DNA of 64,000 bases from assembly GCA_965541585.1 (NCBI GenBank), contig CBEUCH010000014.1, positions 12,670 through 76,669 on the forward strand, read 5' to 3'. Under the pieces are notes generated by a model. That model made no database searches. It was given only the letters and a program-made list of their open reading frames with translations, and had not been told where the DNA came from. This document shows positions 1-64,000 of the stretch, piece by piece. This DNA is from an uncultured bacterium. GTDB lineage: Bacteria > Zixibacteria > MSB-5A5 > UBA10806. The position numbers and the translations under genes were made by a program. Position 1 is the first letter of the stretch; the number at the start of each line of letters is the position of its first letter.

Positions 1-494
1 GGGGAATCAAGGTTAACAGGGTAGAGATACAGAGGATCGACCCGCCGATGGATATCACCGAGGCAATGAGCCGTCAGATGAAGGCCGAGCGCGACAAGCG
101 GGCGGCGATCCTGGAGGCCGAGGGTGTCAAGCAGGCCGATATTACGACGGCAGAGGGTTCCAAGCAGGCGACCATTCTGGAGGCCGAGGGTAAAGCCGTG
201 GCCGTGAAGAAAATCGCCGATGCGGAAAAATACAGGAAAATTGCCGAGGCCGCCGGGGAGGGGGAGGCTATCATCAATGTGTTTTCCGCTATACATAAGG
301 GCGCGCCCGATGATAAACTGATAACGCTGAAATATCTTGAGGCGCTTAAGGGCATGGCCGACGGTCAGGCCACGAAATTCTTCATTCCATATGAGGCATC
401 CGCTCTCATTTCGGGGCTGGGGGCGATTGCCGATGTCTTGAAGCCTGAAATGAAAACCGGGCTGAAAGAAGAGTCTGATACCGGGGGAGATTAG
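1..494 (+). CDS. SPFH/band-7 (stomatin/prohibitin-like) protein, C-terminal part; the gene starts upstream of the window
   Basis: ORF 48..494 continues in frame to the window edge. Ala/Glu-rich tail with repeated ILEAEG/AEAEG-type motifs, as in SPFH-family C-termini. Confidence 0.55.
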   Translation, partial: GIKVNRVEIQRIDPPMDITEAMSRQMKAERDKRAAILEAEGVKQADITTAEGSKQATILEAEGKAVAVKKIADAEKYRKIAEAAGEGEAIINVFSAIHKGAPDDKLITLKYLEALKGMADGQATKFFIPYEASALISGLGAIADVLKPEMKTGLKEESDTGGD

Positions 495-495
495 C

Positions 496-939
496 ATGGA
501 ACAGGTTAAATCGTTGGTTGCCGGCAAACGTTTGACGTTCGTCAAGCCCGAGATGACCGTATTCGAGACAGTCGCAAAAATGGCCGACACCAAAATCGGA
601 GCGGTGATTGTTCTCGATGACAGCAAGCTTGTGGGGATATTTACCGAGCGTGACCTTCTTAACAGGGTCGTCAGCGTTGGCAAGGACCCTCAGAAGACGA
701 AGATATCGGACGTGATGACCAGGGATGTCGCCGTCTGCAATGCCGACGATACCTATGAGAGTTGCTTAGCCCAGATGAGAAAGATTGGCTGCCGTCATAT
801 GCCGGTGGTCGAGGGCGATAAATTGCTGGGAGTGCTATCCATACGGGATCTGTTGAGACATCATATATCGGTTCAGGACGCCGAGATAAAAATGATGAGC
901 TCTCTATATCAATACCAGCCACCGGACATGGAATATTAA
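496..939 (+). CDS. CBS-pair domain protein
   Basis: 147 aa with two CBS-like modules (GAVIVLDD..LVGIFTERDLL and VMTRDVAVC...HMPVV..LLGVLSIRDLL). Starts 2 bp after the upstream stop, so probably co-operonic. Confidence 0.75.
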   Translation: MEQVKSLVAGKRLTFVKPEMTVFETVAKMADTKIGAVIVLDDSKLVGIFTERDLLNRVVSVGKDPQKTKISDVMTRDVAVCNADDTYESCLAQMRKIGCRHMPVVEGDKLLGVLSIRDLLRHHISVQDAEIKMMSSLYQYQPPDMEY

Positions 940-1147
940 GCAGGCTAAAACGGCTGGCAGGCATTCAGTTAACATATAAGTATAGACGATTTTTCGTTTC
1001 TTTATGAATGTTGCGGGTTGTCTGATTTAATCTCACAGGCAAATATCATCTGAAAAAGCAAAATAGTTGATGCGATAATTCTTACTATTTAGTATTATAT
1101 GTTTATGAGACAGGCCCGCGGAGGTTTTTTTACCACCTGAAAAAGTT

Positions 1148-2407
1148 ATGATATTCAGTCCGGAAAAGAGACGCCTCATTTTCATTCTTCTTGCGTTGTT
1201 GTTGGCGTTGACGACTCATTATGGTCCGGTTAAGGCTCAGGAGAGCATTTCTGAAGCGCCGATAATAGATCCGGATTCGGGTTTCATCTTTAGCTACAGC
1301 CTGCTGGCGCCGCCGCCGGGCCCGCCGACAGATCTTACGGCCGGCGATCTACCGAATGATCCGGGAGGAGCGGTCACGGTTGGCTGGAGAAAGGCTCCGG
1401 GCGACAACAGCATTTTCCACGCGGTACTGGGTTATCTTCTTTTTCGGTCAAGGTCGCCGGATACCGGTTTCGTTCTCCTGACAAGACTTCCAGCCGGCGC
1501 CGGCGGTTATTCCGATTCAGACACGTCGTTGGTCAACGGGGGAAATTATTATTATAAGGCAGCCTCGATCTATGAATCTGATACTCTATTTGCAGGAGTA
1601 GCCGGGCCCGCAGTTCCGAGGGCTCAGTTTTTTCATTCAAAGAGAATTCCGGTGCTTCTTTTTATGCTTCTTTTTACAGGCGCCGCTCTATATCTGATTT
1701 CCCACTCCAAGCGCGGAGGCAAGCTGTATATCCGCCCTATCGCCGGCATCGATGCGGTCGACGAGGCAATCGGGCGGGCGACAGAGATGGGCCGGCCGAT
1801 ATTGTTCGTTCCCGGGCTGGGCGAGGCCTCGCGCGTGGCAACCATTGCGGCCTTCACTATACTTGGCCGGGTAGCGAGAAAGGTAGCCGAATACCAAACC
1901 AGGATCATCGTACCGAATTACGATCCGGTGGTCATGACCATCTGCCAGGAAGTCGTAAAAGAGGCTTATACGTCTGCGGGCAGGCCCGAGGCTTACGATG
2001 CTAAGGACGTCTATTTTGTGACTCAGGATCAGTTTCCATATACGGCCTCTGTCAACGGTACCATGCTGAGGGAACGGCCGGCCACCAATTTCTATATGGG
2101 CATGTTTTATGCTGAATCGCTGATTCTGGCGGAGACAGGTTTCGTCGCCGGTTCCATTCAGATTGCCGGGACCGACCAGTTGATTCAGATCCCGTTTTTC
2201 GTAGCCGCCTGCGATTACACCTTGATGGGCGAGGAACTTTACGCCGCCTCTGCATATCTCTCACAGGAACCTCAGCAGATTGGCACCTTGAAGGCTCAGG
2301 ATTGGGGTAAGGTATTGGCTATCGCGCTGATGTTTGCCGGTGTTATCGCATATTTGTTCGGGAATGGCGCAGGGGAGGCGTTGACCACCTGGGTCACGGG
2401 AGGATAG
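1148..2407 (+). CDS. hypothetical exported/membrane protein: signal peptide, Pro-rich region, central TM segment, conserved C-terminal domain
   Basis: 419 aa ORF with N-terminal hydrophobic leader (LIFILLALLLALTT) and a mid-protein TM stretch (IPVLLFMLLFTGAALYLI). No motif recognised by eye. Confidence 0.5.
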   Translation: MIFSPEKRRLIFILLALLLALTTHYGPVKAQESISEAPIIDPDSGFIFSYSLLAPPPGPPTDLTAGDLPNDPGGAVTVGWRKAPGDNSIFHAVLGYLLFRSRSPDTGFVLLTRLPAGAGGYSDSDTSLVNGGNYYYKAASIYESDTLFAGVAGPAVPRAQFFHSKRIPVLLFMLLFTGAALYLISHSKRGGKLYIRPIAGIDAVDEAIGRATEMGRPILFVPGLGEASRVATIAAFTILGRVARKVAEYQTRIIVPNYDPVVMTICQEVVKEAYTSAGRPEAYDAKDVYFVTQDQFPYTASVNGTMLRERPATNFYMGMFYAESLILAETGFVAGSIQIAGTDQLIQIPFFVAACDYTLMGEELYAASAYLSQEPQQIGTLKAQDWGKVLAIALMFAGVIAYLFGNGAGEALTTWVTGG

Positions 2408-2475
2408 ACCAACAAGATGAGTATGCCGATTGCTGCAATAGAACAGCACCGACAAACGAACGGTCAGGCTATTAG

Positions 2476-3126
2476 ATGAGACGGGAAGTCCCCTTAGGGA
2501 TAGTCTTTGTCTGCGGCGCCTTCATGGCCCTTCAGTTTTTTGTACCGCACTATGTATCGGCTACCATATATCAGTATGCTCTGAACTGGACCATTATCAT
2601 CGGCATATTTACGCTGGTGGTCGGGATCGGCTCATTGGTGAATCTTCACTATGACAGGGTTTCCAAACAGAAAGAGAACTGGCCTTATTCAATTGTGACG
2701 CTTACGGCGCTTCTTTTCATGACGGTAATCGGTCTATTTTCTCCCGATGCTCTCCAGAACACCAAGGGCCTCTTTATGAAAATGTATTTTTATGTCTTAT
2801 CGCCGGTTCAGGCGACCATGTTCGCGCTCCTGGCGTTCTTTATCGCTTCGGCGGCTTATCGCGCTTTCAGAGCCAAGACATTACTGGCGACTTTGCTTTT
2901 GCTCTCGGCCGCTGTGGTTATGCTGGGGCGGGTGCCGATCGGCGATATGCTGACAGGCTGGCTGCCCGAGGGTTTGAGGTTCTCCGACATCGCCAAATAT
3001 ATTCTCGATTACCCGAACACCGCGGCCAAGCGGGCAATCTATATAGGCGTAGGGCTGGGCATAGCTGCCACCTCGCTTAAGATCATCCTGGGCATTGAGA
3101 GAACCTGGCTGGGTGGAGGGAAATGA
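2476..3126 (+). CDS. hypothetical polytopic membrane protein
   Basis: 216 aa with several hydrophobic helices. Overlaps the next ORF by 4 bp (operon). Confidence 0.5.
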   Translation: MRREVPLGIVFVCGAFMALQFFVPHYVSATIYQYALNWTIIIGIFTLVVGIGSLVNLHYDRVSKQKENWPYSIVTLTALLFMTVIGLFSPDALQNTKGLFMKMYFYVLSPVQATMFALLAFFIASAAYRAFRAKTLLATLLLLSAAVVMLGRVPIGDMLTGWLPEGLRFSDIAKYILDYPNTAAKRAIYIGVGLGIAATSLKIILGIERTWLGGGK

Positions 3127-3959
3127 TGGCGCAGGGGATCTGGCAAAAATTATTAGATCTCGACCGCAGATGGATATATCTCGTCATCGGTATAGTTACT
3201 TTCATACCGATGCTCAGATATATCGGGCTGCCGATCAAGATCACGCCGGAGGTGATAGCGGTTTATGATAGAATAGAATCGCAACCTCCCGGAACAGTAG
3301 TCATGGTACCCATGGAGTTCAGTCCGTCTACAATGGCCGAGCTTGAACCGATGGCCAGGGCGGTCTTGATTCACTGCTTTTCGCGGGATTTGAGGGTCAT
3401 ATCAACAGCGCTGCAGATTGACGGAGTGATTTTGATCGAACAGGTTTTAAGAGAATCGGCGGCGGAGTACGGCAAAAAATATGGCGAAGATTATGTTTTC
3501 CTGGGATATAAACCGTATCCCGAAATGGTCATTTTAGGAATGGGAGAAAATTTCCGCAATAATTTCCCTAAAGACTATTATAATAATGATCTCGACGATT
3601 TGCCGATGATGGCAGGGGTCAATAATTATTCCAGTGTTTCCTTCATTGTAAATATTAACGCCACTTCGGGAGTCGATTACTGGATTAACTATGCTAACGG
3701 CAGCTACGGTGTGCCCCTGGCTCTGGGCGTTACCGCGGTCATCGCCACCGACTATTACGCCTTCCTGCAGTCGGAGCAGATTTTCGGCCTGATGGGCGGG
3801 CTGAAGGGTGCCGCCGAATATGAGAGGCTTATCGGACGACCAAAAGATGTCGCCAATCGCGCCATGACCTCGGTTTCGGTGGCGCACGTATTCATTCTAC
3901 TCTTCATAATCCTGGGTAACGTGGCCTTCTTTGCCGCACGCCGATCGGAACGGAGCTGA
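3123..3959 (+). CDS. hypothetical membrane-anchored protein
   Basis: 278 aa with N- and C-terminal hydrophobic segments. Tightly packed with its neighbours. Confidence 0.5.
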   Translation: MMAQGIWQKLLDLDRRWIYLVIGIVTFIPMLRYIGLPIKITPEVIAVYDRIESQPPGTVVMVPMEFSPSTMAELEPMARAVLIHCFSRDLRVISTALQIDGVILIEQVLRESAAEYGKKYGEDYVFLGYKPYPEMVILGMGENFRNNFPKDYYNNDLDDLPMMAGVNNYSSVSFIVNINATSGVDYWINYANGSYGVPLALGVTAVIATDYYAFLQSEQIFGLMGGLKGAAEYERLIGRPKDVANRAMTSVSVAHVFILLFIILGNVAFFAARRSERS

Positions 3960-3962
3960 GTT

Positions 3963-4715
3963 ATGGAATCAATATCCCTTGGCGCAATGTTCTGGATGAC
4001 AATAGCGGCCTTTCTGACCCTTTGCATATTTTCCTTTCTCTATCGGGATAACCCGTTTTACAGATTTGCCGAACACCTGATTGTGGGCATATCCGCGGGA
4101 TACTGGATAGTCGTACTGTATCACACATCATTGACCATCCTGTGGATCGAACCATTACTTGCGTCCGTAAAAGCTTTCTCCAGCTCTGAAGGATCCTTCC
4201 TGGGCAAAACGGGGATGCTCATTGTGAGTATCATGCCGGGAGCCATCGGACTGTTGATGTTCAGCAGGTTTTTCAAAAAGACATCCTGGATCTCACGATG
4301 GCCCATCGCATTCTATCTCGGCGTTTCGGCAGGGGTGGCCTTACCTCGGTTTCTGCAAAGTTTCGTAATCAGGCAGGTGGCGGCCAATATGATAGATCCC
4401 AGGGCAATTTATAACACCATGTCATCGGACCTGACCATATTATTCACCTACGGCAACAGCACTATGCAGTTCTGGCAGGGACTGGGCCAGATTATAATAC
4501 TCCTGGGGACCATCTGCGGTCTGGCTTATTTCTATTTTTCCGCCGAGCATAAGGGTATTTTCGGTGGGGCCGCCAAGATCGGGATATGGATATTGATGAT
4601 CGGGTTTGGCGCCACGTTCGGGTATACCGTCATGGCGCGCATCTCGCTTTTGATCGGACGTTTCAATTTTCTGATCGGCTGGGTTTCCGCTCTGGGTGAG
4701 CTCTTTAGAACGTAG
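3963..4715 (+). CDS. hypothetical polytopic membrane protein
   Basis: 250 aa with about 6-7 predicted TM helices. Starts 4 bp after the upstream stop. Confidence 0.5.
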   Translation: MESISLGAMFWMTIAAFLTLCIFSFLYRDNPFYRFAEHLIVGISAGYWIVVLYHTSLTILWIEPLLASVKAFSSSEGSFLGKTGMLIVSIMPGAIGLLMFSRFFKKTSWISRWPIAFYLGVSAGVALPRFLQSFVIRQVAANMIDPRAIYNTMSSDLTILFTYGNSTMQFWQGLGQIIILLGTICGLAYFYFSAEHKGIFGGAAKIGIWILMIGFGATFGYTVMARISLLIGRFNFLIGWVSALGELFRT

Positions 4716-4756
4716 AGGAACTCTTTACAAACTTAAATATGTTTTAATCATCGGCC

Positions 4757-6571
4757 ATGAATGCCGCGATAATTTTCATTATAACGCTGATTCTGACACT
4801 GGTTTCGGTTTCGGAATTTGCGCTGGCAAAGGGAGTGGTTTGCCTATACGACAGCACCGATATCGAGGTGAAAAAGAACTTATCGGCGGTCGTTAAGGTA
4901 TTCAAGACCTTTGAGATTACCACCGAAGCGGGAGCGAGATTCGCGGAGGTGACTGTTCCCCTGAACGATTTTATAAAGATAAAAGATATCAAGGGCTACA
5001 CTCTTCTGCCGGGCGGGCGCAGAGTAAAGCTCAAATCGCAAGACGTTCAAAGGGCGTCCGCCACCAGAATTCGGGAGTTCGGGGGCACACGGTTGTTGTT
5101 GATATCCCTCAGGTCTCCCGCAGTTGGCGCCATAATTCATTATGAATACACCTTGGATATAAGGAGCCTGCTGTACCTGCCTCGTATTACCCGCGATACC
5201 TCATATCCTACCGAGCGATTCGTGGTGCGCCTCAGGTGGCATAAAAATGTTAAACTGAATTATGATTTTAACGGTCTGGAAATAGAATTGTCAAAAAAGG
5301 ATATCAGATTTCATGCGGAGAATCTCCCGGAATTGCCGGCTGAGAATCAGTCCTGTCCGGATGACCTGTATCTGCTTTTGAGCACCGAGGCCTTCGCATA
5401 TGGTAAGATGAAATACCACTCAAGATCCTGGGCTGATGTCGGCCGGTTTTTTGCGCAGCAGGCCCTCCAGTCGGAGGAATCTTTAATAGAGGCGGGGCGG
5501 CTGGCATCGAGACTGGCCGGAGGATCTCTATCTCGCGAGGATACTCTGAAAGCCCTGTTCGATTTTGTGGCCGATTCGGTTTCCTACGTGGCGTTAGAAA
5601 TAGGCAGAGGTGATTTCGAGCCGCACTCCTGCGGCCGCATAATCGAGCGGCGTTTCGGAGATTGCAAGGATCAATCGGTTCTGCTTAGCTCGCTTTTCAG
5701 GAGCGTGGGTATCGATGCCTATCCGGCTTTAGTTTTCACAGGAGATTATCCCAGAGTGAGCGATCTTCATCCCTGGCCGGCATTTTTCGATCATGCCGTG
5801 GTAGTTGTCAAGGAGCCCCGGAGTAATCTGGTTCTGGATCCCAGCGATCCGCTGTCATCTATCAATTCGCCGCCTCCTCGTCTGCAGGGCAAGAGCTTTA
5901 TAGTGGCCGACGGTTACTCCGGATTGCAGGAGCCTGATCCGAGCTCTAAGCCATCCCGTGGAATTATCTGGCAATTCACCATAACGGAGGAAATCTCTGG
6001 TGGGCTAAGTGTGGATTTTTCACTTAAGTATCTGAACGATGCGGCCATATCAGCAGGTGAGAGGTACGGTAATAATCACCGGCAACAATTATACGAACCG
6101 GTTGTGACGGCCCTTCAGGATGCCGGCTGGCAGATGTCATCTATTGATTTTCAACCGGTCGTAAAAGGTTTGGATTCGCTGGTTATCGCCGGCCGATTTC
6201 GAATATCAGATGATAATATTCGCCCGCTTGGGAATCTGGCCGTAGGTTCTCCGCTGGTCTCATACCTGTTGGATAATCTCTTCGGACAGGTAAGGGAAGG
6301 AGACTATTGCCATAACGGTTCTATTCTCCTCGAAGAATCGGTGCGGATCAGGTTGTCTCCGCACCTGCTAGTTGATATAGCCGAATATCATGATCTGTGG
6401 CTGCGCGACAGTCTGGAATTTTCAGATGAGATCTCTTTTGACGATGGTTCGGTGCTTTTTCGTCGGGCATTCGATTTTGCAGGTGGCATGATCAGCGCTG
6501 ACGATTATAACAATTTCCGCGATTATATCCTCTCCGCGAGAAACCAGCGGTATGTCCAGATCAGCCGATAG
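4757..6571 (+). CDS. transglutaminase-like cysteine protease superfamily protein (DUF3857-type N-terminal region plus TGase-like core)
   Basis: Signal peptide. Core motif ..EPHSCGRIIERRFGDCKDQSVLLSSLFRSVGIDAYPALVF...HPWPAFFDHAVVVV.. fits a Cys-His-Asp transglutaminase-like core. Confidence 0.6.
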   Translation: MNAAIIFIITLILTLVSVSEFALAKGVVCLYDSTDIEVKKNLSAVVKVFKTFEITTEAGARFAEVTVPLNDFIKIKDIKGYTLLPGGRRVKLKSQDVQRASATRIREFGGTRLLLISLRSPAVGAIIHYEYTLDIRSLLYLPRITRDTSYPTERFVVRLRWHKNVKLNYDFNGLEIELSKKDIRFHAENLPELPAENQSCPDDLYLLLSTEAFAYGKMKYHSRSWADVGRFFAQQALQSEESLIEAGRLASRLAGGSLSREDTLKALFDFVADSVSYVALEIGRGDFEPHSCGRIIERRFGDCKDQSVLLSSLFRSVGIDAYPALVFTGDYPRVSDLHPWPAFFDHAVVVVKEPRSNLVLDPSDPLSSINSPPPRLQGKSFIVADGYSGLQEPDPSSKPSRGIIWQFTITEEISGGLSVDFSLKYLNDAAISAGERYGNNHRQQLYEPVVTALQDAGWQMSSIDFQPVVKGLDSLVIAGRFRISDDNIRPLGNLAVGSPLVSYLLDNLFGQVREGDYCHNGSILLEESVRIRLSPHLLVDIAEYHDLWLRDSLEFSDEISFDDGSVLFRRAFDFAGGMISADDYNNFRDYILSARNQRYVQISR

Positions 6572-8471
6572 ATTCTTTATTCGCAGACGCCTGTTGGCCT
6601 GTTTCCTGCCGATCCTGGGCTTCTTCTTCTTGCCGTCGGTGTGCGGCTCGCAGTCCGTCTTCGAGGAGCTGCGTGGTCGATATCGCCTTGTTTATGATTC
6701 TACATTCATCTGGCCCGACGGCAAGGGCGGATTCGATTACGTCAGACGATTCATATCTGAGGTAGTCCTTGCAGAGGATGGAAGGGGTGTGCTCTCACGC
6801 CCGGCGACCCCGATTCTGAAAAAGGAAGATGAGATCGGGATAACAGCCTATACCGTGCTGCCATCCGGGGAAATTCATTATGCAGATTCAACCGATCTGG
6901 TCACCAGGACTTTTCCCGGAGACGCCAGGAGAATCTTCGTCAATTTCCGGCAACCGGAACCGGGTGCGATGCTGCATTTTGAATGGACCCTGATATCGAA
7001 AAAGGCGAACATATCCGGTAAGCGTTTCCTGGGCAGGACGGTCGGAGTCGATTCAGCGATAATCATTATAACTGTTCCGGAGACCTGGGTTTTCAATTTC
7101 GCGATCTCCCCGGAACTTGCTGTCAGAGAGGCAAGACTAAGAGAGCGACTTGTAGATGGCCCCGCCCGGGTAAGCTATTCCTGGGCTGCGACGAATCTTG
7201 GCCCCCTGAATATTGAGGAGTTTTCCCCACCTGTCCATCGAATGATATACTGCGTTTATTTTTCTCTATCGCTCGATGTTGGATGGCCCGATCCTGAATT
7301 GCAGAAGGTAAGCTGGGCGAAGATCGCAAAGCTCTATTACACCGAATTACAAGATTTCATCAAAGAGAGCTCGTCTATCGATCGGATTGTCGATTCGCTA
7401 GATGCCCTGGTTTCGGATGATAGGGAGGCGGCCGAAGCCGCCTTCGATTGGGTCAGAGGGAATTTCATACCTCAATATCCCGGCATATCGTTTTCCAAAC
7501 GGTTAGACGAGGTTATTGAACGGGGCAGGGGAACCCGGGCGGAGGGGGCGGCAATTCTGTATGCGATTCTTCAAAAGTTGGTTATTCCCTGCGCCCCTTA
7601 TCTGGCAGCCTCCCACGACACTGGAGATCCGATGCCGGATCTGCCCGGCCTTTTCTGGTTCGATCGGGTGCTGGTGGCCTGTTTCCTGGATGGAGACACG
7701 ATCTGGACAGATCCTTCTTATCCGGCAATAGAGCTGGGTATTCTGCCGTTCGAGGATCAGAATATCCCGGTGCTTCGTCTCGATGAAGCCACCGCGGAAT
7801 TCGCCTCCACACCCGATATCGATTACCATGACAACGGCAAAGCGATTCATCTAAAGCTCGATATCGATTCGTCAGGAGCGCTATATGGTGAGGCAACTGA
7901 AATATATTCAGGGGCGTTGATAGCCGAAATATCCTCTTATATGTTCAGCCTGGAAGAGGAGCAGAGAAAAATGCCCTGGGAGAGGAAGCTGGCCAAATCC
8001 TTTCCGGGGGTGAAGCTTCTGAGGTTCGTTTCTATTCCTCCGGTGGCGGAGGGCGAGGCTTATCGGGTCGGCTATACATTTACCACGGGGCCGATAATCA
8101 GGCCTTTCGCCAGGCGGGCATATATCCCGATGGATCTCCTGGGGCGATGGGAGGATTTGCCCGCGCTACCGCCGGGAAGCAGGCAATTCCCGATCGAGCT
8201 CCGCAGGCCGAGGTTTGAATTTGAGAGGATTACGCTGAATATCTCGCCTGCTCTGGAGGTGGAATACATCCCCAAGAATTTTTCCATGAATAGCTATATC
8301 GGCGAGATATATTCGGTAGCGCGAAAAGACGAAAATACCATTACGATTACCCGGGGTTTTGGCCTGAAGAGATCGAAGCTTCCGCTCTCGGCATATAAAT
8401 CGCTCAGAAGATTTTTCAACGCAGCGCGAACTGAGGCCGATAAGCAGATCATTTTAAGAAGGATTGATTGA
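6552..8471 (+). CDS. DUF3858/transglutaminase-like partner protein (core possibly degenerate)
   Basis: 639 aa overlapping the previous gene by 20 bp. Region RGTRAEGAAILYAILQKLVIPCAPYL...FDRVLVACFLDGDTIWTDPSYP resembles a TGase-like fold. The paired DUF3857/DUF3858 arrangement is a known pattern. Confidence 0.45.
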   Translation: MSRSADRFFIRRRLLACFLPILGFFFLPSVCGSQSVFEELRGRYRLVYDSTFIWPDGKGGFDYVRRFISEVVLAEDGRGVLSRPATPILKKEDEIGITAYTVLPSGEIHYADSTDLVTRTFPGDARRIFVNFRQPEPGAMLHFEWTLISKKANISGKRFLGRTVGVDSAIIIITVPETWVFNFAISPELAVREARLRERLVDGPARVSYSWAATNLGPLNIEEFSPPVHRMIYCVYFSLSLDVGWPDPELQKVSWAKIAKLYYTELQDFIKESSSIDRIVDSLDALVSDDREAAEAAFDWVRGNFIPQYPGISFSKRLDEVIERGRGTRAEGAAILYAILQKLVIPCAPYLAASHDTGDPMPDLPGLFWFDRVLVACFLDGDTIWTDPSYPAIELGILPFEDQNIPVLRLDEATAEFASTPDIDYHDNGKAIHLKLDIDSSGALYGEATEIYSGALIAEISSYMFSLEEEQRKMPWERKLAKSFPGVKLLRFVSIPPVAEGEAYRVGYTFTTGPIIRPFARRAYIPMDLLGRWEDLPALPPGSRQFPIELRRPRFEFERITLNISPALEVEYIPKNFSMNSYIGEIYSVARKDENTITITRGFGLKRSKLPLSAYKSLRRFFNAARTEADKQIILRRID

Positions 8472-8474
8472 GCG

Positions 8475-9284
8475 ATGCCGGAGTTGCCGGAGGTTGAGAC
8501 CATCGTAAGAGATCTCAAGGGACGAGTGATCGGGGCGGAGATCCGGGGAGTCAGCTTTCTAAATGGGTCGATATGGCGCAACGGCAAACCTCCTTCACGA
8601 TCCCTGATTCAAAGGAAGATCGAAAATATAGATCGCAAGGGCAAAAACATCCTCATACATCTTTCCAAAAACCGCACGCTGGTTGTACATCTGAAGATGA
8701 CGGGGAGATTGACGTTCGAGGCCTCCGGAGTTCCGCTGGTCAAGCATACGCATTTTGCGATCAAGCTTGATAATGGAGAACTTCGGTTTAACGATGTCAG
8801 GCGGTTTGGCTATCTCGATCTTGTGAAATCATCTGAACTTGACAAAATAGGTTATCTATCACGACTGGGACCTGATCCTCTCCTGATAGCTGAAGATGAA
8901 TTTATCAGGATCATCCGGTTGAAAAGGCGGATCATTAAATCTTTACTATTAGACCAGAGAATCATCTCCGGCCTGGGGAATATTTACACCGACGAGGCGT
9001 TGTTCCTGGCGGGGATACATCCGCGAAGAATCTCCTGTGGTCTTAGCCGAAAACGCTTAGGACAACTCTACCAGGCAATAATTGAGATATTGAATGCGGC
9101 GATCGAGGGCCGGGGCTCATCCGTCGGCGATTATGTGGATGGCTCAGGTTTGCCGGGCTTCTACCAGGAACGCCACAAGGTATACGGTCGCGAAGGGCAA
9201 CCATGTTTTCAGTGTGATAGACCTATTAAAAGGGAGATTATCGGCAGCCGGTCTGCGCATTTCTGCACGCGCTGCCAGAGGTAG
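8475..9284 (+). CDS. mutM: formamidopyrimidine-DNA glycosylase
   Basis: Canonical N-terminus MPELPEVETI, H2TH region, and C-terminal zinc finger CFQCDRPIKREIIGSRSAHFCTRCQR. Confidence 0.9.
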   Translation: MPELPEVETIVRDLKGRVIGAEIRGVSFLNGSIWRNGKPPSRSLIQRKIENIDRKGKNILIHLSKNRTLVVHLKMTGRLTFEASGVPLVKHTHFAIKLDNGELRFNDVRRFGYLDLVKSSELDKIGYLSRLGPDPLLIAEDEFIRIIRLKRRIIKSLLLDQRIISGLGNIYTDEALFLAGIHPRRISCGLSRKRLGQLYQAIIEILNAAIEGRGSSVGDYVDGSGLPGFYQERHKVYGREGQPCFQCDRPIKREIIGSRSAHFCTRCQR

Positions 9285-9432
9285 ACATTTGGAGGATGAG
9301 ATCGCTTCGTCGTCTCATACGAGTCGTACGACCTGCGGACTCCTCGCGATGACGAAACCTCCCGCTGACATTCCCGATCCTACAGATCCGTAGGACCCCG
9401 GTCAGGAATCCAGCGCAGAGGCTTCCCTATGG

Positions 9433-9452
9433 ATTCCCGCGTGCGCGGGAAT
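9433..9452 (+). terminator. candidate hairpin downstream of mutM
   Basis: Inverted repeat attcccgcg-tgc-gcgggaat followed by an AT-rich stretch. About 150 bp after the mutM stop. Confidence 0.25.
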
Positions 9453-9638
9453 GACATTATTATCTTTATACAGCAGGGGCGAGGTTACCTCGCCCCTACA
9501 AACATGATTATTATTATCTCAAATATATTAATTTTATGGTCGTTGAATTCCGTGGAGTCTTTGCTCTGGCGAAATAGATTCCGGATGAGATTTTATTTCC
9601 CAGGGCATCCCGGGCGTCCCATATGATTTTTCCCTCCT

Positions 9639-11023
9639 TTATCTACATTTCAAGAATCCTATTTCTTGTTTCGAATGCTGTAAATCCCGATCATACCTCC
9701 TCTCGATTCTCAACGCTGTCTCTCTCCTCCTCGCAATCGCAATCGTGCTGGCAGCCAACAACAACAAAGCCAAGATGAGCATCCCCCATTCAGACAATGT
9801 TGGTATCTCCAAAATCTCATCCCGGCGGCTATAGTAAATACCGCGCCCATCCAGGCCGCTATCCTGCCGCCAGACAACGTGCACGGTCTCATCCACAACA
9901 GCCAGATCCGGCGCCAGAGACATTCCGGGATCATCCTCTATCCTCTGCTGTTCTCCCCATGTAGTTCCATTGTCTTCACTCAGCATATAAAAGATATCCC
10001 CCTGGTTATATCTCCAATCCTCCCAAACCGAATGAATCAAATCCCCCTGCCAGATGACATTCGGATATAGAGCATCATGGGTGAACGTTATTTGCTCTTC
10101 CTCCGACCAGATTTCTCCAGAATCATAGCTGTATCTTACGAACAGATCCCCGCGCCAGAGATTGGGCGAATATTTGTAGTCCATCCAGCAGACAATCAAC
10201 TCGCCCCGGTCATTTATGGCGACGGAGGGCCAGTCGGAGCCCTCGCTATCAAGAGTCGAAAGCATGATGTTCTCAGACCAGCTATCACCGGAATCGGTGC
10301 TTCTTTTATAGTAGATTTCCCATTCGTCATCATAATTGAACCTGCCTACCCAGACGAAGTGAATGATATCTTCTCTGGCCACGATTTCAAAGCGCCCCGT
10401 CTCCTGTGTCTGGAAAACCTCTGTTGGTTCCGCCCAGGTCTCGCCCCAGTCGTTACTCTTAGTGAATTCAACCACGATCTGCTGCTCAGCTGTGCGACTA
10501 TAAATCAAGAATAGTGAAGAGCCAAAGAAGGAGAATGCATGTTTATGAAGTTCATAGCTGTTTGAGGGTAGAATATAGGTGACGTTTCCCCATGATCCGC
10601 CTCCGTTTGACGAACGCCGAAATCCAAGATTGTATTGCCCCCCCCTGGAAGATTCTGCCACCATATGGTAGCCACACTATCTCCTTTCACTTGGACCCAA
10701 GGCGAATCTTCGCCCTCTGATATCAAAGAATTACCTAGACGGAAGGGCTCCGCCCAATTTCCCCCCGCGTTTATACTTCTCAGATAATGTGACTCTGCAT
10801 GCCCTGTCCATATCCAATAAACGACATGCAAGGTATCCCCATTAGCGGCTATCCCCGGGCCAAAGGACGTAGCCTCATCGCTTATCCGCACCGGTGGCGT
10901 CCAGCCGGCATAAGAAACTGAGGCCAGCAACACCAACCACGGAATTATCAGGTTTCGACAAACACGCATGATGATACCTGCCACTGCTTCGCAATAGATA
11001 TGGCTTTTAATAAATATAACCAA
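9639..11023 (-). pseudogene. BNR/Asp-box repeat exported protein with IPTL-CTERM-like sorting tail. It is apparently frameshifted, or there is an assembly error
   Basis: Two overlapping minus-strand ORFs (11023..10505 and 10664..9639) read as one protein. N-terminal signal peptide, then multiple S-x-D-x-G-x-T-W Asp-box motifs (SNDWGETW, STDSGDSW, SYDSGEIW, SEDNGTTW), then ...IPTLSEWGMLILALLLLAASTIAIARRRE. Confidence 0.5.
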
Positions 11024-11088
11024 TTTCCAAGAAAATGTGATATTTTTCTTAGAAGATATATACTGGATTGGCGCGTTGGCGGGAATGA

Positions 11089-12216
11089 CTATAGCGGTTT
11101 TTCATAAACCCGGTATCGCTTATACGGCCGGGCGCCCATGTCGACTGCGCCTTTATTCATAAGCGTGTTGCGCTCCAAGATCCAGGACAACTCGGCCCAC
11201 TTGTAACCCTTGCGCCTACCCTCGTTGTAGGTATCGACGAAGAAAATCATATCCAGGCCGAGCTTCTGATATTTATGCACGACACCCATCGTAACTAACC
11301 TGAGCCCGGTGATTATCTTTTTGACTTTCGTGTAATAAAGGAACTTGAACAGTCCCAGCGGGAATAGCCGTCCGTTCATCTTCTTAAGCACCGGATTGTA
11401 ATCGGGCAGGGCCAGGCAAAATCCGGCGGGCTCGTTATCGATGAATGCCAGCAAAACAATATCGGGATCGACAATCTTTCTAAAATCGTCGGCAGTATAT
11501 TTGAATTCCTCCGGTGTCATGGGAACGAAACCCCAGTTTTTGCTCCAGGCGGAATTGTAGATAGTCCTGACGATATCGAGCTCGTTTTCAAAATCTTTCA
11601 TATCGATTGTGCGTATCGTGATCCTGTTTCTGGAGCGAATTTTCCGGACAATTCTCTGTATTCTCTCCGACGGGGCGCTACTATCATCGATATAATAGGC
11701 AAGCAAATCCTCCACCTTTTTCAGGCCGAGTTTATCATATAGAGCAAGATAATACTGTGGGTTGTAAACCATCATAAACGACGGCAGCGAATCAAAACCT
11801 TCCACTAATAGCCCCATTTCATCGTTGGAGGAGAAATTCGCGGGACCCCTAATGGTCTCCATTCCCTCGGCCTTAACGAAATCCTCGGCGGCGCGCAGAA
11901 GCCCGGAGGCCACATCGATATCGTCGATGCAATCGAAAAAGCCGAAGAAGCCGGTCTTTTCGTCATGGAATTCATTATGAAGGTCGTTTATTATACCGGC
12001 GATCCGGCCCACGGGCTCATCGTTTTTGTATGCCAGGAAATATGACACGCGGGCATGCTGAAAGAACGGGTTGGCCTGTTTGTCGAGAAACTTCTTTCGG
12101 TCCGATATCAGATGCGGGACATAATAAGGATCGTTTTTATACAGTCTGAAGGTCAGTTTTATGAATTTTCGTAAATCGTTTTTGGTCTTGACTTCTCTTA
12201 TAGCTATCGATGACAA
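11089..12216 (-). CDS. GNAT-fold N-acyltransferase (BioF2-associated/FemAB-like type; candidate bacterial ceramide synthase-like)
   Basis: 375 aa. Sits directly downstream of, and translationally adjacent to, the AOS-family gene (12217 stop vs 12216 start). Confidence 0.5.
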   Translation of the reverse strand: MSSIAIREVKTKNDLRKFIKLTFRLYKNDPYYVPHLISDRKKFLDKQANPFFQHARVSYFLAYKNDEPVGRIAGIINDLHNEFHDEKTGFFGFFDCIDDIDVASGLLRAAEDFVKAEGMETIRGPANFSSNDEMGLLVEGFDSLPSFMMVYNPQYYLALYDKLGLKKVEDLLAYYIDDSSAPSERIQRIVRKIRSRNRITIRTIDMKDFENELDIVRTIYNSAWSKNWGFVPMTPEEFKYTADDFRKIVDPDIVLLAFIDNEPAGFCLALPDYNPVLKKMNGRLFPLGLFKFLYYTKVKKIITGLRLVTMGVVHKYQKLGLDMIFFVDTYNEGRRKGYKWAELSWILERNTLMNKGAVDMGARPYKRYRVYEKPL

Positions 12217-13443
12217 TTATATGATTCCGAATTGTTTGCCGATTTGATGGAATGTCTCCAGGACCCGGTCAATTTGTTCGTCGGTATGGGTGGCAGTATA
12301 GCTAGTCCTTATTAGCGCCTTACCGGGTGGCACGGCGGGCGGGATGATGGGGTTGGTGAAGAGGCCGGCTTCGGTGAGCGCTTTCCAGAACGTGAAAGTC
12401 TTCATATCTTCGCCGATGTAGATTGGAACTATAGGCGTTTGCGTGGGGCCGATATCAAAACCCATATTGGTGAATTCTTTATGCATCCGCTTTGTAATCT
12501 CCCACAGGCGAGCCCGTCTCTCCGGCTCGGATCTCAATATCTTGAGAGTGGCCCGCACCGCAGCCACTGCCGCCGGTGGAGGTGAAGCGGAGAATATCAG
12601 CGTCCTTGAGTGATGTTTTATATAATGAATGGTTTCCTCATCGCCTGCAATAAACCCTCCAAGGGAAGCGAATGACTTGGAGAAGGTTCCCATTACGATA
12701 TCGACCTTATCCTCGAGATGAAAATGCTCTGCAGTTCCCCGCCCGTTATCCCCTAACACCCCGATGCTATGGGCATCGTCGACCATAAGCCGGGCATCAT
12801 ATTTTGATGCCAGCTCCGTGATCTTCGGCAGATCTGCGATATCACCCTCCATGGAGAAGACACCATCGGTGGCTATCAGTTTTCCTCCGGGGGAGTTGTT
12901 TTTCTCCAGAAGCCGTTCCAGGTCGGCCGTATCATTATGCTTATATTTCTTGAACTCTCCGAACACCAGCCGGCAACCATCGACGATAGAGGCGTGATTG
13001 GCTCTATCACCGAATATTATATCATCTTTGCCGACAAGGGTAGGAATGGTGCCCAGGTTGGTCTGGAAGCCGGTCGAAAAAACCAGGGCGGCTTCTTTTT
13101 GCATAAAATCCGCCAGCTCTTCTTCCAGTTTGACATGTATATCGAGTGTACCATTGAGAAAACGGGAACCGGTACAGCCTGAACCGTATTTGTCCACCGC
13201 TTTGTGTATAGCCTCGATGACATCGGGGTGGTTTGTCAGGCCCAGATAATTATTGGAGCCGATCATTATAACTTTTTTACCCTCGGCGATAACCTCTGTG
13301 CCGGGAGAGGACGATATCTGTCTGAAATATGGATACAGCCCCGCCGCTTCCACTTCGCGGGCAACCTTGAAGTTCTTATACTTTTCAAATAAGTCCATTA
13401 AATCTCCGGGATCGCAACAAACGCCTTGCAGGGATACCATCAA
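12217..13443 (-). CDS. alpha-oxoamine synthase family PLP enzyme (serine palmitoyltransferase / KBL / BioF-like)
   Basis: Motifs [22 protein letters not shown], and the PLP-lysine region [15 protein letters not shown] typical of AOS enzymes. Confidence 0.85.
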
Positions 13444-13513
13444 TCACCTAATTTTGCCATGCGAATTGTCAAGTTACCGTGCGCTTTTTTGAAAGTCAAG
13501 AGGATAAGGCAAG

Positions 13514-14497
13514 ATGCGAAAGATACTCGTAACCGGCGCTAATGGATTCATTGGATCGCATATCTGCGAAACGTTGCAGAGCGCTGGCTTCGACGTCCGG
13601 GCGCTGGTCAGGCGGACATCGGATTTGACCAATATAATGCATCTCGATCTTGAGCTTGCTCACGGCGATTTGAACGACGCTGATTCGCTTCCGGCGGCGA
13701 TCGAAGGTGCAGAGGCAATAGTCAACAACGCAGGTATTACAAAAGCTCTGGATAGTGATATGTTTGATCGCGTGAACTCAGCCGGAACAGAAAATATTCT
13801 GAAGGCGATTGAGAGATCAAATCCGGATATTAAGGATTTTATACAGATTTCTTCAACCGCGGCCTCAGGCCCGGCGCCATCGGATACGCCCATCGATGAG
13901 GATTATCCACCGCGGCCGCTGACGGCTTACGGAAAATCGAAGCTTGCAGGCGAGACGGCGGTTTTAGCCTATCGTGATAAATTCCCGGTGACTGTACTGA
14001 GACCTTCTGCCGTTTATGGCCCCCGCGACAAAGAAATGCTGTCGTTTTTCAAGGCCGTGAGTTTTCGGCTCAAGCCGACATTCGGAACAGGGGAATGCTA
14101 TGTCAATTTCACCTACGTTAAGGACCTGGCGCAGGCCGTGGCGAGAACGCTTACAGAAGCTTCGTCATCTGGCAGCGTATATTTTGTTGCTGAGAAAAGA
14201 CGGTATTCGTACAGCGAGGCCGGTGATATAATGAGCGAGGTTCTGGGAATTAAGGGGTTGGATATACATGTGCCTGCCACCTTGCTGAGGTTTGCGGGAA
14301 AGATATCGGAGATAACTGCTAAATTAAGAAATAAGGCGTCCATATTTTCAGCGGATAAGGCCTTGGAGATATCGCAAAAATACTGGCTTGTCGATACTTC
14401 CAGAATTGAGCGCGAGTTGAGCTTTGTGTCTCCCACGTCGTTCAGAAATGGCGTTATAGAAACGGTTGACTGGTACAGGAGGCATGGGTGGCTGTAG
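13514..14497 (+). CDS. NAD-dependent epimerase/dehydratase-family reductase (candidate CerR-like)
   Basis: N-terminal Rossmann motif ILVTGANGFIGSHI, YxxxK region (YGKSK). Divergently transcribed from the AOS/GNAT pair. Confidence 0.75.
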   Translation: MRKILVTGANGFIGSHICETLQSAGFDVRALVRRTSDLTNIMHLDLELAHGDLNDADSLPAAIEGAEAIVNNAGITKALDSDMFDRVNSAGTENILKAIERSNPDIKDFIQISSTAASGPAPSDTPIDEDYPPRPLTAYGKSKLAGETAVLAYRDKFPVTVLRPSAVYGPRDKEMLSFFKAVSFRLKPTFGTGECYVNFTYVKDLAQAVARTLTEASSSGSVYFVAEKRRYSYSEAGDIMSEVLGIKGLDIHVPATLLRFAGKISEITAKLRNKASIFSADKALEISQKYWLVDTSRIERELSFVSPTSFRNGVIETVDWYRRHGWL

Positions 14498-15642
14498 ACA
14501 TGTTCGACTTTCAGAAAGCTCGCTCGAATTTTATGCTGGCCGATGGCTTAATCTATCTGAATCACGCATCGCAAGGTCCTCTACCGATACCATCGCGGGA
14601 GGCCTATGACCTGTATCTTGATAGATGGCAAAAGATGGATCATCGGCACGAGGCCGAGCTCTTTACGAGCCTCGAGAACGTCCGAAAAGACCTGGCCGGG
14701 CTGATCGGTGCCACTCCCGACCGGATAGGGATCTCGTCCACGACCTCTTTCGGCCTGAATATCGTCTCGGCAGGATATCCCTGGGCCGCGGGTGACAATG
14801 TGGTTGTTTCCGACGGGGATTTTCCAGCCAGTATTTATCCCTGGATGCGTTTGGAATCCAGCGGCGTAGAGATTAGATTCGCCAGAAACAGAGGCGGCTT
14901 TATCGATGAGGACGCCTTAATGTCGCTGTCCGACGGCAGGACGCGTGTGATCTGTATAAGCTGGGTGCAATTCAACAACGGTTATCGGGTCGATCTTGGG
15001 AAATTGGGGGGATTCTGTCGTGAAAATGGGATTATCTTCTGCGTGGACGGCATCCAGGGAACCGGCGTAATTCCCATTGACGTGCCGTCGGAGTATATCG
15101 ACCTGTTCAGTTGTGGCTGCCAGAAGTGGATGCTTGGCCCGTATGGTACAGGCTTCTTTTATCTATCTGAAAGGGCCGAGGAGATGATCCATCCGCCACT
15201 TCTGGGCTGGCTTTCTGTCGACTGGGGGGGCGAATTTACAGATCTATTAAAATACAGGTTGGCTCCGCGGACGGGGCCGTCGAGATACGAAATAGGAACC
15301 TACCCATTCCAGGATATATCTGCCCTTGAAGCCTCTGTCGACCTGCTACAGTCATTCGACAGGCAGGCTGCATGGGACCATATAAGATCGCTGACAGGCA
15401 TGATAGGCGAATTTGTGGAATCCGATCGCAGATACGAATTGAAATCATCGATGGATGATTCAAGAAGATCAGGAATTATGGCCATTCAAGCCACTGATTC
15501 TCGAAAGCTCTTTTCCTACCTGACGGATAAGAGCTTCGCGGTCAGCCTCCGTGAGGGGGCCGTGCGGATCTCTCCCCATTTCTACAACAGCCCGGGTGAG
15601 ATCGAATCGCTAATTGAGTCATTACAGAGTTTTAAAGCATAG
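14488..15642 (+). CDS. class V aminotransferase (cysteine desulfurase/selenocysteine lyase-like) PLP enzyme
   Basis: 384 aa. PLP-lysine context SCGCQKWMLGPYGTGFFY. Overlaps the upstream gene by 10 bp. Confidence 0.75.
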   Translation: MAVDMFDFQKARSNFMLADGLIYLNHASQGPLPIPSREAYDLYLDRWQKMDHRHEAELFTSLENVRKDLAGLIGATPDRIGISSTTSFGLNIVSAGYPWAAGDNVVVSDGDFPASIYPWMRLESSGVEIRFARNRGGFIDEDALMSLSDGRTRVICISWVQFNNGYRVDLGKLGGFCRENGIIFCVDGIQGTGVIPIDVPSEYIDLFSCGCQKWMLGPYGTGFFYLSERAEEMIHPPLLGWLSVDWGGEFTDLLKYRLAPRTGPSRYEIGTYPFQDISALEASVDLLQSFDRQAAWDHIRSLTGMIGEFVESDRRYELKSSMDDSRRSGIMAIQATDSRKLFSYLTDKSFAVSLREGAVRISPHFYNSPGEIESLIESLQSFKA

Positions 15643-15813
15643 AATCCGGCTCTCACTAAAAGGGGCTGTAAAGCCTGGATATAAAAGAATTATCGGATTA
15701 ACAGATAATTATTCTTAAGACCGTAACTGGTGCTCTCCTGACTCAAATATTCCGAACTGCCCATCAAACAAGGTTTCTATTGACAGCCCCGTATTTAATT
15801 ATTAAAATAACCT

Positions 15814-16554
15814 GTGCCGCATGTAATTGGAATAATTCCAGCCCGATATCAGTCAAAACGTTTCCCCGGCAAGCCCCTGGCTCTGCTTGGAGGAATCCCC
15901 TTAATTGTCCGGGTCCTTGAAACCGCACGGAATGCAAAGCTCATTTCTGAGGCGTATGTGGCAACCGACGATGATAGAATCGCATCGACCGTTAGGCAAC
16001 ACGGCGGACAGGTACTGATGACATCGAGTGATCCGCCCACCGGAACGGACAGGGTAGCCGAGGCGGTTTCGGATCTCAGAGGTGGTGATTTCATCGTTAA
16101 TATCCAGGGAGACGAACCGTTTCTCTCCGGCGACGTTATAGATAAGGTCATAACCGCTCTTGATGATAGTGACGTCGCGATGTCGACCGCCTGTTCGCCG
16201 ATCGAAGAACGGAGTCAGGCGGACGATCCTAATGTCGTTAAGGTTGTACTGGACGGGGCCGGGAACGCCCTTTTCTTTTCGAGAAGCAGAATACCGTACG
16301 ACCGCTCGGGTCAGGCCGGCGTAGCACAGCTATATCGCCATATCGGGATCTACGGCTTCAAGAGAGATTTCTTGATGAAATTCAGATCGCTGGAGAGAAC
16401 CCCGCTTGAAAAGTCCGAAGGCTTAGAGCAGCTCCGCGCTCTTGAGCATGGATATAATATTAAAACGGTTGTTGTCGAAGGGGAATTCCCGGGGATAGAC
16501 TCCGAAGAAGATTTGTTCAAGGCGGAGGAGCTTCTGGGTAAGAGGAGACGCTGA
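15814..16554 (+). CDS. kdsB: 3-deoxy-manno-octulosonate cytidylyltransferase (CMP-Kdo synthetase)
   Basis: N-terminus [24 protein letters not shown] and an NIQGDEP motif. Confidence 0.85.
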
Positions 16555-16555
16555 G

Positions 16556-18211
16556 ATGGCTGATAATAACAGGGGAACGAAATACATATTCGTAACGGGC
16601 GGAGTTGTGTCGTCCCTGGGTAAAGGAATTGCCGCGGCATCTATCGGGCTGCTTTTGAAATGCAGGGGCTTGAGCGTCAGAATGATGAAATGCGATCCCT
16701 ATATCAATGTCGACCCGGGAACCATGAATCCCTTTCAGCATGGGGAGGTATTCGTTCTCGACGACGGTTCCGAGACGGATCTCGACCTGGGCTATTATGA
16801 GCGGTTTCTCGACATAAACTTAAATAGCCTTTCAAATATAACCTCGGGGCAGGTTTACGATGCAGTGATCCAGAGTGAGAGAAGGGGCGTGTATTTAGGC
16901 GCCACGGTTCAGGTAATTCCCCATATAACCAATGAGATTAAATCGAGGATCAGGCAACTGGCCGAGACGCCGGAGCCGGCGGACGTGGTCATCATAGAGA
17001 TCGGCGGGACCGTCGGTGATATCGAGTCTCTGCCATTCCTTGAGGCTATCAGACAGATGGCGCTCGAGGAGGATGACTCAGACACGCTATTTATACATTT
17101 GACTCTGGTCCCCTATATAGAGGGCGCGGGTGAGTTGAAGACGAAACCGACCCAGCATTCGGTAAAGGCTTTGCGAGAGATCGGGATAGATGCGGATATA
17201 TTGATATGCCGCAGCTCCCGGCCTTTAACACGCGATGCCAAGAAGAAAATCGGCCTGTTCTGCAATGTGCCGCCGGAGGCGGTGATTCAGGATCTCGATG
17301 TAGAGTCGATCTATGAGCTTCCTATCGAATTCCACAAGGAGCTTGTAGATAATATCCTGGTTCATTATCTGAAGCTGCTATGCAAGGATCTCGATATATC
17401 GCAATGGGCGTCAATGGTTCAGCGTTTGAAGAACCCGGAGCATAAGGTGAAGATAGGCATCTGCGGGAAGTATATCGATTTAAAGGATGCCTATAAATCT
17501 ATAATTGAGTCATTTGTGCATGCCGGCACGGTCCATAAATCGTCGGTAAGCCTCAAGTGGATATCATCGGAAGGGATCTCCGAAGATGGAGCCGAAGCTC
17601 ACCTATCCGATATCGACGGGCTCCTGGTTCCGGGGGGGTTCGGGGAACGGGGGATCGAGGGGAAAATCGAAGCGGTCAGGTATGTTCGAGAGAATAATAT
17701 ACCGTTTTTGGGCATATGCCTGGGTTTGCAGTGCGCGGTAGTGGATTTCGCCAGGAACGTGGCCGGGCTGAAGCATGCCAATTCCTCGGAATTCGACAAT
17801 AAGACGGCGCATCCTGTCATAGATCTCATGGACGAACAAAAAGGCGTAACCGACAAGGGGGGGACCATGAGGCTTGGCAGTTATCCATGCAGAATTGTCC
17901 CGGCGACCCTGGCGCACAAACTTTATGGAGCTGTAAATATTAAGGAACGTCACCGCCACCGTTACGAGGTCAACAACGAGTACAGGGAGAATCTGGGCTC
18001 GGCGGGCATGGTTCTATCGGGCCTTTCGCCGGACGGAAACCTGGTGGAGATAATTGAGCTGCCGTCCCACCCCTTTTTCATAGCCTGCCAGTTTCATCCG
18101 GAATTGAAATCCCATCCCATGAATCCTCATCCGCTGTTCGCAGGGCTCGTGGGTGCTGCGCTCGAATATAAGCAGGTCAGTAGCAAGGCCGCTGAGAAAG
18201 TAGAAAAGTAG
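16556..18211 (+). CDS. pyrG: CTP synthase
   Basis: N-terminal [18 protein letters not shown]-terminal class I GATase with GICLGLQ and HPE motifs. 551 aa. Confidence 0.95.
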
Positions 18212-18225
18212 CCGGGGGGCTGATT

Positions 18226-18651
18226 TTGAAATCTATTCGAGAATTAATCTCCGGGATTCTAATGCTTACGTTCGCCGGCGTGCTGGCCTGGTTTGGCTGT
18301 AAAGGGCCGGATAATACCGCAGATGATAAAATTCCGTTACCCTTCCCGGATGAGAGGATGTCTAAATTTTACCAGAGCCGCGTCGATTCCTCCGAATTCG
18401 AGTGGTTTACCGATGTCAAGGCCGCGGCATCATCCTTCATAAACGAAATGGATTTTGTTGAGGGTGGAATTTCGACAACGGATGTCGTGATTCTGGGGGA
18501 AGGATTGTTCCATGCTAAAGTCGAGGTGGAGCTTCCTGACAAGATCATGGTGCTGACAATGGAGAGACCGTACAAGCACAAGGGCAAGAATTCTATCTGG
18601 CAGGTAATGGGGGTAGAAGAGAAGGAATGGCCGAAAAGAAAGTCGGAATAG
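18226..18651 (+). CDS. hypothetical small exported/lipo-protein
   Basis: 141 aa, signal peptide ending ..AWFGC. Overlaps the kdsA start. Confidence 0.4.
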   Translation: MKSIRELISGILMLTFAGVLAWFGCKGPDNTADDKIPLPFPDERMSKFYQSRVDSSEFEWFTDVKAAASSFINEMDFVEGGISTTDVVILGEGLFHAKVEVELPDKIMVLTMERPYKHKGKNSIWQVMGVEEKEWPKRKSE

Positions 18652-19439
18652 GCAATGTGACGGTTGGAGGCGACCAGTTGGCGCTTATAGCTGGGCCGTG
18701 CGCCGTAGAGTCTGAGGATATAACATTTAAAGCAGCAGAGACGGTTGCTGCGGTCCGCGATAAGTACAAGATTCCGGTAATATTCAAATCGTCGTATATG
18801 AAAGCCAATCGCTTGTCGGGGCAGTCGTTTTCCACCATGGGGATTGGCAAGGCGCTCTCCATTTTGCAGGATGTAAAAGGGAAATTCAATCTCCCTATCC
18901 TGACCGATATTCACAGCGTGGAGGAGATCGAACTGGTCTCCGATATCGCCGATTGCCTGCAGATACCGGCTTTTCTTTGCCGCCAGACCGAGCTTGTTAT
19001 GGCGGCTGCGAAGACGATGCTGCCATTGAATATCAAAAAGGGTCAGTTCCTGGCGCCGGAGGATATGAAACCTATTGCCGAGAAGGTCACCGCTACCGGC
19101 AACTCTAAGGTTCTGCTAACCGAACGGGGCACCAGTTTCGGATACCACGATCTGGTGGTTGATTTCCGAGGTCTTCTGATCATGGCCGAACTGGGTTTCC
19201 CGGTGGTGTTCGATTGTACCCATTCGGTTCAAAAACCGGGAGCGGCGGGAGGCTCCTCCGGCGGCGATCCCAGGTTTATCATTCCGCTGGCGCGTGCAGC
19301 AGTGGCAGTTGGTGTCGATGCCATTTTTGTGGAGACGCATCCCGAACCGTCGAAAGCGCTATCTGACAAAGAATGCCAGCTGCCTACGGATAAACTTGCT
19401 GAGTTGGTGGAGAGCATTCTGGAGATAAGAGCAGTTTAG
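18627..19439 (+). CDS. kdsA: 2-dehydro-3-deoxyphosphooctonate aldolase (Kdo-8-P synthase)
   Basis: LALIAGPCAVES, KSSYMKANRLS, LTDIH, GFPVVFDCTHS motifs. Confidence 0.9.
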   Translation: MAEKKVGIGNVTVGGDQLALIAGPCAVESEDITFKAAETVAAVRDKYKIPVIFKSSYMKANRLSGQSFSTMGIGKALSILQDVKGKFNLPILTDIHSVEEIELVSDIADCLQIPAFLCRQTELVMAAAKTMLPLNIKKGQFLAPEDMKPIAEKVTATGNSKVLLTERGTSFGYHDLVVDFRGLLIMAELGFPVVFDCTHSVQKPGAAGGSSGGDPRFIIPLARAAVAVGVDAIFVETHPEPSKALSDKECQLPTDKLAELVESILEIRAV

Positions 19440-19454
19440 AGTATAGAGGGGATC

Positions 19455-19925
19455 ATGCCATCCAAAAAATCCTGGCGTGAGAAGCTGGCCGATAGCAAGG
19501 ATCTGCCTAAAATCCAGAAGGTCGAGGGGAAAATGTCCAGGCGCTGGGGCGAGGGGACATTCGTTATCCCTGCACCGGTGGAGGTTAATGAAATGATGCG
19601 CCGGGTTCCCAAGGGGAAGCTGGTCACCATTAATGAGATCCGGGCCAAGCTGGCAAAGAAGCATCGGGTAAACTTCGGGTGCCCAATCACCACAGGAATC
19701 TTTGCCTGGATCGCGGCCAACGCCGCCGAAGAGATGGCCGCCGAGGGGAAAAAGAGGATCACGCCCTATTGGCGGACTCTCAAAGCCGGCGGCGAGCTCA
19801 ATCCCAAATACCCGGGCGGGATCAGGAATATCAGATCGCGTTTGAAGGCTGAGGGCCATAAGGTCGTCAGCAAAGGCAAGAAGTTTGTCGTCGAAGATTA
19901 CGAGAAAGCGCTGGTAATGATTTAG
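19455..19925 (+). CDS. hypothetical conserved basic protein
   Basis: 156 aa ORF with good coding appearance. No recognised motif. Confidence 0.4.
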   Translation: MPSKKSWREKLADSKDLPKIQKVEGKMSRRWGEGTFVIPAPVEVNEMMRRVPKGKLVTINEIRAKLAKKHRVNFGCPITTGIFAWIAANAAEEMAAEGKKRITPYWRTLKAGGELNPKYPGGIRNIRSRLKAEGHKVVSKGKKFVVEDYEKALVMI

Positions 19926-20056
19926 CCGTATTTCATTTGCTTTTTTTATCCCGTGATTTTCCCCGGCGAACGCATTAGCATCTTATCGTGAATCATGGTA
20001 GATCCAGCTTCCACCATTATATGAGCGCTTGACACTTTTTTGCCTTAGAGGTTATT

Positions 20057-21607
20057 TTGACAATAATGAAAAAACTCAATTCCAGCCTTTTAATATTCAT
20101 TATTTTTCTGCTCTTTTTTCTGGCAGTACAAAATGCCGACCAGCAGGTAGATTCATACTCTTTCGTTCTGGACGCCCGAAATGGAGAGGGTTTATTTCAT
20201 CCACACCACCTGCTTTATAACGTTTTCCGATATGCCCTGTACCAGGCATCGATATCAGTGGACATGGATGCGATGAAAGTCCTGTCTATTGCCAATTCCC
20301 TGTTCGGCGCGCTTTCGTTGGCGTTTATATTTATGATCGTAAGAACTAGAACATCTTCCACTTTAGCCCTGACGGCGTCAGTGGCGGTGGGATTTCTATA
20401 TTCCTTCTGGTATTTTTCAACATCGGTCGAAGTTAACATTACATCGCTGATGTTTTTGTGCCTTGCGCTCTATTATCTGTCTGCCAAACCACCCAATGAA
20501 AAAAACACCATGGCCGTTTTCGCGTTTATAACGGCCGGAATACTCTTCCACCAGCATATGGTATTGGCCGTAATACCTATTCTGCTTTACGAGGCCCACC
20601 GGCATCGATCTTTTGCGCTGGCCGTGAGGTATTCCATGCCGAGCTTTGTGACGGGAGCGCTGATATATCTCATCATAGGAATAATCGAGGCGCCGGATAA
20701 AAGCATCGGAGGCCTGTATAGATGGTTGACGCTATACACCCACTTAGGCCATTGGGGAAAGCTCCGGTGGACAAACTTCCTGACCAGCCTGTGGGGAGTT
20801 GCCAAATCGGTCTTTGGCGGGGACAACCTGAGGCAGGTATTTTACAGTGACAACTTAGCGGTGTCAAACGTGATATACATCGTAGCGGCGGCTCTGTCAT
20901 CTATGGGATTTCTTCTGCTTCTGGTCTCAGCTTTTCGTCATTTTTCGAAAAAGAGGAATTCATTTGAGTGGCTGTTATTGTCACTGGCGGTAATTTTCGT
21001 AGTTTTCGCATTCTGGTGGGCACCCACTGATTCTGGTTTCTGGCTATATCCAGTTGTGCTGTTTCTTCTGTTCATCATCATGGCGGTCAGCGAGAATTAT
21101 CGGATGAAAAGAGTATTATATCTCGCCGTAGTGCTGCTGGTCACGATTAATACCTTCTATGAAATAGTATCGTCATCGGTGGCGAAAAAGTCAATTGCCC
21201 GGCAGGGGGCCGAAGCTTTGAGCAGACTCGAGCTTACCCCGGATGATCTGCTGTTGACCAATCTCGGGCGGATACCTCTAGCGCTCGATTATCACTATGG
21301 GATAAAAGTGCCATCTACCGGCCTGGCCTTTCTGGAAGAGGGTGAAAATGACGAGACCGTCAAAGAATACCACAGGCTGATTGGACAGAATCGAGGAAGA
21401 GTCATCATATTCGAGAATGAGATCAGCCCCGAAGCGCATCGACGCTTCCTGTTCGAGAGGTTTTCGGTGGAAGATTATTCCAACGTATATAGCCGATACA
21501 TTCCTCTTTTAATACCCCTCGATTCCATCGCGGTTTATGGCAAGAAAGTAAAAATATATCAAATCCGCAACAATGTGACTAAGGGTGATGGAATTCTCTC
21601 TCAATAG
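20057..21607 (+). CDS. polytopic membrane protein, possibly a glycosyltransferase-C fold (ArnT/PMT-like) enzyme
   Basis: 516 aa with about 10 or more hydrophobic helices. Embedded in the Kdo/LPS cluster. Confidence 0.4.
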   Translation: MTIMKKLNSSLLIFIIFLLFFLAVQNADQQVDSYSFVLDARNGEGLFHPHHLLYNVFRYALYQASISVDMDAMKVLSIANSLFGALSLAFIFMIVRTRTSSTLALTASVAVGFLYSFWYFSTSVEVNITSLMFLCLALYYLSAKPPNEKNTMAVFAFITAGILFHQHMVLAVIPILLYEAHRHRSFALAVRYSMPSFVTGALIYLIIGIIEAPDKSIGGLYRWLTLYTHLGHWGKLRWTNFLTSLWGVAKSVFGGDNLRQVFYSDNLAVSNVIYIVAAALSSMGFLLLLVSAFRHFSKKRNSFEWLLLSLAVIFVVFAFWWAPTDSGFWLYPVVLFLLFIIMAVSENYRMKRVLYLAVVLLVTINTFYEIVSSSVAKKSIARQGAEALSRLELTPDDLLLTNLGRIPLALDYHYGIKVPSTGLAFLEEGENDETVKEYHRLIGQNRGRVIIFENEISPEAHRRFLFERFSVEDYSNVYSRYIPLLIPLDSIAVYGKKVKIYQIRNNVTKGDGILSQ

Positions 21608-21744
21608 ATTTGCGGCCTGGAGTACCGAGAACGATCGGAATTTCCTTCGGGTAGCAGTAAAATGGCCACCCGAGGGGCAAATCTATCCCGCCACCCCCGC
21701 CTTTTCTATTGACTAAGTGCATCAGTATAAATTAATTCTCTACT

Positions 21745-22278
21745 ATGCGGAAAGCGGTGCATAAGAATCTGAAGTCGAAGCTTAAGAAGATCGAGCTTTT
21801 CGTTTTCGATGTCGATGGCGTTCTCACCGACAACACCGTCTGGATGGGAGGCGACGGTGATGAATACAAGCGGTTCAATATCGCTGACGGTATGGCGGTT
21901 TATATCGCCCGGCGGGCGGGGATACCCACGGCGTTTGTCTCGGGCCGAAAATCTAAAGCCACCACCGCACGGGCACGGGAGTTGAAGATAAAAGACCTTT
22001 TCCAGGAGGCCGGGCCGAAACGGGTGCCGTTTGAAAAGCTTCTGAAGAAATATAAACTGGTTGCCGAACAGGTGGCGTTCATGGGCGATGACGTTATCGA
22101 TGTGGCGGTGATGAGAATGGCCGGCATCGCGGTCACCGTGCCGCATGCACCCTCATATGTCAGAAGATACGCTGATATCGTGACCAAACGGCGGGCCGGT
22201 ATGGGTGCGGCGAGAGAATTGGTGGACATGGTGTTGAAGGCGAAAGGACTGGATCCGGTTGAACTCACTTATAGATAA
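21745..22278 (+). CDS. kdsC: Kdo-8-phosphate phosphatase (HAD family)
   Basis: FVFDVDGVLTD HAD motif I and FMGDDVIDV motif. 177 aa. Confidence 0.8.
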   Translation: MRKAVHKNLKSKLKKIELFVFDVDGVLTDNTVWMGGDGDEYKRFNIADGMAVYIARRAGIPTAFVSGRKSKATTARARELKIKDLFQEAGPKRVPFEKLLKKYKLVAEQVAFMGDDVIDVAVMRMAGIAVTVPHAPSYVRRYADIVTKRRAGMGAARELVDMVLKAKGLDPVELTYR

Positions 22279-23221
22279 GGCCAGAGAGGTTATTCTCAAA
22301 GAGGCCGAGGCCCTGCAGGAAATGGCCGGACGGCTTGACGGGAGTTTCGTCAAGGCTGTTGATCTTCTATTCAAAGCGAAAGGCAGGGTTATAATCGCCG
22401 GCATCGGTAAGTCGGGGCAGGTGGCCAGGAAGATTGCGGCGACGCTCTCGTCCACAGGGACACCGGCGTTTTTCATTCATCCCACCGAAGGTGTTCACGG
22501 CGATATCGGCATGGTGCTGGGTGGTGATGTGGCAATTCTGATCAGCAAATCAGGCGATACCGAGGAGCTTTTAAGGCTTCTGCCTATTTTCAAACGCCTG
22601 GAGGTACCCGCCATAGCGCTTACCGGCAGCAACGGTTCCCCGCTGGCTCAGCAATCCGATGTCGTCCTCGATACGTCTGTAAAGAGTGAAGCCTGCCGCT
22701 TGAATCTGGTTCCGACATCATCGGCCACCGCCGCCCTGGTCATGGGGGATGCTCTGGCTGTAGTGCTGGTGGAATTACGAGGCTTCACGGTCGATGATTT
22801 TTCATTCATTCATCCCGGCGGCGCTTTAGGACGGAAACTCATCAAGGTCGGCGATCTGATGCATACCGGAGATGAACTGCCGATTGTCAGGGATGATGCC
22901 AGTTTCAAGGATATGCTGGTGGCCATGACATCGAGGCGGTTTGGCCTGACGTTGATAGTGAGTGACACCGGAAAACTCATCGGTATTTTCACCGACGGCG
23001 ATCTCCGTCGCACGGTGGAGGCGCATGACAATCCGCTGGATCTGAAGGCCGGTGATATAGCTATTTCAAATCCAAAGAAGATCGGCGCCGATGAACTGGC
23101 GGCTACCGCGGTGGCCATTATGGAGGATCATAACATAACCAGCCTGGTCATTACCGACGGAGATGGTCGGCCGGTGGGATTGATACACCTCCACGATCTT
23201 TTGAAAGCCAAGGTTATCTGA
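22259..23221 (+). CDS. kdsD: arabinose-5-phosphate isomerase (SIS domain plus CBS pair)
   Basis: SIS motif VIIAGIGKSGQVARKIAATL and C-terminal CBS pair. Probable TTG start overlapping kdsC. Confidence 0.85.
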   Translation: MNSLIDKAREVILKEAEALQEMAGRLDGSFVKAVDLLFKAKGRVIIAGIGKSGQVARKIAATLSSTGTPAFFIHPTEGVHGDIGMVLGGDVAILISKSGDTEELLRLLPIFKRLEVPAIALTGSNGSPLAQQSDVVLDTSVKSEACRLNLVPTSSATAALVMGDALAVVLVELRGFTVDDFSFIHPGGALGRKLIKVGDLMHTGDELPIVRDDASFKDMLVAMTSRRFGLTLIVSDTGKLIGIFTDGDLRRTVEAHDNPLDLKAGDIAISNPKKIGADELAATAVAIMEDHNITSLVITDGDGRPVGLIHLHDLLKAKVI

Positions 23222-24174
23222 TGTCGAATCTGCGGCAGATCAAGAATGATATTATATATATATTGATAAGAGCGCTTATATTCTTACTTGAGAATATGCC
23301 TCGCAATGCGGCCCTGAGATTCGCCGGCATGATAGGTGAGATTGCTGCTATGATCGATGTCAGGGAGCGAAAAATAGCCGAGGAAAACCTCCGGCGTATA
23401 TACGGCGGGAAATGGAGCGATACTAAGATTAAGCTTGTAGCCAGAGAATGTTTTGTTAAGATAGCCTTGAACGCCGCGGATGTGATTCAATCGAGGAATT
23501 GGACGCCTGATGATCTTGAGAAGCTGGTTGACGTGGAGGGCATTGAGCATTTTGACAGGGCATTCGAAAGAGGCAAGGGAGTGGTAGCAATAACGGGCCA
23601 TATCGGTAATTTTGAGCTGCTGGCCGCCTGGTTCGCCGCCGTAAAAAAAATCCCCCTCTCGGTTATCGGTAGGAGGCTTTACGATGACAGGCTGGATCAA
23701 CTGGTAGTGCAAAACCGGCAGCGGTTCGGAATAGAGAATATACCGTCGGATGCATCCGCGAAGACGGTTTTCTCGGCTTTGAGGGTGGGCCGGATGCTGG
23801 GCGTGCTTATCGACCTGGACTCCTCGAAAATCGCCGGAGAATTTGTTCCCTTTTTCGGTATTCCCGCCAGGACGGCATCCGGACCGATAGTCATCGGCCG
23901 CAGGACAGCAAGCCCCGTGGTCCCCATGGCCATGTTCCGAACCGAAGACGATCGTTTCAAAATAAAGATCCTGGCATCATTTGATATAGCGCATACCGGG
24001 GATAAAGAGGCCGATGTTCTCGAAGCGCTCAGCAAATGCAATAGAGCGCTGGAGGAACTGATAAATCTCGATCCTACCCAATGGCCCTGGATTCATGACC
24101 GCTGGAAATCAAAACCTTCCGGGGTTAACGGCGTAAAAGAGAAACCGGAGGAGGTAGGATTATCAGCAGGCTGA
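23221..24174 (+). CDS. lpxL: lipid A biosynthesis lauroyl/myristoyl acyltransferase family (LpxL/HtrB-like)
   Basis: 317 aa. HxxxxD-type region (ITGHIGNFELL) and Kdo2-lipid IVA acyltransferase-like length and context. Confidence 0.7.
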   Translation: MSNLRQIKNDIIYILIRALIFLLENMPRNAALRFAGMIGEIAAMIDVRERKIAEENLRRIYGGKWSDTKIKLVARECFVKIALNAADVIQSRNWTPDDLEKLVDVEGIEHFDRAFERGKGVVAITGHIGNFELLAAWFAAVKKIPLSVIGRRLYDDRLDQLVVQNRQRFGIENIPSDASAKTVFSALRVGRMLGVLIDLDSSKIAGEFVPFFGIPARTASGPIVIGRRTASPVVPMAMFRTEDDRFKIKILASFDIAHTGDKEADVLEALSKCNRALEELINLDPTQWPWIHDRWKSKPSGVNGVKEKPEEVGLSAG

Positions 24175-24176
24175 TT

Positions 24177-24746
24177 TTGAATATCTTTCTGGTTCTCACA
24201 ACGGCGGCCGCCTGCAGCAAAACTGAAAGGCAGCCGGAAGAGCCTCTGGATGAAAAAATACCGGATTCGGTTATCCAGAACGCTACAATAGCTTTGACCT
24301 CCGAGGGATTAAAAGAGGCTGTGATTTTCGCTGATACGTTGACTGTTTTCGACCGGGAGGATTCCACGATTGCCGTAGGGGTCAAGGTCGATTTTTACGA
24401 TGAGAACGGCGAATATCAATCTACACTGACCTCGAAAGAGGGTCTGGTAAGGCAGACGAGGCGTGAGTTTTGGGTACGGGGCGACGTTGTTGTCGTCAGC
24501 GATTCATCGCGGCTCGAGACTGAATCGCTGAAGTGGGATCCGGTGCAAAAACTGATTACCACCGATGATTTCGTAAGACTTCACAGGGGAAAAGACATTA
24601 TTACCGGCTACGGAATGGAGGCCGATAGCAGGCTTGAGAATGTGAGAATCCTCCGGGATATTAAAGGCAGCATAACGGATATTCCTCAAAGCGAGGAAGA
24701 GTTGGATGAACTCGAAGGAGACGAGGGCGGGGGGAATCTTCCATGA
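24177..24746 (+). CDS. lptC: LptC/LptA-family (OstA-like) LPS export protein
   Basis: 189 aa with lipoprotein-like leader (..TTAAACS). Directly upstream of and overlapping lptB. Probable TTG start. Confidence 0.5.
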
Positions 24747-25501
24747 TGGCCGTAACTGAAGGCGGAAACATTAATTCGTCCCGGCTGAGATCCGAGGAGC
24801 TTCTTAAGATTTACCGAAAGCGCCGCGTTGTCGACGGCGTTTCAATATCGGTTTCTTCGGGGGAGATTGTCGGTCTTTTAGGCCCCAATGGCGCCGGGAA
24901 AACCACAACGTTCTATATGATTACAGGGTTAATCCGTCCCAATGATGGCAAGATTTATATGGACGATGAGGACCTGACCCGGCTCCCGATGTATAAGAGA
25001 TCTCGCAAGGGAATCGGGTATCTGCCGCAGGAACCTTCGATATTCAGAAAGCTGAGCGTCGAGCAAAATATAATGGCCATTCTGGAGACGCTGCCGATCT
25101 CCCGGAGCGAGCGCAAAGGCCGCCTGGAGAAACTGTTAGACGATCTGGACATAAAACCTCTCGCCAGGTCTATGGCCTATAATCTATCAGGTGGCGAGAG
25201 ACGCCGTGTGGAGATCGCCAGGGCGCTGGTGACAGAGCCAAAATTTATGCTGCTGGATGAGCCATTTTCCGGCATCGATCCCATCACCGTCGAGGAGATA
25301 CAGAGGATAATAGCGGGCCTGAAGGAAAAAGGGCTCGGTATTTTGATCACCGATCATAACGTCAGGGAGACTCTATCTATCACCGATCGGGCCTACGTTA
25401 TTTGTGACGGCGAGATTCTCAAAAGCGGCACCTCGGAGTTCCTGGCTAATGATCCCGAGGCCAGGAAAATCTATCTTGGTGAAAAATTCAGGTTGAATTA
25501 G
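24743..25501 (+). CDS. lptB: LPS export ABC transporter ATP-binding protein
   Basis: Walker [10 protein letters not shown], signature [15 protein letters not shown], Walker [11 protein letters not shown]. Confidence 0.9.
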
Positions 25502-25619
25502 GGGGGAGTCGTGCCCGGCTGTTACAGTCTTAACCATATAAAGGAAAATTGTGTTGATCCGCTATTTAACGTATTCGCAATTGGTGGCTTAATTTTTCCT
25601 AGATAATTTCGGGAGGGAC

Positions 25620-28600
25620 ATGTTACTAACAGAAAATCAACTTGATGAGTGGGTACGAGCCAATTCGCGCGATGCTCAGGGGGTAATCGTTGAGCTTATA
25701 TGGCGGTTGGTGGTCGGATCTTGTCCCCGTCCTCCCGAGCGGCGATTTCCGCTGGGCGACAGCATCAATCAGCCGGGTCCCGACGGTTTCCTAAATACGG
25801 ATATGGCATATGAGCCTTTTGTACCGTTGGGAAAATCTTTTTGGGAAATCGGTACAGGTTTAAACGCAGCCAGTAAGGCGACTTCGGACTATAACGACCG
25901 TACAGCTGACACACCTGGAGAAATCCGAAAAGAATCTGCGTTTATTTTTGTTACGCCCTTGTCGGCAACACGGGATTGGAAATACACATGGAAGGAAGGA
26001 TCTCAAGCTTCTTGGATTGAGAAACGGGCCAAGAAGAAAGAATGGAAAGAGATTCGTGTGATAGATGGCACCAAACTAATAGATTGGTTGCGACAATTCC
26101 CCGCTGCTGAATTGTGGATGTCGGCCAATATGGGTATTCCTGCAGACGGAATGGAAACGATAGAGCAAAGTTGGGGATTGCTGCGAAACATTGGTGCGCC
26201 TCCTCCATTATTACCTGATGTTTTTCTTGGGAATCGAGATGACGCGTGTGTCAAACTTAAGGAATTTTTTTCACGCACTCAACTGCAACTCAAACTTGAG
26301 TCGCATTTCCCCTATCAGATTGTCCAATTTGTCGCTGCTTACGTGGCGAATATGGAAGACAATTTTCGAGTCGAAATTATCGGCCGCTGCGCGGTAGTCT
26401 CGAATATTAAAGCGTGGAATGCTATTATGGAACTCAAGGACAAGCATTTTTTGGTGGCCGATCCTAGTCTTGATTTAACAAGTGAAGTTGGTATGAAATT
26501 GATAGAGAAAGCTCGCATGGCAGGTCACTTTGTTGTCTACGGTGCAGCACCAGGGGGCATTCCACATCCAAATACCGCCAAAATCCCTAATCCAAGAGAT
26601 TATCAGATTCGAGAAGCCTTGATAAAATCTGGTTATAAAGAGGAGCGAGCACGAACAATTGCCCAGAAAAGCGGCGGGAATCTTGGCTCTTTGCTTCGAT
26701 GCTTACAGAATTTGTCTTTGATGCCAGAATGGGCAGAACGAACCACGGCGGCGGAACTGGCCATTGCCGAAATTCTGGGAAGCTGGGATGAGAGCTCTAA
26801 AGCGGATATAACAGCGGCCGAGAGATTATCGGGAAAAGCATACGGGGAGTGGATCGAGACGATACGTGAAATCATACTTCGTCCGGGCACTCCCCTAATT
26901 CAGAGGGATTCTATTTGGAAGTTTATTGCCCGGTATGAAGGATGGTATGCTTTAGGGCCGCGTCTGTTTGACAAGCATTTAGATTTAATTCTAAAAGAAT
27001 CGGTTAGAATTTTGAAAGAAGCTGATCCTAAATTCGATTTGCCACGTGAAGAACAATTTACTGCCAGTATTCATGGAAAAGTCCTCTCGCATTCGACTGC
27101 GCTGCGAAACGGTCTCGCAGATTGTCTTGCGCTGCTGGGAAGTCACCCTAAAGCTCTCTTATCATGTACTTTAGGCAAACCCGAATCCACTGCCGCGCTT
27201 GCGGTTCGCGGAATTCTATCGGGAACTGATTGGAAATTATGGGCCAGTTTGAATGATCAATTGCCCTTACTTGCTGAGGCATCTCCTGATGAGTTTCTTG
27301 ACGCTGTCGAAAAAGCGTTAAGCAGTGATCCATGTCCATTTGATAAAGTGTTCGAGCAAGAAGGTTCGGGTGTTATGGACTGGAATTATATGACCGGTTT
27401 ACTTTGGGCGTTGGAGACACTGGCTTGGAGCGAGGTATATTTGGCTCGAGCAACTGTAATTTTGGGTGAGCTTGCCGTACGTGATCCCGGAGGAAATTGG
27501 GCAAACCGTCCGTCCAATTCTCTAACGACGATTATGCTCCCGTGGATGCCGCAGACATGTGCTCCCATCGAAAAGAGGATTGGCGCGGTTTCCATATTAA
27601 TTAAAGAAAAACCGGATATAGCATGGAACTTATTATTAAGCCTGCTGCCTAGTTCACATCAAATGTCATCAGGTACAAGAAGACCTGCTTGGCGAGAATT
27701 CATACCTGAAAATTGGCCATCTGCCATAACGCGACAGGAATACGCCGATCAAGTTATTCGTTATACGGATATAGTTATAGAAGCCGCCAAGAATGATCTC
27801 TCAAAACTCGCCCAACTTATCGACAGGATCGAAGATCTGCCATTAGAAGCGCGCAATCGCTTGATTGAACACTTGGACTCCGATTCAATAGCTGATTTGC
27901 CGGAGGAAACCAGACTCAAACTATGGGAAGAACTAATCGATCTTATTAACAAACATAAGAGGCATGCAGATGCTAAATGGGCGATGGAACAAGATCAAAT
28001 TGATGTACTTTCCAATATCGCTGGTCGGCTTGAACCCAGAACCCCGGCCCACCTATACCGACGGTTATTTAGCGAAAGGGATCTTGATTTATATGAAGGG
28101 AAGGGAGATTGGCACAAACAGGCTGAAGACTTGGAAGAACGTCGCCGGAAAGCGGTCGCGCATATATATGAGGAAAACGGCATTGGAACGGTTATTGATT
28201 TTGCTAAAAAGGTTGAATCTCCCTGGCGCGTAGGAATAGCATTGGGAGCTATTTCTCAAGAAGATGCTGATAAGATCATTTTACCTGATTTTATAAATAT
28301 TGATGACAAGACTCTTATTCAATTTACTGCTGGTTTTGTTAGAGGAAAATTCAATTGCTGCGGGTGGTCTTGGGTTGATAAGATTAATACTGCAAATTGG
28401 TCTAATATTCAAATAGGCCAGTTTCTTGCTTATCTACCTTTTGGTCTCGATACATGGAAACGAGCAAAGGATTTTCTCAAAGATGACGAATCTATTTATT
28501 GGAACCAGACCAATGCCAATCCATATGAAACAGATAATAATCTCGATATTGCGGTAAATCGCCTTATTGAATTTGGAAGGCCAGGTGCGGCAATTCGATG

Positions 28601-29417
28601 TTTGCATAAGAATATTCGGGATAAAAACCTCATGATGGATTCTACTCTTGCAATTCGTGCTTTACTAGCATTTCCGAAATCATCGGAGAGGCCTTTGAGT
28701 TCTATGCTATCTCATGAAATTGCGGAAGTGATAAGAGCTTTGCAGGAAGATCCAAATGTGTCAGTAGATGACTTGTTTAGGATCGAATGGATATTCCTAC
28801 GTCTTTTGGATAGAAACACCGGCGGGCCCCCGAGGTTACTTGAAAAAATGCTTTCTGAAAAACCAGAATTTTATTGCGAGGTGATTCGCACGGTTTACCG
28901 GTCAAAAAATGAGGAAGAGACCGTTGAACCGACAGAGCTTCAAAAAAACATGGCAAGCAACGCATATCATTTACTTCACTATTGGAGGAAACCACCGGGC
29001 ATCGTAGAAGATGGTTCTTTTGATGGGGACCGATTAAATAGATGGGTAAAATTCGTTAAAGAGGAATCCGCTAAAACAGGTCATTTTGAGGTTGCCATGC
29101 ATCGGCTCGGCTATGTTCTAATCTATGCACCCCCCGACCCAGACGGATTATGGATTCACAATGCGGCCGCTTCCATCCTAAACGAAAAAGACACAGATAT
29201 GATCCGCGATGGTTTTAGAAATGGGCAATTTAATTCCCGTGGTGTGTATACCGGTACAGGTGGCAAAGAGGAACTAAAGATAGCAGAAAATTACAAATCT
29301 CGAGCAGATGAACTGGAAGCCAAAGGATTTCATCGTCTTGCTGCTACAATAAGGGAATTGGCAAAAGCCTATGAGCATGAATCTGAGCGTGAATCTAGAA
29401 AAGAAGATGATTTTTAA
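25620..29417 (+). CDS. large (1265 aa) orphan protein of unknown function. Compositionally atypical (lower GC, AT-rich third positions). No P-loop or other motif recognised
   Basis: Single uninterrupted 3.8 kb ORF sitting between lptB and rpoN. Codon usage visibly differs from flanking genes. Confidence 0.7.
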   Translation: MLLTENQLDEWVRANSRDAQGVIVELIWRLVVGSCPRPPERRFPLGDSINQPGPDGFLNTDMAYEPFVPLGKSFWEIGTGLNAASKATSDYNDRTADTPGEIRKESAFIFVTPLSATRDWKYTWKEGSQASWIEKRAKKKEWKEIRVIDGTKLIDWLRQFPAAELWMSANMGIPADGMETIEQSWGLLRNIGAPPPLLPDVFLGNRDDACVKLKEFFSRTQLQLKLESHFPYQIVQFVAAYVANMEDNFRVEIIGRCAVVSNIKAWNAIMELKDKHFLVADPSLDLTSEVGMKLIEKARMAGHFVVYGAAPGGIPHPNTAKIPNPRDYQIREALIKSGYKEERARTIAQKSGGNLGSLLRCLQNLSLMPEWAERTTAAELAIAEILGSWDESSKADITAAERLSGKAYGEWIETIREIILRPGTPLIQRDSIWKFIARYEGWYALGPRLFDKHLDLILKESVRILKEADPKFDLPREEQFTASIHGKVLSHSTALRNGLADCLALLGSHPKALLSCTLGKPESTAALAVRGILSGTDWKLWASLNDQLPLLAEASPDEFLDAVEKALSSDPCPFDKVFEQEGSGVMDWNYMTGLLWALETLAWSEVYLARATVILGELAVRDPGGNWANRPSNSLTTIMLPWMPQTCAPIEKRIGAVSILIKEKPDIAWNLLLSLLPSSHQMSSGTRRPAWREFIPENWPSAITRQEYADQVIRYTDIVIEAAKNDLSKLAQLIDRIEDLPLEARNRLIEHLDSDSIADLPEETRLKLWEELIDLINKHKRHADAKWAMEQDQIDVLSNIAGRLEPRTPAHLYRRLFSERDLDLYEGKGDWHKQAEDLEERRRKAVAHIYEENGIGTVIDFAKKVESPWRVGIALGAISQEDADKIILPDFINIDDKTLIQFTAGFVRGKFNCCGWSWVDKINTANWSNIQIGQFLAYLPFGLDTWKRAKDFLKDDESIYWNQTNANPYETDNNLDIAVNRLIEFGRPGAAIRCLHKNIRDKNLMMDSTLAIRALLAFPKSSERPLSSMLSHEIAEVIRALQEDPNVSVDDLFRIEWIFLRLLDRNTGGPPRLLEKMLSEKPEFYCEVIRTVYRSKNEEETVEPTELQKNMASNAYHLLHYWRKPPGIVEDGSFDGDRLNRWVKFVKEESAKTGHFEVAMHRLGYVLIYAPPDPDGLWIHNAAASILNEKDTDMIRDGFRNGQFNSRGVYTGTGGKEELKIAENYKSRADELEAKGFHRLAATIRELAKAYEHESERESRKEDDF

Positions 29418-29630
29418 ACATAGTTGTTAAATTTAACCCCCCCCTATCCGATCCCAAAAAAAATCGTATTATTTTCGCTTTCATTACTAATTTGGACTAA
29501 ATTTTGCTTGCAATTACCGCCTAAACTGATATATTGACTCATAGAAAGAAGAGGCTTTCGTTTAAGTCTAATTCCGGTTATGCCGATAAATAGAGCGGTG
29601 GTGAGGAAGTCTCTGAATTAGGATAAGTCT

Positions 29631-31070
29631 ATGGTTAATATTAGGATGTCACAAATAGTGGGGCTTCGGGCCGAACTTACGGTAAGGCCCGATCTGATCC
29701 AGTCGCTGAAACTCCTGATGGAGCCTATCCTGAATCTCGAGCAGGTTTTAAGGCAGAATCTGGCCGAAAATCCCCTTCTGGAGGAGATCGAGGAGCAGGA
29801 GGAGGAGATAATACAACCCGAGGTTCCGGAGCCGGCCCGCAAGAATGACGAGAAACTCAAGGAGATCGACTGGCAGGAGTTCTTAGGCGAGGAGAATGAA
29901 TGGGTTTCGGGGCATTACAGGGATTTTTCCGAAAGCGACGAGGAGAGAACCGAGCGGACCCAGGTTGTGGAGAAAACTCTTTATGATCATCTTTTCGAGC
30001 AGCTTGGCTATACCCGTCTGAGCGATGAGGAGATTGAAATAGGAGCATACATTATAGGCAATATTGATGAATCCGGTTTTTTGCAATCGGAAGTCAACAG
30101 GATGGCCGAGGAGCTTCAGAAGGATCCGGAGATGGTTGAGAAGGTATTGAAGGTTATCAAGAAGTTTGACCCTCCGGGGGTCGCTTCACGTGATCTGCGC
30201 GAATGTCTCCTGGCTCAGCTCGAGGAACAAGGGCTTAACGGTTCTCTGGTATGGGAGCTTGTGGATGAACATCTTTACACGCTTGATAAGAAAAGCGTTT
30301 CTCAGCTCTCCAAACTGACGGGAGCATCGCCTGAGAAGGTACAGTCTGCGCTGGATATCATAAAGAGTCTATCGCCAAAGCCGGCTCAGGGTCAATTTGT
30401 GAAACCCGCGGCAGCAGTGGTGCCGGATCTGATTGTCGAGAAAATGGACGGGGACTATGTGATCTTTCATAACGATAAGAATCTTCCCAGAATGCGTATC
30501 AATCAATCCTACCGGTCTTTGATCAGGCGGGGTAATAAAACCCCGGAAACCACAAAGAATTATATTCGTGAAAAGCTGGAGCAGGCCCGATGGCTCATTA
30601 ACGCCATAAACCAGAGGCGGAGCACCATGATTAACGTTATGGAAGCCATAGTGGAGGAACAAGTAGGCTTTCTCGAACATGGCGAGGACCATATCAGGCC
30701 GCTGACAATGGAGCAAATAGCCGATAAAGTCGGGATGAATGTTGCTACCATATCGCGGGTGGCCAGCGGAAAATATGTCCAGACGCCTCTCGGGGTGTTC
30801 GAAATCAAATACTTTTTCAACACCGGGGTTTCGACGGCGAATGGGGAGGATCTATCAAAGCGGGTGGTGAAGAACAGGATCCAGGCTGTCATTTCGGGTG
30901 AAAACCCGGCCCTGCCACTGTCCGACCAGGAGATTGCGAATATTCTTAAAGAGGATGGTGTGAAGCTTGCCCGGCGAACAGTCACCAAATACCGTGAAGA
31001 ATTGGGCATAAAATCGGCGAGATTCAGAAAACAGTTATCGGGGAGTTCCTCCGGTTCCTCATCGATTTAG
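29631..31070 (+). CDS. rpoN: RNA polymerase sigma-54 factor
   Basis: Acidic Glu-rich region II, HTH, and C-terminal RpoN box ARRTVTKYRE. Confidence 0.9.
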   Translation: MVNIRMSQIVGLRAELTVRPDLIQSLKLLMEPILNLEQVLRQNLAENPLLEEIEEQEEEIIQPEVPEPARKNDEKLKEIDWQEFLGEENEWVSGHYRDFSESDEERTERTQVVEKTLYDHLFEQLGYTRLSDEEIEIGAYIIGNIDESGFLQSEVNRMAEELQKDPEMVEKVLKVIKKFDPPGVASRDLRECLLAQLEEQGLNGSLVWELVDEHLYTLDKKSVSQLSKLTGASPEKVQSALDIIKSLSPKPAQGQFVKPAAAVVPDLIVEKMDGDYVIFHNDKNLPRMRINQSYRSLIRRGNKTPETTKNYIREKLEQARWLINAINQRRSTMINVMEAIVEEQVGFLEHGEDHIRPLTMEQIADKVGMNVATISRVASGKYVQTPLGVFEIKYFFNTGVSTANGEDLSKRVVKNRIQAVISGENPALPLSDQEIANILKEDGVKLARRTVTKYREELGIKSARFRKQLSGSSSGSSSI

Positions 31071-31464
31071 ATATCCCGGATCTGGCGATCGTCCGTATCG
31101 AATCTAACGTATAAAAATGCTTGCCTGCCGCCTGAAATCCTCATAAATTGGTTTCCAAATTATGGAACACGGTATCGTGAGAATGCGCTTCCCCGGTCTG
31201 AACTTGGCCGGTTTTTGTATTAAAATGAAATCTAAACGGAGACAATTCTTAGGCTAAATGATTTAATGCCATTGAATTCTAGGCGGATACAGGACAGAGG
31301 CCCGATGCCGAAAATAAGCATGGGAATAGGGGAGTATTTCGATATCGAGCCCCGAAATCAGATAATGGTCACCCGGTTTGAAATCTTTGAAACAAAGCTT
31401 GATCCCACCAGGTAGAATCGGCATAGCGCCGGATTGCCGTCGAAACCGATTGAGAGGTGTTTAA

Positions 31465-31821
31465 ATGGATATTAGAACAACAGCGAGACACTTCCAGCTG
31501 ACCGATAACCTGAGGAAATATTCTGAGAATGAGATAAAGAGACTGGAGAAATACTACGATCATATAATAGACACCCATCTGACAATGTCGGTGGAGAAGT
31601 CCAGGCAAATAGCGGAATTGATCGTAAAGGTTTATGGCACGGTACTTACATCCAAGGCCAAGGCCTTCGATATGTATGTCGCTGTCGAGCAGGTCATCAG
31701 TAAAATGGAGACTCAGATAAAGAAGTATAAAGCCAAGCTCAGGGATAGGAAGAGTGCCAGGAAATCACCGCTGAAAACGCGGAATTTCAATGTCGAGACA
31801 GAGGAAACGGAGGACGAGTAA
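31465..31821 (+). CDS. hpf: ribosome hibernation promoting factor / sigma-54 modulation protein
   Basis: 118 aa with N-terminus MDIRTTARHFQLTDNLR. Conserved position after rpoN. Confidence 0.85.
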   Translation: MDIRTTARHFQLTDNLRKYSENEIKRLEKYYDHIIDTHLTMSVEKSRQIAELIVKVYGTVLTSKAKAFDMYVAVEQVISKMETQIKKYKAKLRDRKSARKSPLKTRNFNVETEETEDE

Positions 31822-31826
31822 CAGAT

Positions 31827-32795
31827 ATGCCAACCCTCACAGTCGGCAAGTTGATCTCGGAAAAGCGTGATTTTCTGGAACTGTTTCCGCTTCTGGAGGG
31901 GATAGGATATGAGAAGTCTCTGAAGGACAGCCAGATTCATCGTCCCGGGCTGGCCCTGACGGGATTTAACGAACGGTTTCCCAATGATAGAACCCAGGTT
32001 CTCGGGCAGACGGAGATTTCCTATCTGAATAGCCTTACAGACAGCCAGCTCGACGAGCGTTTAGCTAATCTATTCGCCTTTGATATTCCTCTTTTTATTG
32101 TAACCAAAGGCATGGTTCCTCCGAATAAATTTCTCCGTTACGCCGAAAATTCCGGCACTGCGGTTTTGCAGACAAATCTTTCGACGACAGAATTGATAGG
32201 CCGGCTCTCTGCTTATCTTATCAACATTTTCGCTCCCCAGACCACTATTCACGGTTCATTGGTGGATGTTTATGGTGTTGGCCTTCTTTATACGGGAAAA
32301 TCGGGGATAGGAAAGTCCGAATGCGCTCTCGATCTCGTCGAACGGGGGCATAGGTTGGTGGCCGATGACTCCATAAAGATCACGAAAAAGACGCCCGACG
32401 TTATCGTGGGCCATGCGGTCGAAAAACTGGGCCATCATATGGAAGTACGCGGCATCGGGATCATCGATATTGAAAAACTGTTCGGGATAAGGGCTATTAG
32501 ATTGCAGAAAAGGATCGAGGTGGAGGTTCGTCTGGAACGCTGGGATGAATCCAAGGAATATGATCGCCTGGGGATCGATGATCATCGGACGTCGATACTG
32601 GGAGTTGAAATTCCTTATGTGGTTATCCCGGTTTCCCCGGGAAAGAATATAACGGTGATTTCCGAGGTCATCAGCATGAATCATATGCTGAAAGTCTACG
32701 GCGAAAACACCGCCCAGAGATTTATTCAGAAGCTAACGGAGGAAATCGCTCGTAGGAAGACCACGCTGGCTTATCTCGAGGCTGATATGGAATAG
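31827..32795 (+). CDS. hprK: HPr kinase/phosphorylase
   Basis: Walker A GKSGIGKSE and motif LVADD. 322 aa. Confidence 0.9.
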   Translation: MPTLTVGKLISEKRDFLELFPLLEGIGYEKSLKDSQIHRPGLALTGFNERFPNDRTQVLGQTEISYLNSLTDSQLDERLANLFAFDIPLFIVTKGMVPPNKFLRYAENSGTAVLQTNLSTTELIGRLSAYLINIFAPQTTIHGSLVDVYGVGLLYTGKSGIGKSECALDLVERGHRLVADDSIKITKKTPDVIVGHAVEKLGHHMEVRGIGIIDIEKLFGIRAIRLQKRIEVEVRLERWDESKEYDRLGIDDHRTSILGVEIPYVVIPVSPGKNITVISEVISMNHMLKVYGENTAQRFIQKLTEEIARRKTTLAYLEADME

Positions 32796-32933
32796 CGATT
32801 CAAGAAAGCAGACCGCTTTATCCGGCGGACTGCTTTCCGGAGACGCCGTTACAAATAAATGTTTTATGATCCGCTGAAACCAAATCCTATTCCTGCCGAA
32901 TATAAATGTTAGAGAGAGGTTAGAGGGAACAAG

Positions 32934-33830
32934 ATGCGAGATCTTTCGGTCGAGTTAAAAGTGGGAACGGTCGTCATCGTGGCGGCCCTTATATTATTTT
33001 TCGGAATAGTCTGGGTGAAGGATTATAAATTCAACGTAAAAAGGTATGATTATTCAGTATTGTTTCCCAATATTGGCACTCTCGAGGTGGGAGACCCGGT
33101 CAGCGTCCTGGGCGTCAAAAAAGGGGGGGTTAAGAAGATCGTCCTTTCAGGCAACGATGTTCTGGTGACGTTCAATCTTACGGATGATGTCGATCTGAGA
33201 AACGACGCTATATTTACGGTCATGAATATCGGCCTCATGGGGGAGCGATTCATCAATATTATCCCCGGCGTGTCAGCGGTGCCGCTGGATCTTTCCTATC
33301 CCGTGCATGGTTTCTATGACACAGGTATTCCTGAGGTGATGGGTATGATGGGCGCCGCCATCGATGAGGTCCGGCATCTGGTAGCCATACTCGAAGGTAC
33401 GGTGGGCACTCCTGAGGCGACGACGTCCATCAAGAACATAATAGCCAATATGGAACGAATATCGAGCGATTTGCGTATGCTGACAGAGGAGAATACGGAG
33501 AAGATGTCGCAGACTGTGGAGGATCTCTCGGTCTCGTCAGCCAGGATGAGGGATTTCGTGGATCGCAATGAACAGAAGCTTCAGGGTACGCTTGATAACT
33601 TCAACGAGGCATCAGGAAACATCGCCGTCTTTTCAGGGAGGATGGATAGTCTATCGATGTCGGTTCAAAATTTAATCGCCGATATGGAAGCGGGGCAGGG
33701 GACTCTGGGAAGAATGCTGAAAGAGGATTCTCTATATCAGAGCCTTTATAAAACTGCTGTTGATTTGGATTCTCTTATTACGGATTTCAAGGCCAATCCC
33801 AAGAAATATATCCACTTCTCAATATTCTGA
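32934..33830 (+). CDS. MCE/MlaD-family protein
   Basis: N-terminal TM, then an MCE-like beta domain (VGDPVSVLGVKKGGVKKIVL). 298 aa. Confidence 0.65.
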   Translation: MRDLSVELKVGTVVIVAALILFFGIVWVKDYKFNVKRYDYSVLFPNIGTLEVGDPVSVLGVKKGGVKKIVLSGNDVLVTFNLTDDVDLRNDAIFTVMNIGLMGERFINIIPGVSAVPLDLSYPVHGFYDTGIPEVMGMMGAAIDEVRHLVAILEGTVGTPEATTSIKNIIANMERISSDLRMLTEENTEKMSQTVEDLSVSSARMRDFVDRNEQKLQGTLDNFNEASGNIAVFSGRMDSLSMSVQNLIADMEAGQGTLGRMLKEDSLYQSLYKTAVDLDSLITDFKANPKKYIHFSIF

Positions 33831-35962
33831 TGGTACGCCTCGTTTTCGGGATACATATCCACCAGCCGGTTGGGAATTTCGATTCCGTTTTTGAATCTGC
33901 CTATGATAAATGCTACCTGCCCTTCTTGAAAACGATCGCTAACCACCCATCCATCAAATTCTGCCTTCATGCCACGGGGCCGCTTTATCACTGGATCGAA
34001 CAAAATAAACCGGAGTGGTTTGAACTCTTGAGAGGGATGCTGGCTTCCGGTCAGGTGGATATGATGGGCGGCGGATTTTACGAACCGATTTTAAGCGCCA
34101 TACCGATGGAGGATAGCATCGGCCAGATCGAGAAAATGTCAGACTATATAGAACAGAAGTTTGGTGTTGTCCCGAAGGGCATGTGGACCGCGGAACGCGT
34201 CTGGGAACCGGGCCTGCCGGCGATAATGGCGCGGGCGGGGATGACCTATACCGTCCTGGATGATACTCATTTTCGATGGGCGGGTTTGAAAGAAGACCAG
34301 CTTTTCGGGTACTATATTACAGAGGATGGTGGTCTACCGGTTTATGTTTTTCCAATCAGCAAATTCCTAAGATACAGCATACCGTTTCAGCAGCCGCGGG
34401 CGACAATAGAATATCTGAAAAAACTATATGACGAACGGGGCGATATTATTGTGGTGTATGCCGACGACGGCGAGAAATTCGGCGTCTGGCCCGGCACTCA
34501 TAACACCTGTTACAACGAAAGGTGGCTGGAACGTTTTTTCCACCAGCTGGCGGAAAACGTCGGCTGGATAAAGCCGGTATTTTTTTCTGAGGCGATTGAG
34601 GAATTACCGGCTATCGGCAGAGTCTATCTTCCAACATCATCATACGCCGAGATGGGACAATGGTCATTGCCGCCGGATGGATTCGGAGAATATGAACAGA
34701 TAGAGAATAAGTTCAAGGACGAAAAGCTCTGGGACGAATACGGTTATCTCATTCGGGGAGGTTTCTGGCGCAATTTTATGACGAAATATCCAGAGGCCAA
34801 CAATATGCATAAGAAAATGATGTATCTTACATATCAAATCCGGGAGGCCTCGGAGAAGAAGACCCTCGATGACGATACTCTCGCCAGGGTCATCGATCTC
34901 AAATGGCAGGGGCAATGTAATTGTCCTTACTGGCACGGGATATTCGGCGGATTGTATCTAAATCATTTAAGGCATGCCACCTATTCGCGTTTTCTACAGG
35001 CCGAGTCGATGCTCGAGAGCGTCAAAGAAGAATCGTTTATCGAACATGAGGTGTTCGATTTTGACATAGACGGCCACGAGGAGGTAATATTAAAAAACCG
35101 CTACATAAACCTTTATATATCGCCGTCTCTCGGAGGCTCGATTTTCGAACTCGATTATAAGCCGGCATCGATAAATCTTCTGGACACCATGACCAGACGG
35201 AAGGAGGGTTACCATAGCAGGCTTGTGCAGGCGACGCCGGCAGACGATTCGGCGGAAGGTTCGATCCACGACAGGGTCGAGGTTAAAGAGGGAGGGCTGG
35301 AGAAATATCTGATTTATGACTGGTACCGGCGAACAGGTTTCCTCGATCATTTCCTGGAGCGGGATGTCGATATCGAGAAATTCGCCGGAAACGAATACAC
35401 CGAATGCGGGGATTTTGTCGATCAGCCTTACTCTGCAGAGCTGGTCAAAAAGGAAGATCGGGTCGGGCTGGTGATGGCTAGAGACGGGCATGTCTGGATT
35501 AACAAAATCTGGGCGCCGGTAATCGTGGGGAAAATGGTAGTCCTCTGGTCCGGTAGTCCGAAGTTTGATGTTTTTTACCGTGTGGAAAACAAATCCGATT
35601 CGCATCTGAAATCTCTGTTCGGGATCGAAACCGCCTGGGCCATGCTGGCGGGGAATTCGCCTGACAGGTTTTATCATATCGATGGTTCTAAACCTGCGGC
35701 CTGCGAAATGCTCTCGAGCGGCGTGATTTCAGACTCGGAAATTTTCGGAATCAGGGATAATGCTTTAAAGTATGACATCACCCTGAAGGCTGATCAAAAA
35801 CTCGATTGGTGGCGATTCCCGATTGAGACTGTCAGCCTGTCGGAGAATGGATTTGAACGAAATTACCAGCAGTCAACGGTCATGCCGGTCGTGAAACTGG
35901 ACCTGGGGCCGGGTGATTCCGCAAAAATAAGAATCACCGTAGAAATCAACAAAACTGAATAA
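33830..35962 (+). CDS. glycoside hydrolase family 57 enzyme (4-alpha-glucanotransferase/amylase-like) with C-terminal extension
   Basis: N-terminus VFGIHIHQPVGNF (GH57 HxHQP signature). 710 aa. Confidence 0.7.
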   Translation: MVRLVFGIHIHQPVGNFDSVFESAYDKCYLPFLKTIANHPSIKFCLHATGPLYHWIEQNKPEWFELLRGMLASGQVDMMGGGFYEPILSAIPMEDSIGQIEKMSDYIEQKFGVVPKGMWTAERVWEPGLPAIMARAGMTYTVLDDTHFRWAGLKEDQLFGYYITEDGGLPVYVFPISKFLRYSIPFQQPRATIEYLKKLYDERGDIIVVYADDGEKFGVWPGTHNTCYNERWLERFFHQLAENVGWIKPVFFSEAIEELPAIGRVYLPTSSYAEMGQWSLPPDGFGEYEQIENKFKDEKLWDEYGYLIRGGFWRNFMTKYPEANNMHKKMMYLTYQIREASEKKTLDDDTLARVIDLKWQGQCNCPYWHGIFGGLYLNHLRHATYSRFLQAESMLESVKEESFIEHEVFDFDIDGHEEVILKNRYINLYISPSLGGSIFELDYKPASINLLDTMTRRKEGYHSRLVQATPADDSAEGSIHDRVEVKEGGLEKYLIYDWYRRTGFLDHFLERDVDIEKFAGNEYTECGDFVDQPYSAELVKKEDRVGLVMARDGHVWINKIWAPVIVGKMVVLWSGSPKFDVFYRVENKSDSHLKSLFGIETAWAMLAGNSPDRFYHIDGSKPAACEMLSSGVISDSEIFGIRDNALKYDITLKADQKLDWWRFPIETVSLSENGFERNYQQSTVMPVVKLDLGPGDSAKIRITVEINKTE

Positions 35963-36454
35963 TCATTGAATATCAGGCCATTCCCCCCTGAGGTTTTCAT
36001 AGGGGATGGCGGACTTAAGCTTCCTCAACAACGCCTTATAATGACTGCCCTTCCAGTAAAATCTCTTACAAGAGGGGCATCGTTTGATGATATCCTGGGT
36101 CTTCAGGATAAAAGGGAAAACCTCCGTGGAGATTGTGCGTTTATCTACGATGTGGCAAAGGTCGTTGCATCTGGAGCACCGGTTGAACAACAGCTCGGGG
36201 TCGATTTTTAAATTTAATTCCTGAATTACTTTAGAGAGCTGATTCAAGGGGTTATCGTTTTCCAGAATAAAGATACCATAGGGGATGCTCATCGATGATA
36301 ATTTATGGTCGCGTGTTAACAAATATCGTTCCTCGGAGGCTGCGGTTCTGAGCAGTTTGCTATCGTCGATGCTCTCGTCGAAATGGGTATCGAACCCCAG
36401 TACGCGCAGGTAGCCGGCGAGCTTGCCCAGGTTATCGTCGCAAATGAACTTCAC
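35963..36454 (-). CDS. Mut7-C/DUF82 PIN-like RNase domain protein with C-terminal zinc ribbon
   Basis: MKFICDDNLGKLAGYLRVLGFDT.. N-terminus, and CSRCN...CPSCK cysteines. Confidence 0.6.
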   Translation of the reverse strand: MKFICDDNLGKLAGYLRVLGFDTHFDESIDDSKLLRTAASEERYLLTRDHKLSSMSIPYGIFILENDNPLNQLSKVIQELNLKIDPELLFNRCSRCNDLCHIVDKRTISTEVFPFILKTQDIIKRCPSCKRFYWKGSHYKALLRKLKSAIPYENLRGEWPDIQ

Positions 36455-36572
36455 AGCTGAAATCTAACAGCGGTCGGTGCATCGGTCAAGCGTCCCGCCT
36501 CCTATTTCGGGTAGTTTTTGCTTGACTACAGGGAAGCATCGGCTATTATTATTTTTCGCCGCGGTAAGGCGT

Positions 36573-36644
36573 GGGGGTGTAGCTCAGTGGTAGAGCATCT
36601 GCCTTTTAAGCAGGTGGTCGAAGGTTCAATCCCTTCCACCCTCA
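36573..36644 (+). tRNA. tRNA-Lys (anticodon TTT)
   Basis: Cloverleaf traced by hand: acceptor gggggtg/caccctc, D-arm tagctcagtggtagagca, anticodon loop cttttaa, T-arm ggttcaatccc. CCA not encoded. Confidence 0.8.
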
Positions 36645-36671
36645 TTTGAGATGAGAAAAAGATGTTTCAAT

Positions 36672-36745
36672 GCGCCTTTAGCTCAGCTAGGTAGAGCAGC
36701 TGACTCTTAATCAGGAGGTCGTAGGTTCGATCCCTACAAGGCGCA
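36672..36745 (+). tRNA. tRNA-Lys (anticodon CTT, read by hand; Arg-TCT not fully excluded)
   Basis: Acceptor gcgcctt/aaggcgc, D-arm tagctcagctaggtagagca, anticodon loop ctcttaa, T-arm ggttcgatccc. Confidence 0.7.
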
Positions 36746-36991
36746 TTTTATGATACCACATAATGAAAAATCCGCGCCAGGAATCGGACCGGAACCTCCC
36801 GGATCGTAAGTGTTTATTATTCAGCCAGTTTTATTGTAGTTAACAGTGTAGCCCGTGACGAACCATCCAAATAAGCCAATTCGGGGGATTATTTTGTATA
36901 TGTATCCTTATCTTCAAACTTCCTATTGACATATGGCGAAATTGGAGATAAAAGATAGAATGAGATCAAACTCACGCACTGAGGATTATTG

Positions 36992-37117
36992 ATGCCAGCT
37001 AAGAAAAAACGCTTAAAAAAAACTCGCTGTACCGGCAGGACGAAAAACGGGAAAAGGTGCAATCGCCAGGTGTTTCCGCCCGTCAAATACTGCCATCTTC
37101 ATAGGAAAAAGGAATAA
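36992..37117 (+). CDS. possible 41 aa basic zinc-ribbon peptide (MPAKKKRLKKTRCTGRTKNGKRCNRQVFPPVKYCHLHRKKE)
   Basis: Short ORF below the ORF-track cutoff, downstream of the tRNAs. C-x12-C ... C-x2-H spacing. Confidence 0.25.
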   Translation: MPAKKKRLKKTRCTGRTKNGKRCNRQVFPPVKYCHLHRKKE

Positions 37118-37387
37118 TGGCCTGCCTCCGGGATTTTTCTTGCTTGTTATTTGACCGACCTTAATATTTGAATCTATAAACGGGAAATAAGCATCCCCGG
37201 CGATATTGTGGCAAGGCTAATTTAGCAGGCGGCTGCCAACAGTCCGATGGATATATACTTGAGAGCAACTATAAAAGGCTTGACATAAGAGCCATAATAT
37301 ATTAACTATGAATTGGTTAGTATTATTGCTTCTCTCAGATAAGCGTCGTTGTTGATAAGTAAACCTTAAGATTATGCGGAGATCATC

Positions 37388-38506
37388 ATGAGGCTAATCG
37401 CTATGACGTTGTTATTGATATTTCTGTTAGCGCCACCAATTTGTATTATGGCGCAGTCGAATCTTAGCGCAGATTTAGTAATGTCCAGTCAAAAGGATAA
37501 TGGTCCACGGTCGGCCCTGACTTACTATGACTATCCTCTCTATCGGCTCGGGGATTGTAATGGGGATGGTTGGTGTAACTATGGTGATCTTGTGACTCTT
37601 ATCCGCGACTACCAGGGTTGGCCCCCGGAACCGTGCATGCCGGCAGGGGACATTAATGACGATGGAGAAATGAATATCTTGGATATTATCGATCTCATCT
37701 TCTGGCTGAGGCAGTACCAGGGGAATAACCCACCGGCCAATGAATGCCCATGGGAGGTTCCGGATGCTGAAACCGGCGGCGGCTTATGTATAGATAATTG
37801 CATTGGCGATCCGGGGGAGACCGTTTATATAGGCGTCTATGTTCAAACCTCCTTAATGAATTGCTTTCATTTTTCATTGGCTTACGACAATGAAAATGTT
37901 GAGAATATATTCTTTGGCGATGTAAATCCCATTTTCTATGATGTTTCCTGGTCAGACTGGGCAATCATAAGGGAGAATATGCCGCCTGGAAATGATGATA
38001 CTCTAAACACAGTAACTCTTGCCCTGTTCGGTGGTGACGAAGCCGGTAATATTTTTTCTCCGATTGAACTTCCCGAGTTGACGTGGGCATTTGACATCGG
38101 CGTGACAATTTCTCCCGGCTCTCAGGGAGGTTATCATCCCCTTCTTCTGGAGGCCGACCCTTATTTCGGACCGCCGATGTTTCACGCGGAATTCGGTTGG
38201 GATTGGTATGAATTTCCCGCAGTCACCGATAATTGCATATATATACCCGGCGATTGTGATCATAACGGAACAGCATTGGAACTGGTAGATGTGGTAGCCA
38301 TGGTCGGGATGTACAGGGGCACCATCGAAGCTGACTATACATGCGCCTGTGGAGTTCGGGGATGCAGTTTTTCTCCGCAGGCCGATCCAAATGGCAATTG
38401 TATATCTTTTGAACTTACTGACGTTGTTATCGAGATAGGTGCCTACAGGAATGATCCGCCTGGTACAGTTGCCCAGGGTTGTCCTGACTGTCCGGGGTCC
38501 CGCTGA
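37388..38506 (+). CDS. secreted protein with dockerin-type calcium-binding repeats
   Basis: Signal peptide. Repeats GDCNGDGWCNYGDLVTLI, GDINDDGEMNILDIIDLIFWL, GDCDHNGTALELVDVVAMV. Lower GC than its neighbours. Confidence 0.6.
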   Translation: MRLIAMTLLLIFLLAPPICIMAQSNLSADLVMSSQKDNGPRSALTYYDYPLYRLGDCNGDGWCNYGDLVTLIRDYQGWPPEPCMPAGDINDDGEMNILDIIDLIFWLRQYQGNNPPANECPWEVPDAETGGGLCIDNCIGDPGETVYIGVYVQTSLMNCFHFSLAYDNENVENIFFGDVNPIFYDVSWSDWAIIRENMPPGNDDTLNTVTLALFGGDEAGNIFSPIELPELTWAFDIGVTISPGSQGGYHPLLLEADPYFGPPMFHAEFGWDWYEFPAVTDNCIYIPGDCDHNGTALELVDVVAMVGMYRGTIEADYTCACGVRGCSFSPQADPNGNCISFELTDVVIEIGAYRNDPPGTVAQGCPDCPGSR

Positions 38507-38883
38507 TTGATCCCGGATGAAGGTGATTATCCATTGGCAGTGCCATCTTCCAAATCAAATGCCAGGATTGGCATCAAAAAACTTCCGGACTAAAGCGATT
38601 GACTGATAGTAAGCAAAGATAAAAGAGGCTGCCATCACGATCGCCCCTTTTCTCACTCTACTTTCAAAGGCGCATTTTCCATCTATTCTCAGAAATCAGA
38701 AGTCTCGAGATCCGAACCGCCGTATCCCGCATTTTAGGGCTTGACTGTACAGAATAATTGTTGGATCATGTGAGACCACCGTGTGCGTGATGAGATGGTT
38801 GTTCCCAGCATTCAATGGTAGATTTTATTTTTAATTTTTAAAACATGGCAAATATCGGTTACCGAACCCAATAATAATGGAGG

Positions 38884-39270
38884 ATGGATATGAAAAACGT
38901 GGGTAAAATAGTGCTGTACGGTTTCTTGTTATGGCTAATACCGTTCTTGGTTTCGTTTCCGATTTTTACATTACGTGAATCCAACCGGGCGCTTTTCGAA
39001 TCTATTATGCCGGTAGTGGTGACGATCGCGGTTGTGGTTCTGGCCATCCTGTATATCCGGAAGAGGGAAACGTTCTCCGCTGGCGACGGATTACAGATAG
39101 GAATAATCTGGCTTATAATATGTATCCTGATAGATCTGCCATTGTTCATTTTTGGGGGGCCGATGAAGATGTCGTTGGGGCAGTATATGGCGGATATAGG
39201 GCTGACCTATGTCATCATCCCGACGGTGACGGTCGGGTATGGATATCTCATGGGGATCAGAAGACAATAG
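38884..39270 (+). CDS. small hypothetical membrane protein (4 TM)
   Basis: 128 aa hydrophobic ORF. Confidence 0.4.
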   Translation: MDMKNVGKIVLYGFLLWLIPFLVSFPIFTLRESNRALFESIMPVVVTIAVVVLAILYIRKRETFSAGDGLQIGIIWLIICILIDLPLFIFGGPMKMSLGQYMADIGLTYVIIPTVTVGYGYLMGIRRQ

Positions 39271-39382
39271 AAAAGGCGAGGAAACATCAGAATTTACCAA
39301 TGGATTGGCAACGGTATAAGAAATTTTCCCGAATCCGCAACCCTGTTCGATTTCAAGGGTATAATAAAATATTGATGAGGGG

Positions 39383-40330
39383 TTGTTATCATTTCCTAAA
39401 AATAGATCGGCGGGCGAAATGTATCGATTAAATTCCAAGAGGGTGATATTATCATCTTTGACCGCTCTTTCGATGAGCTTTTTATTTTCGTTGACAGCTT
39501 TCGCACAGGAAGAAGCGGATAGATTTTCGCATCTGATTATTCCGGACGAGAATTCGGTACAGATTCTTACTCTTGAGGATGGATCGACCATCCTGGGGAG
39601 GATTACCGAGATCAGGGCAAGAGAAATAGTGTTTAAAAGCGATATAGGCGATTTAAGCATAGACAGGGCGAAAATCTCGGATATAGTGCTAGTTTCAGCA
39701 AGCTCCATCAGGCATGGCAGTCACTGGTTCGAAAATCCCAATTCCACCCGGCTGTTTTTCGGACCGACAGCGCGGATGTTGAAGAAAGGCAGGGGGTATT
39801 TTTCGGATTATTATATTTTCTTTCCAGGCATCGCTGTTGGAATAACCGATAATCTCAATATTGGTGGGGGGATGTCACTGTTTCCGAGAATGGATCTCCT
39901 GGACCAGGTTTACTACATAGCGCCTAAGGTTGGCGTCAAAGCGTCCCGTTACTCCAATCTTGCCGCCGGGGCATTGATAATAGCGTTGCCCCGGGAAGAT
40001 AACGAGAGCCGCACCGTGGGGGTATTATACGGTGTCGGCACATTCGGCGGTGTCGATGCCAGCCTGACCACAGGCCTGGGGTATGGAGTCGTGGATAACC
40101 ATATCGCGGATAAGCCAATGTTCATGATAGGCGGGGAGAAGAGGCTATCGAGCCGGGTTTCATTTGTCACTGAAAACTGGATTTTACCCGGAGTCGACTG
40201 GCCGATTATATCGTATGGACTGCGTTTCATGGGCCCCAGCTCGAGTTTTGATTTAGCCTTGATCAGTGTGCTGGGAAAAGGCGAGCCCCTGCCGGTTCTA
40301 CCGTATGTCGATTTCGTGATTAATTTTTAG
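39383..40330 (+). CDS. hypothetical exported protein (possible outer-membrane beta-barrel)
   Basis: Signal peptide (..LTAFAQEE), alternating hydrophobic pattern, C-terminal aromatic residue. Confidence 0.4.
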   Translation: MLSFPKNRSAGEMYRLNSKRVILSSLTALSMSFLFSLTAFAQEEADRFSHLIIPDENSVQILTLEDGSTILGRITEIRAREIVFKSDIGDLSIDRAKISDIVLVSASSIRHGSHWFENPNSTRLFFGPTARMLKKGRGYFSDYYIFFPGIAVGITDNLNIGGGMSLFPRMDLLDQVYYIAPKVGVKASRYSNLAAGALIIALPREDNESRTVGVLYGVGTFGGVDASLTTGLGYGVVDNHIADKPMFMIGGEKRLSSRVSFVTENWILPGVDWPIISYGLRFMGPSSSFDLALISVLGKGEPLPVLPYVDFVINF

Positions 40331-40501
40331 ATCCGGCAAATCAGATCGCATGATTTTCAGATCCCATGACACCCAAAATCTCATTTATCGCGCCGATTCG
40401 CTGAAACCGGGCGCTTCTATTTTGAGTATATTCCATTGGGATTGGATTGACGGATATACAGCCGATCATTATATTGAATCGGAGTTGTTCTTTGATAACA
40501 T

Positions 40502-40857
40502 GGGGGCGACAGGTTTCGACGGGATGACTGATGTCTGACCTGCGCGTCGAGGTCCCGGTAACCTCGTAAAACAATCGGGAAACCTTACAAGTGCCGACGA
40601 TTATTCGTACGCACTGGCTGCCTAAGACACTGGCGGCTCGTTCTACCTGGATTTGCTTATCGGTCCGGGATAGAGCGTCGATTAGATAAGATAGCGGCAT
40701 AAACCGTCCCCGATTATGTCGCGAAACAAAAGGGGGCTGGACGGGAGGAAAGCCCGGCGATCGGCGTTTCTCCTGTTGAGATTAAATATTCGCCTACGCG
40801 CGTAGACGGTTATTCGGAGGCATTTTCGGACGGGGGTTCGATTCCCCCCGCCTCCAT
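40502..40857 (+). ncRNA. ssrA: transfer-messenger RNA (tmRNA), one-piece
   Basis: 5' end gggggcgacaggtttcgacggg. Internal tag reading frame gcc gac gat tat tcg tac gca ctg gct gcc taa = ADDYSYALAA* at 40592..40624. 3' T-arm/acceptor ggacgggggttcgattccccccgcctcca. Confidence 0.85.
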
Positions 40858-40874
40858 TAATTTGTCTTGACAAT

Positions 40875-41135
40875 ATGATTTATCTTTATGTATTACAGGG
40901 CGAAAAGGGTAAGCGCTATGTTGGTATTACCAACAACTTAGAACGCCGTTTATCTGAACATCGTAGCGGAAAAACTAAGGGCGGACAAATCATAGGTAAG
41001 TTTAAACTACTGCACATTGAGAAATTTGAAGATTATAAAGAAGCTCGGAAACGCGAGGTATTCCTTAAATCAGGAGTTGGCCGTGAGTGGTTAAATCAAG
41101 AATTTCCTCGGACGGGGTCCGCCGAAGGCGGATAA
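40875..41135 (+). CDS. small GIY-YIG nuclease-family protein
   Basis: N-terminus MIYLYVLQGEKGKRYVGITNNLERRLSEH matches the GIY-YIG core. The last ~9 codons are read out of the tmRNA-3'-end repeat, so the native C-terminus is uncertain. Confidence 0.65.
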   Translation: MIYLYVLQGEKGKRYVGITNNLERRLSEHRSGKTKGGQIIGKFKLLHIEKFEDYKEARKREVFLKSGVGREWLNQEFPRTGSAEGG

Positions 41136-41179
41136 AGCTTGGTCGCCTCCGGCGACTTCGATTCCCCCCGCCTCCACCA
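41108..41179 (+). repeat. direct repeat B: copy of the ssrA 3' terminus (with encoded CCA) carrying a 39-nt insertion
   Basis: cggacgggg[tccgccgaaggcggataaagcttggtcgcctccggcgac]ttcgattccccccgcctccacca. Matches 40830..40857 apart from the bracketed insertion. Confidence 0.8.
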
Positions 41180-41518
41180 ATTGCAAGTGCCTATGTTACA
41201 ACAGGATATAGAAACAACTGGCAGAGCATTATTGCCGTGATCCCCCACCTATCATCCAATAACTTTTATGACTAAGAATAACCTAAGACCGTTTTGGGCA
41301 CGATTTGGCCGCACTCTATTTTGCCGATTATGAAACCTAATTAATACTATATTGGAAATAAAGATGCATTTTACGATTTCTTGTTGTATATATAAAAAGT
41401 AATTAGATATTAGAAATATGAAAAGTAAAAGACTTTACCACAGAATTGATGAGGTCTGGCAGGTGCGAGCGATGACGAGGAAGCAACTCGAGGAGAAGAA
41501 ATAGGGATACTTTAACTC

Positions 41519-42529
41519 ATGACTCCCAATGATAAGGCATCGCTCAGCGAAGAGGCTATAGAAAGGCAATATCCTGATATCTATAATTCTCTTATGCCGC
41601 TCCTTCGTAGGTCCCAGCCGGGTTCACTAGACGCGTACTTGGAAACGGTTGCCTGCGACGTGAATATTGAGCAAACTCAAACTAATGCTCATTGTAGATT
41701 CATTGCTTTGGATGGAAACAAGAGAGCACGGGTTAAGGATTTTGTACGATTCATTGGAAAAAAAATTACAGATTTTGCGATTCCGCGTGGTGAGATAAAC
41801 CGTGCTTTGAACGAAGGAGCAAAAACAAGTTCAACAGCCCCAGTAGATAAACTTAGTAAAAAAGCAAGGAACCTTTTTACTCGTTTGCCTAAAAGTGGTG
41901 AAGGAGGAGAGGTTCTGCTTTCAATCTTAGCCGAAACCATCCTTCGCCTGCCTCAGCTGTTTACAAAAATGGTTTTAAAAACCAATGCCAATATGCATGT
42001 TCACGGAAGTGATGCCATTCACTTCGGGATTAACCAATCGAATGGTAGTCTTGCACTGTATTGGGGAGAGTCAAAACTTTATGCAGATGCGGGCGCGGCT
42101 ATTAGAGAATGTTTTACTAGTCTTGCACCATTCCTGTTGGGCGCAGGTGGCAGCGGGGCGGCGCAGGAACGCGACCTGCAACTCATGCGTGATGGGATCG
42201 ATCTAGATGACATCAAACTTGAAAATGCGCTGAAACAATACCTCGATCCGGACAGCACCATGTTTAAACAGTTTGAATACCGGGGTCTATGCCTTGTTGG
42301 ATTTAACTCGGAGGCTTATCCAACATCACCAAACTCACCGGAGGCAAATCAATTAAAACAAAAGATCGAAACGACCTTTGACAATTGCAAAAACCAAATC
42401 CAGAATCGTGTATTAGCAGAGAGAATAGAAACTTTCACGATTGAATTATTCTGTGTTCCCTTCCCAAAGGTTGACGATTTCCGAAGTGCCTTCCGTGAAG
42501 AATTGGGGTTGCCGGATGGGCAAAGCTGA
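41519..42529 (+). CDS. candidate HamA-like protein (possible PD-(D/E)xK nuclease)
   Basis: 336 aa. Segment HVHGSDAIHFGINQSNGSLALYWGESKLY gives a D...E-x-K arrangement. Stop overlaps the downstream start (ATGGGCAAAGCTGA). Low GC. Confidence 0.45.
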   Translation: MTPNDKASLSEEAIERQYPDIYNSLMPLLRRSQPGSLDAYLETVACDVNIEQTQTNAHCRFIALDGNKRARVKDFVRFIGKKITDFAIPRGEINRALNEGAKTSSTAPVDKLSKKARNLFTRLPKSGEGGEVLLSILAETILRLPQLFTKMVLKTNANMHVHGSDAIHFGINQSNGSLALYWGESKLYADAGAAIRECFTSLAPFLLGAGGSGAAQERDLQLMRDGIDLDDIKLENALKQYLDPDSTMFKQFEYRGLCLVGFNSEAYPTSPNSPEANQLKQKIETTFDNCKNQIQNRVLAERIETFTIELFCVPFPKVDDFRSAFREELGLPDGQS

Positions 42530-45119
42530 TTTCCAAGACTGGCTTCTTCAAAATTCGGGTTTTCAAAATCAATATCATCTTTTGATCATCGACTCTGTTG
42601 CTAGCCAATTTCCCAACCTGAAACGAAATGATCATTATGACCAGACAAAGCATGACTGGAATTATTTGTTGTTATGTGCCAGTTTACTTGCGCAGTCGGA
42701 AACTGAGAAGTGTCAAAGTGCTGCCCTTCGAATCTCTCAGTATTGCTTGGAATGTGCAAGTACGTCAGAGGTAGAAAAAGATGCAGCAGCAGTTGTCTTA
42801 GATACTCTGGCGAACCGCCCAGCGATTAAATTAGCAGAAGAGCGAGAGCTTATCCAGCCGGGCTATTCGGATAGAATACCGTTCCCTCTTTTCCAGGAAT
42901 GGACCCGCCATTCTATTGAGAATTCAATCACGTTATCTAATGCCGAAACCATACGGGCGAACAAGTTTCAATGCAGGTTTTGGGAAAGCGTCAAACGCTA
43001 TGATCGGATCAGCATTTCAGCTCCTACATCTGCCGGCAAATCATTCATAATTGGACGTTGGTTGGCTGAATACCTGCGAAAGAATCAAAGGGCATCAATT
43101 ATTTATATTGTGCCAACACGCGCACTTATACAGCAAGTCCAGCGAGATATAAGGGACGTACTCAAATGTGAAGTTATCGAAAACGTAGAGGTTACCACTC
43201 TACCACTGAGAGCATCTTTTAAGGCTGACAGGGCAAACATATTTGTTTTCACCCAAGAACGGTTTCATATCCTCCTTGCAGCGTTCAACAATAATGTGCC
43301 AGTAGATCTGTTGATAATTGATGAAGCTCAGAAGATAGGAGATAATTATCGGGGCGTATTATTGCAACAGGCCATTGAAGCCATCTCTCAAAGAAGACCA
43401 GCAGCTAATTTCCTCTTTTCCAGCCCAATGACGGATAATCCAAAAGTGTTGCTTGAAGATGCCCCTGATGGAGTTTCTCAAGACGCCATCGTAAGTGAAG
43501 ATACTACAGTCAACCAGAATCTTATTTGGGCGTCGCAGGTCCCAAGGAAACCTTGTACTTGGAGTGTTGATTTGATTCTACAAGAAGACGCTGTCGAAAT
43601 AGGTAAAATAGAACTTTCGACAAGTCCGACACATACAAGTAAACGTTTGCCGTTCGTTGCGTTCTCTTTAGGCAACTCAAAAGGGGGAAACATTATTTAC
43701 GTCAACGGCGCTGCCGATGCGGAGAAGACCGCCAAGCAACTCTATGATTTGATCGGAAATGATTCGAACACACCGGGAGATACGGAATTATGCGATCTCA
43801 TCGAACTAATTCGCAAGACTATTCATCGACACTATTCACTTGGAAACGTCATCAGTCGAGGGGTTGCTTTTCACTATGGTAATATGCCGCTCCTTGTCCG
43901 GACAGAAATTGAAAGATTGTTCCGTGCCAACAAGATTAAATACCTGGTATGTACATCAACACTGATTGAAGGCATGAATATGCCGTGCCAAAGCATATTC
44001 GTCCGAGGGCCAACGAAAGGGAAAGGAAATCCTATGACATCAAGTGATTTCTGGAATCTTGCCGGACGCGCCGGACGATGGGGCAAAGAATTTCAGGGTA
44101 ATATTGTTTGTGTCGATCCTCGGAAAGACAATGTATGGAAGAATGGTGCCCCAAAGGGGCGAACGAGGTTCAGGATAAATAGAACAGCGGATGACGTCCT
44201 TTTAAATCAGGAGGAGAAGCTACTCAAATTTATTGATACTGGCACACCACGAAATGAAGCACGTAAGGACCCAAATTTGGAGTATGTATTTTCCTTCCTT
44301 GTCTCATCATACATACGCAACAACGGTATTGTAACTGCACCCTGGGCAAAACGTTATCCTGAAGAGTTTGTTAATAAGCTGGAAGCAAAAATCAAAAGTA
44401 TAATTGAGAGTATTGCTATACCAGAAGAAGTCATCCTGCGGAATCCGGGCATTAGCCCAATCGCAATGAATGATCTTCTTGGATATTTCCATGAGCGGAC
44501 AGCTAATCGTAATGAACCTGTTGAAACGCTGATTCCCGTTCGGGCAGAGAGTGATGATGCATTCGATGAATATGCAAAGATTCTTAACCGAATCAACAAG
44601 TGTCTAGGATACGAGTTTGGCAGTGGAAAACGAGTGCGGCAACTTGCTTTATTGATCGTTGACTGGATGAAAGGCTATCCATTGGCACGGATTATATCTA
44701 GCCGTGAAAGCTATTATGGCTCCAGCGATTTGCCAGCATTGATAAGGAATACCATGAATGATGTGGAAGAATATGCACGTTTTCATGCGCCAAAGTATCT
44801 TGCATGCTATGTGGATATTCTAAAGGTGCATTTAGCCAAAAATGAGCGCCATGATCTTATTGAAAGCTTGCTGGAGCTTAATGTTCTCCTTGAGTTTGGC
44901 GTTTCACATAAGACTCAGCTTTCACTTATGGGATTAGGGCTGAGTCGGACGAGCGTTATTACAATATCAGAGTTCATCGCTGAAGACTCACTAAATGAAT
45001 CTGAATGTTTGCAGTGGTTAAAAGAAAATGATTGGATGACACAAGATATGCCTGAAATCATCAAACGAGAAGTAGGAAATCTACTAACGAGCCGCCAAGA
45101 GGTAGGCACAGAGGAATAG
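42441..45119 (+). CDS. SF2 helicase (DEAQ-box). Candidate HamB-like partner. Probable true start at 42516 (MGKADF)
   Basis: Walker A ISAPTSAGKSF, motif II LLIIDEAQKIGD, further helicase-like blocks (VPTRALIQQV, FHYGNMPLLVRTEIE, CTSTLIEGMNMP), and a long C-terminal domain. Confidence 0.6.
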   Translation: MNYSVFPSQRLTISEVPSVKNWGCRMGKADFQDWLLQNSGFQNQYHLLIIDSVASQFPNLKRNDHYDQTKHDWNYLLLCASLLAQSETEKCQSAALRISQYCLECASTSEVEKDAAAVVLDTLANRPAIKLAEERELIQPGYSDRIPFPLFQEWTRHSIENSITLSNAETIRANKFQCRFWESVKRYDRISISAPTSAGKSFIIGRWLAEYLRKNQRASIIYIVPTRALIQQVQRDIRDVLKCEVIENVEVTTLPLRASFKADRANIFVFTQERFHILLAAFNNNVPVDLLIIDEAQKIGDNYRGVLLQQAIEAISQRRPAANFLFSSPMTDNPKVLLEDAPDGVSQDAIVSEDTTVNQNLIWASQVPRKPCTWSVDLILQEDAVEIGKIELSTSPTHTSKRLPFVAFSLGNSKGGNIIYVNGAADAEKTAKQLYDLIGNDSNTPGDTELCDLIELIRKTIHRHYSLGNVISRGVAFHYGNMPLLVRTEIERLFRANKIKYLVCTSTLIEGMNMPCQSIFVRGPTKGKGNPMTSSDFWNLAGRAGRWGKEFQGNIVCVDPRKDNVWKNGAPKGRTRFRINRTADDVLLNQEEKLLKFIDTGTPRNEARKDPNLEYVFSFLVSSYIRNNGIVTAPWAKRYPEEFVNKLEAKIKSIIESIAIPEEVILRNPGISPIAMNDLLGYFHERTANRNEPVETLIPVRAESDDAFDEYAKILNRINKCLGYEFGSGKRVRQLALLIVDWMKGYPLARIISSRESYYGSSDLPALIRNTMNDVEEYARFHAPKYLACYVDILKVHLAKNERHDLIESLLELNVLLEFGVSHKTQLSLMGLGLSRTSVITISEFIAEDSLNESECLQWLKENDWMTQDMPEIIKREVGNLLTSRQEVGTEE

Positions 45120-45161
45120 TTGAAAGGCAAAGTGTAAGAGCTCGGTGTGCTTTGGTTATTT

Positions 45162-45258
45162 GCGCGTAGACTGTTATTCGGAGGCATTTTCGGACGGGGT
45201 CCGCCGAAGGCGGATAAAGCTTGGTCGCCTCCGGCGACTTCGATTCCCCCCGCCTCCA
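45162..45258 (+). repeat. direct repeat C: longer copy of the ssrA 3' region with the same 39-nt insertion
   Basis: cgcgtagactgttattcggaggcattttcggacgggg[39-nt insertion identical to repeat B]ttcgattccccccgcctcca. The 5' 37 nt match 40801..40837. Confidence 0.8.
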
Positions 45259-45510
45259 GTAAAGTATCTTATTGCATAGTAACGGGCTATACCCGGACGG
45301 GGGATCCGTACCCCGAATTTTGAGGTTTTTTCCCCCTTTAATCCTCAATAACTTAAAATAACTTGAAACCTAAATAGTCACAATTTCGTAAAAAAATAAG
45401 GTCGGGCCGAAGAAAGAGATTTGCTATTCCTACAGAAATTGGCCCTGTCAAATAGTACTTAGCAAATCAGAGGTGACAACCTGAAGAATGAAAGAAAGGC
45501 GGAAAAAGCA

Positions 45511-45882
45511 ATGAAATTAATGACAAAGTCGATTTTGACTTTAACAGCAATGGCTCTCATCTTTACAATCTTCTCATGCGCTTCTGCCAAGTTCATCTCT
45601 ACCGGATCATCATATTCTCCCCGAGCTGATGACTGTCCAATCGAGGTTTTTAGCTCGAAGCTGCCCGACCAAGAGTATGAGGAACTAGGCGTCATCGAGG
45701 GCGAGGGATCCTTAGGTTTCGATACCTTGGAGAAGGTTCTGCCCAAAATGAAGCGAGAGGCATGTAAGGCGGGAGGGGACGCCATCATCCTCATGTCCAG
45801 TCAGAAGTCCGTAGACATCTACAAGGACGGCAGCGATGATCAACTCAACGTCATGGCTACTGTAGTTCGGTGGAAGGAATAG
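45511..45882 (+). CDS. small lipoprotein
   Basis: Leader ..LIFTIFSCASA with lipobox-like FSC. 123 aa. Confidence 0.5.
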   Translation: MKLMTKSILTLTAMALIFTIFSCASAKFISTGSSYSPRADDCPIEVFSSKLPDQEYEELGVIEGEGSLGFDTLEKVLPKMKREACKAGGDAIILMSSQKSVDIYKDGSDDQLNVMATVVRWKE

Positions 45883-46073
45883 ATGCGGTCAGGTTCTGGC
45901 GGGGTTGGCTGCATCTTTCTAATTTTCCTATATCCCCTCATAACTTAGAATAACAGAAAACCTATATTGTCCCAATTTGAAGAAACCGGATTTAGCTTGT
46001 AATTATCAAAACCGTCTCTTAAGATTTTAACGGTTCTGTTAAAAAGGTTCTGACGACGTACAAGGAAATTCAA

Positions 46074-47063
46074 ATGAAAGCGATTGTATACACAAAATAC
46101 GGACCACCTGATGTTCTTCAGCTCAAGGAGGTAGAAAAACCTACTCCTAAGGACGATGAAGTCTTGATAAAGGTTCATGCGGCGTCCGCAAATGCATATG
46201 ACTGGCATATGCTGAGAGCTGACCCGTTCTTGGTCCGCCTAATGGGCGGGGGGCTACTAAAACCAAAACACAAGATACTCGGAGTTGACGTAGCAGGGCG
46301 GGTTGAAGCGGTTGGCAGAAACGTAAAGCATTTTCAGCCAGGTGATGAGGTATTCGGAGACGTATCCGGGTGTGGTTGCGGCGGTTTTGCCGAGTATGTA
46401 TGTGCTCGCGAAAATGCATTGGCGTTGAAACCGGCCAGTATGTCATTCGACGGAGCAGCGGTGGTGCCTTTGGCGGCAATCACCGCCCTGCAGGGTCTTC
46501 GCGATAAAGGACAGATTCAGCCAGGGCAGAAAGTTTTGATTAATGGTGCGTCTGGTGGCGTGGGTACGTTTGCGGTGCAGATTGCCAAATCGTTCGGGGC
46601 TGAAGTCACTGCCGTATGCAGCATGAGGAATTTGGACATGGCACGCTCGATTGGTGCAGACCAGGTCATTGATTACACTCAAGAAGATTTCACCAAAAGC
46701 AGGCAGCGTTATGACCTGATTCTTGCTGCTAACGGATATCATCCGATTTTAGATTACAAGCGTGCATTAAGTCCCAGGGGGATTTATGTCATGGCCGGAG
46801 GTTCCATGGCTCAATTCTACCAGGCTATGCTCCTGGGACCATGGATTTCAATGACAGGGAGTAAGAAAATGGGTTTCTTTGTGATGAAACCAAACAAAAA
46901 GGATTTGGTTTTTATGACAGAGCTTCTTGAAGCTGGCAAAGTAAAACCTGTTATAGATAGACGTTACAAGTTAAGTGAGGTTCCTGAAGCTATCCGGTAT
47001 CTTGAAGAAGGACACGCCCGAGGAAAAGTAGTCATAAATTTGGAACATAATAATAAAACCTGA
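46074..47063 (+). CDS. zinc-type alcohol dehydrogenase / quinone oxidoreductase (MDR family)
   Basis: MKAIVYTKYGPPDVLQLKEVEKPTP N-terminus and NAD(P) motif LINGASGGVGTFAVQIAK. Confidence 0.85.
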   Translation: MKAIVYTKYGPPDVLQLKEVEKPTPKDDEVLIKVHAASANAYDWHMLRADPFLVRLMGGGLLKPKHKILGVDVAGRVEAVGRNVKHFQPGDEVFGDVSGCGCGGFAEYVCARENALALKPASMSFDGAAVVPLAAITALQGLRDKGQIQPGQKVLINGASGGVGTFAVQIAKSFGAEVTAVCSMRNLDMARSIGADQVIDYTQEDFTKSRQRYDLILAANGYHPILDYKRALSPRGIYVMAGGSMAQFYQAMLLGPWISMTGSKKMGFFVMKPNKKDLVFMTELLEAGKVKPVIDRRYKLSEVPEAIRYLEEGHARGKVVINLEHNNKT

Positions 47064-47162
47064 CAAAGCGTTGCAGTGGACGGCGGAGAGCTGTGGTTTT
47101 TAATAATGTTTTTTAAAACCGTCACAATTTGGTCACACCACCTGTTAGCTTGTTGCTAGACA

Positions 47163-47200
47163 ATAGGGATAATGGGGTTCGATTCCCCACGTTCCCATAT
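47163..47200 (+). repeat. orphan tRNA 3'-half fragment (T-arm plus acceptor), possible att-site remnant
   Basis: ..atggggttcgattccccacgttccca has no matching 5' half upstream. Differs from both tRNA-Lys genes. Confidence 0.45.
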
Positions 47201-47433
47201 GATGCAATTGTTTATTTATAGGCGGATTCCAGTTAAGCATGGCCTCAACAATAATCGGTAGTTACGAACCAGGAATTGCAGCAAATCCCTACGCATCATA
47301 GGCCACAAACAACATTCTTGACAAAATTATCAATATTTATTATTTTTACCAAAACAGGCGTCACAGTATTGTGCCTGCCTTGTCTTCGAAGTCGATTAAT
47401 GCAACTGCTCAAAACCCCAAACAAGGAGAGATC

Positions 47434-50400
47434 ATGTTTTCTAGTGGAAAGTCTGTGTCCGGCTTAATTGGGGCACTGCTGTTTTCAGCAACCATGTCGA
47501 CGATAGGCGCTCAAGCCGAAAACGATGTCGCAGGCGACGTAAAATCATCTGGTTTGATTACTTCGGTACCACGGACTATGTCTTATCAGGGGTATCTAAA
47601 AGACGCGGGGGGGCTACCCGTATCAGACACTCTCGAAATCACTTTCCGTATCTATGATGTCGAATCAGGGGGAAGCGCCCTATGGACGGAAACGGTTGCC
47701 GCCGTATCAATCATTGACGGTAACTTCACCGCCATCGTCGGAGAAACCACTCCGATAAACTTGAGCTTCGATGTCGACTACTGGATGTCGTTGCAGGTGG
47801 AGGGCGATCCCCTGGAGATGGACCCGAGACTGAAACTTCATATGTCGGCTTACGCGGCACGAAGCGACACGACCGATTATGCCCTCAACTCCGATTTGCT
47901 GGATGGTCTCGACTCGGGCGATTTTGCCGGTTCCGCTCATGACCATGACGCGGATTATGTCAACGAGGGGCAGGCAAATTCCGTTACAGGCGCTATGGTA
48001 GTTGATGGCACGGTACAGTTTGGCGACATTGGCCAGAACGGCGCCTCCGCAGGCCAGATTATGAAATGGAATGGTTCGGCCTGGATTGCGGATAATGATG
48101 AGACTGGACCAGGGGGTGGCAGTGGCTGGGTCGATGATGGTAATTATATCAGGTTAGAGACGGGCACTGATTCTGTCGGAATAGGCACGGCCACGCCATC
48201 GGAAAAGCTGGAGGTTGCAGGGAGTATTCTGGTAACCGATAAAGCCACCATCGGTCCAAGCAACTCAAATACCGGTGCGAACGCGTTTGTGGCAGGTTTA
48301 GCCAATACGGTAAGCGGAGATTGGACTACAATCGGCGGTGGTCGGATAAACACGGCAAGCGGCCATGATGCGGTGATCGGAGGCGGTCGAGGCAACACTG
48401 CCAGCAGCTCATATTATGCCACGGTCGGCGGCGGCAACGAAAACACCGCCGGCGCTGGTGGCGCTACTATAAGTGGCGGAAGATTTAATCTGTGCAACGC
48501 GGATTACGCAACTGTCGGCGGAGGTTATGCCGATACTGCCAGCGGGGCCTCTTCCACAATCGGCGGAGGTTGGAGTAATATCGCTAGTGGAGTAGAAGCT
48601 ACAGTCAGCGGAGGTCAGATGAATATCGCCGCCGGCCAACAGGCATCGATCGGCGGTGGAAGTCAAAACTCCGCAAGCGGTTTCAGAGCTACGGTCGGTG
48701 GAGGTGTGGGAAATTTTGCTACCGGAGACAATGCAACGATCGCTGGCGGCTTCGGTAACCACGCAACCGCGAATGGTGCGACAGTAGGGGGCGGCAGTAC
48801 GAACACCGCCAGCGGTACCGCCGCCACTGTTCCGGGCGGGAATATGAATGAAGCTGCCGGTATTTACTCTTTTGCCGCCGGCCGTCGAGCTAAAGCTAAT
48901 CACATTGGAGCATTTGTGTGGGCAGATCAGACCAACTCGGATTTTGCCTCCACCGGTGTCGATCAATTCCTCATTCGTGCGTCAGGGGGTGTTGGAATCG
49001 GTACGACGAGTCCAGCATCGGAATTGGATGTTGCCGGCACCATCCAGGCTACCGGATTTATGATGACCACCGGTGCCTCCGACGGATATATTCTCACCTC
49101 CGATGCCTCGGGATCAGGATCTTGGCAATCTCCGGCCCCCAGCGGCGGCTGGATAGATGATGGAAATGCTGTCAGGCTGGAGACAGTTAACGATTCGGTT
49201 GGTATTGGAACTGCTACGCCGTCGGAAAAATTGGATGTTTCAGGTAATATCCTGGTGAGCGGAACGGCGACTATCGGAACGGGACATACCAACACAGGCA
49301 CGAGCGCTTTCTTAGCGGGGGAGAACAATACGGCCAGTGGAAATTACACCGCTGTTGGTGGAGGTCTGAATAACACCTCAAGTGCGAATTACGCGACAGT
49401 CAGCGGCGGCTGGAATAACAACGCCGGAGAGATAAACGCAACAGTCGGTGGCGGTTGGGACAATGCTGCCAATGGGCAATACTCAGTTGTCGCCGGAGGA
49501 AGGGAGAACACCGCCGGTATAGATTTCGCCTCGGTTGGTGGCGGAGCTTATAACTTCGCGGGCATCAGCAGCTACGCTACTGTCGCCGGGGGGTATGCCG
49601 ACACCGCCAGCGGAGGCTACGCCACAGTTAGCGGCGGTCAAAGTAACATCGCCAGCGAGCAAAATGCGGCCGTGGGTGGCGGTAGTAACAATTCTGCCAG
49701 CGGTACGTATGCGACCGTTGCCGGCGGTCGAGACAATATCAGTTCAGGGCAAAATGCGACGATTGGCGGCGGTACTACTAACACGGCCAACGGCGGTAGT
49801 GCTACAGTTGCCGGTGGTGGAAATAATATTTCCAGCGGTTCGTCCAGCACAATCGGTGGAGGAGACAGTAATACCTCCGGTGCCAGTTCCAGTACTGTAG
49901 GCGGCGGAAAGAGAAACAATGCCAGCGGATATGTCAGCACAATCGGTGGTGGTCAGGATAACATAGCCAGTAACCAATATGCTACTGTGCCGGGTGGATA
50001 TTTAAATGAGGCGACAGGTATTTATTCCTTCGCGGCCGGGCGTCGGGCTAAAGCCAATCATGATGGGGCTTTCGTATGGGGCGACCGGACCAACGCGGAT
50101 ATAACTTCCTCCGCTGCAGATGAATTCAAAATACGCGCCTCCGGCGGAACCTATCTATACTCTAACTCCAGTCTCACCGCAGGTGTAACGCTGGCGGCCG
50201 GAGCTTCATCCTGGAGTTCCGTTTCCGACAGCACGCTAAAGCGTAATATCAGACAGGTAAACGGTGAAGAAATTCTCGAAAAACTGGCACAGTTACCCAT
50301 CAGCCAGTGGAGCTATAAAGCTCAGGATGAAAGCATTGAACATATCGGCCCGATGGCACAGGATTTCTATGAGATCTTCGGGCTCGGCGCCGACAACAAA

Positions 50401-50508
50401 ACGATCTCTACGATAGATCCGTCGGGGATAGCTCTAGCCGGTATACAAGCGTTATTGGATGAAATCGAACTATTGAAAGCCCGTATCGCCGAGCTTGAAG
50501 GTAAGTAA
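47434..50508 (+). CDS. large exported repeat protein: tandemly duplicated ~320 aa fibre-like module with Gly-rich short repeats, plus C-terminal S74 intramolecular-chaperone (endosialidase/tail-fibre type) domain
   Basis: Strong SD aaggagag before ATG 47434. Signal peptide. Repeated ..ATVGGG.xN.ASG.. units. Two copies of GW(V/I)DDGN..RLET..DSVGIGTATPSEKL(E/D)V... . C-terminus SDSTLKRNI...IELLKARIAELEGK. Confidence 0.65.
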   Translation: MFSSGKSVSGLIGALLFSATMSTIGAQAENDVAGDVKSSGLITSVPRTMSYQGYLKDAGGLPVSDTLEITFRIYDVESGGSALWTETVAAVSIIDGNFTAIVGETTPINLSFDVDYWMSLQVEGDPLEMDPRLKLHMSAYAARSDTTDYALNSDLLDGLDSGDFAGSAHDHDADYVNEGQANSVTGAMVVDGTVQFGDIGQNGASAGQIMKWNGSAWIADNDETGPGGGSGWVDDGNYIRLETGTDSVGIGTATPSEKLEVAGSILVTDKATIGPSNSNTGANAFVAGLANTVSGDWTTIGGGRINTASGHDAVIGGGRGNTASSSYYATVGGGNENTAGAGGATISGGRFNLCNADYATVGGGYADTASGASSTIGGGWSNIASGVEATVSGGQMNIAAGQQASIGGGSQNSASGFRATVGGGVGNFATGDNATIAGGFGNHATANGATVGGGSTNTASGTAATVPGGNMNEAAGIYSFAAGRRAKANHIGAFVWADQTNSDFASTGVDQFLIRASGGVGIGTTSPASELDVAGTIQATGFMMTTGASDGYILTSDASGSGSWQSPAPSGGWIDDGNAVRLETVNDSVGIGTATPSEKLDVSGNILVSGTATIGTGHTNTGTSAFLAGENNTASGNYTAVGGGLNNTSSANYATVSGGWNNNAGEINATVGGGWDNAANGQYSVVAGGRENTAGIDFASVGGGAYNFAGISSYATVAGGYADTASGGYATVSGGQSNIASEQNAAVGGGSNNSASGTYATVAGGRDNISSGQNATIGGGTTNTANGGSATVAGGGNNISSGSSSTIGGGDSNTSGASSSTVGGGKRNNASGYVSTIGGGQDNIASNQYATVPGGYLNEATGIYSFAAGRRAKANHDGAFVWGDRTNADITSSAADEFKIRASGGTYLYSNSSLTAGVTLAAGASSWSSVSDSTLKRNIRQVNGEEILEKLAQLPISQWSYKAQDESIEHIGPMAQDFYEIFGLGADNKTISTIDPSGIALAGIQALLDEIELLKARIAELEGK

Positions 50509-50766
50509 TACGAGATAGACTATTAAAGATATGAATAGGGAATAAAGAACTCCCAACTCTTGCATTATTGTGAGGGTGTCCACCGGAACAAGTTCAGCGA
50601 CCCGAATCGGTCGGAAAGCTTTTAAACCTAACAGTTGAAAAAGCGGGCAATATCCGTTAAATTTATTGATATTGTAATTGGATTAGAGGAACGTTTTGAG
50701 TGTAAATTCGATCGTGTAGAATTAGCGGCTATTAATGGAAAAGCCGAAAGCCCGAAAGGACCCGGA

Positions 50767-51669
50767 ATGAAAAGAGTTAAGATTTTGATTGTCGCCATAA
50801 TTGCGTCAAACGTTCTGTTTCACGCATGTGGCGGAGGAAAGAAGTCATCCCCGGATCTGAGCTGTTCGGATTTTTTACCGGAGGAAATTGCTCAAGCCGG
50901 AATCGAACGATCGTCGGAGATAAGAACTTTTGAGGGCGAATCACTTTTTGAATATATCAATGGCGGAGCCGAAATCTACCATTCGTATAACTTCGTTGAG
51001 GTCGCCGCGGCAAATTATACATCCAACGGTATGGAGATGGCGGCGGATATCTATCGCTTTGAGAATTCGGATAATGCGTATGGATTATTCGCCTCGTTTC
51101 GGCCGGATAATCCGGCGTTCGTCGTGCTCGGCGCTGAAGGATTCAGTTCTCCAACGAGTATCGATTTCGTCAAAGGGCCGTTTGTTGTCAGGGTAATTGG
51201 ATTTGAAGAGTCAGCCGAGATCGAACAGGCAATAAATGTGCTGGCATCGGAAATTAACGGCATCTTACCGGCAGACGATCGTCTTCCTCAAAAGTTCTCT
51301 CTTTTTCCGGGGGGGGATATTATCGACGCCACCGATAGAATCTACGCCGAATCGTTTCTCGGTCATGGTTTCCTGGCTGACGTATACACCCGAAAATATA
51401 GACTGGACGGCGATACGCTTACCTTATTTATGACTGAAGATGGATCGGGAGAGAAATTCAGTATGTGGTTTGAGTCCGGCGCTGTCGACGGTTCGGCGGA
51501 GCCTGCCGCCGAATATCTTTTATTCGATGACGGAAGAGCCTTTGTAATTGAAAATAACTACTATGGAATGATCGTAGCCGGCCTGAAAGGCGGGGACTTG
51601 CTGGGGGGAATAAATTACAGCGATGATAAGAAAGATTTCCTGACGGCCTGGCTTGATTCGTTCTATTGA
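50767..51669 (+). CDS. hypothetical exported protein
   Basis: ORF 50635..51669 with likely start MKRVKILIV and signal peptide. No motif recognised. Confidence 0.45.
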   Translation: MKRVKILIVAIIASNVLFHACGGGKKSSPDLSCSDFLPEEIAQAGIERSSEIRTFEGESLFEYINGGAEIYHSYNFVEVAAANYTSNGMEMAADIYRFENSDNAYGLFASFRPDNPAFVVLGAEGFSSPTSIDFVKGPFVVRVIGFEESAEIEQAINVLASEINGILPADDRLPQKFSLFPGGDIIDATDRIYAESFLGHGFLADVYTRKYRLDGDTLTLFMTEDGSGEKFSMWFESGAVDGSAEPAAEYLLFDDGRAFVIENNYYGMIVAGLKGGDLLGGINYSDDKKDFLTAWLDSFY

Positions 51670-51712
51670 TCTTCCGGATGTGCTCGAGGATCAATCTCGT
51701 CTCTTAAAGGCT

Positions 51713-52951
51713 CTATGCATACATCGTCTTAAGTTCGCCGATTCTTCGATGAATATCAACCGCATTGGCGCATTGAGCTAAGCACTGCGCACATGATGTG
51801 CATGCCTGGATGCCTCTGGATCTGGGAATGTCATCTAATACCGCCCGGGCATGATGGAAATTCGCATATTGGGCAGCATACATATGTGTTCTCATGAGCG
51901 TCGGCACGTCGGCGCCCTTCGGACAGGATGGCACACATTGACGGCATTGCCGGCAAAATCCCATGCTCAACGTGATGCTGTTGTCTGAGAGAAACTCCTT
52001 TTCCTCGGGTGTATATTCCAAGTTTCCAGCGACGGAGAAGTCCTCATGCATATGCTCGAAGTTGTTGTATCCCGGAATTGCAGTGGTAATATTTTCGTTG
52101 CGCATCACCCATTTGAGGCAGGCCGTGGCGATTGTTGTGCTCTTGAATCTTCTAAGTGTTTCGGGATTCGGTAACCTTGGCCCGCCGGCCTGGGTCTTCA
52201 TGGCTATTATGCCGACGCCCTTAGATGCTGCATTTTCGATGGCGCTTAAAAGGTCGACATCGTCGGCCATGGCAACATTGATAGCCGTAAGTACAACGTC
52301 ATAAAATCCTTTCTCGGCGACCGCATTTATAACCTCTGACATTGCTTCATGCGTGGATACGCCGACAAATCTTATTTTCCCCTGCTTTTTTAATAGCGCC
52401 AGCGCTTCCATGACATCCGGGTCGTTGACTTCCTCGGCGCTGGTTACCGTGTGGATATACAATATATCGATATAATCAGTTTTAAGGCGATTGAGACTGC
52501 CCTCGCAAAGATCGATCAGCTTCTCTTTGACCAGCTTCGGCGTCATATCGCCTCGCTGAACCGGTCTGAGCTCCTTGGTGGCGATTACCACCTTATCTCT
52601 TACTCCTAATTGTTTGATGACGCTGCCAACCATCTGCTCATTTCGTCCATACTGATACCGAGCCGCAGTGTCGAAATGGCGAACACCGATCTCGTAAGAT
52701 GCCTGTACTATCTCCGGGTTGTTGGCATTCATAACACCCATACTGACTATGGGAATTTTCAAACCTGTTCTACCAAGCGTGCGGTACAGAATTTCTCCCT
52801 TGGAATTGGCCGTCTCTTTGGTTTCCTGGGCCAGAACCATCCCGGGTGAGAGGCCCAGGATACTCGTTGTAGCTAAGCCGGTTATCGATGTTGACAGAAA
52901 TCCTCTTCTTGTAAACTTACTATCTCCCATTGCGTCCTCCATCGGTGCCAT
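51713..52951 (-). CDS. aldo/keto reductase fused to C-terminal 4Fe-4S cluster domain, with Tat signal
   Basis: Twin-arginine leader FTRRGFLSTSITGLATTSILG, AKR core, and CxxCxxC...C cysteine clusters at the C-terminus. Confidence 0.7.
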   Translation of the reverse strand: MAPMEDAMGDSKFTRRGFLSTSITGLATTSILGLSPGMVLAQETKETANSKGEILYRTLGRTGLKIPIVSMGVMNANNPEIVQASYEIGVRHFDTAARYQYGRNEQMVGSVIKQLGVRDKVVIATKELRPVQRGDMTPKLVKEKLIDLCEGSLNRLKTDYIDILYIHTVTSAEEVNDPDVMEALALLKKQGKIRFVGVSTHEAMSEVINAVAEKGFYDVVLTAINVAMADDVDLLSAIENAASKGVGIIAMKTQAGGPRLPNPETLRRFKSTTIATACLKWVMRNENITTAIPGYNNFEHMHEDFSVAGNLEYTPEEKEFLSDNSITLSMGFCRQCRQCVPSCPKGADVPTLMRTHMYAAQYANFHHARAVLDDIPRSRGIQACTSCAQCLAQCANAVDIHRRIGELKTMYA

Positions 52952-53054
52952 CTACCAAAGAGCCTTATCTTAGCCTGGCAAATATTCCCTGAATGAATTT
53001 GTTTAGCAAGACCTAATGCTTTTATTCTCCCAACTTTTTATAATCGTTCCTGGT

Positions 53055-54623
53055 CTATCCTTCCAGCCTTTTCAAGCTCTCTTCAGCGTGATTCTTGATG
53101 GCCTCTTTCAACTGTTCCGAAGTTGTTGTGTCTCCGGGCAGAGCTTCCAGAGCTTTCCTGAGGTATTTGATTGCCTGCTCATTCTGGCCGCTCGCTTCAC
53201 ATGCCTCGGCGAGACTGTCCCAGGTATTGGCGGAAAGCGGATACGCATCGCTATTCATTTTGAATATCCTGATAGCATCGTCGAAATTTCCCATCTGAAG
53301 AAATTGGTAACCGATGGCATTGAATACGGCCTCAGTGAAAAACACCCGTCCGGAATCCTTGAATTTTTCATATATCTCAAAAGCTTTCTCTACGCTGTCT
53401 TCTCTTATGATACCCATAAATTGCGCTGGTGTTGGTGGAACCTCTCCGGCCGGCTGAAACCTGTATTCGATTCCCTTTTTTTCATCGAAGTCTTCCAAAA
53501 ACCGTCGGCTCTCGTTATCATCGTTCAGATGAGCATTGAGAAAATTGAACACATAGAAGCACAATTCATCGTAATGGGCTCCGTCTGTCTCCTGCGGTTG
53601 AGTCTCTCCACGCAGAATCATAGATGATGACTTTCCATAACTGGTAAGATCCAAGTGGTTCAGCCGGCTGAATTTCACTGAGTATCTTTGAGAATATTCG
53701 AATGAGTCGACCAGAGAGAAGTCAACGGATTCTATCTCTCCGGAGTAGATCTGTGCCAGGGGGGAAGTCATCCTCTGAACATCGTAGTATGGATTTCGCC
53801 GCGCCTGTTCGAGATTGTCCTCTGAAATATATGACCCATCAAAGCTCGCCATAGCATCTATGTCGCTGTTGCGCATTTGCAGAAGCAAGGCCGCCAGACC
53901 TCCCGAGCCGCAGCCCACGACTCCAAATTTGTTGACGTTTACGTTCGGGAGATCACGCGCAGTAGCGATAATATATTCCATATCCCTGACAACTGTTTCG
54001 ATATCTCGTTGATCGAGCGCGGGATTTAAACCCGTCATTCCTACCGAATGGGTGGTCGCCACCATGAATCCCCGGCTGGCCAGGTATTCACATAAGACCA
54101 GATTCTCAGATATTCCTCTACTTAGCTCAGGGCTGTAAATTATCAGGGGAAATGATCCCGCCTGCGGAGGGGCGTCCCTGATTGCGCCAACTTTCACGCT
54201 GAGCAGATCCAGGACGCCGCCGCGGTTGTTCTCCAGCAGACGATGCAGCCATTGAATTTCACGACCCTGGATTTCCGACAAAAAATCGAAAAATCTGCTG
54301 TCCTCAGGATAGGGAAAAACATATTCCCCGTATACCATCGGTGATAACTCCGTTGTCGTTTGGGCGGGATACCAGATGCAGATCTGAATCGGACGAGCCC
54401 TCTCACCGTCAGTCGGCCTGCCGAAATAGTCGTGCTTGGCCCTGGATACTCTCGAATTGTCATACTTTTCAATCGTTTTAAATCCGACCGCATACGGGCC
54501 GGGCTCGAGGTTTCCCCATATCGCCGGTGTTTTGCCAATTGCGCTGGTTCGACTGATGAAGATGAATAATATTAGAGAAACCGTAATCACCAGATAGAAT
54601 CTTATACCTTTGAGCATTTTCAC
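53055..54623 (-). CDS. alpha/beta hydrolase (dienelactone hydrolase / PAF-acetylhydrolase-like) with C-terminal TPR repeats
   Basis: Signal peptide, GCGSGG nucleophile elbow-like motif, TPR-like C-terminus. Confidence 0.55.
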   Translation of the reverse strand: MKMLKGIRFYLVITVSLILFIFISRTSAIGKTPAIWGNLEPGPYAVGFKTIEKYDNSRVSRAKHDYFGRPTDGERARPIQICIWYPAQTTTELSPMVYGEYVFPYPEDSRFFDFLSEIQGREIQWLHRLLENNRGGVLDLLSVKVGAIRDAPPQAGSFPLIIYSPELSRGISENLVLCEYLASRGFMVATTHSVGMTGLNPALDQRDIETVVRDMEYIIATARDLPNVNVNKFGVVGCGSGGLAALLLQMRNSDIDAMASFDGSYISEDNLEQARRNPYYDVQRMTSPLAQIYSGEIESVDFSLVDSFEYSQRYSVKFSRLNHLDLTSYGKSSSMILRGETQPQETDGAHYDELCFYVFNFLNAHLNDDNESRRFLEDFDEKKGIEYRFQPAGEVPPTPAQFMGIIREDSVEKAFEIYEKFKDSGRVFFTEAVFNAIGYQFLQMGNFDDAIRIFKMNSDAYPLSANTWDSLAEACEASGQNEQAIKYLRKALEALPGDTTTSEQLKEAIKNHAEESLKRLEG

Positions 54624-54818
54624 CCTGCCTTTTCAAGCATTCTGATCGGAATTATCTTCTTTATCATGGTGGCTCGATAAGACCATCACCTTATACCGGA
54701 TACGGGAAATAGAGCCTGTTGTTGCCTGTTTTCGGAATCAAGTTCCGGTAACAAACCGCTCATGACTATTTTTCCTCGTAATGACCTCTGGATGATGGCG
54801 AATGATTGATTCGGTCTC

Positions 54819-56147
54819 TTACTTTCGCTCACCGGCTAACCACTCTTCCACTGCCGTGCGCTCCCTGGGAATTTGTGCGGAGAGAATCTTATGTCCTTTT
54901 CGGGTTACCAGGATATCATCCTCAATGCGGACTCCGATTTCGAGATCGGGCAAATAGATTCCCGGTTCGACAGTTATGACCATCCCCGGCGCCAGCGGCA
55001 CCCAGGGATCGGAGAGATCGTGTACTGCCAATCCTAAATGATGCGATGTTGAATGGATGAAATCATCGGCATAACCCGCCTGACGGATGATATCCCTCGC
55101 GATCTCATCAATTTCGCGCAAGGTAATCCCGGGTTTGATGGCGTCTATGGCTGCATTTTGTGCACTGAGCACAATGTCGTAGATTTTTGCCTGTTCGGCG
55201 GAGAACGTGCCATCTACCGGCAGGGTACGACTGATATCGGAGGCGTAATGATCCCACTCAGCGCCGACATCCAGCAAAAGCAATTGGCCGGCAGTTAATG
55301 CCTGGTTGCGTTTCTCGTAGTGGAGTATGGTTGTTTCCTCTCCCGCGCCGACGATTGGCGAAAAAGCCATGTGCTGCGCACCGCGCCTCTTGAACGATTC
55401 CTCGAGTATACCGTCAAGCTGGAATTCTTTAACGCCGGGCTTTATCGATGCCAGAAGTTCCGTTAATCCTTCATAAGTTACTTGAATCGCCGTTTCTATC
55501 GCTGCAATCTCCTCGCCTGTTTTTATCATTCTCATCGATTCAAGAAAGCGCGAGGAATTCTCGATTTTGACTCCGGGAATACGTTCCTTGACCTTTTCGT
55601 AATATTCCAGATCCGGCGGAACGTCCACCGAGGGTTTTACTATCTTTGAAATAAGGTGCAGCGTTGGATTTTGCTTCATCTGCGACACGATCAGGCCGTC
55701 AAGGGAGCGTATTCTATAGATGCGATCGAATCCCCATGCGACCTTCAGTGATTCGGATAGCGCGGGACGTATCCCGGTCCAGCGTTCAGCCTCGATATCC
55801 CGGGGAGGCAGAAGCAAAACCTGTCTATCGACTGCTTCCGGGCACAAAACCAGGATAGCATCCGGCTCGTCAAGGCCGGTCAGATACCAGAAATTACCGT
55901 CGGAACGATAACCGGTATCGCCACTGTAACCCTGCGAATAGAGTACCGCGGTCCCAGCGCCGATGGAATCAAGCAAAGCTAACCTACGTTTCTTAAACTC
56001 CTCCATGCCGATTTGCCGCCGATCAGAATTGTCCGGATTCTGCGCACTTATACCCACAACTCCCAGGATATAAGACGATATGAAGATCAATACCGATATT
56101 ATACAAAAGAGGCGCCTGCTATCACGTTTATGGAGCTTGTTTTTCAT
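54819..56147 (-). CDS. Xaa-Pro aminopeptidase (M24B)
   Basis: N-terminal creatinase-like domain and pita-bread core with HxxGLxVHD and metal-ligand residues. Confidence 0.8.
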   Translation of the reverse strand: MKNKLHKRDSRRLFCIISVLIFISSYILGVVGISAQNPDNSDRRQIGMEEFKKRRLALLDSIGAGTAVLYSQGYSGDTGYRSDGNFWYLTGLDEPDAILVLCPEAVDRQVLLLPPRDIEAERWTGIRPALSESLKVAWGFDRIYRIRSLDGLIVSQMKQNPTLHLISKIVKPSVDVPPDLEYYEKVKERIPGVKIENSSRFLESMRMIKTGEEIAAIETAIQVTYEGLTELLASIKPGVKEFQLDGILEESFKRRGAQHMAFSPIVGAGEETTILHYEKRNQALTAGQLLLLDVGAEWDHYASDISRTLPVDGTFSAEQAKIYDIVLSAQNAAIDAIKPGITLREIDEIARDIIRQAGYADDFIHSTSHHLGLAVHDLSDPWVPLAPGMVITVEPGIYLPDLEIGVRIEDDILVTRKGHKILSAQIPRERTAVEEWLAGERK

Positions 56148-56416
56148 ACTTTACCGACCTTTAAGAAGAACCTTTCTGACATACGAACTCTATCGACTCA
56201 TCTTAATGTATCCTATGAGAAGAATTCGATTTTTTCAAGCTCGTTCTTTTACCTATTGCAGCCAACCCGCACCCGTCGTTTAACAGCGTATAGCTTTTCT
56301 CTGAGCGATTTAATGTATTACTGACAGGGGCCGGAATTTGTCTTAAAATGCCTGCAGGGCTGACAATCGTAGTGACGGTTGGGAGAATTCGGTTCAAATT
56401 TGTTGAGGAGGTCCTC

Positions 56417-57640
56417 ATGTCTTCATTCGTTGCCCATATGGAAAGCGCTATCGACGGAACGCTTCTGCCCGCAGATAGGCCTCAAACCACTCATGCCGAC
56501 AAGCCTCTATGGGTTCGCTATGATCTGGATGCCATCCGAAAAGCATTGACCAGGGAAAAGCTGAAGGATCGAGAGCCGACAATCTGGCGTTATAGAGAAT
56601 TGCTTCCCCCCGGCATAGACGATGAGGTTATCTCGCTGGGGGAGGGAATGACTCCGCTGCTCCGCTGCTCGAACCTGGGAGCAAAGATCGGATCGGATGA
56701 TCTGTGGATCAAAGACGAGTCACAATTGCCGACCGGCAGCTTCAAGAGCCGTGGACTCGCCATGGCGATTAACATGGCACACAAGTTCGGGATTAAGCGG
56801 GTCGCCGTTCCCACCGCCGGAAATGCCGGTGCCGCAACGGCCGCTTACGCTGCGCGGGCCGGTATAGAAGCTTATGTTTTTATGCCCGAGGATACGCCGT
56901 CGATCAATCAATACGAGACACATCTTTATGGAGCCCGGACCTTTCTTGTCAACGGTCTCATAGCCGATTGCGGCAGGATCGTCCGAGAGGGCAAGGAGGC
57001 TATGGACTGGTTCGATCTTTCCACTCTCAAGGAACCATATCGTATAGAGGGGAAAAAGACAATGGGTCTGGAGTTGGCGGAGCAGTTTAACTGGGAGCTG
57101 CCTGACGTGATTCTCTATCCCACCGGAGGCGGCACCGGTTTGATCGGCATCTGGAAGGCATTCGAGGAACTGGGTGAATTAGGGTGGCTCAAAAATGAGA
57201 AACGACCGCGTATGGTGGCTGTTCAATCCGATGGATGTTGTCCAATCGTTAGCGCTTTCGAGTCGGGGAAACGTTTCGCCGAACCCTTCGCGGGCCCAAA
57301 AACTATCGCCAGCGGCATAAGGGTGCCGTCGGCTGTGGGTGATTTCATGATCCTGGATACGATCCGGGCCAGCGGAGGCCGGGCTGTTGCAGTGGAGGAG
57401 AAGCGTTTAAGAGAATGGATGAACCTGGCAATCTCTACCGAAGGTATATCGATTTGCCCGGAGACCGCGGCCTGCGTTGGAGCGCTCGAGCTTTTGACTT
57501 CCGAGGGCTGGATTACACGTGGAGAGCGAACGGTTATTCTAAATACAGCAGCGGCACAGAAATACGTAGAGATCATAGCGCTCGACCTGCCGCGAATAGA
57601 CAAAGACATCCCTATCGATTGGGAGAGAATTATCGGCTGA
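56417..57640 (+). CDS. thrC: threonine synthase
   Basis: PLP-lysine motif GSFKSRG and PTAGNAGAA glycine-rich loop. SD gaggagg before ATG 56417. Confidence 0.85.
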   Translation: MSSFVAHMESAIDGTLLPADRPQTTHADKPLWVRYDLDAIRKALTREKLKDREPTIWRYRELLPPGIDDEVISLGEGMTPLLRCSNLGAKIGSDDLWIKDESQLPTGSFKSRGLAMAINMAHKFGIKRVAVPTAGNAGAATAAYAARAGIEAYVFMPEDTPSINQYETHLYGARTFLVNGLIADCGRIVREGKEAMDWFDLSTLKEPYRIEGKKTMGLELAEQFNWELPDVILYPTGGGTGLIGIWKAFEELGELGWLKNEKRPRMVAVQSDGCCPIVSAFESGKRFAEPFAGPKTIASGIRVPSAVGDFMILDTIRASGGRAVAVEEKRLREWMNLAISTEGISICPETAACVGALELLTSEGWITRGERTVILNTAAAQKYVEIIALDLPRIDKDIPIDWERIIG

Positions 57641-57648
57641 CGTTATTT

Positions 57649-59544
57649 CTATATTTCGCCGGACAATTGCTTTGCTAAGAAACTTTCCATCGCACGGTAG
57701 AAATCGAATTTATTTTCCTCGTTAACAAACCCATGCCCTTCGTTTTCTTTGACAATGTATTCGACTTCTATTCCGCGTTCCCTCAGGGCATTCACAATCT
57801 GGTCGGATTCTTCTTTATTCACTCTTGGATCATTGGCACCTTGAGCTACAAGAAGCGGTACTTTTATCTTGTCGATATGGAAAACCGGGGATACGGCTGC
57901 CAGAAGCGCACTGTCTTTCTCGGGATGGCCAACCATTTCATATATCATCTCTCTATAGGGCTCCCAGTATGGTGGAATGGCGTTCATCCAGGTAAAAATG
58001 TTGGAGACACCGACATAATCCACACCGCAGGTATAAAGATCCGGAGTAAAAGCAAGTCCGGCAAGAGTCGCATATCCGCCATAACTACCGCCATAAATAG
58101 CTATTCTCTCAGGATCGGCAATCTCCTGATCAATAAGCCAATTAACGCCGTCGGTTATATCGTCCTGCATCTTCTTGCCCCACTCCTTAAAAGAAGATTG
58201 CCAGAATTTCTTCCCGTAGCCAATCGATCCCCTGAAATTCATTTGAAAAACAGCATAGCCGCGATTGGCCAGAAACTGTATTTCCGGGCTGAAACGCCAG
58301 CTATCCCGGGCCCAGGGGCCACCGTGCGGGTTCACGACAACCGGAAGATTATTCGCTTTCTGCCCTTTCGGCATTGTCAAATAACCATGGATTGTCAATC
58401 CATCCCTTGATTTGTAAACAATCGGCTTCATTTCTGCCAGCTGGTCTTCGTCGAGCCAGGGATTTCTCTCCGCCAATTTTGTTATTTTGCCGGTCTCTTT
58501 TTCATAAAGATGATATGAGCCCAACGTGCGATCACTCAGAATTCGAACGATGAATACATCCTCGTCCCGATTGTTAAACGTGAGATGCACTTCGTAACCG
58601 GGGAATTTCTTATCTAATGTCTTATATAATTTTTTTGTTTCTTTGTCCAGCAATTCTCTTTCATACTTCCAGGTGACATATCCGATTTCTGTGAGCACTT
58701 TTCGTTTCCTGGAATAACTCATTCCACTCACATCCACATCAGGATGCTCATAGACCAATTCCAGTTCATTGTTGTTGGCCAGGTCATATTTTACTATGGC
58801 CTGTTTATCCCGTTCAAGATCGGATAGTGCGTAGATATATTTATTATCAAATGTAAAGAATAATGGCTGAAAGGTATCCTTAAAAGAGGTAGTCATTACC
58901 TTCTTAAAGGCCTCTTGTTCATTATTCCGATAGAGAATAGTATTATTTACGCCATCGGTCTCAGCGGCAATCCTGATACGGTAATCATGATCTGTTATCC
59001 ACTGAGTTACTTTACCGGGATTCTCAGCCGCCAATGTAAGTTCCCCGGTCACAGTATTAAGCCGATAGGCATCAAATACCTCTCGGTTCCTCCTGTTCAT
59101 CTGGATCAATATATCCGTATCGCTGTCTTTCATCTCGTCTATGATACTTACCTTGACACCCTCGAAAGGCGTCAGGTCCGCTTCATTTTCTCCGTTTCTG
59201 TCCACGCCAAAGACATGATAATTCTCGTCGCCTCCAAAATCGCGGATATAGAGAAGGCGATCATTACCTTTCCAGTAATACCACCAGATATCTCGATCGG
59301 TAACGGAAGTGATACGTTTCGCTTCCTGAGAGCCGACTTCCCGGACAAAAATGTTCATGCGTCTTTCGTAAGGCTGGGTGAACGAAATGTATTTGCCATC
59401 CGGCGAAATCTGAAAGTAGGCCTGCTGAGGATTTTTGAAGAAATCCTCCATAGGAATAAGAGCTGGCTGTTCAGTTGTGCACATAAGGGAGATCGAAAGC
59501 ATCATTACTAAAACAACAAGTCCCAGGAAAATCCTATTTCTCAT
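57649..59544 (-). CDS. S9-family serine peptidase (prolyl oligopeptidase / dipeptidyl-peptidase type) with N-terminal beta-propeller
   Basis: Catalytic GGSYGGY motif, signal peptide. 631 aa. Confidence 0.8.
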   Translation of the reverse strand: MRNRIFLGLVVLVMMLSISLMCTTEQPALIPMEDFFKNPQQAYFQISPDGKYISFTQPYERRMNIFVREVGSQEAKRITSVTDRDIWWYYWKGNDRLLYIRDFGGDENYHVFGVDRNGENEADLTPFEGVKVSIIDEMKDSDTDILIQMNRRNREVFDAYRLNTVTGELTLAAENPGKVTQWITDHDYRIRIAAETDGVNNTILYRNNEQEAFKKVMTTSFKDTFQPLFFTFDNKYIYALSDLERDKQAIVKYDLANNNELELVYEHPDVDVSGMSYSRKRKVLTEIGYVTWKYERELLDKETKKLYKTLDKKFPGYEVHLTFNNRDEDVFIVRILSDRTLGSYHLYEKETGKITKLAERNPWLDEDQLAEMKPIVYKSRDGLTIHGYLTMPKGQKANNLPVVVNPHGGPWARDSWRFSPEIQFLANRGYAVFQMNFRGSIGYGKKFWQSSFKEWGKKMQDDITDGVNWLIDQEIADPERIAIYGGSYGGYATLAGLAFTPDLYTCGVDYVGVSNIFTWMNAIPPYWEPYREMIYEMVGHPEKDSALLAAVSPVFHIDKIKVPLLVAQGANDPRVNKEESDQIVNALRERGIEVEYIVKENEGHGFVNEENKFDFYRAMESFLAKQLSGEI

Positions 59545-59691
59545 GATTCTATTCCTCCGGTTGATAAGTTGAGATTTCTTTTCTAAAAAGGGCGACCTTA
59601 TTATTCAATGCTTGCAGGAAAGCTACTAACCGCAGTTTGCGGAAATGAACAGGGAAACGATTGTCAGCCATTTTTCGAAATTTACCAGTCC

Positions 59692-62688
59692 TTATTTCAG
59701 CAATAGCATTTTATTCGCTTCTGAGAAATCACCGGCCTGAATCCTATAGAAATACAGACCGGAGCTACTTCGTCTAGAGTCCCAGGTAATCTGGTGATAG
59801 CCGGCTTGTTTTTCACCATCGACCAGAGTTTCCACCCGGCGACCAAGAAGATCGTATATCTCTATCGTAACATGCGATTGTTCCGGAAGCGCATATTCTA
59901 TATTGACGCGGTTATTGAATGGATTGGGATAACTTCCGAGAAGGGCAAATTCGTCCGGGATACTAGCATCGCTTTCCTGATCAGGGATGGAGGTAGCATC
60001 ACAGTTCAATTCGAGAACCTCAAAAGCGTCGATACCGGCCTCGACAACGGATCCCTCTTCAAGATCAGAAACCTCGAAGCGAACCTTGATCATTCCGGTG
60101 GAGGTCATGGAATCCGCTATGTCAATTGAATATTCCTCCCAGCCATTAGTGCTTGCGGGCCCGACAGTTTCGGCGAGGATCCAACTTGATCCATCGTCGC
60201 TGGAGATGTATGTCTTGAAGAAATCGCGGTTTGGATTTTCACCGAAATTATTGGTATACCACAAAGCGTAATTGATCTTCGGAGTTTCGGCGCCGTACAG
60301 ATAGATTAAAGGCGACGTCAGGTAAGTATAGCCGCCGTCAACATCGGAGTCGCCCTGCACGTTGCCTGTAACGTAACATTGGCCCGAACCATCGTAATCT
60401 CTCGCCGGATCCCCGCGTTCACCGCCGCCGACAGGAAACCCTCGCTCCCAATGACCCGCGATGGCATCTCCACTGACTGTCCAACCTTGGTCGGTTTCAA
60501 AATCGTCCTCCATAACCTCGATAAGATTTCCAACCGATGAAACATGATAGGAGTCCGGTGCATCAGGCGGGTCCGAAACCGACGAACCTTCATCTCCGGA
60601 CGCGCTAATATAGAATTCCGGCAGGGCCTCGCAATCAGCGGGCGGTAAAGTTGCTTCAAACAGGTCATTTCCAATCGATATCAACTCCAGTGTCGAAAAA
60701 TCGCCGCCCTCGTAGCGATAACTGAGAGTCCCGGATCCCGGCAGGTAATTCTCGCTGCCATTCTCAATTCTCACGATAAACGTATTCGGAACGCCGGGTT
60801 GGATATATTCCGGTAATCCATCGGGGAACAGGATGACCAACGCCTGAGGCACAGGAGGAGCCATCCCCAGATCGGGATTACCCCAGTACGCTCCCCATTC
60901 AAACGTCTCGTACTTTACGTAATACCACAATCCGTAAGTGTACATTATACGCAAAGCCCTCTGATGAGCTTCACCCTGAGAATATTCGCCGGATGTGACT
61001 GAAGTTGTGAAGAAATAGTCCAGCGATTGGCTGGAACCATCCAAGGGATCATCCCAACCCGGACGTCCGAGAGCGACCTGTGTTGCCCCTAAAAAGCCCA
61101 CGGCCCCTCGATACATCATGGCCTGACCGATATTCAAATGATCGGTATCAGAGTTGCTGCAAGCATCCGCAAAAATAATGGCGGGATAATCGTCATTCAA
61201 CTGAGGGCAGTCGCTGGACGAGATAAAAGCTTCTTGCGTAGAATGCCATATATGGCTTGAGGTCGGCGATCCATGGCCCGCCCAGTTTACAAAGGCATAT
61301 GTGCCTGACGACCAGACTGAAATTACATTACTATGCCTTAAGTCATAGTCCATGGGATATGAGGAATACCCCCGCTCATACATTCTGGTCATAGTCCAAT
61401 CGGACATCCACGGCTGATCCACTTTCGCTTCCATGAGAACGGCGCAATCAGTACGCGGGTTGGGGTCATCATCCCAGAAAAAACCGCCAAGAAGGAGTAT
61501 ATTTTTCTTAAAGGCCGGATCATCATTTATTTCATAGGCAACCGACTTTTCGCAGATATCAAAAACGATATTGGGATCACTCCAGGGGATTCTGCCAACG
61601 GTAACTTCCGTATAAAAATCGTTGTAATCCGTTTCCTCACCATAAAGATGGTCTCCATCTACGTCCCAGGACTGATCGTCGGGCAAACTGAGTTCGGCAT
61701 AATAATAATCGGTTTCGGGTTGGCCGTAGCCAAGATCCAGCCCCGTGCGGCGCATGGGGACATCGTCATAATGGCCTACCAGTAACACGTCTTCAACGCC
61801 CCATTCGCTCGATGGGTATTTTTCTCTAAGGAAATTTCTTATCTTCTCTGGCAGATCGTAACCAGCATAATTGGTATTGATCCAGGACGTGGTCACGACC
61901 TCGACACTTCTTCCCTTTTGAGTTTCCCAATCCACAAGGGGCGTTATTGACGATGTAAGCGAACTGAGCGTGATCATCACGAAATCATGAAAATCCTCAT
62001 CCGTGCGCATATCCCGGGGATACCAGTTCACTGCCTGATCATAATTGATTATAATCTCTTCAGCAATTCGCTCAGGTCTCTCCAGGTGGTCAACGACAAC
62101 GCCGCTTGAGCGCTCGGAGGTTTCATATTCCACGTTGACTGAAATATCCGGAAAATAAACTAACTCGCCTGAGATGGGACGGTATGCGAACGGGGTTACC
62201 CTGACATCCACCAGATTGTATTTTCTGTAACCTGCCGTACGAACAAATTCCACAACATTCTGAGGATAGACGTCGTTGTTTGCATAAACTGAATTATAAT
62301 TATCTTCGTAGAGTCGTCTTTCCTTTTCGTAAATTATCGGATCCTCCTGACCGATAACTCTCGGCAGAGGGGCAGGCGGAATTCTGTAGCTTCCGGGGAG
62401 CCTTACTCCAGCACCCGTGTCGAAACTGATCCCGGCAAACTCTGTTCCCGGAGGAATCGCAACAGCAAAGATCCTCGAAGGAAGAACCGGTTTGCCCGGC
62501 ACCAGAAGATGACCGAAATCTCCAACGGAAATCTCCTGACCCTGATGAGTATCATTGATTTCGTAGCCCTCTATCGGTATGCTAACCGCAATACTTTCCT
62601 GATCATCCGATGCTAAGATATGGCTTGCTGCCAACAGACTAAGGCAAAGTACGATTGACATCGCGGGGAGTATCAGCGGACGTTTCAT
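59692..62688 (-). CDS. C25 (gingipain-like) cysteine peptidase family protein with T9SS C-terminal sorting domain
   Basis: 998 aa, signal peptide. C-terminus ..GLYFYRIQAGDFSEANKMLLLK typical of Por/T9SS CTDs. Confidence 0.6.
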   Translation of the reverse strand: MKRPLILPAMSIVLCLSLLAASHILASDDQESIAVSIPIEGYEINDTHQGQEISVGDFGHLLVPGKPVLPSRIFAVAIPPGTEFAGISFDTGAGVRLPGSYRIPPAPLPRVIGQEDPIIYEKERRLYEDNYNSVYANNDVYPQNVVEFVRTAGYRKYNLVDVRVTPFAYRPISGELVYFPDISVNVEYETSERSSGVVVDHLERPERIAEEIIINYDQAVNWYPRDMRTDEDFHDFVMITLSSLTSSITPLVDWETQKGRSVEVVTTSWINTNYAGYDLPEKIRNFLREKYPSSEWGVEDVLLVGHYDDVPMRRTGLDLGYGQPETDYYYAELSLPDDQSWDVDGDHLYGEETDYNDFYTEVTVGRIPWSDPNIVFDICEKSVAYEINDDPAFKKNILLLGGFFWDDDPNPRTDCAVLMEAKVDQPWMSDWTMTRMYERGYSSYPMDYDLRHSNVISVWSSGTYAFVNWAGHGSPTSSHIWHSTQEAFISSSDCPQLNDDYPAIIFADACSNSDTDHLNIGQAMMYRGAVGFLGATQVALGRPGWDDPLDGSSQSLDYFFTTSVTSGEYSQGEAHQRALRIMYTYGLWYYVKYETFEWGAYWGNPDLGMAPPVPQALVILFPDGLPEYIQPGVPNTFIVRIENGSENYLPGSGTLSYRYEGGDFSTLELISIGNDLFEATLPPADCEALPEFYISASGDEGSSVSDPPDAPDSYHVSSVGNLIEVMEDDFETDQGWTVSGDAIAGHWERGFPVGGGERGDPARDYDGSGQCYVTGNVQGDSDVDGGYTYLTSPLIYLYGAETPKINYALWYTNNFGENPNRDFFKTYISSDDGSSWILAETVGPASTNGWEEYSIDIADSMTSTGMIKVRFEVSDLEEGSVVEAGIDAFEVLELNCDATSIPDQESDASIPDEFALLGSYPNPFNNRVNIEYALPEQSHVTIEIYDLLGRRVETLVDGEKQAGYHQITWDSRRSSSGLYFYRIQAGDFSEANKMLLLK

Positions 62689-63309
62689 TTTTCGCCTCCT
62701 TCTCTACAGACCAATGCGACTATTCAAATTTGGGGAAATATCCTAAAATGGATTGAAATAAACATCATATTGTATATTAGTAGCTTGACCGGATTAAGTA
62801 AAGCAGAATAAACGCTGAAGGTAGAGAATATCAATTTTCTGCTGAAGACGAGAGGGGTGAAATTCAGTCCATTGCTGAGAACGGCCACCCGGCTTCTGAG
62901 CCTCACCGGATTATTATGGCGATGTCCTCACCACGGATCCGCATATTAGGGGGACGCTTATTGACCCGGGCAACGATATTCCTCCAATAGTAATACCAAA
63001 TCTTAAGTGGTCCTGTCATAGCAAAAGTCAAGTTTGTTTGAGGTTTTTTAGCTCTGAGAGCAGGGAAATTCGATTCTGATTGAGGTTCGGCGTCATATGC
63101 AATAGTATCCGGCACGAAACTCCGTATTCAGTATGACAGGGATGTGGATTAATTCCCAGGCTCGGAGCAGGCTATTGGCTCTTCAGTTCTTCCATCTCAA
63201 GAGAAATCTCGAATGAACGGTTAAATACAGCTTTACAATAGACATCCCGCTTCGAGATTCATATATTGCCGCCCACCTGAAAAAGGCATCAACCGAAAGG
63301 AGAATCTCA

Positions 63310-63696
63310 ATGTCCAATGAAAAACCTGCCCATGGAACGTTCTGCTGGAACGAGCTGGTAACACGCGATACGGCGGGCGCCGAAAAATTCTATACCGAAT
63401 TGCTGGGGTGGAAAGCCGTTGACAGCGACATGCCCGGAATGAAGTATACGCTGTTTAAAGCCGGCGACAAGGATGCCGGCGGGATGATGGTTATGCCACC
63501 TGATGTGCCCAAAGAGGTTCCCTCGCACTGGGTGGCCTATATTACTGTCGATGATGTCGATAGCCTGGTCAAGAAAGTTGGGGAACTGGGTGGCACCATC
63601 CTGCATGGCCCTCAGGATGTTCCCAAGGTGGGCCGCTTCTGCATCGTCCAGGACCCGACCGGCGCAGTGGTGTCTTTGATTAAGCTAGCCAGCTAG
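63310..63696 (+). CDS. VOC-family (glyoxalase/bleomycin-resistance fold) protein
   Basis: 128 aa with GTFCWNEL...FYTELLGW... motif pattern typical of VOC proteins. Confidence 0.65.
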   Translation: MSNEKPAHGTFCWNELVTRDTAGAEKFYTELLGWKAVDSDMPGMKYTLFKAGDKDAGGMMVMPPDVPKEVPSHWVAYITVDDVDSLVKKVGELGGTILHGPQDVPKVGRFCIVQDPTGAVVSLIKLAS

Positions 63697-64000
63697 CAAG
63701 AAAGGGAGGCACCAATCCACGGTTTGATAGCCATACAATAGAGAATTGTCGTTACCCGAGCTTTGGCTAATGAGCCTCACGATTAAGATTTGCCAAGCAG
63801 AAATCGGAGACCATTATCGTGTTCCCTGAATATTTTCGCTAAAGACGTTACCCGAAAAAGATGTGCAGTTTGGGAAACGTTGTTATGGGGCAGAGGACAT
63901 AGATGATAGATGTGAGATTTGAAACTCCCCGGGATATACCACGAGTACACGACATTAATGAAGAAGCGTTCGGACAGCCTATGGAGGCGGACTTAGTTGA

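Follow-up and report, generated by a model that had tools for sequence, protein, structure and literature searches.

The ceramide pathway of Caulobacter crescentus, reportedly described by Olea-Ozuna 2021 and Stankeviciute 2022, employs an alpha-oxoamine synthase (AOS; Spt, CC_1162), a tandem GNAT N-acyltransferase (bCerS, CC_1154/CCNA_01212) and an extended SDR (CerR, CC_1164). In the sphingolipid cluster of Escherichia coli BL21 (ECD_02850-02854; Padilla-Gomez 2022, PMC9386255), the corresponding genes stand together in the order lptF/G-like, spt, ACP, epimerase, fatty acyl-AMP ligase and yghO; the AOS is named 'spt' in RefSeq, and of 5426 complete E. coli genomes, 4068 carry the yghO-spt cluster. 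Sphingobacterium multivorum has a soluble SPT that uses acyl-CoA (structures 3A2B and 8GUH). The three ceramide genes are reported to be unlinked in Bacteroidota, and clusters of Spt-like, bCerS and CerR genes were found in metagenome-assembled genomes of 38 phyla in a Black Sea study (PMC11334938).

The window, that is the 64-kb stretch of DNA analysed here, comes from an uncultured Zixibacteria-type bacterium and carries a locus that, judging from homology and gene order, probably encodes the three enzymes of a (dihydro)ceramide pathway. The three families are those of Caulobacter, and their genes are clustered as in E. coli BL21 and in the uncultured bacteria of the Black Sea, in contrast to the scattered genes of Bacteroidota. 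Compared with Caulobacter, the gene order differs, there is an extra class V PLP gene, and the specialised ACP (AcpR), the acyl-ACP synthetase (AasR) and LptF2/G2 are missing from the window; the ACP, fatty acyl-AMP ligase and LptF/G paralogues are likewise extras of the E. coli cluster, which in turn has no class V gene. The main text of PMC11334938 and the supplements considered here contain no mention of Zixibacteria and describe no association of a class V gene with the ceramide cluster.

Gene arrangement at the locus

Table 1. Features of the locus (positions in the window).
Feature	Position	Strand	Length	Basis
GNAT	11089-12216	minus	375 aa	Pfam Acetyltransf_1, weak, 23 bits
AOS, mechanical ORF (TTG 13443)	12217-13443	minus		Pfam Aminotran_1_2, 6.6e-62
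AOS, probable corrected start (ATG 13398)	12217-13398	minus	393 aa	
Divergent intergenic region, AOS-GNAT versus SDR-class V operons	13399-13513			direct sequence reading
SDR	13514-14497	plus	327 aa	Pfam Epimerase, 4.9e-39
Class V PLP enzyme	14488-15642	plus	384 aa	Pfam Aminotran_5, 1.5e-39

Homologues of each of the four proteins number in the hundreds to thousands, the lowest E-values reaching 1e-238. The original prediction had placed four genes, two on each strand, within 11089-15642, and all four open reading frames are present there, each with a supporting Pfam match. It had also described a GNAT of about 375 aa immediately 3' of the AOS on the minus strand and a class V gene overlapping the SDR. 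Both junctions are as it said: the TTG start of the GNAT comes directly after the TAA stop codon of the AOS, and the class V gene begins at GTG 14488, with AGGAGG 5 nt 5' of it, so that it shares its first 10 nt with the end of the SDR gene. This junction indicates translational coupling between the SDR and the class V gene. The divergent intergenic region, previously given as 70 bp, has to be revised. In particular, the true AOS start is probably ATG 13398 rather than the mechanical TTG 13443, as GGAG lies 5 nt 5' of this ATG, the resulting 393 aa equal the length of AOS homologues, and the alignment with E. coli Spt begins at the same Met. The region thus measures about 115 bp and presumably holds both promoters. 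No sigma-70-like site was found within it by a scan whose range does not cover FCB-type promoters, and it has no Rfam match. The divergent arrangement is retained in the Zixibacteria loci L005, L006, L008, L012, L022, L023, L027 and L029.

Relatives of the three core enzymes

In the 64-kb window, the E. coli proteins Spt, YghO and epimerase have a single match each. The original prediction had likened the AOS to Spt, the GNAT to a bCerS and the SDR to a ceramide reductase, and it had proposed placing the AOS among the Spt, BioF and KBL clades as a check; the comparisons that follow support these assignments, with the AOS grouping with experimentally characterised Spt and not with BioF or KBL.

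The best NCBIfam model for the AOS, which is 39% identical to E. coli Spt, is SerpalmtaseCFB at 565.9 bits, below the equivalog cut-off of 640; gly_Cac_T_rel (430), bioF (417) and Kbl (414) score lower. Among PDB chains, S. multivorum SPT (3A2B/8GUH) is the best match at 445 bits, KBL- and BioF-like chains reaching about 320. The alignment with 3A2B extends over 387 aa without gaps at 52% identity, and 12 of the 13 published active-site residues (PMC10196870) are kept, including those that bind PLP and serine. These are Asn52, Gly80, Ser81, Phe83, His138, Ser185, Asp210, Ala212, His213, Thr241, Ser243 and Lys244, which contact substrate or PLP via their side chains, whereas Met271, a main-chain contact, is replaced by Ile. 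In a neighbour-joining (NJ) tree, the AOS forms a clade with S. multivorum SPT (79% bootstrap). These data support a Spt-like AOS of the Bacteroidetes/delta-proteobacterial subgroup, predicted to use acyl-CoA, as opposed to the Rhodobacteria subgroup of the Caulobacter enzyme and to E. coli Spt, which favours acyl-AcpR. Since acyl-CoA is the substrate of Bacteroidetes-type Spt (PMC11324152), the absence of ACP and acyl-ACP synthetase genes from the 64-kb window is to be expected.

Over its full 375 aa, the GNAT aligns at 38% identity (E 3e-87) with YghO (ECD_02850), which is the acyltransferase in the sphingolipid cluster of E. coli B, and ECD_02850 is in turn 44% identical to Caulobacter CC_1154 (E 1e-107; PMC9386255 supplement). 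An AlphaFold2 model of the window GNAT (pLDDT 91.4), which matches tandem-repeat GNAT structures in Foldseek (E about 1e-13), lends support to the weak Acetyltransf_1 call. The window GNAT is considered a putative ceramide synthase, a tandem-GNAT N-acyltransferase of the YghO/bCerS family. Natural fusion proteins of this family are also observed, joining AOS to GNAT (P0135) and GNAT to an AMP-binding domain, that is to a fatty-acyl-AMP ligase (P0240).

The SDR opens straight with the Rossmann motif GANGFIGS, thus having no apparent signal peptide, whereas a periplasmic location is reported for CerR of Caulobacter; a YGKSK (YxxxK) motif is also visible. It is the only gene in the window matched by the E. 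coli cluster epimerase ECD_02852 (28% identity, E 3e-36), which is 34% identical to CC_1164 (PMC9386255 supplement), so that the ties of GNAT and SDR to Caulobacter (CCNA_01212, CCNA_01222) run via E. coli proteins and a published table. In an NJ tree whose small outgroup held GalE, HldD and three further sequences but neither HpnA nor OleD, the SDR is separated from GalE, HldD and non-adjacent SDRs. It falls in a clade (99% bootstrap) that unites it with the cluster SDRs of E. coli and Streptomyces and with 33 SDRs adjoining the module, among them SDRs beside AOS-GNAT pairs in other phyla. The SDR is thus a putative CerR-like extended SDR and a candidate 3-keto(dihydro)ceramide or 3-ketosphinganine reductase.

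Sulfonolipid synthesis shares the logic of AOS, reductase and N-acyltransferase, as set out in the part of PMC9304779 considered here, and the class V enzyme weakly resembles enzymes that process cysteine or cysteine sulfinate. The AOS-GNAT pair might on these grounds make a sulfonolipid or capnine-type lipid from cysteate and acyl-CoA, or another aminolipid, instead of a sphingolipid. We hold this to be extremely improbable, as the AOS scores 254 bits against the cysteate-C-fatty acyltransferase structure versus 445 against SPT, the sole PALP enzyme in the window is a threonine synthase (566 bits; the cysteate synthase model reaches 66 against a cut-off of 325), and the GNAT and SDR have their homologues among the sphingolipid enzymes of Caulobacter and E. 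coli.

Neighbourhood conservation and the class V enzyme

Linkage was counted in 80 related genome loci, from records that bear the labels of many different phyla. The GNAT has an AOS neighbour in 56 of them, and an SDR adjoins the module in 38, in varied orientations and arrangements. PAP2_3 genes, of a Pfam family that includes inositol-phosphorylceramide-synthase-type enzymes, lie next to the module in 12 loci, and an AOS-GNAT-epimerase operon is found on a Streptomyces plasmid. About 24 of the 80 loci have no AOS beside the GNAT (e.g., L009, L018, L043 and the Cloacimonadota loci L081/L082), so that the GNAT family may have other uses or the genes may be unlinked, as is reported for Bacteroidota.

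The class V gene adjoins the SDR at the AOS-GNAT module in only 6 of the 80 loci, all labelled as Zixibacteria, and is absent from the module in every other phylum sampled. It is a lineage-restricted accessory and lies outside the described ceramide core, the latter as the original prediction had stated. The SDR-class V pairing persists at just 36-58% identity among the loci labelled as Zixibacteria. In addition, loci L089-L091 (about 38-40% identical) have a module of SDR, small membrane protein and class V gene, with no AOS-GNAT within the sequence retrieved.

These last loci, together with L003, where an AOS-GNAT pair has neither SDR nor class V gene adjacent, could suggest that SDR and class V enzyme form a separate two- or three-gene pathway, for instance in sugar or amino-acid modification, leaving only AOS and GNAT to act on lipid. 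The top curated match of the SDR, the 'hopanoid-associated sugar epimerase' HpnA (132 bits, far under the cut-off), would fit such a role. However, the SDRs of L089-L091 share 41% identity with that of the window and match module-adjacent SDRs best, the window SDR sits within the 99% clade that also takes in SDRs of AOS-GNAT-SDR operons in other phyla and the E. coli homologue of CerR, and SDR adjacency recurs across loci in differing orientations, making a separate pathway very unlikely.

Like SufS/CsdA and the C-DES cystine lyase, the class V enzyme has the fold of its class, the PLP-lysine and an RxSxHxYN motif at the C-terminus, but its NCBIfam scores are all far below the cut-offs (best SufS, 95 bits against 475). 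In the family profile, the PLP-lysine K209 is invariant, C173 is the sole invariant Cys, and a 13-residue deletion relative to B. subtilis SufS removes the HHC(A) loop with the catalytic cysteine. The enzyme is SufS-like but, lacking this loop, is predicted to be neither a cysteine desulfurase of the persulfide-forming type nor a housekeeping desulfurase.

The loss of this loop, the translational coupling to the CerR-like SDR and the persistence of the pairing, also in L089-L091, would fit a role in making a non-canonical lipid by the same architecture, with the class V enzyme feeding another amino acid to the AOS or modifying the long-chain base. This reading, akin to the variant lipid suggested by the original prediction, is speculative: the enzyme might supply alanine for 1-deoxyceramides, or might act on the keto intermediate by amination or C-S chemistry, and the small membrane protein of the relatives might act with it. 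Indeed, SPT takes L-Ala and Gly at low efficiency, according to the part of PMC10196870 considered, and the same enzyme set yields 1-deoxyceramides (PMC11334938 supplement). On the other hand, the AOS keeps its serine-contacting residues, the module lacks the class V gene in all other sampled phyla, the class V sequence points to no specific reaction (nearest structures, just 60-160 bits), and a shared operon is by itself no proof of a common pathway. A non-canonical product is thus unlikely.

Pathway reading

Gene presence, homology, synteny, fusion proteins and active-site conservation are observed at the locus, and from them we infer enzyme activities and a lipid product. In the preferred reading, a (dihydro)ceramide pathway, the Spt-like AOS would condense L-serine with a long-chain acyl-CoA to 3-ketosphinganine. 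The YghO/bCerS-family tandem GNAT, produced from the same mRNA, would N-acylate the long-chain base, and the divergently transcribed CerR-like SDR would draw on NAD(P)H to reduce the 3-keto group, giving dihydroceramide. The order of N-acylation and keto-reduction is in dispute even for Caulobacter (PMC11087976; PMC11324152). The class V PLP enzyme would be made alongside the reductase by co-translation, as a lineage-restricted accessory. All in all, the locus would be one more ordinary case of a pathway already known, to which the class V gene is a minor addition.

Layout of the cluster and its surroundings

The four adjacent genes under study encode an alpha-oxoamine synthase (AOS), a GNAT acyltransferase, an epimerase-family reductase (SDR) and a class V PLP enzyme, and their ORFs were confirmed from the window sequence at the positions where the original prediction had placed them. 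On the minus strand, the TTG start of GNAT lies directly 3' of the TAA stop of the AOS, while on the plus strand class V starts at GTG 14488, 5 nt downstream of an AGGAGG and in a 10-nt overlap with the SDR stop. The true start of the AOS is most likely ATG 13398, which is preceded by GGAG, gives a 393 aa product of the same length as its homologues and coincides with the point at which the alignment of E. coli Spt begins. The divergent spacer is thus about 115 bp and not the 70 bp first reported. A scan for sigma-70 promoters and terminators performed no better than on shuffled sequence and returned none in the divergent region, and Rfam had no match in window positions 9000-17000.

The nearest named relatives of all four proteins come from Zixibacteria metagenome-assembled genomes. 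All four recur on the complete chromosome of Zixiibacteriota bin119, where the GNAT flank also has fpg and DUF3857 genes in common with the window. Between fpg and GNAT, where bin119 has nothing, the window holds a gene for a BNR-repeat protein that bears an IPTL-CTERM sorting signal (9639-11023, minus strand). This gene is broken into two overlapping ORFs in different frames, which points to a frameshift or a pseudogene. Immediately downstream of the cluster, the plus strand carries a block of Kdo/LPS and outer-membrane lipid genes (15814-33830), and a Hachiman anti-phage defence pair is found at 41519-45119.

Features of the cluster and of its neighbourhood in the window
Feature	Position	Strand	Product or annotation
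BNR-repeat ORF	9639-10664	-	part of the broken BNR-repeat gene
BNR-repeat ORF	10505-11023	-	part of the broken BNR-repeat gene
GNAT	11089-12216	-	375 aa; Pfam Acetyltransf_1, weak, 23 bits
AOS	ORF 12217-13443, probable start ATG 13398	-	393 aa; Pfam Aminotran_1_2 6.6e-62
SDR	13514-14497	+	327 aa; Pfam Epimerase 4.9e-39
class V PLP enzyme	14488-15642	+	384 aa; Pfam Aminotran_5 1.5e-39
kdsB, pyrG	within 15814-33830	+	Kdo/LPS block
kdsA	18627-19439	+	Kdo/LPS block
kdsD	22259-23221	+	Kdo/LPS block
LpxL-like lipid A acyltransferase	23221-24174	+	Kdo/LPS block
LptC-domain gene, ABC ATPase, rpoN, hpf	within 15814-33830	+	Kdo/LPS block
hprK	31827-32795	+	Kdo/LPS block
MlaD-like gene	32934-33830	+	Kdo/LPS block
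HamA	41519-42529	+	PADLOC HamA1, 384 bits
HamB helicase	42441-45119	+	HamB1, 1095 bits

Family assignment of AOS, GNAT and SDR

The top NCBIfam model for the AOS is SerpalmtaseCFB (NF047600, Bacteroidetes-type SPT) at 565.9 bits, followed by a BioF/Kbl-related family (430 bits), BioF (417 bits) and Kbl (414 bits). Since the score falls short of the equivalog cut-off of 640 bits, the AOS is a divergent member of this family and not a certified equivalog. Among PDB sequences, the SPT of Sphingobacterium multivorum ranks best with 445 bits, ahead of a KBL/BioF-like chain (322 bits), KBL (298 bits) and cysteate-C-fatty acyltransferase (254 bits); the crystallised S. multivorum enzyme (3A2B) aligns with the AOS over 387 residues at 52% identity and with no gaps. 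When the active-site residues described for this SPT in PMC10196870 were mapped in 3A2B numbering, Asn52, Gly80, Ser81, Phe83, His138, Ser185, Asp210, Ala212, His213, Thr241, Ser243 and Lys244 were all found to be kept, the position of Met271, a main-chain substrate contact, being occupied by Ile. As in a fold-type I AOS, which has a PLP-binding lysine and a histidine that stacks on PLP, Lys244, His138, Asp210 and His213 are thus all present.

The original prediction had described the AOS as SPT/KBL-like and proposed its placement relative to BioF and KBL as a check. In a neighbour-joining (NJ) tree, the Spt side was borne out, as the window AOS falls with 50 GNAT-adjacent AOSs and S. multivorum SPT in a clade with 79% bootstrap support, the Spt of Streptomyces and that of E. 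coli B being deeper and Kbl and BioF lying outside. A KBL or BioF identity was rejected on the HMM ranking, the tree and synteny together. A sulfonolipid or capnine pathway (SulA/CapB, CapA) was also rejected, on the lower score for the cysteate acyltransferase and on the lack of a cysteate synthase to back this reading, as the window's one PALP-family member is threonine synthase. By these comparisons, the AOS is Spt-like, with characterised Spt nearer to it than KBL, BioF or cysteate acyltransferase.

GNAT belongs to a large family, counting 8,707 clusters at 50% identity (E <= 1e-3), and the YghO-like tandem-GNAT family has no dedicated Pfam or NCBIfam model. GNAT had no match in NCBIfam, nor did its sequence match any PDB entry. 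An AlphaFold2 model obtained with an 88-sequence alignment as input (pLDDT 91.4) was matched by Foldseek to tandem GNATs (7Q3A, 5KF1, 2WPW and MshD, E about 1e-13), including MAB_4324, a glucosamine N-acetyltransferase and the clavulanate tandem GNAT, with no bCerS structure among these fold matches. The C-terminal domain holds a QKxGxD motif. A tblastn search of plasmid records with GNAT retrieved E. coli YghO, and by BLASTP the two proteins are 38% identical over 375 aa (E 3e-87). YghO can be equated with ECD_02850 via gene order, and ECD_02850 in turn shares 44% identity (E 1e-107) with CC_1154, the bCerS N-acyltransferase of Caulobacter (PMC9386255 supplement). Full-length homology thus places GNAT in the bCerS (CC_1154/YghO) family, through an indirect link to CC_1154 that passes via E. 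coli YghO. Natural fusions occur among its homologues, namely an AOS-GNAT protein of 780 aa (P0135), a tandem GNAT duplicate of 784 aa (P0121) and a 940 aa protein in which GNAT is joined to an AMP-binding, fatty acyl-AMP-ligase-like domain (P0240); the last of these hints that the family may use fatty acyl substrates.

The SDR has the Rossmann motif GANGFIGS (GxxGxxG), without a preceding N-terminal extension, and the catalytic motif YGKSK (YxxxK), as in an extended SDR. Its top curated NCBIfam match is HpnA, far below the cut-off. When E. coli Spt, epimerase and YghO were compared with the 64-kb window, each had one match, and these were the three cluster genes. The SDR is 28% identical to the E. 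coli cluster epimerase (E 3e-36), a divergence similar to that among accepted CerR orthologues, as Caulobacter CerR (CC_1164) and ECD_02852 share 34% identity (7e-38; PMC9386255 supplement). In a further NJ tree, 33 SDRs adjacent to an AOS-GNAT pair form a clade with the window SDR and with the SDRs of the E. coli and Streptomyces clusters (99% bootstrap), leaving outside a small outgroup of GalE, HldD and three non-adjacent SDRs. The SDR is thus a putative CerR-like enzyme. CerR of Caulobacter is reported to be periplasmic, and the passages of PMC11087976 searched mention no signal peptide.

In the pathway that these assignments suggest, the Spt-like AOS would condense serine and acyl-CoA to 3-ketosphinganine, the tandem GNAT would N-acylate the long-chain base, and the SDR would reduce the 3-keto group to yield dihydroceramide. 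Whether acylation or reduction comes first is not settled even for Caulobacter (PMC11087976; PMC11324152).

Linkage across bacteria and known ceramide systems

Scanning genomes with the GNAT alignment and scoring the neighbours by tblastn gave 80 loci, each from an uncultured genome, under labels that name Zixibacteria, Ignavibacteria, Planctomycetota, KSB1, Calditrichota, Latescibacterota, Gemmatimonadota, Acidobacteriota, Anaerolineae, Nitrospirota, Cloacimonadota, Deltaproteobacteria, Bacteroidota and others. An Spt-like AOS is present in 56 of them, mostly directly upstream of GNAT, and an SDR adjoins the pair in 38, its side and its orientation varying between loci. About 24 of the 80 have no adjacent AOS, which a contig end explains in some; two Cloacimonadota loci (L081, L082) and L071 carry two tandem GNAT copies with no AOS nearby. 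Cloacimonadota and Bacteroidota are reported to keep their sphingolipid genes unlinked, with which the Cloacimonadota GNATs lacking an AOS are consistent (PMC11334938).

Unsupervised clustering of neighbours revealed a PAP2_3 (PF14378) membrane protein beside the AOS-GNAT-SDR module in 12 of the 80 loci (L035, L037, L058-L060, L066, L067, L073-L076, L084); the window has no PAP2_3 homologue. This Pfam family includes enzymes of the inositol-phosphorylceramide-synthase type. As a candidate transferase of phospho-head groups to ceramide, the protein would fit the addition of a head group to a ceramide product. Genes lying between AOS and GNAT in L008, L012 and L013 looked unrelated, as did the neighbour family c14, by eye a TPR-like lipoprotein. 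On a plasmid of Streptomyces sp. NBC_01001 (L086, 5766-10292), an AOS-GNAT-epimerase operon is followed by a gene for a condensation-domain protein, a hint that actinomycetes may make an aminolipid with further modification.

In E. coli (L085), the gene order is lptF-like, lptG-like, AOS, ACP, epimerase, fatty acyl-AMP ligase (FAAL) and yghO, and this locus is the sphingolipid cluster ECD_02850-02854 that Padilla-Gomez et al. studied in E. coli B (PMC9386255). The spt-acp-epimerase-FAAL-yghO cluster is found in 4068 of 5426 complete E. coli genomes, and RefSeq names its AOS 'spt'. By tblastn, E. coli AcpR, AasR and LptF2/G2 had no match in the window. A five-gene ceramide system of the Rhodobacteria type was therefore rejected, as the window lacks the specialised ACP and acyl-ACP synthetase. 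Their absence fits an acyl-CoA-using Spt of the Bacteroidetes type, whereas Spt of alpha-, beta- and gamma-proteobacteria needs AcpR and AasR (PMC11324152). The Caulobacter and E. coli sphingolipid clusters carry Lpt paralogues, whereas the window cluster abuts an apparently housekeeping Kdo/Lpt locus.

The class V enzyme and the meaning of the locus

The class V gene is found at 6 of the 80 loci, all labelled Zixibacteria. The similarity of its product to SufS, CsdA, C-DES and kynureninase is in every case sub-threshold. In an alignment of 38 family members, the PLP-lysine K209 is invariant, the sole invariant cysteine is C173, far from the catalytic loop, and no conserved cysteine occurs in the catalytic-loop region. 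Compared with B. subtilis SufS, the family profile has a 13-residue deletion that takes out the catalytic cysteine loop, so that the label 'cysteine desulfurase' (SufS/IscS/CsdA) given by some sources is unlikely to be right, and it was rejected.

More distant relatives, about 38-40% identical to the window enzyme, occur in L089-L091 within a conserved unit (about 4570-7180) formed by a CerR-like SDR, a membrane protein of ~120-140 aa and class V. The small protein is multi-pass and has no Pfam match, while the SDRs share 41% identity with the window SDR and have module-adjacent SDRs as their top matches. No AOS-GNAT pair was found near these units within the sequence retrieved. The same unit is present in L022, L023 and L029, so that some copies have AOS-GNAT nearby and others do not. 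The existence of SDR-class V units with no AOS-GNAT in the sequence retrieved ties class V to the reductase rather than to the AOS. The window lineage has lost the small membrane protein.

We consider improbable a reading in which the CerR-like SDR of Zixibacteria has gained class V, as a SufS-derived enzyme stripped of its cysteine loop, for a dedicated partner, the two, often together with the small multi-pass membrane protein, turning the ceramide intermediate or its amino-acid precursor into an undescribed sphingolipid-like lipid whose head group or C3 substituent is changed. The CerR-coupled, cysteine-loop-less enzyme is a modest, unexplained addition to the known triad.

Earlier work has already described the triad and shown it to be widespread among metagenome-assembled genomes (PMC11334938); what is new here is the triad locus from Zixibacteria. 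Synteny and fusions link the YghO-like tandem-GNAT family to Spt in many phyla, and together they offer a workable operational definition of bCerS. The locus is a compact, clonable gene set and bears on the interpretation of environmental sphingolipid and 1-deoxyceramide signals. Collectively, it suggests a capacity for ceramide-type lipids in Zixibacteria, an uncultured phylum of the FCB group, with the CerR-coupled class V enzyme as its one possible lead to new chemistry.

Follow-up and report, generated by a model that had tools for sequence, protein, structure and literature searches.

The window, a stretch of 64,000 nucleotides from the genome of an uncultured bacterium of the Zixibacteria, contains an open reading frame for a protein of 1265 amino acids between the genes lptB, which ends at position 25501, and rpoN, which starts at position 29631 and is followed by hpf and hprK. 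The coding sequence on the plus strand (25620..29417, 1265 codons and a stop) is complete and intact, as described in the original prediction, and it has full-length homologs. A Shine-Dalgarno-like motif, GGGAGGG (25611..25617, plus strand), was read from the sequence 2 nt upstream of the ATG codon. No consensus sigma-70 promoter was identified in a promoter scan of the region 25500-25619, and co-transcription of the open reading frame with lptB is therefore possible; the inserted gene probably relies on transcription that reads through from the lpt operon. The promoter scan also identified a sigma-70-like promoter candidate for rpoN (TTGCAA-16-TATATT with TG, 29508..29535, plus strand).

Comparison with the closest relative (locus L089, with a 99% identical RpoN) revealed an empty site, in which lptB and rpoN are separated by a spacer of 292 bp. 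In the blastn alignments, positions 1-6706 of L089 correspond to positions 18795-25499 of the window at 94.6% identity, and positions 6861-12145 to positions 29491-34773 at 97.7% identity. The junction alignments define an inserted segment of 3,991 bp (25500..29490, plus strand), which has taken the place of 154 bp of the original spacer between lptB and rpoN, with L089 as the reference. The gene is also missing in two other relatives (L090 and L091, with 88% and 79% RpoN identity, respectively), and the insertion into this junction, previously suspected from the gene order, is thus proven by the empty site. The left breakpoint is located within the lptB stop codon, which is TGA in the relatives and TAG in the window, with the break between the T and the AG. 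The promoter candidate for rpoN, which is kept in the empty-site relatives L089 and L090, lies intact right behind the insert.

The insert contains no mobility gene and no plasmid gene. As also noted in the original prediction, there are no flanking repeats: the only direct or inverted repeat found at the ends of the insert is a single 8-nt inverted match (TAGGGGGG/CCCCCCTA), of which about 0.2 are estimated to be expected by chance. Neither terminal inverted repeats, a target-site duplication, an attC site nor a transposase or integrase gene, as expected for a transposon, IS element or integron cassette, were identified at the insert. The transposon and integron-cassette interpretations were rejected because there are no repeats and no mobility gene, and because the flanks are not conserved in other loci. 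The gene is a recent arrival in the Zixibacteria genome, where it was inserted at the stop codon of lptB as a bare segment of 4 kb, probably through illegitimate recombination.

The open reading frame is AT-richer than its surroundings, with a GC content of 0.445 versus 0.488 in the remainder of the window. Its GC3 value is 0.382, compared to 0.55-0.61 in each of the flanking genes, which is the lowest value among the 42 long open reading frames in the window (mean 0.551, sd 0.062, z about -2.7). The Hachiman system located at 41.5-45.1 kb in the window has the same low-GC3 signature. Across 62 family loci, the GC3 value was below that of the flanking genes in 87% (p 1.7e-10). The protein had been thought to be an orphan, but this did not hold: we identified at least 784 close cluster representatives of the family, as well as a superfamily that numbers at least 3,001 clusters at E≤1e-30. 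Full-length homologs of 1260-1272 amino acids, annotated as “hypothetical” and with 26-59% sequence identity, are present in about 388 of 185,579 species representatives (~0.2%), and these show a patchy distribution over more than 20 bacterial phyla and the archaea. The sequences are nevertheless well conserved, with a mean column identity of 76% in the main clade. Members of the family were also found on 24 plasmids, of which 16 are conjugative or mobilizable and 11 of these conjugative; the copy on plasmid pSBAL17501 adjoins parAB, with a RelE/HigA pair nearby. The insertion sites differ in every family locus and share no common flanking sequence. The gene has been horizontally acquired, in agreement with the original prediction, since a near-identical relative has an empty site, the GC3 value is low, the distribution is patchy and copies are carried on conjugative plasmids.

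AlphaFold models (pLDDT 92), for which homologs were gathered in a search that started from a distant member of the family, divide the protein into three parts. The N-terminal part (residues 1-172, 25620..26135, plus strand) is a putative effector with the fold of the PD-(D/E)xK restriction endonucleases, including the alpha-beta-beta-beta-alpha-beta core of this superfamily in the predicted structure. Conserved residues in this head domain are E25, G53-x-D55-G56, S73-x-W75-E76 and K86-A-T-x-D90-Y91. D55 is present in all 72 members and E76 in 71 of the 72, both on the expected strands, while K86 is present in 70. The earlier conclusion that a PD-(D/E)xK signature is lacking was thus correct for the canonical sequence motif, with a glycine (G78) rather than a lysine at position +2 after E76, but not for the N-terminal 170 amino acids as such, which have the fold and the conserved D, E and K residues. 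The conserved lysine K86 is located 10 residues after E76, in the following helix, and judging from the sequence it may substitute for the canonical catalytic lysine. The fold of the head is similar to the cleavage domains of the modification-dependent enzymes MspJI and AspBHI; no modified-base-binding domain (SRA, EVE, YTH) was detected in the protein. Pfam searches with the full protein and three fragments gave no match at E≤10, no PADLOC or NCBIfam model matched, and only noise was obtained in searches against PDB sequences with phmmer and profile hmmsearch.

The second part (residues ~176-367, 26145..26720, plus strand) consists of an AAA+/STAND-like alpha/beta core and a helical lid. The best solved two-domain match to the nuclease and the NTPase-like domain together is Avs4 (PDB 8dgf, probability 0.99). 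The reported absence of a P-loop was borne out by the alignment of the 72 members, in which the Walker A motif has been lost and the consensus after beta-1 is T-[HR]-[FY]-P, with no G-K-[ST]. Furthermore, the aspartate of Walker B is present in only 35 of the 72 members, and the AVAST, NACHT, NB-ARC and AAA_16 models gave no match in the window protein at thresholds of E≤1 to 10. The possibility that the domain is a functional STAND/AAA+ ATPase was rejected since neither Walker motif is conserved. The domain is missing from most members of the superfamily, and oligomerisation by means of this domain is thus not a general mechanism.

The third part (residues ~368-1265, 26721..29414, plus strand) is an all-alpha solenoid of about 900 amino acids, a putative sensor, which agrees with the helical character predicted for the C-terminal two thirds. 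The solenoid has no close solved relative, and no significant structural match to the solved Avs sensors was obtained. It is this unit that defines the superfamily in bacteria and archaea, in which it is placed behind interchangeable N-terminal heads, and the equivalence of the module across the superfamily was recovered with an hhalign probability of 100% over 900 columns. The alternative heads include SIR2, TIR, PNP, Schlafen/AlbA_2, metallophosphatase and GT4-conflict domains, along with DUF4062, Abi_C, FRG and NNH5. The SIR2 head matches the pAgo-associated SIR2 at E 1e-101 and the solved Sir2 superfamily chains 8jkz and 8in8, which we take to be short-pAgo/SPARSA, at E 1e-28, while the PNP head matches a CBASS PN effector. 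The relative P0410 consists of exactly a SIR2 domain and the solenoid, and its solenoid, like that of the window protein, lies outside all PADLOC models.

To characterize the genomic neighborhoods, all open reading frames within 5 kb of the gene were clustered in 80 family loci. No conserved partner gene was identified in these loci, which suggests that the gene works alone. Type I hsdM/hsdS genes are located upstream on the same strand in 15 of the 80 loci, about one fifth, and hsdR is located downstream in 7. The nearest neighbors are enriched for Methylase_S, N6_Mtase, Eco57I, Fic, RhuM and SLFN_AlbA_2 domains, and the neighborhoods for type I and type III restriction-modification (R-M) systems, BREX-like methylases, GmrSD, DarTG and toxin-antitoxin genes. 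Other neighbors are GmrSD, PglX-like methylases, AAA_15/21 ATPases, a PLD-helicase and NACHT-HEAT-DUF4365 proteins. HicAB and DarTG adjoin the gene in chromosomal loci, and in one locus (L003) the homolog is flanked by an SNF2 helicase on one side and a type III mod/res pair on the other. Approximately 80% of the loci are located outside obvious R-M operons and some neighbors are purely housekeeping genes; no R-M genes were evident in the window in surveys of open reading frames, Pfam domains and composition.

The best explanation for these findings, to which we assign a probability of roughly 0.68, is that the gene codes for a stand-alone, horizontally mobile immune-type protein with an effector-adaptor-sensor layout, which most likely acts in anti-phage defence as a single, hitherto uncharacterised protein. 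The original prediction had mentioned anti-phage, toxin and effector proteins in general, and defence is now strongly supported, although not proven, because of the neighborhoods rich in R-M and toxin-antitoxin genes (with DarTG, HicAB and GmrSD among them), the nuclease fold of the head and the solenoid shared with proteins headed by immune-type effectors. With no matching PADLOC, Pfam, NCBIfam or PDB-sequence model, the assignment rests on association and domain logic.

We also considered the possibility that the protein assists or guards R-M systems as a “restriction-linked ORF” that would monitor or complement them, comparable to PrrC and RloC, which respond to inhibition of the R-M enzyme, or else that it is a type IV-like modification-dependent nuclease, and that the window copy is a stray that has been parted from its R-M partner. 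The hsdM/hsdS genes directly upstream on the same strand, the hsdR gene next to some of the copies, the type III locus L003 and the resemblance of the head to the MspJI and AspBHI cleavage domains all speak for such a role, as does the published pattern of defence genes lying within type I R-M operons (PMC11411939). However, R-M genes are missing around most loci, including in the window, none of the R-M subunits is a conserved partner, no SRA, EVE or YTH domain accompanies the head, and the SIR2-, TIR- and PNP-headed relatives cannot be restriction nucleases and yet have the same module, which makes this explanation unlikely. It is also quite unlikely that the protein serves the mobile elements themselves, as a toxin or exclusion factor that stabilizes its carrier or attacks rival plasmids, with the chromosomal copies as remnants. 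The plasmid copies, the position beside parAB and close to RelE/HigA on pSBAL17501, the adjacent HicAB and DarTG genes in chromosomal loci and the nuclease head are all as expected for such a weapon or addiction factor, but its neighbors include no conserved cognate antitoxin or immunity gene, and the insert in the window lacks mobility and plasmid genes. The distinction from defence is moreover partly semantic, as many defence systems ride on plasmids.

A housekeeping or regulatory role, for instance in transcription control through DNA binding or, after co-option into the lpt-rpoN operon, in DNA repair or as a scaffold, would be in line with the name “helix-turn-helix transcriptional regulator” given in RefSeq to HTH-prefixed relatives, the JGI name ArsR family regulator for the homolog P0005, the high sequence conservation and the location on the same strand in an essential operon with a good ribosome-binding site. 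We regard this as very unlikely since the closest relatives lack the gene in an otherwise identical operon, only about 0.2% of the species have it, its composition is foreign and the head repertoire (SIR2, TIR, PNP, Abi_C) is of the immune-system type. Furthermore, the canonical form has no Pfam HTH domain, and the regulator annotations stem only from a small added XRE domain; the ArsR name for P0005 was rejected for want of Pfam support. The clean insertion of a single gene, with no recombinase, target-site duplication or terminal repeats, and the presence of a nuclease head could also be expected of a selfish gene of the homing-nuclease type, which would use its own PD-(D/E)xK domain for insertion at intergenic sites. 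We rejected this idea, which is extremely improbable, because the flanks are not conserved at other loci and all insertion sites are different, with no recognition sequence in common; a protein of 1265 amino acids with a 900-residue solenoid is unlike any homing endonuclease, and superfamily members with non-nuclease heads have spread in the same manner.

We favor the hypothesis of anti-phage defence, in which the solenoid would bind a ligand derived from the infection, most likely a conserved phage protein. Binding of the ligand could lift autoinhibition and/or promote self-association via the degenerate AAA+/STAND-like domain, whereby the FokI-like PD-(D/E)xK heads would be brought together and cut DNA, with restriction of the invader or abortive infection as the outcome. 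The conservation of the family is unusually high for an arms-race sensor, an observation that counts against a defence function. More tentatively, and with somewhat less than even odds, the solenoid may represent a previously undescribed sensor module, independent of a STAND NTPase, in at least 3,000 clusters with a dozen or more effector heads, including two nuclease types, while in the nuclease-headed branch a relic AAA+/STAND-like domain without nucleotide binding would act solely as an assembly adaptor; this would make it a large new immune-receptor family missed by the current defence-finder models. A name for the family was not found in the literature, in which mostly openly accessible papers were covered, so an earlier description may exist.

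PADLOC v2 includes models for Dsr1/Dsr2 and Upx. Identity with Upx, Dsr1/2, Avs1-5, PD-lambda-4/Avs8, Lamassu LmuA or Hachiman was rejected because no PADLOC model covers the family, and in the case of Upx also because the architecture is inverted. The layout is similar in outline to that of the Avs proteins, which are likewise single polypeptides of 1,200-1,500 amino acids with an N-terminal effector, an NTPase-fold domain with a lid and C-terminal helical repeats. The effector is a PD-(D/E)xK-type nuclease at the N-terminus also in the nuclease-headed Avs4, and the Avs proteins are horizontally mobile, located in defence islands and have a sensor paired with many effector heads. Degenerate Walker motifs have been reported in homologs of KpAvs8 (PMC13581612), a likeness to the degenerate NTPase-like domain of the window protein. 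Unlike the Avs proteins, the window protein has no Walker A and B motifs and no match to AVAST, NACHT or NB-ARC, the NTPase-like domain is missing in most superfamily members and the solenoid has no significant structural match among the solved Avs sensors. Dsr1 and Dsr2 are similar in that an effector head and a large all-helical sensor are joined in one protein with no requirement for an NTPase, but their effector is SIR2, whereas the window protein has a nuclease head and SIR2 occurs only in superfamily relatives such as P0410. No homology of the window solenoid to the Dsr sensors was established; the Avs7/Dsr1 sensor is itself reported to be reused across unrelated effector architectures, some of which, like Dsr1, have no STAND domain (PMC13581612).

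Upx is another single large protein, widespread in bacteria and archaea, in which a divergent PD-(D/E)xK nuclease is joined to a large sensor of the phage terminase, with no STAND NTPase (PMC13601566). It differs in that the nuclease is C-terminal and the sensor N-terminal with beta-augmentation (PMC13601566), whereas the nuclease of the window protein is N-terminal and its sensor all-alpha. As compared to the cleavage domains of the FokI/BspD6I type, the head of the window protein shows only 8-12% identity, has no Pfam match, carries its conserved lysine 10 residues after the glutamate rather than at position +2, and is not attached to a sequence-specific DNA-recognition domain. The restriction-linked ORFs, such as PrrC, RloC and the type I-embedded TgvAB of Vibrio cholerae VPI-2, are comparable in position, as about one fifth of the family members occupy a same-strand site flanked by hsdS and hsdR. 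However, PrrC and RloC, which combine an ABC ATPase with an anticodon nuclease, and GmrSD have no sequence or fold relation to the window protein, and most family copies, including that in the window, are not linked to R-M genes.

The window illustrates how a putative defence gene can insert exactly at the end of an essential operon gene, in its stop codon, sparing both lptB and the promoter-like site upstream of rpoN, and the Zixibacteria locus represents a well-defined natural pair of an insertion and an empty site. Homologs are available from the cultivable Shewanella baltica, Pseudomonas brassicacearum, P. citri, Paenibacillus helianthi and Cupriavidus metallidurans, and the trigger of the putative sensor is within reach of existing co-expression screens. 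The Shewanella baltica homolog is WP_014615232.1, encoded on pSBAL17501. If confirmed, our findings would reveal a large immune-receptor family outside all Pfam, PADLOC-2023 and NCBIfam models, with thousands of clusters in many bacterial phyla and in the archaea, and with members borne on plasmids. The family would then provide another clear case of a single sensor module that is reused with many effectors. It would also provide an Avs-like architecture in which the NTPase domain lacks the nucleotide-binding motifs, and as such bear on the evolution of the STAND-type receptors and the dispensability of NTP hydrolysis.

The 1265-residue open reading frame that the original prediction placed between lptB and rpoN is intact, running from an ATG at position 25620 to 29417 on the forward strand, and a GGGAGGG can be read two bases before the start codon. 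Based on Pfam matches, it is preceded by genes for a KdsD-like SIS+CBS protein (22259-23221), a lipid A acyltransferase (23221-24174), LptC (24177-24746) and LptB (24743-25501), and followed by genes for RpoN (29631-31070), Hpf (31465-31821), HprK (31827-32795) and an MlaD-like protein (32934-33830). The AT-richer composition remarked upon earlier was borne out by the calculations, with a GC content of 0.445 as compared to 0.488 in the rest of the window and a GC3 value of 0.382 as compared to 0.55-0.61 in each neighbor gene, which is the lowest among the 42 long open reading frames of the window (mean 0.551, sd 0.062). The RpoN sequence assigns the host to candidate division Zixibacteria. In the lpt cluster itself (21745-25501), lptC is followed by lptB without an intervening lptA, and the lipid A acyltransferase gene is located between kdsD and lptC. 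This arrangement is kept in the Zixibacteria relatives L089-L091; the order in E. coli is kdsD-kdsC-lptC-lptA-lptB.

The proposed insertion into a conserved operon junction was corroborated by a synteny comparison with L089, a relative with 99% identical RpoN, in which the gene is missing, the gene order from kdsD to mlaD is the same and the lptB-rpoN spacer measures only 292 bp. The gene is also missing in the more distant relatives L090 and L091, with RpoN identities of 88% and 79%, respectively. At the DNA level, positions 1-6706 of L089 align with 18795-25499 of the window (94.6%) and positions 6861-12145 with 29491-34773 (97.7%), indicating that the 3,991 bp at 25500-29490 have replaced 154 bp of the ancestral spacer. 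On the left, the break interrupts the stop codon of lptB, which is TGA in the relatives and TAG in the window, where the break follows the T and the AG comes from the insert. The right breakpoint is located just upstream of a conserved promoter-like sequence, TTGCAA-16-TATATT, before rpoN. The window gene is a recent insertion.

As originally noted, there are no flanking repeats, and the insert ends without terminal repeats except for one 8-nt inverted match (TAGGGGGG / CCCCCCTA) at 25499-25506 and 29439-29446. The left breakpoint coincides exactly with one copy, and the second is found 22 nt past the stop codon of the open reading frame, away from the right breakpoint; the match is probably coincidental, since by our estimate chance alone would produce about 0.2 matches of this kind. 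No target-site duplication was found at the ends of the insert and no mobility gene inside it, and the flanks brought in with the gene showed no similarity to the flanks of homologs at other loci. Furthermore, a scan detected no consensus promoter between lptB and the open reading frame and no terminator after it, which makes transcription by read-through from the lpt operon plausible. The ancestral spacer was also called to contain an open reading frame of 44-45 codons (6777-6911 in L089 and 4655-4792 in L090) that overlaps the promoter-like site of rpoN; its 5' part was removed by the insertion, leaving a remnant at about 29491-29541 of the window. It may be a small gene, a leader peptide or a spurious call. 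In L091, a gene for a glpX-type fructose-1,6-bisphosphatase (8639-9598) is located between rpoN and hpf, so that variation within the lineage extends to a second junction of this "conserved" operon.

The description of the gene as an orphan did not hold, as at least 784 cluster representatives were matched among 5.8 billion proteins. The best 120 matches have 1252-1286 residues and full-length identities of 55-59%; those with a named source are from Clostridia, Deltaproteobacteria, Nostoc, Halothiobacillus, Thiobacillus, Rubrobacter and others, all labeled "hypothetical." A second search seeded with a distant member extended the family down to 26% identity. With one genome per species, relatives were identified in 388 of 185,579 species. 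The bacterial carriers belong to the Desulfobacterota, Acidobacteriota, Cyanobacteria, Alpha-, Beta-, Gamma- and Zetaproteobacteria, Firmicutes, Nitrospirota, Chloroflexota, Planctomycetota, Gemmatimonadota, Spirochaetota, Verrucomicrobiota, Bacteroidota/Ignavibacteria and several candidate phyla, and the archaeal carriers to the Nitrosopumilales, Methanotrichaceae and Methanosarcinales. No earlier description or name of the family was found in the literature searched, which left most subscription journals outside our reach, and a recent description under another name is possible.

Family members were found on 24 plasmids, of which 11 are conjugative and 5 mobilizable, and one copy (WP_014615232.1, 43% identical), on the Shewanella baltica F-type plasmid pSBAL17501, adjoins parAB. 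Further copies from cultivable hosts are those of Pseudomonas brassicacearum Bi06, P. citri OPS13-3 and Paenibacillus helianthi. Phage genomes in the phage collection searched essentially lack the family. The only match there, at 1882-3774 of MT837561.1, is 23% identical to residues 1-676 (E 1e-29); this 6.6-kb unannotated "Bacteriophage sp." fragment from human feces may be a misbinned bacterial fragment or may carry a phage-borne distant relative. In 87% of 62 loci, the GC3 value of the family gene is below that of the genes on either side (mean difference -0.12, Wilcoxon p 1.7e-10), and the foreign composition is thus a property of the family rather than of the window copy alone.

No Pfam, PADLOC (PADLOC-DB release 2023), NCBIfam or PDB sequence model matched the window protein, even when the thresholds were relaxed and a profile of 72 sequences was used. 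AlphaFold2 models built with diverse alignments reached a pLDDT of 92.0 and a pTM of 0.86 for residues 1-420, and a pLDDT of 92.3 for residues 391-1265. In these models, residues ~176-367 make up an alpha/beta core of the AAA+/STAND-like type and a helical lid, for which Foldseek returned RFC subunits with a probability of 1.00; Avs4 (8dgf), with a probability of 0.99, gave the top query TM-score for the two-domain head. The absence of a P-loop was correctly predicted, as T-[HR]-[FY]-P occupies the Walker A position. Since the Walker B aspartate is moreover present in only 35 of the 72 members, this is a degenerate NTPase domain, predicted to bind neither ATP nor ADP.

When 1.84 billion cluster representatives were scanned exhaustively with HMMER, 3,001 proteins were recovered with E<=1e-30, a number that rose to 6,312 with E<=1e-3. 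Beyond about 50 canonical full-length matches, most align just to query residues ~367-1200, and differing N-terminal regions of about 150-460 residues are located upstream of the aligned solenoid. In a profile-profile alignment of the canonical class with 40 such proteins, the similarity started at residue ~368 and covered 900 columns with a probability of 100%, and the heads gave no alignment. The heads include a SIR2 domain, which matches the short-pAgo-associated SIR2 (E 1e-101) and the solved Sir2 superfamily chains 8jkz and 8in8 (E 1e-28), a PNP_UDP phosphorylase domain matching a CBASS "PN-superfamily" effector, a calcineurin-like phosphoesterase (P0366, in which the AAA+-like domain is kept), as well as TIR_2, Schlafen/AlbA_2, GT4-conflict glycosyltransferase, DUF4062, FRG, Abi_C and NNH5 domains. 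The most frequent head has no Pfam match, and by the look of its consensus, GGGGxxFE ... TDD ... QxKH, it could be an Mrr-type nuclease. Some members have an added N-terminal XRE-type HTH, and it is this small domain that explains the "transcriptional regulator" annotations. Most members of the superfamily lack the AAA+-like domain, which therefore cannot carry their general mechanism.

Clustering of all open reading frames within 5 kb at 80 loci revealed no universally conserved partner, and the family gene thus stands as a unit of its own. It is most often associated with type I restriction-modification systems, with hsdM/hsdS-type genes upstream on the same strand in 15 of the 80 loci (for example L005) and hsdR downstream in 7. 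Likewise, the top families in a bulk scan of nearest neighbors were Methylase_S (7-8 of 131), N6_Mtase and type I methyltransferases (5-9), Eco57I-type methylases (5), Fic/DOC (3), RhuM (2) and SLFN_AlbA_2 (2). Individual copies are found in a type III restriction-modification/SNF2 island (L003), near DarT-DarG (L007), near HicAB in an archaeal genome (L006), or next to GmrSD, PglX-like methylases, AAA_15/AAA_21 ATPases, a PLD-helicase-DUF3427 protein and a NACHT-HEAT-DUF4365 protein. Some copies reside among housekeeping genes (minCDE, dxs, metH, PDH E1), like the one in the window. Judged against an expected background, the defence association is strong.

In two unrelated type I restriction-modification operons, from the Gemmatimonadaceae and the Treponemataceae, the stretch from hsdS to hsdR holds both the family gene and a gene with SLFN_AlbA_2 and HATPase_c_4 domains (cluster c32; L039 13807-15222 and L054 8078-9469). 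The same AlbA_2 domain also stands in for the nuclease head in the superfamily proteins P0211 and P0418. In a Pyrinomonadaceae MAG (L052), the NACHT-HEAT-repeat-DUF4365 protein at 6250-9414 on the reverse strand adjoins the family gene; it is a bona fide STAND-type candidate whose C-terminal domain is nuclease-like, showing that the family co-resides with canonical STAND defence genes.

The window also contains a Hachiman system (41519-45119, forward strand), with HamA (PF08878, E 4.7e-59) at 41519-42529 and a DEAD/ResIII/Helicase_C helicase at 42441-45119. Its GC3 value of 0.40 is the same low signature as in the inserted gene, so that the segment holds at least two compositionally foreign defence-type loci. 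A 1045-residue protein at 47371-50508 (forward strand) carries a Peptidase_S74 (endosialidase chaperone) domain at its C-terminus, together with a weak beta-roll ice-binding-like match, and is tail-fibre- or adhesin-like; a dockerin repeat is located nearby, at 37388-38506.

We considered whether the window protein belongs to a named class of immune sensors. It lacks the defining NTPase motifs of the STAND family and matches none of its sequence models, and membership in Avs was likewise rejected, as was a fit to any named defence family (sequence models, PADLOC-DB 2023). A STAND census has reported that Avs sensors are reused by proteins without a STAND NTPase, such as Dsr1, and that at least one Avs8 homolog has degenerate Walker motifs (PMC13581612). 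Upx is also a large protein that combines a sensor and a nuclease without a STAND domain, but there the domains are arranged in the opposite order and the sensor has a high content of beta strands (PMC13601566).

Taken together, NADase, nucleosidase, nuclease, RNase-like and TIR heads are all found joined to one large conserved module, and the genes that encode it occur in defence islands and on plasmids and spread horizontally as single genes. Single-protein immune sensors such as Avs and Dsr1/Dsr2 are known to follow the same pattern. The variety of heads, the genomic context and these precedents suggest that the window protein would consist of an effector (the putative nuclease), an adaptor (the relic NTPase fold) and a sensor (the solenoid). 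It is established that FokI-type domains must dimerize to cut duplex DNA, and activation would most likely occur by ligand-induced juxtaposition of the FokI-like heads.

What the first reader, a model, noticed from the sequence alone, without database searches (positions are those of the whole stretch)
40502..45258. Composite island at the 3' end of ssrA carrying a GIY-YIG ORF and a translationally coupled nuclease-like + SF2-helicase pair (Hachiman-like candidate defence system)
Directly after the tmRNA gene, the ssrA 3' terminus is present three times, at 40822..40857, 41108..41179 and 45162..45258. These copies delimit a ~250 bp segment encoding an 86 aa GIY-YIG protein and a ~4 kb segment of clearly lower GC. 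The ~4 kb segment holds two co-oriented genes whose stop and start overlap (ATGGGCAAAGCTGA). The first (336 aa) has a D...ExK arrangement (GSDAIHF..17 aa..YWGESKLY) compatible with a PD-(D/E)xK nuclease. The second (~870 aa) has Walker A APTSAGKS and motif II IIDEAQ of an SF2 helicase, plus a long C-terminal domain. A small nuclease followed by a large helicase, carried on a tmRNA-integrated islet, matches Hachiman (HamA DUF1837 / HamB) architecture. I cannot confirm family membership by eye, so it may be a divergent or undescribed nuclease-helicase system. No integrase lies inside the repeats, which is unusual for an ssrA island.
Basis: partly seen in the sequence, partly recalled or inferred. 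Interest (0 to 1): 0.8.

Follow-up and report, generated by a model that had tools for sequence, protein, structure and literature searches.

The report
Hachiman defence islet beside tmRNA gene
A standard two-gene Hachiman anti-phage system sits in a small insertion without an integrase next to the tmRNA gene; the repeats that frame it come from a tiny GIY-YIG nuclease cassette that also sits beside tRNA and tmRNA genes in many bacterial phyla, an association I could not find described.

Summary
The window contains an intact tmRNA gene (40502-40856), an 86-aa GIY-YIG ORF, two further copies of the ssrA 3' end, and a 3,985-bp low-GC segment with two overlapping genes and no integrase.

The gene pair is a canonical Hachiman system, not a divergent one. 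HamA matches Pfam PF08878 at 4.7e-59 and a PADLOC HamA1 model at 1.8e-115. Its predicted fold significantly matches only solved HamA chains, and D165/E184/K186 are invariant. HamB matches a PADLOC HamB1 model over its full length at 1095 bits.

A strain 97% identical across the ssrA-GIY region carries a different 0.6-kb cargo at the same slot, so the islet is strain-variable.

The unexpected part is the repeats. Copies 2 and 3 are ssrA 3' ends in which a 39-nt block of two hairpins replaces one base of the T-arm. That block belongs to the GIY-YIG cassette.

The cassette has the same layout in relatives: intact gene, ORF, then a hairpin-disrupted duplicate. In 61 of 80 related loci from about ten phyla a co-oriented tRNA or tmRNA gene lies beside the ORF. 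I found no description of this. Hachiman here is ordinary; the cassette deserves follow-up.

The parts
40502..40856 (+). Intact tmRNA gene (ssrA), tag ADDYSYALAA. The last 59 nt (40798-40856) are the part that is repeated downstream.
   Evidence: ARAGORN; Rfam RF00023 192.6 bits over model 1-374. A sigma-70-like promoter match lies at 40447-40475; this is weak evidence.
40875..41135 (+). 86-aa minimal GIY-YIG nuclease ORF of the UPF0213/Slx1-like class. The last ~9 codons read through a copy of the 5' T-stem and hairpin 1.
   Evidence: Pfam PF01541 3.1e-14. Y5, G17, R25, H29 and E61 are invariant in 29 homologs. The AF2 model has pLDDT 84.7. Foldseek top hits are 1zg2 and 1ywl (UPF0213), then Slx1 and the UvrC N-terminal domain.
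41108..41176 (+). ssrA 3' pseudo-copy 2, the 3' end of the GIY-YIG cassette. Layout: t5 (TCGGACGGGG, 41108-41117), 39-nt hairpin block (41118-41156; H1 41117-41133, H3 41141-41157), then T-loop to acceptor end (41157-41176), followed by CCA.
   Evidence: the repeat finder D1 and D2; sequence. The same layout occurs in L001, L002, L004, L005, L009, L013 and others. Hairpins are supported by compensatory changes.
41177..45161 (+). 3,985-bp cargo islet: a 342-nt non-coding leader plus hamA-hamB. It has no integrase and the lowest GC of the window.
   Evidence: Composition. It is replaced by an unrelated ~580-bp cargo in the 97%-identical relative L001.
41519..42529 (+). hamA: Hachiman effector nuclease (DUF1837) with D165...E184-S-K186.
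   Evidence: Pfam HamA 4.7e-59; PADLOC HamA1 1.8e-115. Invariant residues. AF2 model gives Foldseek hits 8zue_A, 8vx9_A and 8vxy_A, and no other hit at E<=0.001.
42516..45119 (+). hamB: Hachiman Ski2-like SF2 helicase, 867 aa, with Walker A APTSAGKS and motif II DEAQ. Its start overlaps the hamA stop by 14 nt.
   Evidence: PADLOC HamB1 E=0, 1095.5 bits, residues 1-860 against profile 1-861. Pfam DEAD 4.7e-18 and Helicase_C 5.1e-07. PDB 9wh1_B 4.9e-50 and 8vx9_B HamB 1e-10. The same gene lengths occur in L085, whose ORF coordinates also give a 14-nt overlap.
45162..45258 (+). ssrA 3' pseudo-copy 3. Layout: 38 nt matching ssrA 40798-40835 (1 mismatch), the same 39-nt hairpin block (45200-45238), then the 20-nt T-loop/acceptor end, followed by the native chromosomal flank. 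It has no ORF.
   Evidence: the repeat finder D1 and D3; sequence. The homologous copy in L001 (1041-1170) extends 71 nt into ssrA.

Best explanation
Two unrelated elements are stacked after an intact tmRNA gene.

(1) A resident ~320-bp GIY-YIG cassette lies next to ssrA. It consists of a bare 86-aa GIY-YIG nuclease gene followed by a duplicate of the ssrA T-arm and acceptor end. In that duplicate two conserved 7-bp hairpins replace base 53 of the T stem. This layout is the standard form of a widespread cassette found beside tRNA and tmRNA genes. I infer that it is a selfish free-standing endonuclease element.

(2) A 3,985-bp horizontally acquired islet carries a complete, canonical type I Hachiman operon (hamA-hamB). 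Following the published mechanism, the HamAB complex surveys DNA. When a free 3' single-stranded end enters the HamB helicase, ATP hydrolysis activates the HamA D-ExK nuclease, which degrades DNA and aborts infection (PMC12278908).

The islet sits exactly between the cassette's pseudo-3' end (copy 2) and a second hairpin-bearing pseudo-copy (copy 3), which form a perfect 69-nt direct repeat. I infer that it entered by recombination at this repeated ssrA-like sequence. The route was either an integrase acting in trans or homologous recombination of a looped-out circle or incoming DNA. I also infer that copy 3 acquired the hairpin block by conversion from the cassette.

Shown: gene identities, repeat anatomy, strain variability, and the cassette's association with tRNA and tmRNA genes. 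Inferred: the route of insertion, nuclease activity and defence activity.
For: Hachiman identity.

Operon layout: one search shows the same gene lengths in a 70%-identical homolog (L085), whose ORF coordinates also give a 14-nt overlap.

Foreign origin of the islet:
- It has the lowest GC of the window and GC3 of 0.40.
- In L001 the ssrA-GIY-copy 2 region is 97% identical, copy 3 plus downstream is 94%, and a region further downstream is 98%. Yet L001 has a different ~580-bp cargo between copy 2 and copy 3.
- The nearest HamA relatives sit in unrelated contexts, one next to a BREX PglZ gene.

Cassette resident and conserved:
- It occurs downstream of ssrA in L001, L002, L004 and L005, with the T-stem copy covarying with the host ssrA.
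- 61 of 80 related loci have a co-oriented tRNA or tmRNA gene within 450 nt. Of the 39 loci with the gene upstream, 30 have a second copy of the last 17 nt after the ORF.
- The hairpins are conserved with compensatory changes.

Order of insertion: the 12 nt after copy 1 resemble the native flank after copy 3 (88% over 32 nt) more than the flank after copy 2 (78%). This fits a cargo inserted later between copy 2 and the native flank.

Recent insertion: the 69-nt repeat is perfect in the window, while the two copies in L001 have diverged.

Integrase-type islands use this site in relatives: L002 carries an integrase fragment 1.5 kb downstream of the cassette.
Against: - No integrase, excision junction or circular form was observed, so the route of insertion is unproven.
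- A plain integrase crossover cannot put the 39-nt block into both attL and attR unless attP already carried it or a later conversion occurred.
- If the GIY-YIG enzyme cuts intact T-arms, the functional ssrA just upstream should also be a target. How it escapes is unexplained.
- No activity was tested for any of the three proteins.
- No sigma-70-like promoter was found for hamA.
- The window's own contig could not be retrieved from the collections, so all comparisons rest on metagenome-assembled relatives.
Confidence: 0.8

Rival explanations
1. A classical tmRNA-gene genomic island. A tyrosine integrase inserted the Hachiman element at the ssrA 3' end, the direct repeats are attL and attR, and the integrase gene was later deleted.
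For: - The left junction falls exactly at the end of the ssrA-like sequence, and the island side supplies CCA.
- The right repeat begins inside ssrA at different points in two strains, 38 versus 71 nt, as expected for attP identity blocks of different length.
- L002 keeps an integrase fragment near the same site.
- L005 has a short plain third ssrA copy ~1.1 kb downstream.
Against: - There is no integrase in the islet or within about 10 kb, nor in the 580-bp cargo of L001.
- The islet lies after the pseudo-copy, not after the functional ssrA.
- Both repeats carry the 39-nt hairpin block, which a single crossover between a normal attP and this site cannot produce.
Confidence: 0.35
2. Endonuclease-driven hitch-hiking. 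The GIY-YIG enzyme cuts naive ssrA T-arms in recipient cells. Repair from a donor chromosome then copies everything between the ssrA body and the native flank, so Hachiman travels as cargo of a homing element.
For: - The cassette is conserved, spans many phyla and is linked to several different RNA genes, as expected for a mobile endonuclease.
- Copy 3 looks like a T-arm converted to the hairpin-bearing form without the ORF.
- Similar ORF-less copies occur in L068 and L038.
- Phage SegB, a GIY-YIG endonuclease next to tRNA genes, drives co-conversion and tandem amplification of neighbouring DNA (PMC2330249, PMC13096335).
Against: - Cleavage was not tested.
- The protein has no DNA-binding domain.
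- An intact T-arm persists in the element-bearing chromosome.
- Cargo slots of this kind were seen only in this lineage within the +/-3 kb examined.
Confidence: 0.2
3. Assembly artefact. The repeats caused a metagenome assembler to join unrelated contigs, so the Hachiman segment is not really next to ssrA.
For: The window probably derives from a metagenome-assembled genome, judging from its relatives, which are all MAG or metagenome contigs. It contains a 69-nt exact repeat.
Against: - 69 nt is shorter than typical reads.
- An independent assembly (L001) shows the same arrangement of ssrA, GIY-YIG, copy 2, cargo, copy 3 and flank, with different cargo and a longer copy 3.
- Both flanks of the islet are collinear with L001.
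Confidence: 0.05
4. The GIY-YIG ORF is the homing endonuclease of a group I intron in the tmRNA T-loop, the known 'intron form' of ssrA.
For: The interruption lies in the T-arm, where tmRNA group I introns are known to sit (PMC11915505). GIY-YIG enzymes are common intron passengers.
Against: - No group I intron or any other Rfam family was found at E<=1 in 40800-41560 or 45100-45520.
- A complete uninterrupted tmRNA precedes the ORF.
- Only about 60 nt of the segment are non-coding.
- The tmRNA database paper reports only LAGLIDADG genes in such introns.
Confidence: 0.02

Closest known systems
Hachiman type I (HamA DUF1837 nuclease plus HamB Ski2-like helicase; E. coli ECOR31 HamAB, PDB 8vx9; PMC12278908, PMC11914072)
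   Same: Two-gene hamA-hamB operon, full-length matches to HamA1 and HamB1 profiles, the HamA fold, a D-E(X)K motif, helicase motifs I and II, and no third gene.
   Different: Only 13-15% sequence identity to the solved HamA chains. HamB is 867 aa against 1174 aa in ECOR31. The host is an uncultured lineage, probably Zixibacteria-like. Activity is untested.
AbpAB / HamA-C-terminal-domain systems (PDB 9wh1, 8zue)
   Same: HamB here is closest in sequence to chain 9wh1_B (4.9e-50). Its partner chain is annotated as anti-bacteriophage protein A / HamA C-terminal domain.
   Different: HamA here is 336 aa without the N-terminal extension of AbpA (528-531 aa). It keeps the catalytic D-ExK residues, which PMC12278908 reports as inactive in AbpA.
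Integrase-mediated genomic islands in tmRNA/tRNA genes (my own knowledge of Williams 2002; tmRNA database paper PMC11915505)
   Same: Position at the ssrA 3' end, direct repeats of the gene's 3' part, foreign composition, and strain-variable content.
   Different: No integrase. Insertion is after a pseudo-copy rather than the functional gene. Both repeats carry a 39-nt hairpin block foreign to ssrA.
Phage T4/T6 SegB, a free-standing GIY-YIG homing endonuclease in the tRNA gene cluster (PMC2330249, PMC13096335)
   Same: A GIY-YIG gene beside tRNA genes. The 3' end of the gene shares sequence with a neighbouring tRNA. It is associated with local duplication and co-conversion.
   Different: SegB is a phage protein with DNA-binding modules. 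The ORF here is a bare 86-aa catalytic domain of the UPF0213/Slx1-like class. It is chromosomal, is followed by two conserved hairpins, and is nested in a duplication of its presumed target.
Group I introns in the tmRNA T-loop
   Same: The same region of the gene is affected.
   Different: No ribozyme, and the functional gene is uninterrupted.
Cis-mobilisable elements (CIMEs: att-flanked, integrase-less remnants of integrative elements; my own knowledge)
   Same: Small cargo flanked by att-like direct repeats without a recombinase gene.
   Different: No cognate integrative element is known here, and the repeats derive from a nuclease cassette.

Membership tests
Hachiman | HamA carries the DUF1837/HamA domain | tested here: met
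   Pfam PF08878 4.7e-59 over profile 1-230/230. PADLOC HamA1 PDLC00163 1.8e-115 over profile 9-312/314.
Hachiman | HamA has the conserved D-E(X)K nuclease motif | tested here: met
   D165, E184 and K186 are invariant in 16 homologs of 44-80% identity. The motif is defined in PMC12278908. Correspondence to E138/K140 of ECOR31 HamA is inferred, not aligned residue by residue.
Hachiman | HamA adopts the fold of solved HamA | tested here: met
   AF2 model with pLDDT 77 and pTM 0.80. The only Foldseek PDB hits at E<=0.001 are 8zue_A, 8vx9_A and 8vxy_A, each with probability 1.00.
Hachiman | HamB is an SF2 (Ski2-like) helicase with motifs I and II and a helicase C domain, matching HamB over its full length | tested here: met
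   PADLOC HamB1 PDLC00186 1095.5 bits, residues 1-860 against profile 1-861/864. Pfam DEAD, ResIII and Helicase_C. APTSAGKS and IIDEAQ are in the sequence. PDB hits are Ski2/Hel308/Brr2-type helicases and HamB 8vx9_B.
Hachiman | hamA and hamB are adjacent and co-oriented as one operon | tested here: met
   14-nt overlap at 42516-42529. L085 has the same gene lengths and, from its ORF coordinates, the same overlap.
Hachiman | Protects against phage through DNA-damage-triggered DNA degradation | not testable with these tools
   Needs phage challenge assays and biochemistry.
Integrase-mediated tmRNA genomic island | Direct repeats of the ssrA 3' end flank the element | tested here: met
   Perfect 69-nt repeat at 41108-41176 and 45190-45258. 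It includes a 39-nt block that is not ssrA sequence.
Integrase-mediated tmRNA genomic island | The element encodes a site-specific recombinase | tested here: not met
   The only ORFs above 100 aa in 41177-45161 are hamA and hamB. None of the ten flanking ORFs scanned has an integrase domain.
Integrase-mediated tmRNA genomic island | Absent or different in close relatives, with deviant composition | tested here: met
   L001 has other cargo at the same slot. The islet GC of 0.429 is the window minimum.
Free-standing GIY-YIG homing endonuclease gene | GIY-YIG catalytic domain with conserved Tyr, Tyr, Arg, His and Glu | tested here: met
   Pfam 3.1e-14. Y5, R25, H29 and E61 are invariant and Y15 is conserved in at least 90% of sequences. 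GIY-YIG fold confirmed.
Free-standing GIY-YIG homing endonuclease gene | A separate DNA-binding domain gives site specificity, as in I-TevI and the Seg proteins | tested here: not met
   The protein is 86 aa and consists of the catalytic domain only. Residues 82-86 are disordered. I-TevI ranks only 12th in the fold search.
Free-standing GIY-YIG homing endonuclease gene | Sporadic distribution next to a conserved target gene, with the target disrupted in the element-bearing allele | tested here: inconclusive
   61 of 80 loci are adjacent to a tRNA or tmRNA gene and the duplicate copy is disrupted by hairpins. However, an intact copy of the presumed target remains beside the ORF, and no empty allele was retrieved.
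Free-standing GIY-YIG homing endonuclease gene | Cleaves the naive allele and is copied into it | not testable with these tools
   Needs cleavage and homing assays.
tmRNA group I intron form | A group I ribozyme core lies between the two halves of the T-loop | tested here: not met
   No RF00028 hit or other family at E<=1. An intact tmRNA lies upstream.
UPF0213 / prokaryotic Slx1-like minimal GIY-YIG proteins | Stand-alone ~80-100 aa GIY-YIG domain with the closest fold to UPF0213 and Slx1 | tested here: met
   Foldseek hits 1zg2 (BH0048, 30% identity), 1ywl (EF2693) and Slx1 7cq2/6seh. The class is described in PMC1564403.

The most novel reading that the evidence does not exclude
The 86-aa GIY-YIG ORF with its two hairpins may represent an undescribed class of minimal selfish elements spanning many phyla. 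The proposal has four parts:
- The elements insert at a fixed point of the T-arm of tRNA and tmRNA genes, between positions 52 and 54. A sister lineage inserts in the D-arm/anticodon region.
- They keep the host gene intact by duplicating the target.
- They mark the spare copy with conserved hairpins.
- They exploit the gene's strong promoter.

The spare copies would then serve as secondary landing sites that need no resident integrase, and defence cargo such as this Hachiman operon accumulates there and is exchanged between strains.
Probability: 0.4. Interest if true: 0.75.

Novelty: new variant of a known kind. Interest (0 to 1): 0.5.

Why it matters
On its own, the Hachiman operon is one more instance of a characterised defence system in an uncultured lineage. 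It is useful for cataloguing and little else.

The repeats point to something broader. A bare GIY-YIG nuclease gene sits beside tRNA and tmRNA genes in Zixibacteria, Planctomycetota, Verrucomicrobiota, Desulfobacterota, Bacteroidota, CPR and other groups. It always has a hairpin-interrupted duplicate of the gene end.

If this is a mobile element, several things would follow:
- The stand-alone UPF0213/Slx1-like GIY-YIG proteins examined here, a class with no reported tRNA link, would gain a proposed role.
- Many pseudo-tRNA fragments and contig breaks at tRNA and tmRNA genes would be explained.
- It would show a way in which tRNA and tmRNA loci become integration hot spots without a resident integrase.
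- It would provide a very small, testable system for structure- or sequence-directed DNA cutting.

Tried and rejected
- **Group I intron reading of the GIY-YIG segment:** rejected. No ribozyme was found.
- **Hairpins as a dispersed REP-like repeat:** rejected for this window. The CCGCC..GGCGG and TCGCC..GGCGA motifs occur only in copies 2 and 3, apart from two chance-level sites for each pattern elsewhere.
- **Exact look-ups of the window's GIY-YIG and HamA proteins:** nothing on record. The organism could not be named. The nearest named relatives of the ssrA-GIY segment are Zixibacteria MAGs.
- **Exact search of the 39-nt block plus T-loop in metagenome contigs:** 0 hits.
- **HamB relatives in metagenome contigs:** 3 loci, none next to a tRNA or tmRNA gene. 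The one long contig (L085) has no integrase. They did not help explain the insertion route.
- **Sequence search of HamA against PDB:** no hit by phmmer and only a weak profile hit. Settled by the fold search instead.
- **Cargo ORFs of relatives (L001 166 aa; L005 109 and 181 aa; L002 149 and 214 aa):** no Pfam or PADLOC hits, and no PHROG hit for the one tested (L001). I cannot say these slots are defence-specific.
- **Leader and small ORF upstream of hamA:** the 28-aa ORF 41418-41504 and the 342-nt leader are not conserved upstream of related hamA genes.
- **Viral contigs:** only 5 weak GIY-YIG hits, so phages are not an evident vector.
- **Promoter and terminator scan:** counts are at the level of shuffled sequence.
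- **Broad alignment A1:** The narrower A2 was used instead.
- **RNA versus DNA role for the hairpins:** undecided. The outer pair is G-T in about 90% of sequences, but internal G-T and A-C mismatches are about equally rare.

Full report
**1. What is in the sequence**

ARAGORN and Rfam both call a complete tmRNA gene at 40502-40856 (tag ADDYSYALAA; RF00023, 192.6 bits, full model). Repeat analysis and direct reading confirm three copies of the ssrA 3' end.
- Copy 1 is the true end of the gene.
- Copy 2 (41108-41176) and copy 3 (45190-45258) are a perfect 69-nt direct repeat.
- Copy 3 continues leftwards to 45162, matching ssrA 40798-40835 at 37/38.

After TCGGACGGGG, a 39-nt block (TCCGCCGAAGGCGGATAAAGCTTGGTCGCCTCCGGCGAC) takes the place of the last G of the 5' strand of the T stem. 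The sequence then resumes with TTCGATTCCCCCCGCCTCCA.

Between copies 1 and 2 lies an 86-aa ORF (40875-41135) with a GIY-YIG domain (Pfam 3.1e-14). Between copies 2 and 3 lie 3,985 bp with two genes whose stop and start overlap by 14 nt (ATGGGCAAAGCTGA at 42516-42529).

The segment has GC 0.429, the lowest of any window of that size in the 64 kb (mean 0.485, sd 0.023). GC3 is 0.40 against 0.5-0.6 for most neighbours. No integrase domain was found in the islet or among the ten flanking ORFs scanned, which span about 7 kb upstream and 9 kb downstream.

**2. The gene pair is canonical Hachiman**

The 336-aa protein:
- It matches Pfam HamA (PF08878) at 4.7e-59 over the whole profile, and PADLOC HamA1 at 1.8e-115.
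- In an alignment with 15 homologs of 44-80% identity, D165, E184 and K186 are invariant. This is the D-E(X)K motif that Tuck et al. identified in HamA and inactivated with an E138A/K140A double mutant (PMC12278908).
- An AlphaFold model (pLDDT 77, pTM 0.80) finds only the three solved HamA chains as significant PDB matches (8zue_A, 8vx9_A, 8vxy_A).

The 867-aa protein, read from the ATG at 42516:
- It aligns end to end with PADLOC HamB1 (1095.5 bits).
- It has DEAD, ResIII and Helicase_C domains.
- It carries APTSAGKS and IIDEAQ.
- It matches Ski2/Hel308-type helicases and solved HamB in PDB.

A 70%-identical homolog pair in another metagenome has the same gene lengths, and its ORF coordinates give the same 14-nt overlap (L085). 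There is no third gene. A 28-aa ORF in the leader is not conserved.

The pair therefore meets every defining feature of Hachiman that can be tested in silico. The expected mechanism is the published one. HamAB scans DNA; entry of a 3' single-stranded end into HamB triggers ATP hydrolysis and activates HamA, which degrades DNA (PMC12278908). Activity here is inferred.

**3. The islet is strain-variable cargo**

The closest relative I could retrieve is L001 (ENA ERZ26800074). blastn identities are:
- 97% across ssrA, GIY-YIG and copy 2;
- 94% across copy 3 plus the downstream lipoprotein gene;
- 98% further downstream.

Between copy 2 and copy 3, L001 has only about 580 bp with an unrelated 166-aa ORF. 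Its copy 3 reaches 71 nt into ssrA instead of 38 nt, then has the same 39-nt block (1 mismatch) and the same right flank (GTAAAGTATC...).

So the slot between the two hairpin-bearing pseudo-copies holds different cargo in two near-identical strains, and neither cargo has an integrase.

Other observations on the site and on hamA relatives:
- The nearest HamA relatives elsewhere are in unrelated neighbourhoods, one directly after a BREX PglZ gene (L088).
- In L002, a more distant relative with the same ssrA-GIY arrangement, a 94-aa integrase fragment lies 1.5 kb downstream.
- In L005 a short plain third ssrA copy lies 1.1 kb downstream.
- In two Phycisphaerae loci, 1.3-2 kb of other DNA sits between the intact tRNA-Glu and the GIY-YIG ORF.

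The surroundings of this cassette are thus a recurrent insertion site.

**4. The repeats belong to a GIY-YIG cassette that is general**

Close homologs of the 86-aa protein are mostly 85-86 aa, and many end in ...R-T-G/R-x-A-x-G-G.

In every relative with enough flanking sequence, the gene follows a complete ssrA. It is followed by the same structure:
- about 10 nt copying the 5' T-stem region, which covaries with the host's own tmRNA (GGACGCGG in hosts with a GCGGG/CCCGC stem);
- hairpin H1 (G-YCCGCC-nnn-GGCGGR-T), with the stop codon TAA at its 3' edge;
- AAAGC, then sometimes a variable middle hairpin;
- GCTT, then hairpin H3 (G-TNCGCC-nnn-GGCGNA-T);
- the T-loop and acceptor end, and often some of the gene's downstream flank.

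A scan of one genome per GTDB species found at least 547 loci encoding relatives. Among the best 80:
- ARAGORN calls a co-oriented tRNA or tmRNA gene within 450 nt in 61. Most are closer than 110 nt.
- Rfam adds three more: tmRNA ends at contig starts in L031 and L038, and an intron-containing tRNA in L084.
- Most of the rest have the ORF within a few hundred nt of a contig end.

By my rough estimate, chance adjacency would be about 1%. This figure is an inference, not a computed control.

There are two layouts:
- In 39 loci the intact gene is upstream: tmRNA, or tRNA-Glu, Ser, Pro, Val, Ala, His, Lys or Met. In 30 of these a second copy of the last 17 nt follows the ORF.
- In 22 loci (tRNA-Leu, Arg or Pro; Bacteroidota, CPR, Opitutaceae) the ORF precedes the intact tRNA. 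It is itself preceded by a 5' fragment of that tRNA, interrupted by GC-rich palindromes in the D-arm/anticodon region.

Further findings on the cassette:
- Tandem cassettes occur in L053 and L083.
- H1 and H3 show compensatory substitutions. There are 13 and 21 sequence-by-pair cells changed on both sides, and covariation scores of 0.227 and 0.291 against 0.125 and 0.071 in shuffles (0/500 each). The H3 set was selected for pairing, so its percentage paired is circular.
- The protein is a bare GIY-YIG domain. Its closest folds are the UPF0213 proteins BH0048 and EF2693, then Slx1 and the UvrC N-terminal domain, with I-TevI far lower.
- In a low-resolution tree, proteins group by host and target. 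The tmRNA-linked ones appear in at least five places among tRNA-linked ones. The window's protein groups with three other tmRNA-linked ones.
- Hits in viral contigs are rare.

**5. How it probably works**

Shown:
- The cassette's anatomy and its fixed junction at the end of the 5' T-stem strand.
- Its association with tRNA and tmRNA genes.
- Its conservation across phyla.

Inferred:
- It is a selfish free-standing endonuclease element that uses the promoter of the RNA gene. No terminator-like site lies between ssrA and the ORF on the + strand.
- The layout is what a single crossover would give. The donor would be [ORF, t5, H1, H3, T-loop to flank], recombining with the target gene within the T-loop-to-flank segment. 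That leaves an intact gene upstream and a disrupted duplicate downstream.
- A two-sided conversion using the short arms on either side of the hairpins would copy in only the hairpin block. Copy 3 has exactly that form, as do ORF-less copies in L068 and L038.

For the Hachiman islet, the perfect 69-nt repeat is what recombination at that sequence would create. The two copies have diverged slightly in L001. The event could be site-specific, by an integrase supplied in trans, or homologous, from a looped-out circle or incoming DNA.

The 12 nt after copy 1 resemble the native flank after copy 3 more than the flank after copy 2. This suggests that copy 2 once abutted that flank and the cargo came later.

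Unexplained:
- How the functional T-arm upstream escapes a nuclease that would target T-arms.
- Whether the hairpins act in DNA or RNA.

**6. Comparison with what is known**

Hachiman is well characterised, so this is a new member and nothing more.

For the cassette, eight full-text searches and the papers I opened turned up no description of small GIY-YIG genes nested in duplicated tRNA or tmRNA ends (search). One of those searches concerned Hachiman itself.
- The 2025 tmRNA database paper lists only standard, intron and permuted gene forms, and reports LAGLIDADG genes in tmRNA introns.
- The 2006 survey of the GIY-YIG superfamily describes prokaryotic stand-alone Slx1-like domains without linking them to tRNA genes.
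- The closest precedent is phage SegB. It is a GIY-YIG endonuclease in the T-even tRNA cluster that cuts tRNA-gene DNA. It drives tandem tRNA-segB amplification through microhomology between the tRNA 5' end and the segB 3' end.

The literature library is incomplete, so prior description cannot be excluded.

**7. Verdict**

The Hachiman call is right, but the system is ordinary rather than divergent. The 'composite island' is better described as a canonical Hachiman islet, without an integrase, lodged in a cargo slot. That slot is framed by the hairpin-marked pseudo-ends of a resident GIY-YIG cassette.

Interest is low for Hachiman itself and moderate to high for the cassette. Overall interest is 0.5.

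Noticed in passing
L054-L083 (for example L064 2940-3310, L054 2850-3330, L053 2850-3770): A second layout of the same GIY-YIG family occurs in Bacteroidota, CPR and Opitutaceae. The ORF precedes an intact tRNA-Arg, Leu or Pro, sometimes overlapping its first bases. It is preceded by a 5' fragment of that tRNA interrupted by GC palindromes such as CCTGCCTGCCGGCAGGCAGG. The upstream flank with a TTGACA box is duplicated in L053.
   Followed up: partly
L084 3001-3495: In an Omnitrophota MAG the GIY-YIG ORF lies directly upstream of a tRNA that contains a group I intron (RF00028, 82.7 bits, 3261-3495).
   Followed up: no
window 46059-47215 versus L001 1973-5488: There is a second strain-variable slot just downstream. 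The window has a zinc-type alcohol dehydrogenase gene (46074-47063), where the 97%-related strain has about 3.5 kb with MauE/DoxX, hemerythrin and ABM-domain genes. The flanks are 94-98% identical.
   Followed up: no
L028 2850-3330; L038 141-347; L068 2900-2989; L048 40-150: ORF-less, hairpin-bearing pseudo-copies of the ssrA 3' end also occur upstream of the GIY-YIG ORF in other phyla. In L028 no intact tmRNA was found within 3 kb, so the cassette there appears orphaned.
   Followed up: partly
L029 1745-3000; L020 968-3000: In two Phycisphaerae MAGs, 1.3-2 kb of other DNA (a 243-aa ORF on the opposite strand in L029) separates the intact tRNA-Glu from the GIY-YIG ORF and its pseudo-copy. Cargo can therefore also lodge on the other side of the cassette.
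   Followed up: partly
L005 3314-4474: A Zixibacteria MAG has a 1.1-kb segment between the cassette's pseudo-copy and a short plain third ssrA end. It holds two overlapping ORFs (109 and 181 aa) with no Pfam or PADLOC hit. This two-gene module is of unknown function.
   Followed up: partly
L088 1-9001: The closest retrievable HamA relative (79% identity, GCA_025450675) sits immediately after a PglZ (BREX) gene and a 268-aa ORF, in what looks like a defence island.
   Followed up: no
PDB 9wh1 chain B: The best solved-structure match to HamB (4.9e-50) is deposited under the name 'DNA polymerase theta (Helicase domain only)'. Its partner chain is annotated as anti-bacteriophage protein A / HamA C-terminal domain, so the deposited name looks misleading.
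   Followed up: no
window 36572-36746: Two tandem tRNA-Lys genes (TTT and CTT anticodons) lie 3.8 kb upstream of ssrA and carry no GIY-YIG cassette or hairpin block. Related cassettes do occur at tRNA-Lys in other phyla (L045, L049, L073).
   Followed up: no
window 47371-50508: A 1045-aa repeat-rich secreted protein is 98% identical at the DNA level to the L001 gene annotated with a Peptidase_S74 domain. It has the highest GC of the region (about 0.55).
   Followed up: no

Follow-up and report, generated by a model that had tools for sequence, protein, structure and literature searches.

The three copies of the 3' terminus of the tmRNA gene ssrA, found within a window of 64 kb (the whole stretch of DNA analysed), are likely to reflect a tandem array at the T-loop of this gene. 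Its first unit would belong to a family of GIY-YIG elements associated with tRNA and tmRNA genes, with spread of the homing type. The 39 nt interrupting two of the copies are, judged from related loci, the conserved two-hairpin module of these elements of about 300 bp. The elements are apparently undescribed; a limited search of open-access papers and bioRxiv yielded no published description.

Organization of the ssrA locus

As read from the DNA, the order of the array is GIY-YIG unit, cargo island and older degenerate copies. The following features were assigned:

40447-40475, + strand, promoter-like site TTGACG-17-TATATT upstream of ssrA (consensus match only)
40502-40856, + strand, complete tmRNA gene ssrA (ARAGORN; tag peptide ADDYSYALAA)
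40857-41156, + strand, unit 1, about 300 bp: spacer, GIY-YIG ORF, X' and hairpins
40857-40874, + strand, spacer of 18 nt, ttaatttgtcttgacaat, separating the ORF from the regenerated end of the tmRNA gene
40875-41135, + strand, GIY-YIG nuclease ORF, 86 aa, single domain (Pfam PF01541, 3e-14)
41108-41117, + strand, X' of copy B, 10 nt (tcggacgggg), copy of the tmRNA sequence immediately 5' of the T-loop
41118-41156, + strand, hairpin module of unit 1: hp1 41118-41132, linker TAAAGCTTG 41133-41141, hp2 41142-41156
41157-41179, + strand, Y of copy B, 20 nt from T-loop to discriminator, with encoded CCA; left edge of the Hachiman island
41177-45238, + strand, unit 2, Hachiman island without integrase, bounded by copies B and C
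41180-45161, + strand, integrase-less cargo island with Hachiman (Pfam, PADLOC, ORF list)
41519-42529, + strand, HamA (DUF1837; Pfam 4.7e-59, PADLOC 1.8e-115)
42441-45119, + strand, HamB, DEAD-box helicase with DEAD and Helicase_C domains (Pfam; PADLOC E=0)
45162-45199, + strand, X' of copy C, 38 nt, 97% identical to 40798-40835 with one mismatch
45200-45238, + strand, hairpin module of copy C, same sequence as 41118-41156, no ORF in front
45239-45258, + strand, Y of copy C, then trailer gtaaagtatctt, common to the related locus L001 with the same downstream DNA there
45294-45318, + strand, degenerate older T-arm copy CGGACGGGGGATCCGTACCCCG (81% repeat match), also present in L001
47174-47197, + strand, degenerate T-arm/acceptor copy ggggttcgattccccacgttccca, after which synteny with L001 resumes

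The tmRNA gene is completed by copy A. The Rfam model RF00023 matched positions 40502-40859 with 192.6 bits and over its full length, including the T-arm. Copy A (40826-40856) consists of tcggacggggg (40826-40836), ttcgatt (40837-40843), cccccc and gcctcca (to 40856). It forms T-arm and acceptor strand without interruption and corresponds to the last 20 nt of ssrA plus the T-stem. It is followed by tta, so that CCA is unencoded at the ssrA end. The promoter-like site upstream probably drives both ssrA and the co-oriented GIY-YIG ORF, and a terminator-like site was not found between these two genes; the count of promoter-like sites in the region was not above chance. At eight of its first 12 nt, the spacer agrees with the trailer that follows copy C.

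Copy B is composed of tcggacgggg (41108-41117), the 39 nt (41118-41156), ttcgattccccccgcctcca (41157-41176) and cca. In copy C, 38 nt of tmRNA sequence are followed by the 39-nt module, ttcgattccccccgcctcca (45239-45258) and gta. Repeat finding showed 100% identity of both copies over 69 nt (41108-41176 and 45190-45258), and the 39-mer TCCGCCGAAGGCGGATAAAGCTTGGTCGCCTCCGGCGAC occurred exactly twice in the window, with 0 occurrences expected.

Most of the original prediction, which had been made from the DNA letters, was borne out. The three copies of the tmRNA 3' terminus were recovered by ARAGORN, Rfam and repeat finding, and copy A was identified as the one completing a valid tmRNA by the full-length Rfam match and ARAGORN. 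The identical 39-nt insertion in B and C, the CCA encoded at B but not at A, and the tmRNA sequence retained upstream of the T-arm in C were found as claimed. The two hairpins proposed within the insertion are also present, and are better drawn with stems of 6 bp and loops of 3 nt: TCCGCC-GAA-GGCGGA for hp1 (41118-41132) and GTCGCC-TCC-GGCGAC for hp2 (41142-41156). Likewise, the GIY-YIG ORF ends inside copy B with the tail PRTGSAEGG encoded by tmRNA-derived sequence, as had been stated. Its last nine codons correspond to X' (PRTG) and hp1 (SAEGG), and the stop codon TAA lies directly 3' of hp1.

Each unit is built from Y', spacer, ORF or cargo, X' and hairpins and lies between T-stem and T-loop. 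If the unit termini are joined end to end, the sequence X'-hairpins-Y' results, with the target split exactly between T-stem and T-loop. The degenerate T-arm copies at 45294-45318 and 47174-47197, which were not listed in the original prediction, are traces of older events.

Unit 2 carries the Hachiman defence system. Both genes are full length and in the canonical order HamA to HamB. The PADLOC match of HamB begins at residue 26, and the true start is probably the ATG at 42516. No other substantial gene was listed among the ORFs of 41180-45161. The Hachiman system itself is ordinary; only its location differs. The closest relative of HamA (79% identity) is located beside BREX genes, in a defence island of the BREX type, and no tRNA context was seen there. 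Joint travelling of Hachiman with the hairpin module was rejected on this observation.

The same architecture was found in L001, an independent assembly from another ENA sample. Its GIY-YIG protein is 97% identical and its DNA 94-98% identical to the window, and the order ssrA, copy A, GIY-YIG ORF, copy B, insert and copy C is the same. Copy C of L001 contains approximately 71 nt of aligned tmRNA homology and the 39-mer with one mismatch, and the DNA downstream is shared with the window. The segment between B and C holds Hachiman (4 kb) in the window, whereas in L001 it is a 0.6-kb segment with a 166-aa ORF. Thus, with matching order and a different insert, the architecture is real and the B-C segment is a variable slot. 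A collapsed or duplicated repeat arising during assembly had to be considered, because such repeats break assemblies and 10 of the 80 best related loci start at the element. This explanation is extremely unlikely and was ruled out: L001, assembled independently, has the same architecture, its B and C differ slightly from each other and another insert lies between them, and each copy in the window is surrounded by unique sequence on all sides. The check for an artefact attached to the original prediction was thereby answered in favour of a real array.

GIY-YIG protein and hairpin module

The ORF encodes a bare GIY-YIG domain. In alignment A1 the residues Y5, Y15, R25, H29 and E61, which we take to be the catalytic or active-site residues of the GIY-YIG fold, are invariant or nearly so. 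The AlphaFold (AF2) model reached a pLDDT of 83 with the order b-b-a-a-b-a-a, which is the canonical GIY-YIG fold. It is least confident at the C-terminus, where residues 82-86 fall below a pLDDT of 50 and the last block averages 42. The nearest structures were those of the uncharacterised UPF0213 family (1ywl, 1zg2), followed by Slx1 in Slx1-Slx4 structures and the N-domain of UvrC, with I-TevI ranked lower; the similarity to UPF0213 and Slx1 is moderate (TM 0.5-0.6). A separate DNA-binding domain was found neither by Pfam nor in the AF2 model of the 86-aa protein. With an exhaustive profile-free search at E<=0.001, 2,540 cluster representatives were retrieved, nearly all of them 70-130 aa long. 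The tail xRTGSAxGG, whose consensus can also be given as TxxAxGG, recurs in many homologues with 60-78% identity. The homologues that keep it thus also read into T-stem-like sequence and a hairpin.

The hairpins of the family follow one format, NNNGCC-nnn-GGCNNN with free loops and linkers of the type TAAAG...CTTG, to which hp1, hp2 and the linker TAAAGCTTG of the window conform. On the sense strand, the stems admit some G-U pairs. In alignment A2, comprising hp1 and hp2 of 25 elements, pairing was 98.9%, a percentage that is partly circular since the sequences were chosen as hairpins. The compensatory changes are not circular: five pairs were changed on both sides, with 32 compensatory cells, and the covariation score was reached by none of 500 shuffles nor by slid partners. 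The hairpins are, on this alignment, evidently under structural constraint. Furthermore, hp1 is kept without a reading frame over it in copy C and in the ORF-less modules of L084; therefore its conservation is not merely codon conservation. The RNA folds of copies B and C were no better than those of shuffled sequences (z = -1.3 and -1.0), so folding energy alone is uninformative here.

Within the 64-kb window, four hairpins of this format were counted, compared with 0.28 expected. All are located within B and C, and dispersed copies of the REP or MITE kind were not found elsewhere in the window. At the related loci nearly all such hairpins adjoin the ORF, with one exception in L018. A metagenome scan for the tmRNA-type module returned only three loci, all GIY-associated. 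Viral contigs scanned for hp1 plus TAAAGC gave 29 matches, none with a second hairpin or a T-loop, and a phage attP as origin of the module was rejected for this reason.

The insertion point recalls the group I intron known in the tmRNA T-loop of Clostridium botulinum. The segment between A and B might accordingly be a spliced, endonuclease-encoding intron, with the real 3' end of the tmRNA in copy B with its CCA. Besides this precedent, the ORF matches TIGR01453, the family of group I intron endonucleases, weakly and below threshold (18.5 bits, cut-off 56). Against splicing, Rfam detected no intron or ribozyme: at the gathering threshold and at E<=1 its matches were confined to tmRNA and tRNA, and at E<=1 between 40450 and 45450 to tmRNA models. 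With copy A, a full-scoring tmRNA is already complete, merely about 60 nt of the segment are non-coding, and copy C has the hairpins but no upstream body to which it could be spliced. Hence a group I intron or another ribozyme was ruled out by the Rfam negatives and the completeness of copy A, and we attach hardly any probability to this explanation.

Related elements at tRNA and tmRNA genes

One genome per species was scanned for relatives of the GIY-YIG ORF. Altogether 389 were confirmed by tblastn, and the best 80 of the 389 loci were fetched. In 43 of these 80, ARAGORN placed the end of a tRNA or tmRNA gene on the ORF strand no more than 300 nt upstream, and in 17 a tRNA start just downstream of the ORF; in 10 the contig end coincides with the start of the locus. 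By the distance rule, 10 of the 80 showed neither arrangement, several of them still with hairpins. In 60 of the 80 best loci, in many phyla ranging from Zixibacteria and Planctomycetota to Patescibacteria and Bacteroidota, a complete tRNA or tmRNA gene thus lies immediately next to the ORF. Among the targets are the genes of tRNA-Glu, Leu, Ala, Pro, Val, Met, Ser, Lys and Asp; in eight loci the target is tmRNA.

In most loci the same plan was found 3' of the ORF: about 10 nt of X', a first hairpin, a linker with TAAAG and CTTG around a variable piece, a second hairpin and Y. X' equals the local sequence just 5' of the T-loop, and Y is a copy of the local sequence from the T-loop to the 3' end. 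Of the 43 loci searched with a strict pattern, most had such a module where the ORF ends. The window locus agrees with this plan, its ORF lying between a complete tmRNA gene and a partial, hairpin-interrupted copy, and its copy B is a short form of the module without the middle hairpin. Distant relatives are mirrored, with a partial 5' tRNA copy carrying a hairpin in the D-loop or anticodon arm, then the ORF and the intact tRNA. The duplication often extends 5-7 nt beyond the tRNA end.

The loci vary in their composition. Tandem units were found in L005, L047, L064, L066 and L079, modules without ORF in L084 and locally amplified hairpin units in L082, while L018 contains 2 kb of cargo inside its GIY unit. 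Only three loci, the window, L001 and L018, showed large cargo beside a hairpin module; PADLOC, NCBIfam and Pfam returned nothing for the cargo of L018 or for the GIY-less insert of L001. On the protein tree the target types are interspersed. L029 and L037, both at tRNA-Val, keep a tmRNA-like X' that mismatches the current target; therefore X' travels with the element and Y is local. From the distribution we infer that the element is mobile.

Close relatives of the window organism are polymorphic at ssrA. The element is present in the window, in L001 and in L002 (another Zixibacterium), where copy A, the GIY-YIG ORF and copy B are followed further on by two ordinary hairpin-free ssrA fragments. 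It is absent from L115 and L116, which share the tag peptide of the window and a flanking protein with about 71% identity. In both, ssrA is uninterrupted and neither a GIY-YIG gene nor hairpins are present. A tyrosine-integrase island is located at ssrA in L115, and in L116 an integrase-less island ends in a clean, hairpin-free fragment of CGGACGGGGG and TTCGATTCCCCCCGCCTCCA. Ordinary islands such as that of L116 use a block of 10+20 nt at ssrA, which equals X' plus Y of copy B. The native ssrA of these relatives is thus without the 39-nt insert, which was found in no native ssrA among those sampled, and the element is polymorphic.

These data bear on the origin that had first been suggested for copies B and C, namely an attL/attR pair derived from a different ssrA allele. 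The bracketing of an inserted segment, Hachiman, by B and C stands; an att pair from another allele does not, as ssrA is uninterrupted in L115 and L116 with the same tag and their displaced copies are hairpin-free. Since homologous GIY-YIG ORFs occur with the hairpin module at many tRNA and tmRNA genes, the 39 nt belong to the GIY-YIG element and not to a tmRNA variant. Of the successive insertions at ssrA that were also proposed, the tandem array was retained, but an integrase was found in neither unit.

An explanation based on integrases alone would comprise two successive island integrations with an attP carrying a variant ssrA 3' end, B and C being att repeats and the ORF passive cargo. 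A regenerated target with displaced fragments is a hallmark of tDNA islands (PMC4383910), and at the window copy A completes the tmRNA while B and C are displaced fragments. The islands of relatives at the same ssrA point in the same direction (tyrosine integrase in L115, attR of 10+20 nt in L116, two fragments in L002), and both the CCA that follows B and the single differing base of C hint at att DNA of foreign origin. On the other hand, no integrase is encoded between 40857 and 45258. The ORFs there are GIY-YIG, HamA and HamB besides overlapping spurious ones, and Pfam found no recombinase domain in the three real genes. The hairpin module and the GIY-YIG ORF occur together at nine tRNA species and tmRNA genes across phyla, no sampled native ssrA contains the insert, and the arrangement is mirrored at the 5' side of tRNA genes. 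To our knowledge, such a mirrored arrangement is not what integrase islands produce. A purely integrase-based history accounts for the pile-up, not for the family-wide link of hairpins and nuclease, and we regard it as unlikely.

Proposed spread and relation to known systems

In the favoured explanation, a homing-type array at ssrA, the element would supply a copy of its target from the T-loop to the 3' end and so regenerate a working gene, copy A. The ORF is probably co-transcribed from the promoter of the tRNA or tmRNA gene. X' is fused to the hairpins at the element end; therefore the displaced original 3' end is situated behind the hairpins, as in copy B. The nuclease would break uninterrupted T-arm targets, and repair from the element-bearing copy would follow. 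As the hairpins split the element's own target copy, they could confer self-immunity and suppress repeat-mediated deletion or recombination with the functional gene. They may also be the structure bound by the Slx1-like nuclease. A weak point lies in copy A, which again offers a perfect target and leaves a simple self-immunity model incomplete; tandem arrays may result from the same circumstance. Also against homing, the protein has no DNA-binding domain with which to find a T-loop.

Most likely, unit 2 either integrated or recombined into B/C or replaced another cassette between the conserved flanks. Alternatively, it could have integrated at B with a subsequent deletion between tmRNA-homologous stretches. 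Because the island of L116 uses the same 10+20-nt block, an integrase supplied in trans could have mobilized unit 2 and, conceivably, unit 1 as well. The CCA after copy B and the single mismatch among 38 nt in copy C are compatible with a foreign origin. Copy C may have acquired or kept its hairpins by gene conversion from B, and the 100% identity in the window, with two differences in L001, suggests conversion between these copies.

A guided nuclease is a further candidate. Here, an X'-hairpins-Y transcript or single-stranded DNA would pair with the target, the hairpins would bulge out and the GIY-YIG nuclease would cut the branch, with the flanks providing specificity. Such a mode would fit the conserved scaffold flanked by sequence matching whichever tRNA or tmRNA is local, the retention of the module without adjacent ORF (copy C, L084), the tolerance of some G-U pairs on the sense strand, and a protein of only 86 aa without DNA-binding domain that resembles Slx1, a cutter of branched DNA. 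Against it speak the X' of L029 and L037, which mismatches the current target, copy A, which would be targeted too, and the RNA folds in the window, which are no better than shuffles (z = -1.3). Moreover, we know of no GIY-YIG enzyme that is guided by nucleic acid. This mode is thus very unlikely. The far-reaching form of it, in which the module with its target-identical flanks would be a nucleic-acid guide pairing with the tRNA or tmRNA gene and presenting a bulged, branched structure to the 86-aa Slx1-like nuclease, would amount to a minimal reprogrammable guided homing system and a new enzymatic class; we consider it highly improbable.

The homing-type array shares features with several known systems. 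Integration of genomic islands into tRNA genes, the classical tDNA island model, is documented (PMC4383910). Islander-type tDNA islands and their integrase-less tandem derivatives, the cis-mobilizable elements, resemble the locus in the gene regenerated by the 3' copy of the insert, the displaced fragment at the far end, the tandem pile-up at ssrA and the defence cargo. In contrast to these islands, no tyrosine integrase is present here, unit 1 has only about 300 bp, the displaced fragment contains covarying hairpins, and a mirrored form exists at the 5' (D-loop) side.

The homing endonuclease SegB is situated among tRNA genes (PMC2330249). Free-standing GIY-YIG homing endonuclease genes of the phage T4 Seg type have in common with the element the GIY-YIG domain, the position beside a conserved target, the patchy occurrence among close relatives and the tandem or amplified copies. 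Seg and I-TevI possess a linker and a DNA-binding domain and comprise about 200-250 aa, whereas the protein of the window is a bare catalytic domain of 86 aa. Furthermore, the target is duplicated here instead of being disrupted or co-converted, and a structured hairpin module is included. UPF0213/YhbQ-type proteins and Slx1 are the best matches of the protein in sequence and fold; Slx1 needs Slx4 and acts in repair, and its similarity to the window protein is moderate.

REP/RAYT and IS200/IS605 systems are comparable in their short hairpins, which are rich in GC, conserved at the top and covarying in the stem, in the single small nuclease gene and in the local amplification of hairpin units, as in L082. 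Their enzyme is of the HUH type and not GIY-YIG, and their hairpins lie between genes, while those of the window are not dispersed and lie within tRNA or tmRNA copies. The group I intron of C. botulinum agrees in the insertion point and possibly in an endonuclease, but relies on a ribozyme and splicing, whereas here no ribozyme is present and the gene is restored by duplication. We rate the element as a changed form of the known homing endonuclease genes and tDNA-integrating elements, and not as categorically new.

If the family assignment is true, the elements would be among the smallest autonomous mobile elements of bacteria, consisting of an 86-aa nuclease and a structured module of 40-60 nt. 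They extend over many phyla; 389 relatives were confirmed in genomes representing single species, and the protein clusters number about 2,500. They would explain the so far unexplained genes for a "GIY-YIG nuclease family protein" beside tRNA genes as well as odd tRNA fragments and contig breaks at element sites, and would represent a route into an essential RNA gene without intron or integrase. Specificity seems to reside in the target-identical flanks around a conserved scaffold, which makes the nuclease of biochemical interest. For the organism of the window, the locus marks a slot at which defence cargo, here Hachiman, may be exchanged between near-identical strains.

Copies of the ssrA end and their surroundings

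In the window, the T-arm/acceptor region of the tmRNA recurs in two more copies, both degenerate, and L001, a near-identical independent assembly, has them as well. The original prediction described a triplicated tmRNA 3' terminus. The three copies are present; the total of three has to be raised to at least five by these degenerate copies. Further features of the region are listed with them.

36572-36746: two adjoining tRNA-Lys genes (UUU, CUU)
45294-45318 and 47174-47197: the two degenerate T-arm/acceptor copies
47371-50508: 1045-aa repeat-rich protein

The tRNA-Lys pair is located 4 kb upstream of ssrA, and its synteny is kept in L115 and L116, two loci with uninterrupted ssrA. The repeat-rich protein is encoded downstream of ssrA, at the point where synteny with L001 resumes; a Peptidase_S74 match was observed in its L001 homologue.

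Hachiman genes and other cargo

The closest Hachiman relative (L085:1-9198), with a HamA 79% identical to that of the window, lies in a defence island, immediately behind BREX-type genes (PglZ). No tRNA or hairpin context was found around it in this contig. In the window, HamA and the longest HamB ORF overlap by 89 nt (42441-42529). Since the PADLOC match opens at residue 26 of this ORF, HamB probably starts at the ATG at 42516, reducing the overlap to 14 nt.

A cargo-bearing GIY-YIG unit was identified in another genome (L018:4894-7298). Tandem and ORF-less modules occur at one tmRNA gene with the tag ADEPLALAA (L084:5039-5576).

In L018, a tRNA-Glu is followed by 2 kb of cargo and then by the GIY-YIG ORF with its module; thus, cargo is possible inside a nuclease-bearing unit. 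Neither of the two cargo ORFs (264 aa, minus strand, and 305 aa) matched NCBIfam. The order in L084 is intact tmRNA end, ORF-less module, GIY-YIG ORF, module, 14-nt spacer and second ORF-less module. As a sub-variant, the T-loop copy contains hairpin 2 (TTCGAC-ctg-hairpin-TT).

Mirror-image form and probable target switching

Loci with a mirror-image form of the element are given in the first line below, and two elements of another kind in the second.

L045, L052-L055, L058, L061, L062, L067-L071, L075-L080: mirror-image form at the 5' side of tRNA genes
L029:7228-7325 and L037:7222-7322: elements at tRNA-Val with tmRNA-like X' (target copy 5' of the T-loop)

In the mirror-image form, a partial 5' tRNA copy interrupted by a hairpin precedes the GIY-YIG ORF and the intact tRNA. 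The hairpin, of the same type as in the standard form (for example CCTGCCTGCCGGCAGGCAGG), lies in the D-loop or anticodon arm. Copies of tRNA-Leu, Gln, Thr, Arg, His, Gly and Asn were observed, and the form is frequent in Patescibacteria, Bacteroidota, Ignavibacteria and Omnitrophota.

The X' of the tRNA-Val elements, GAACGCGG (L029) and AATCGCGG (L037), is closer to the tmRNA T-stem side than to tRNA-Val. It is probably the footprint of a target switch from ssrA to a tRNA gene.

Taxonomic reach and hairpin amplification

One element adjoins a tRNA-Pro on contig DATKVG010000014.1 (L021), whose bin carries the label Bathyarchaeia archaeon. This contig is mis-binned, or else the element family extends to archaea.

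L018:1893-1935 and L018:2568-2612: double-hairpin units

Within a single module adjoining a tmRNA end, hairpin 2 and its CTTG linker are repeated five times in tandem with a 19-nt period (L082:170-265). The double-hairpin units of L018, with the layout hairpin-CTTGATCA-hairpin and GCC/GGC tops as in the element modules, are distant from any tRNA and apparently lie within a long ORF (1859-4489). These units hint that the element hairpins can spread independently, similar to REP or MITE elements.
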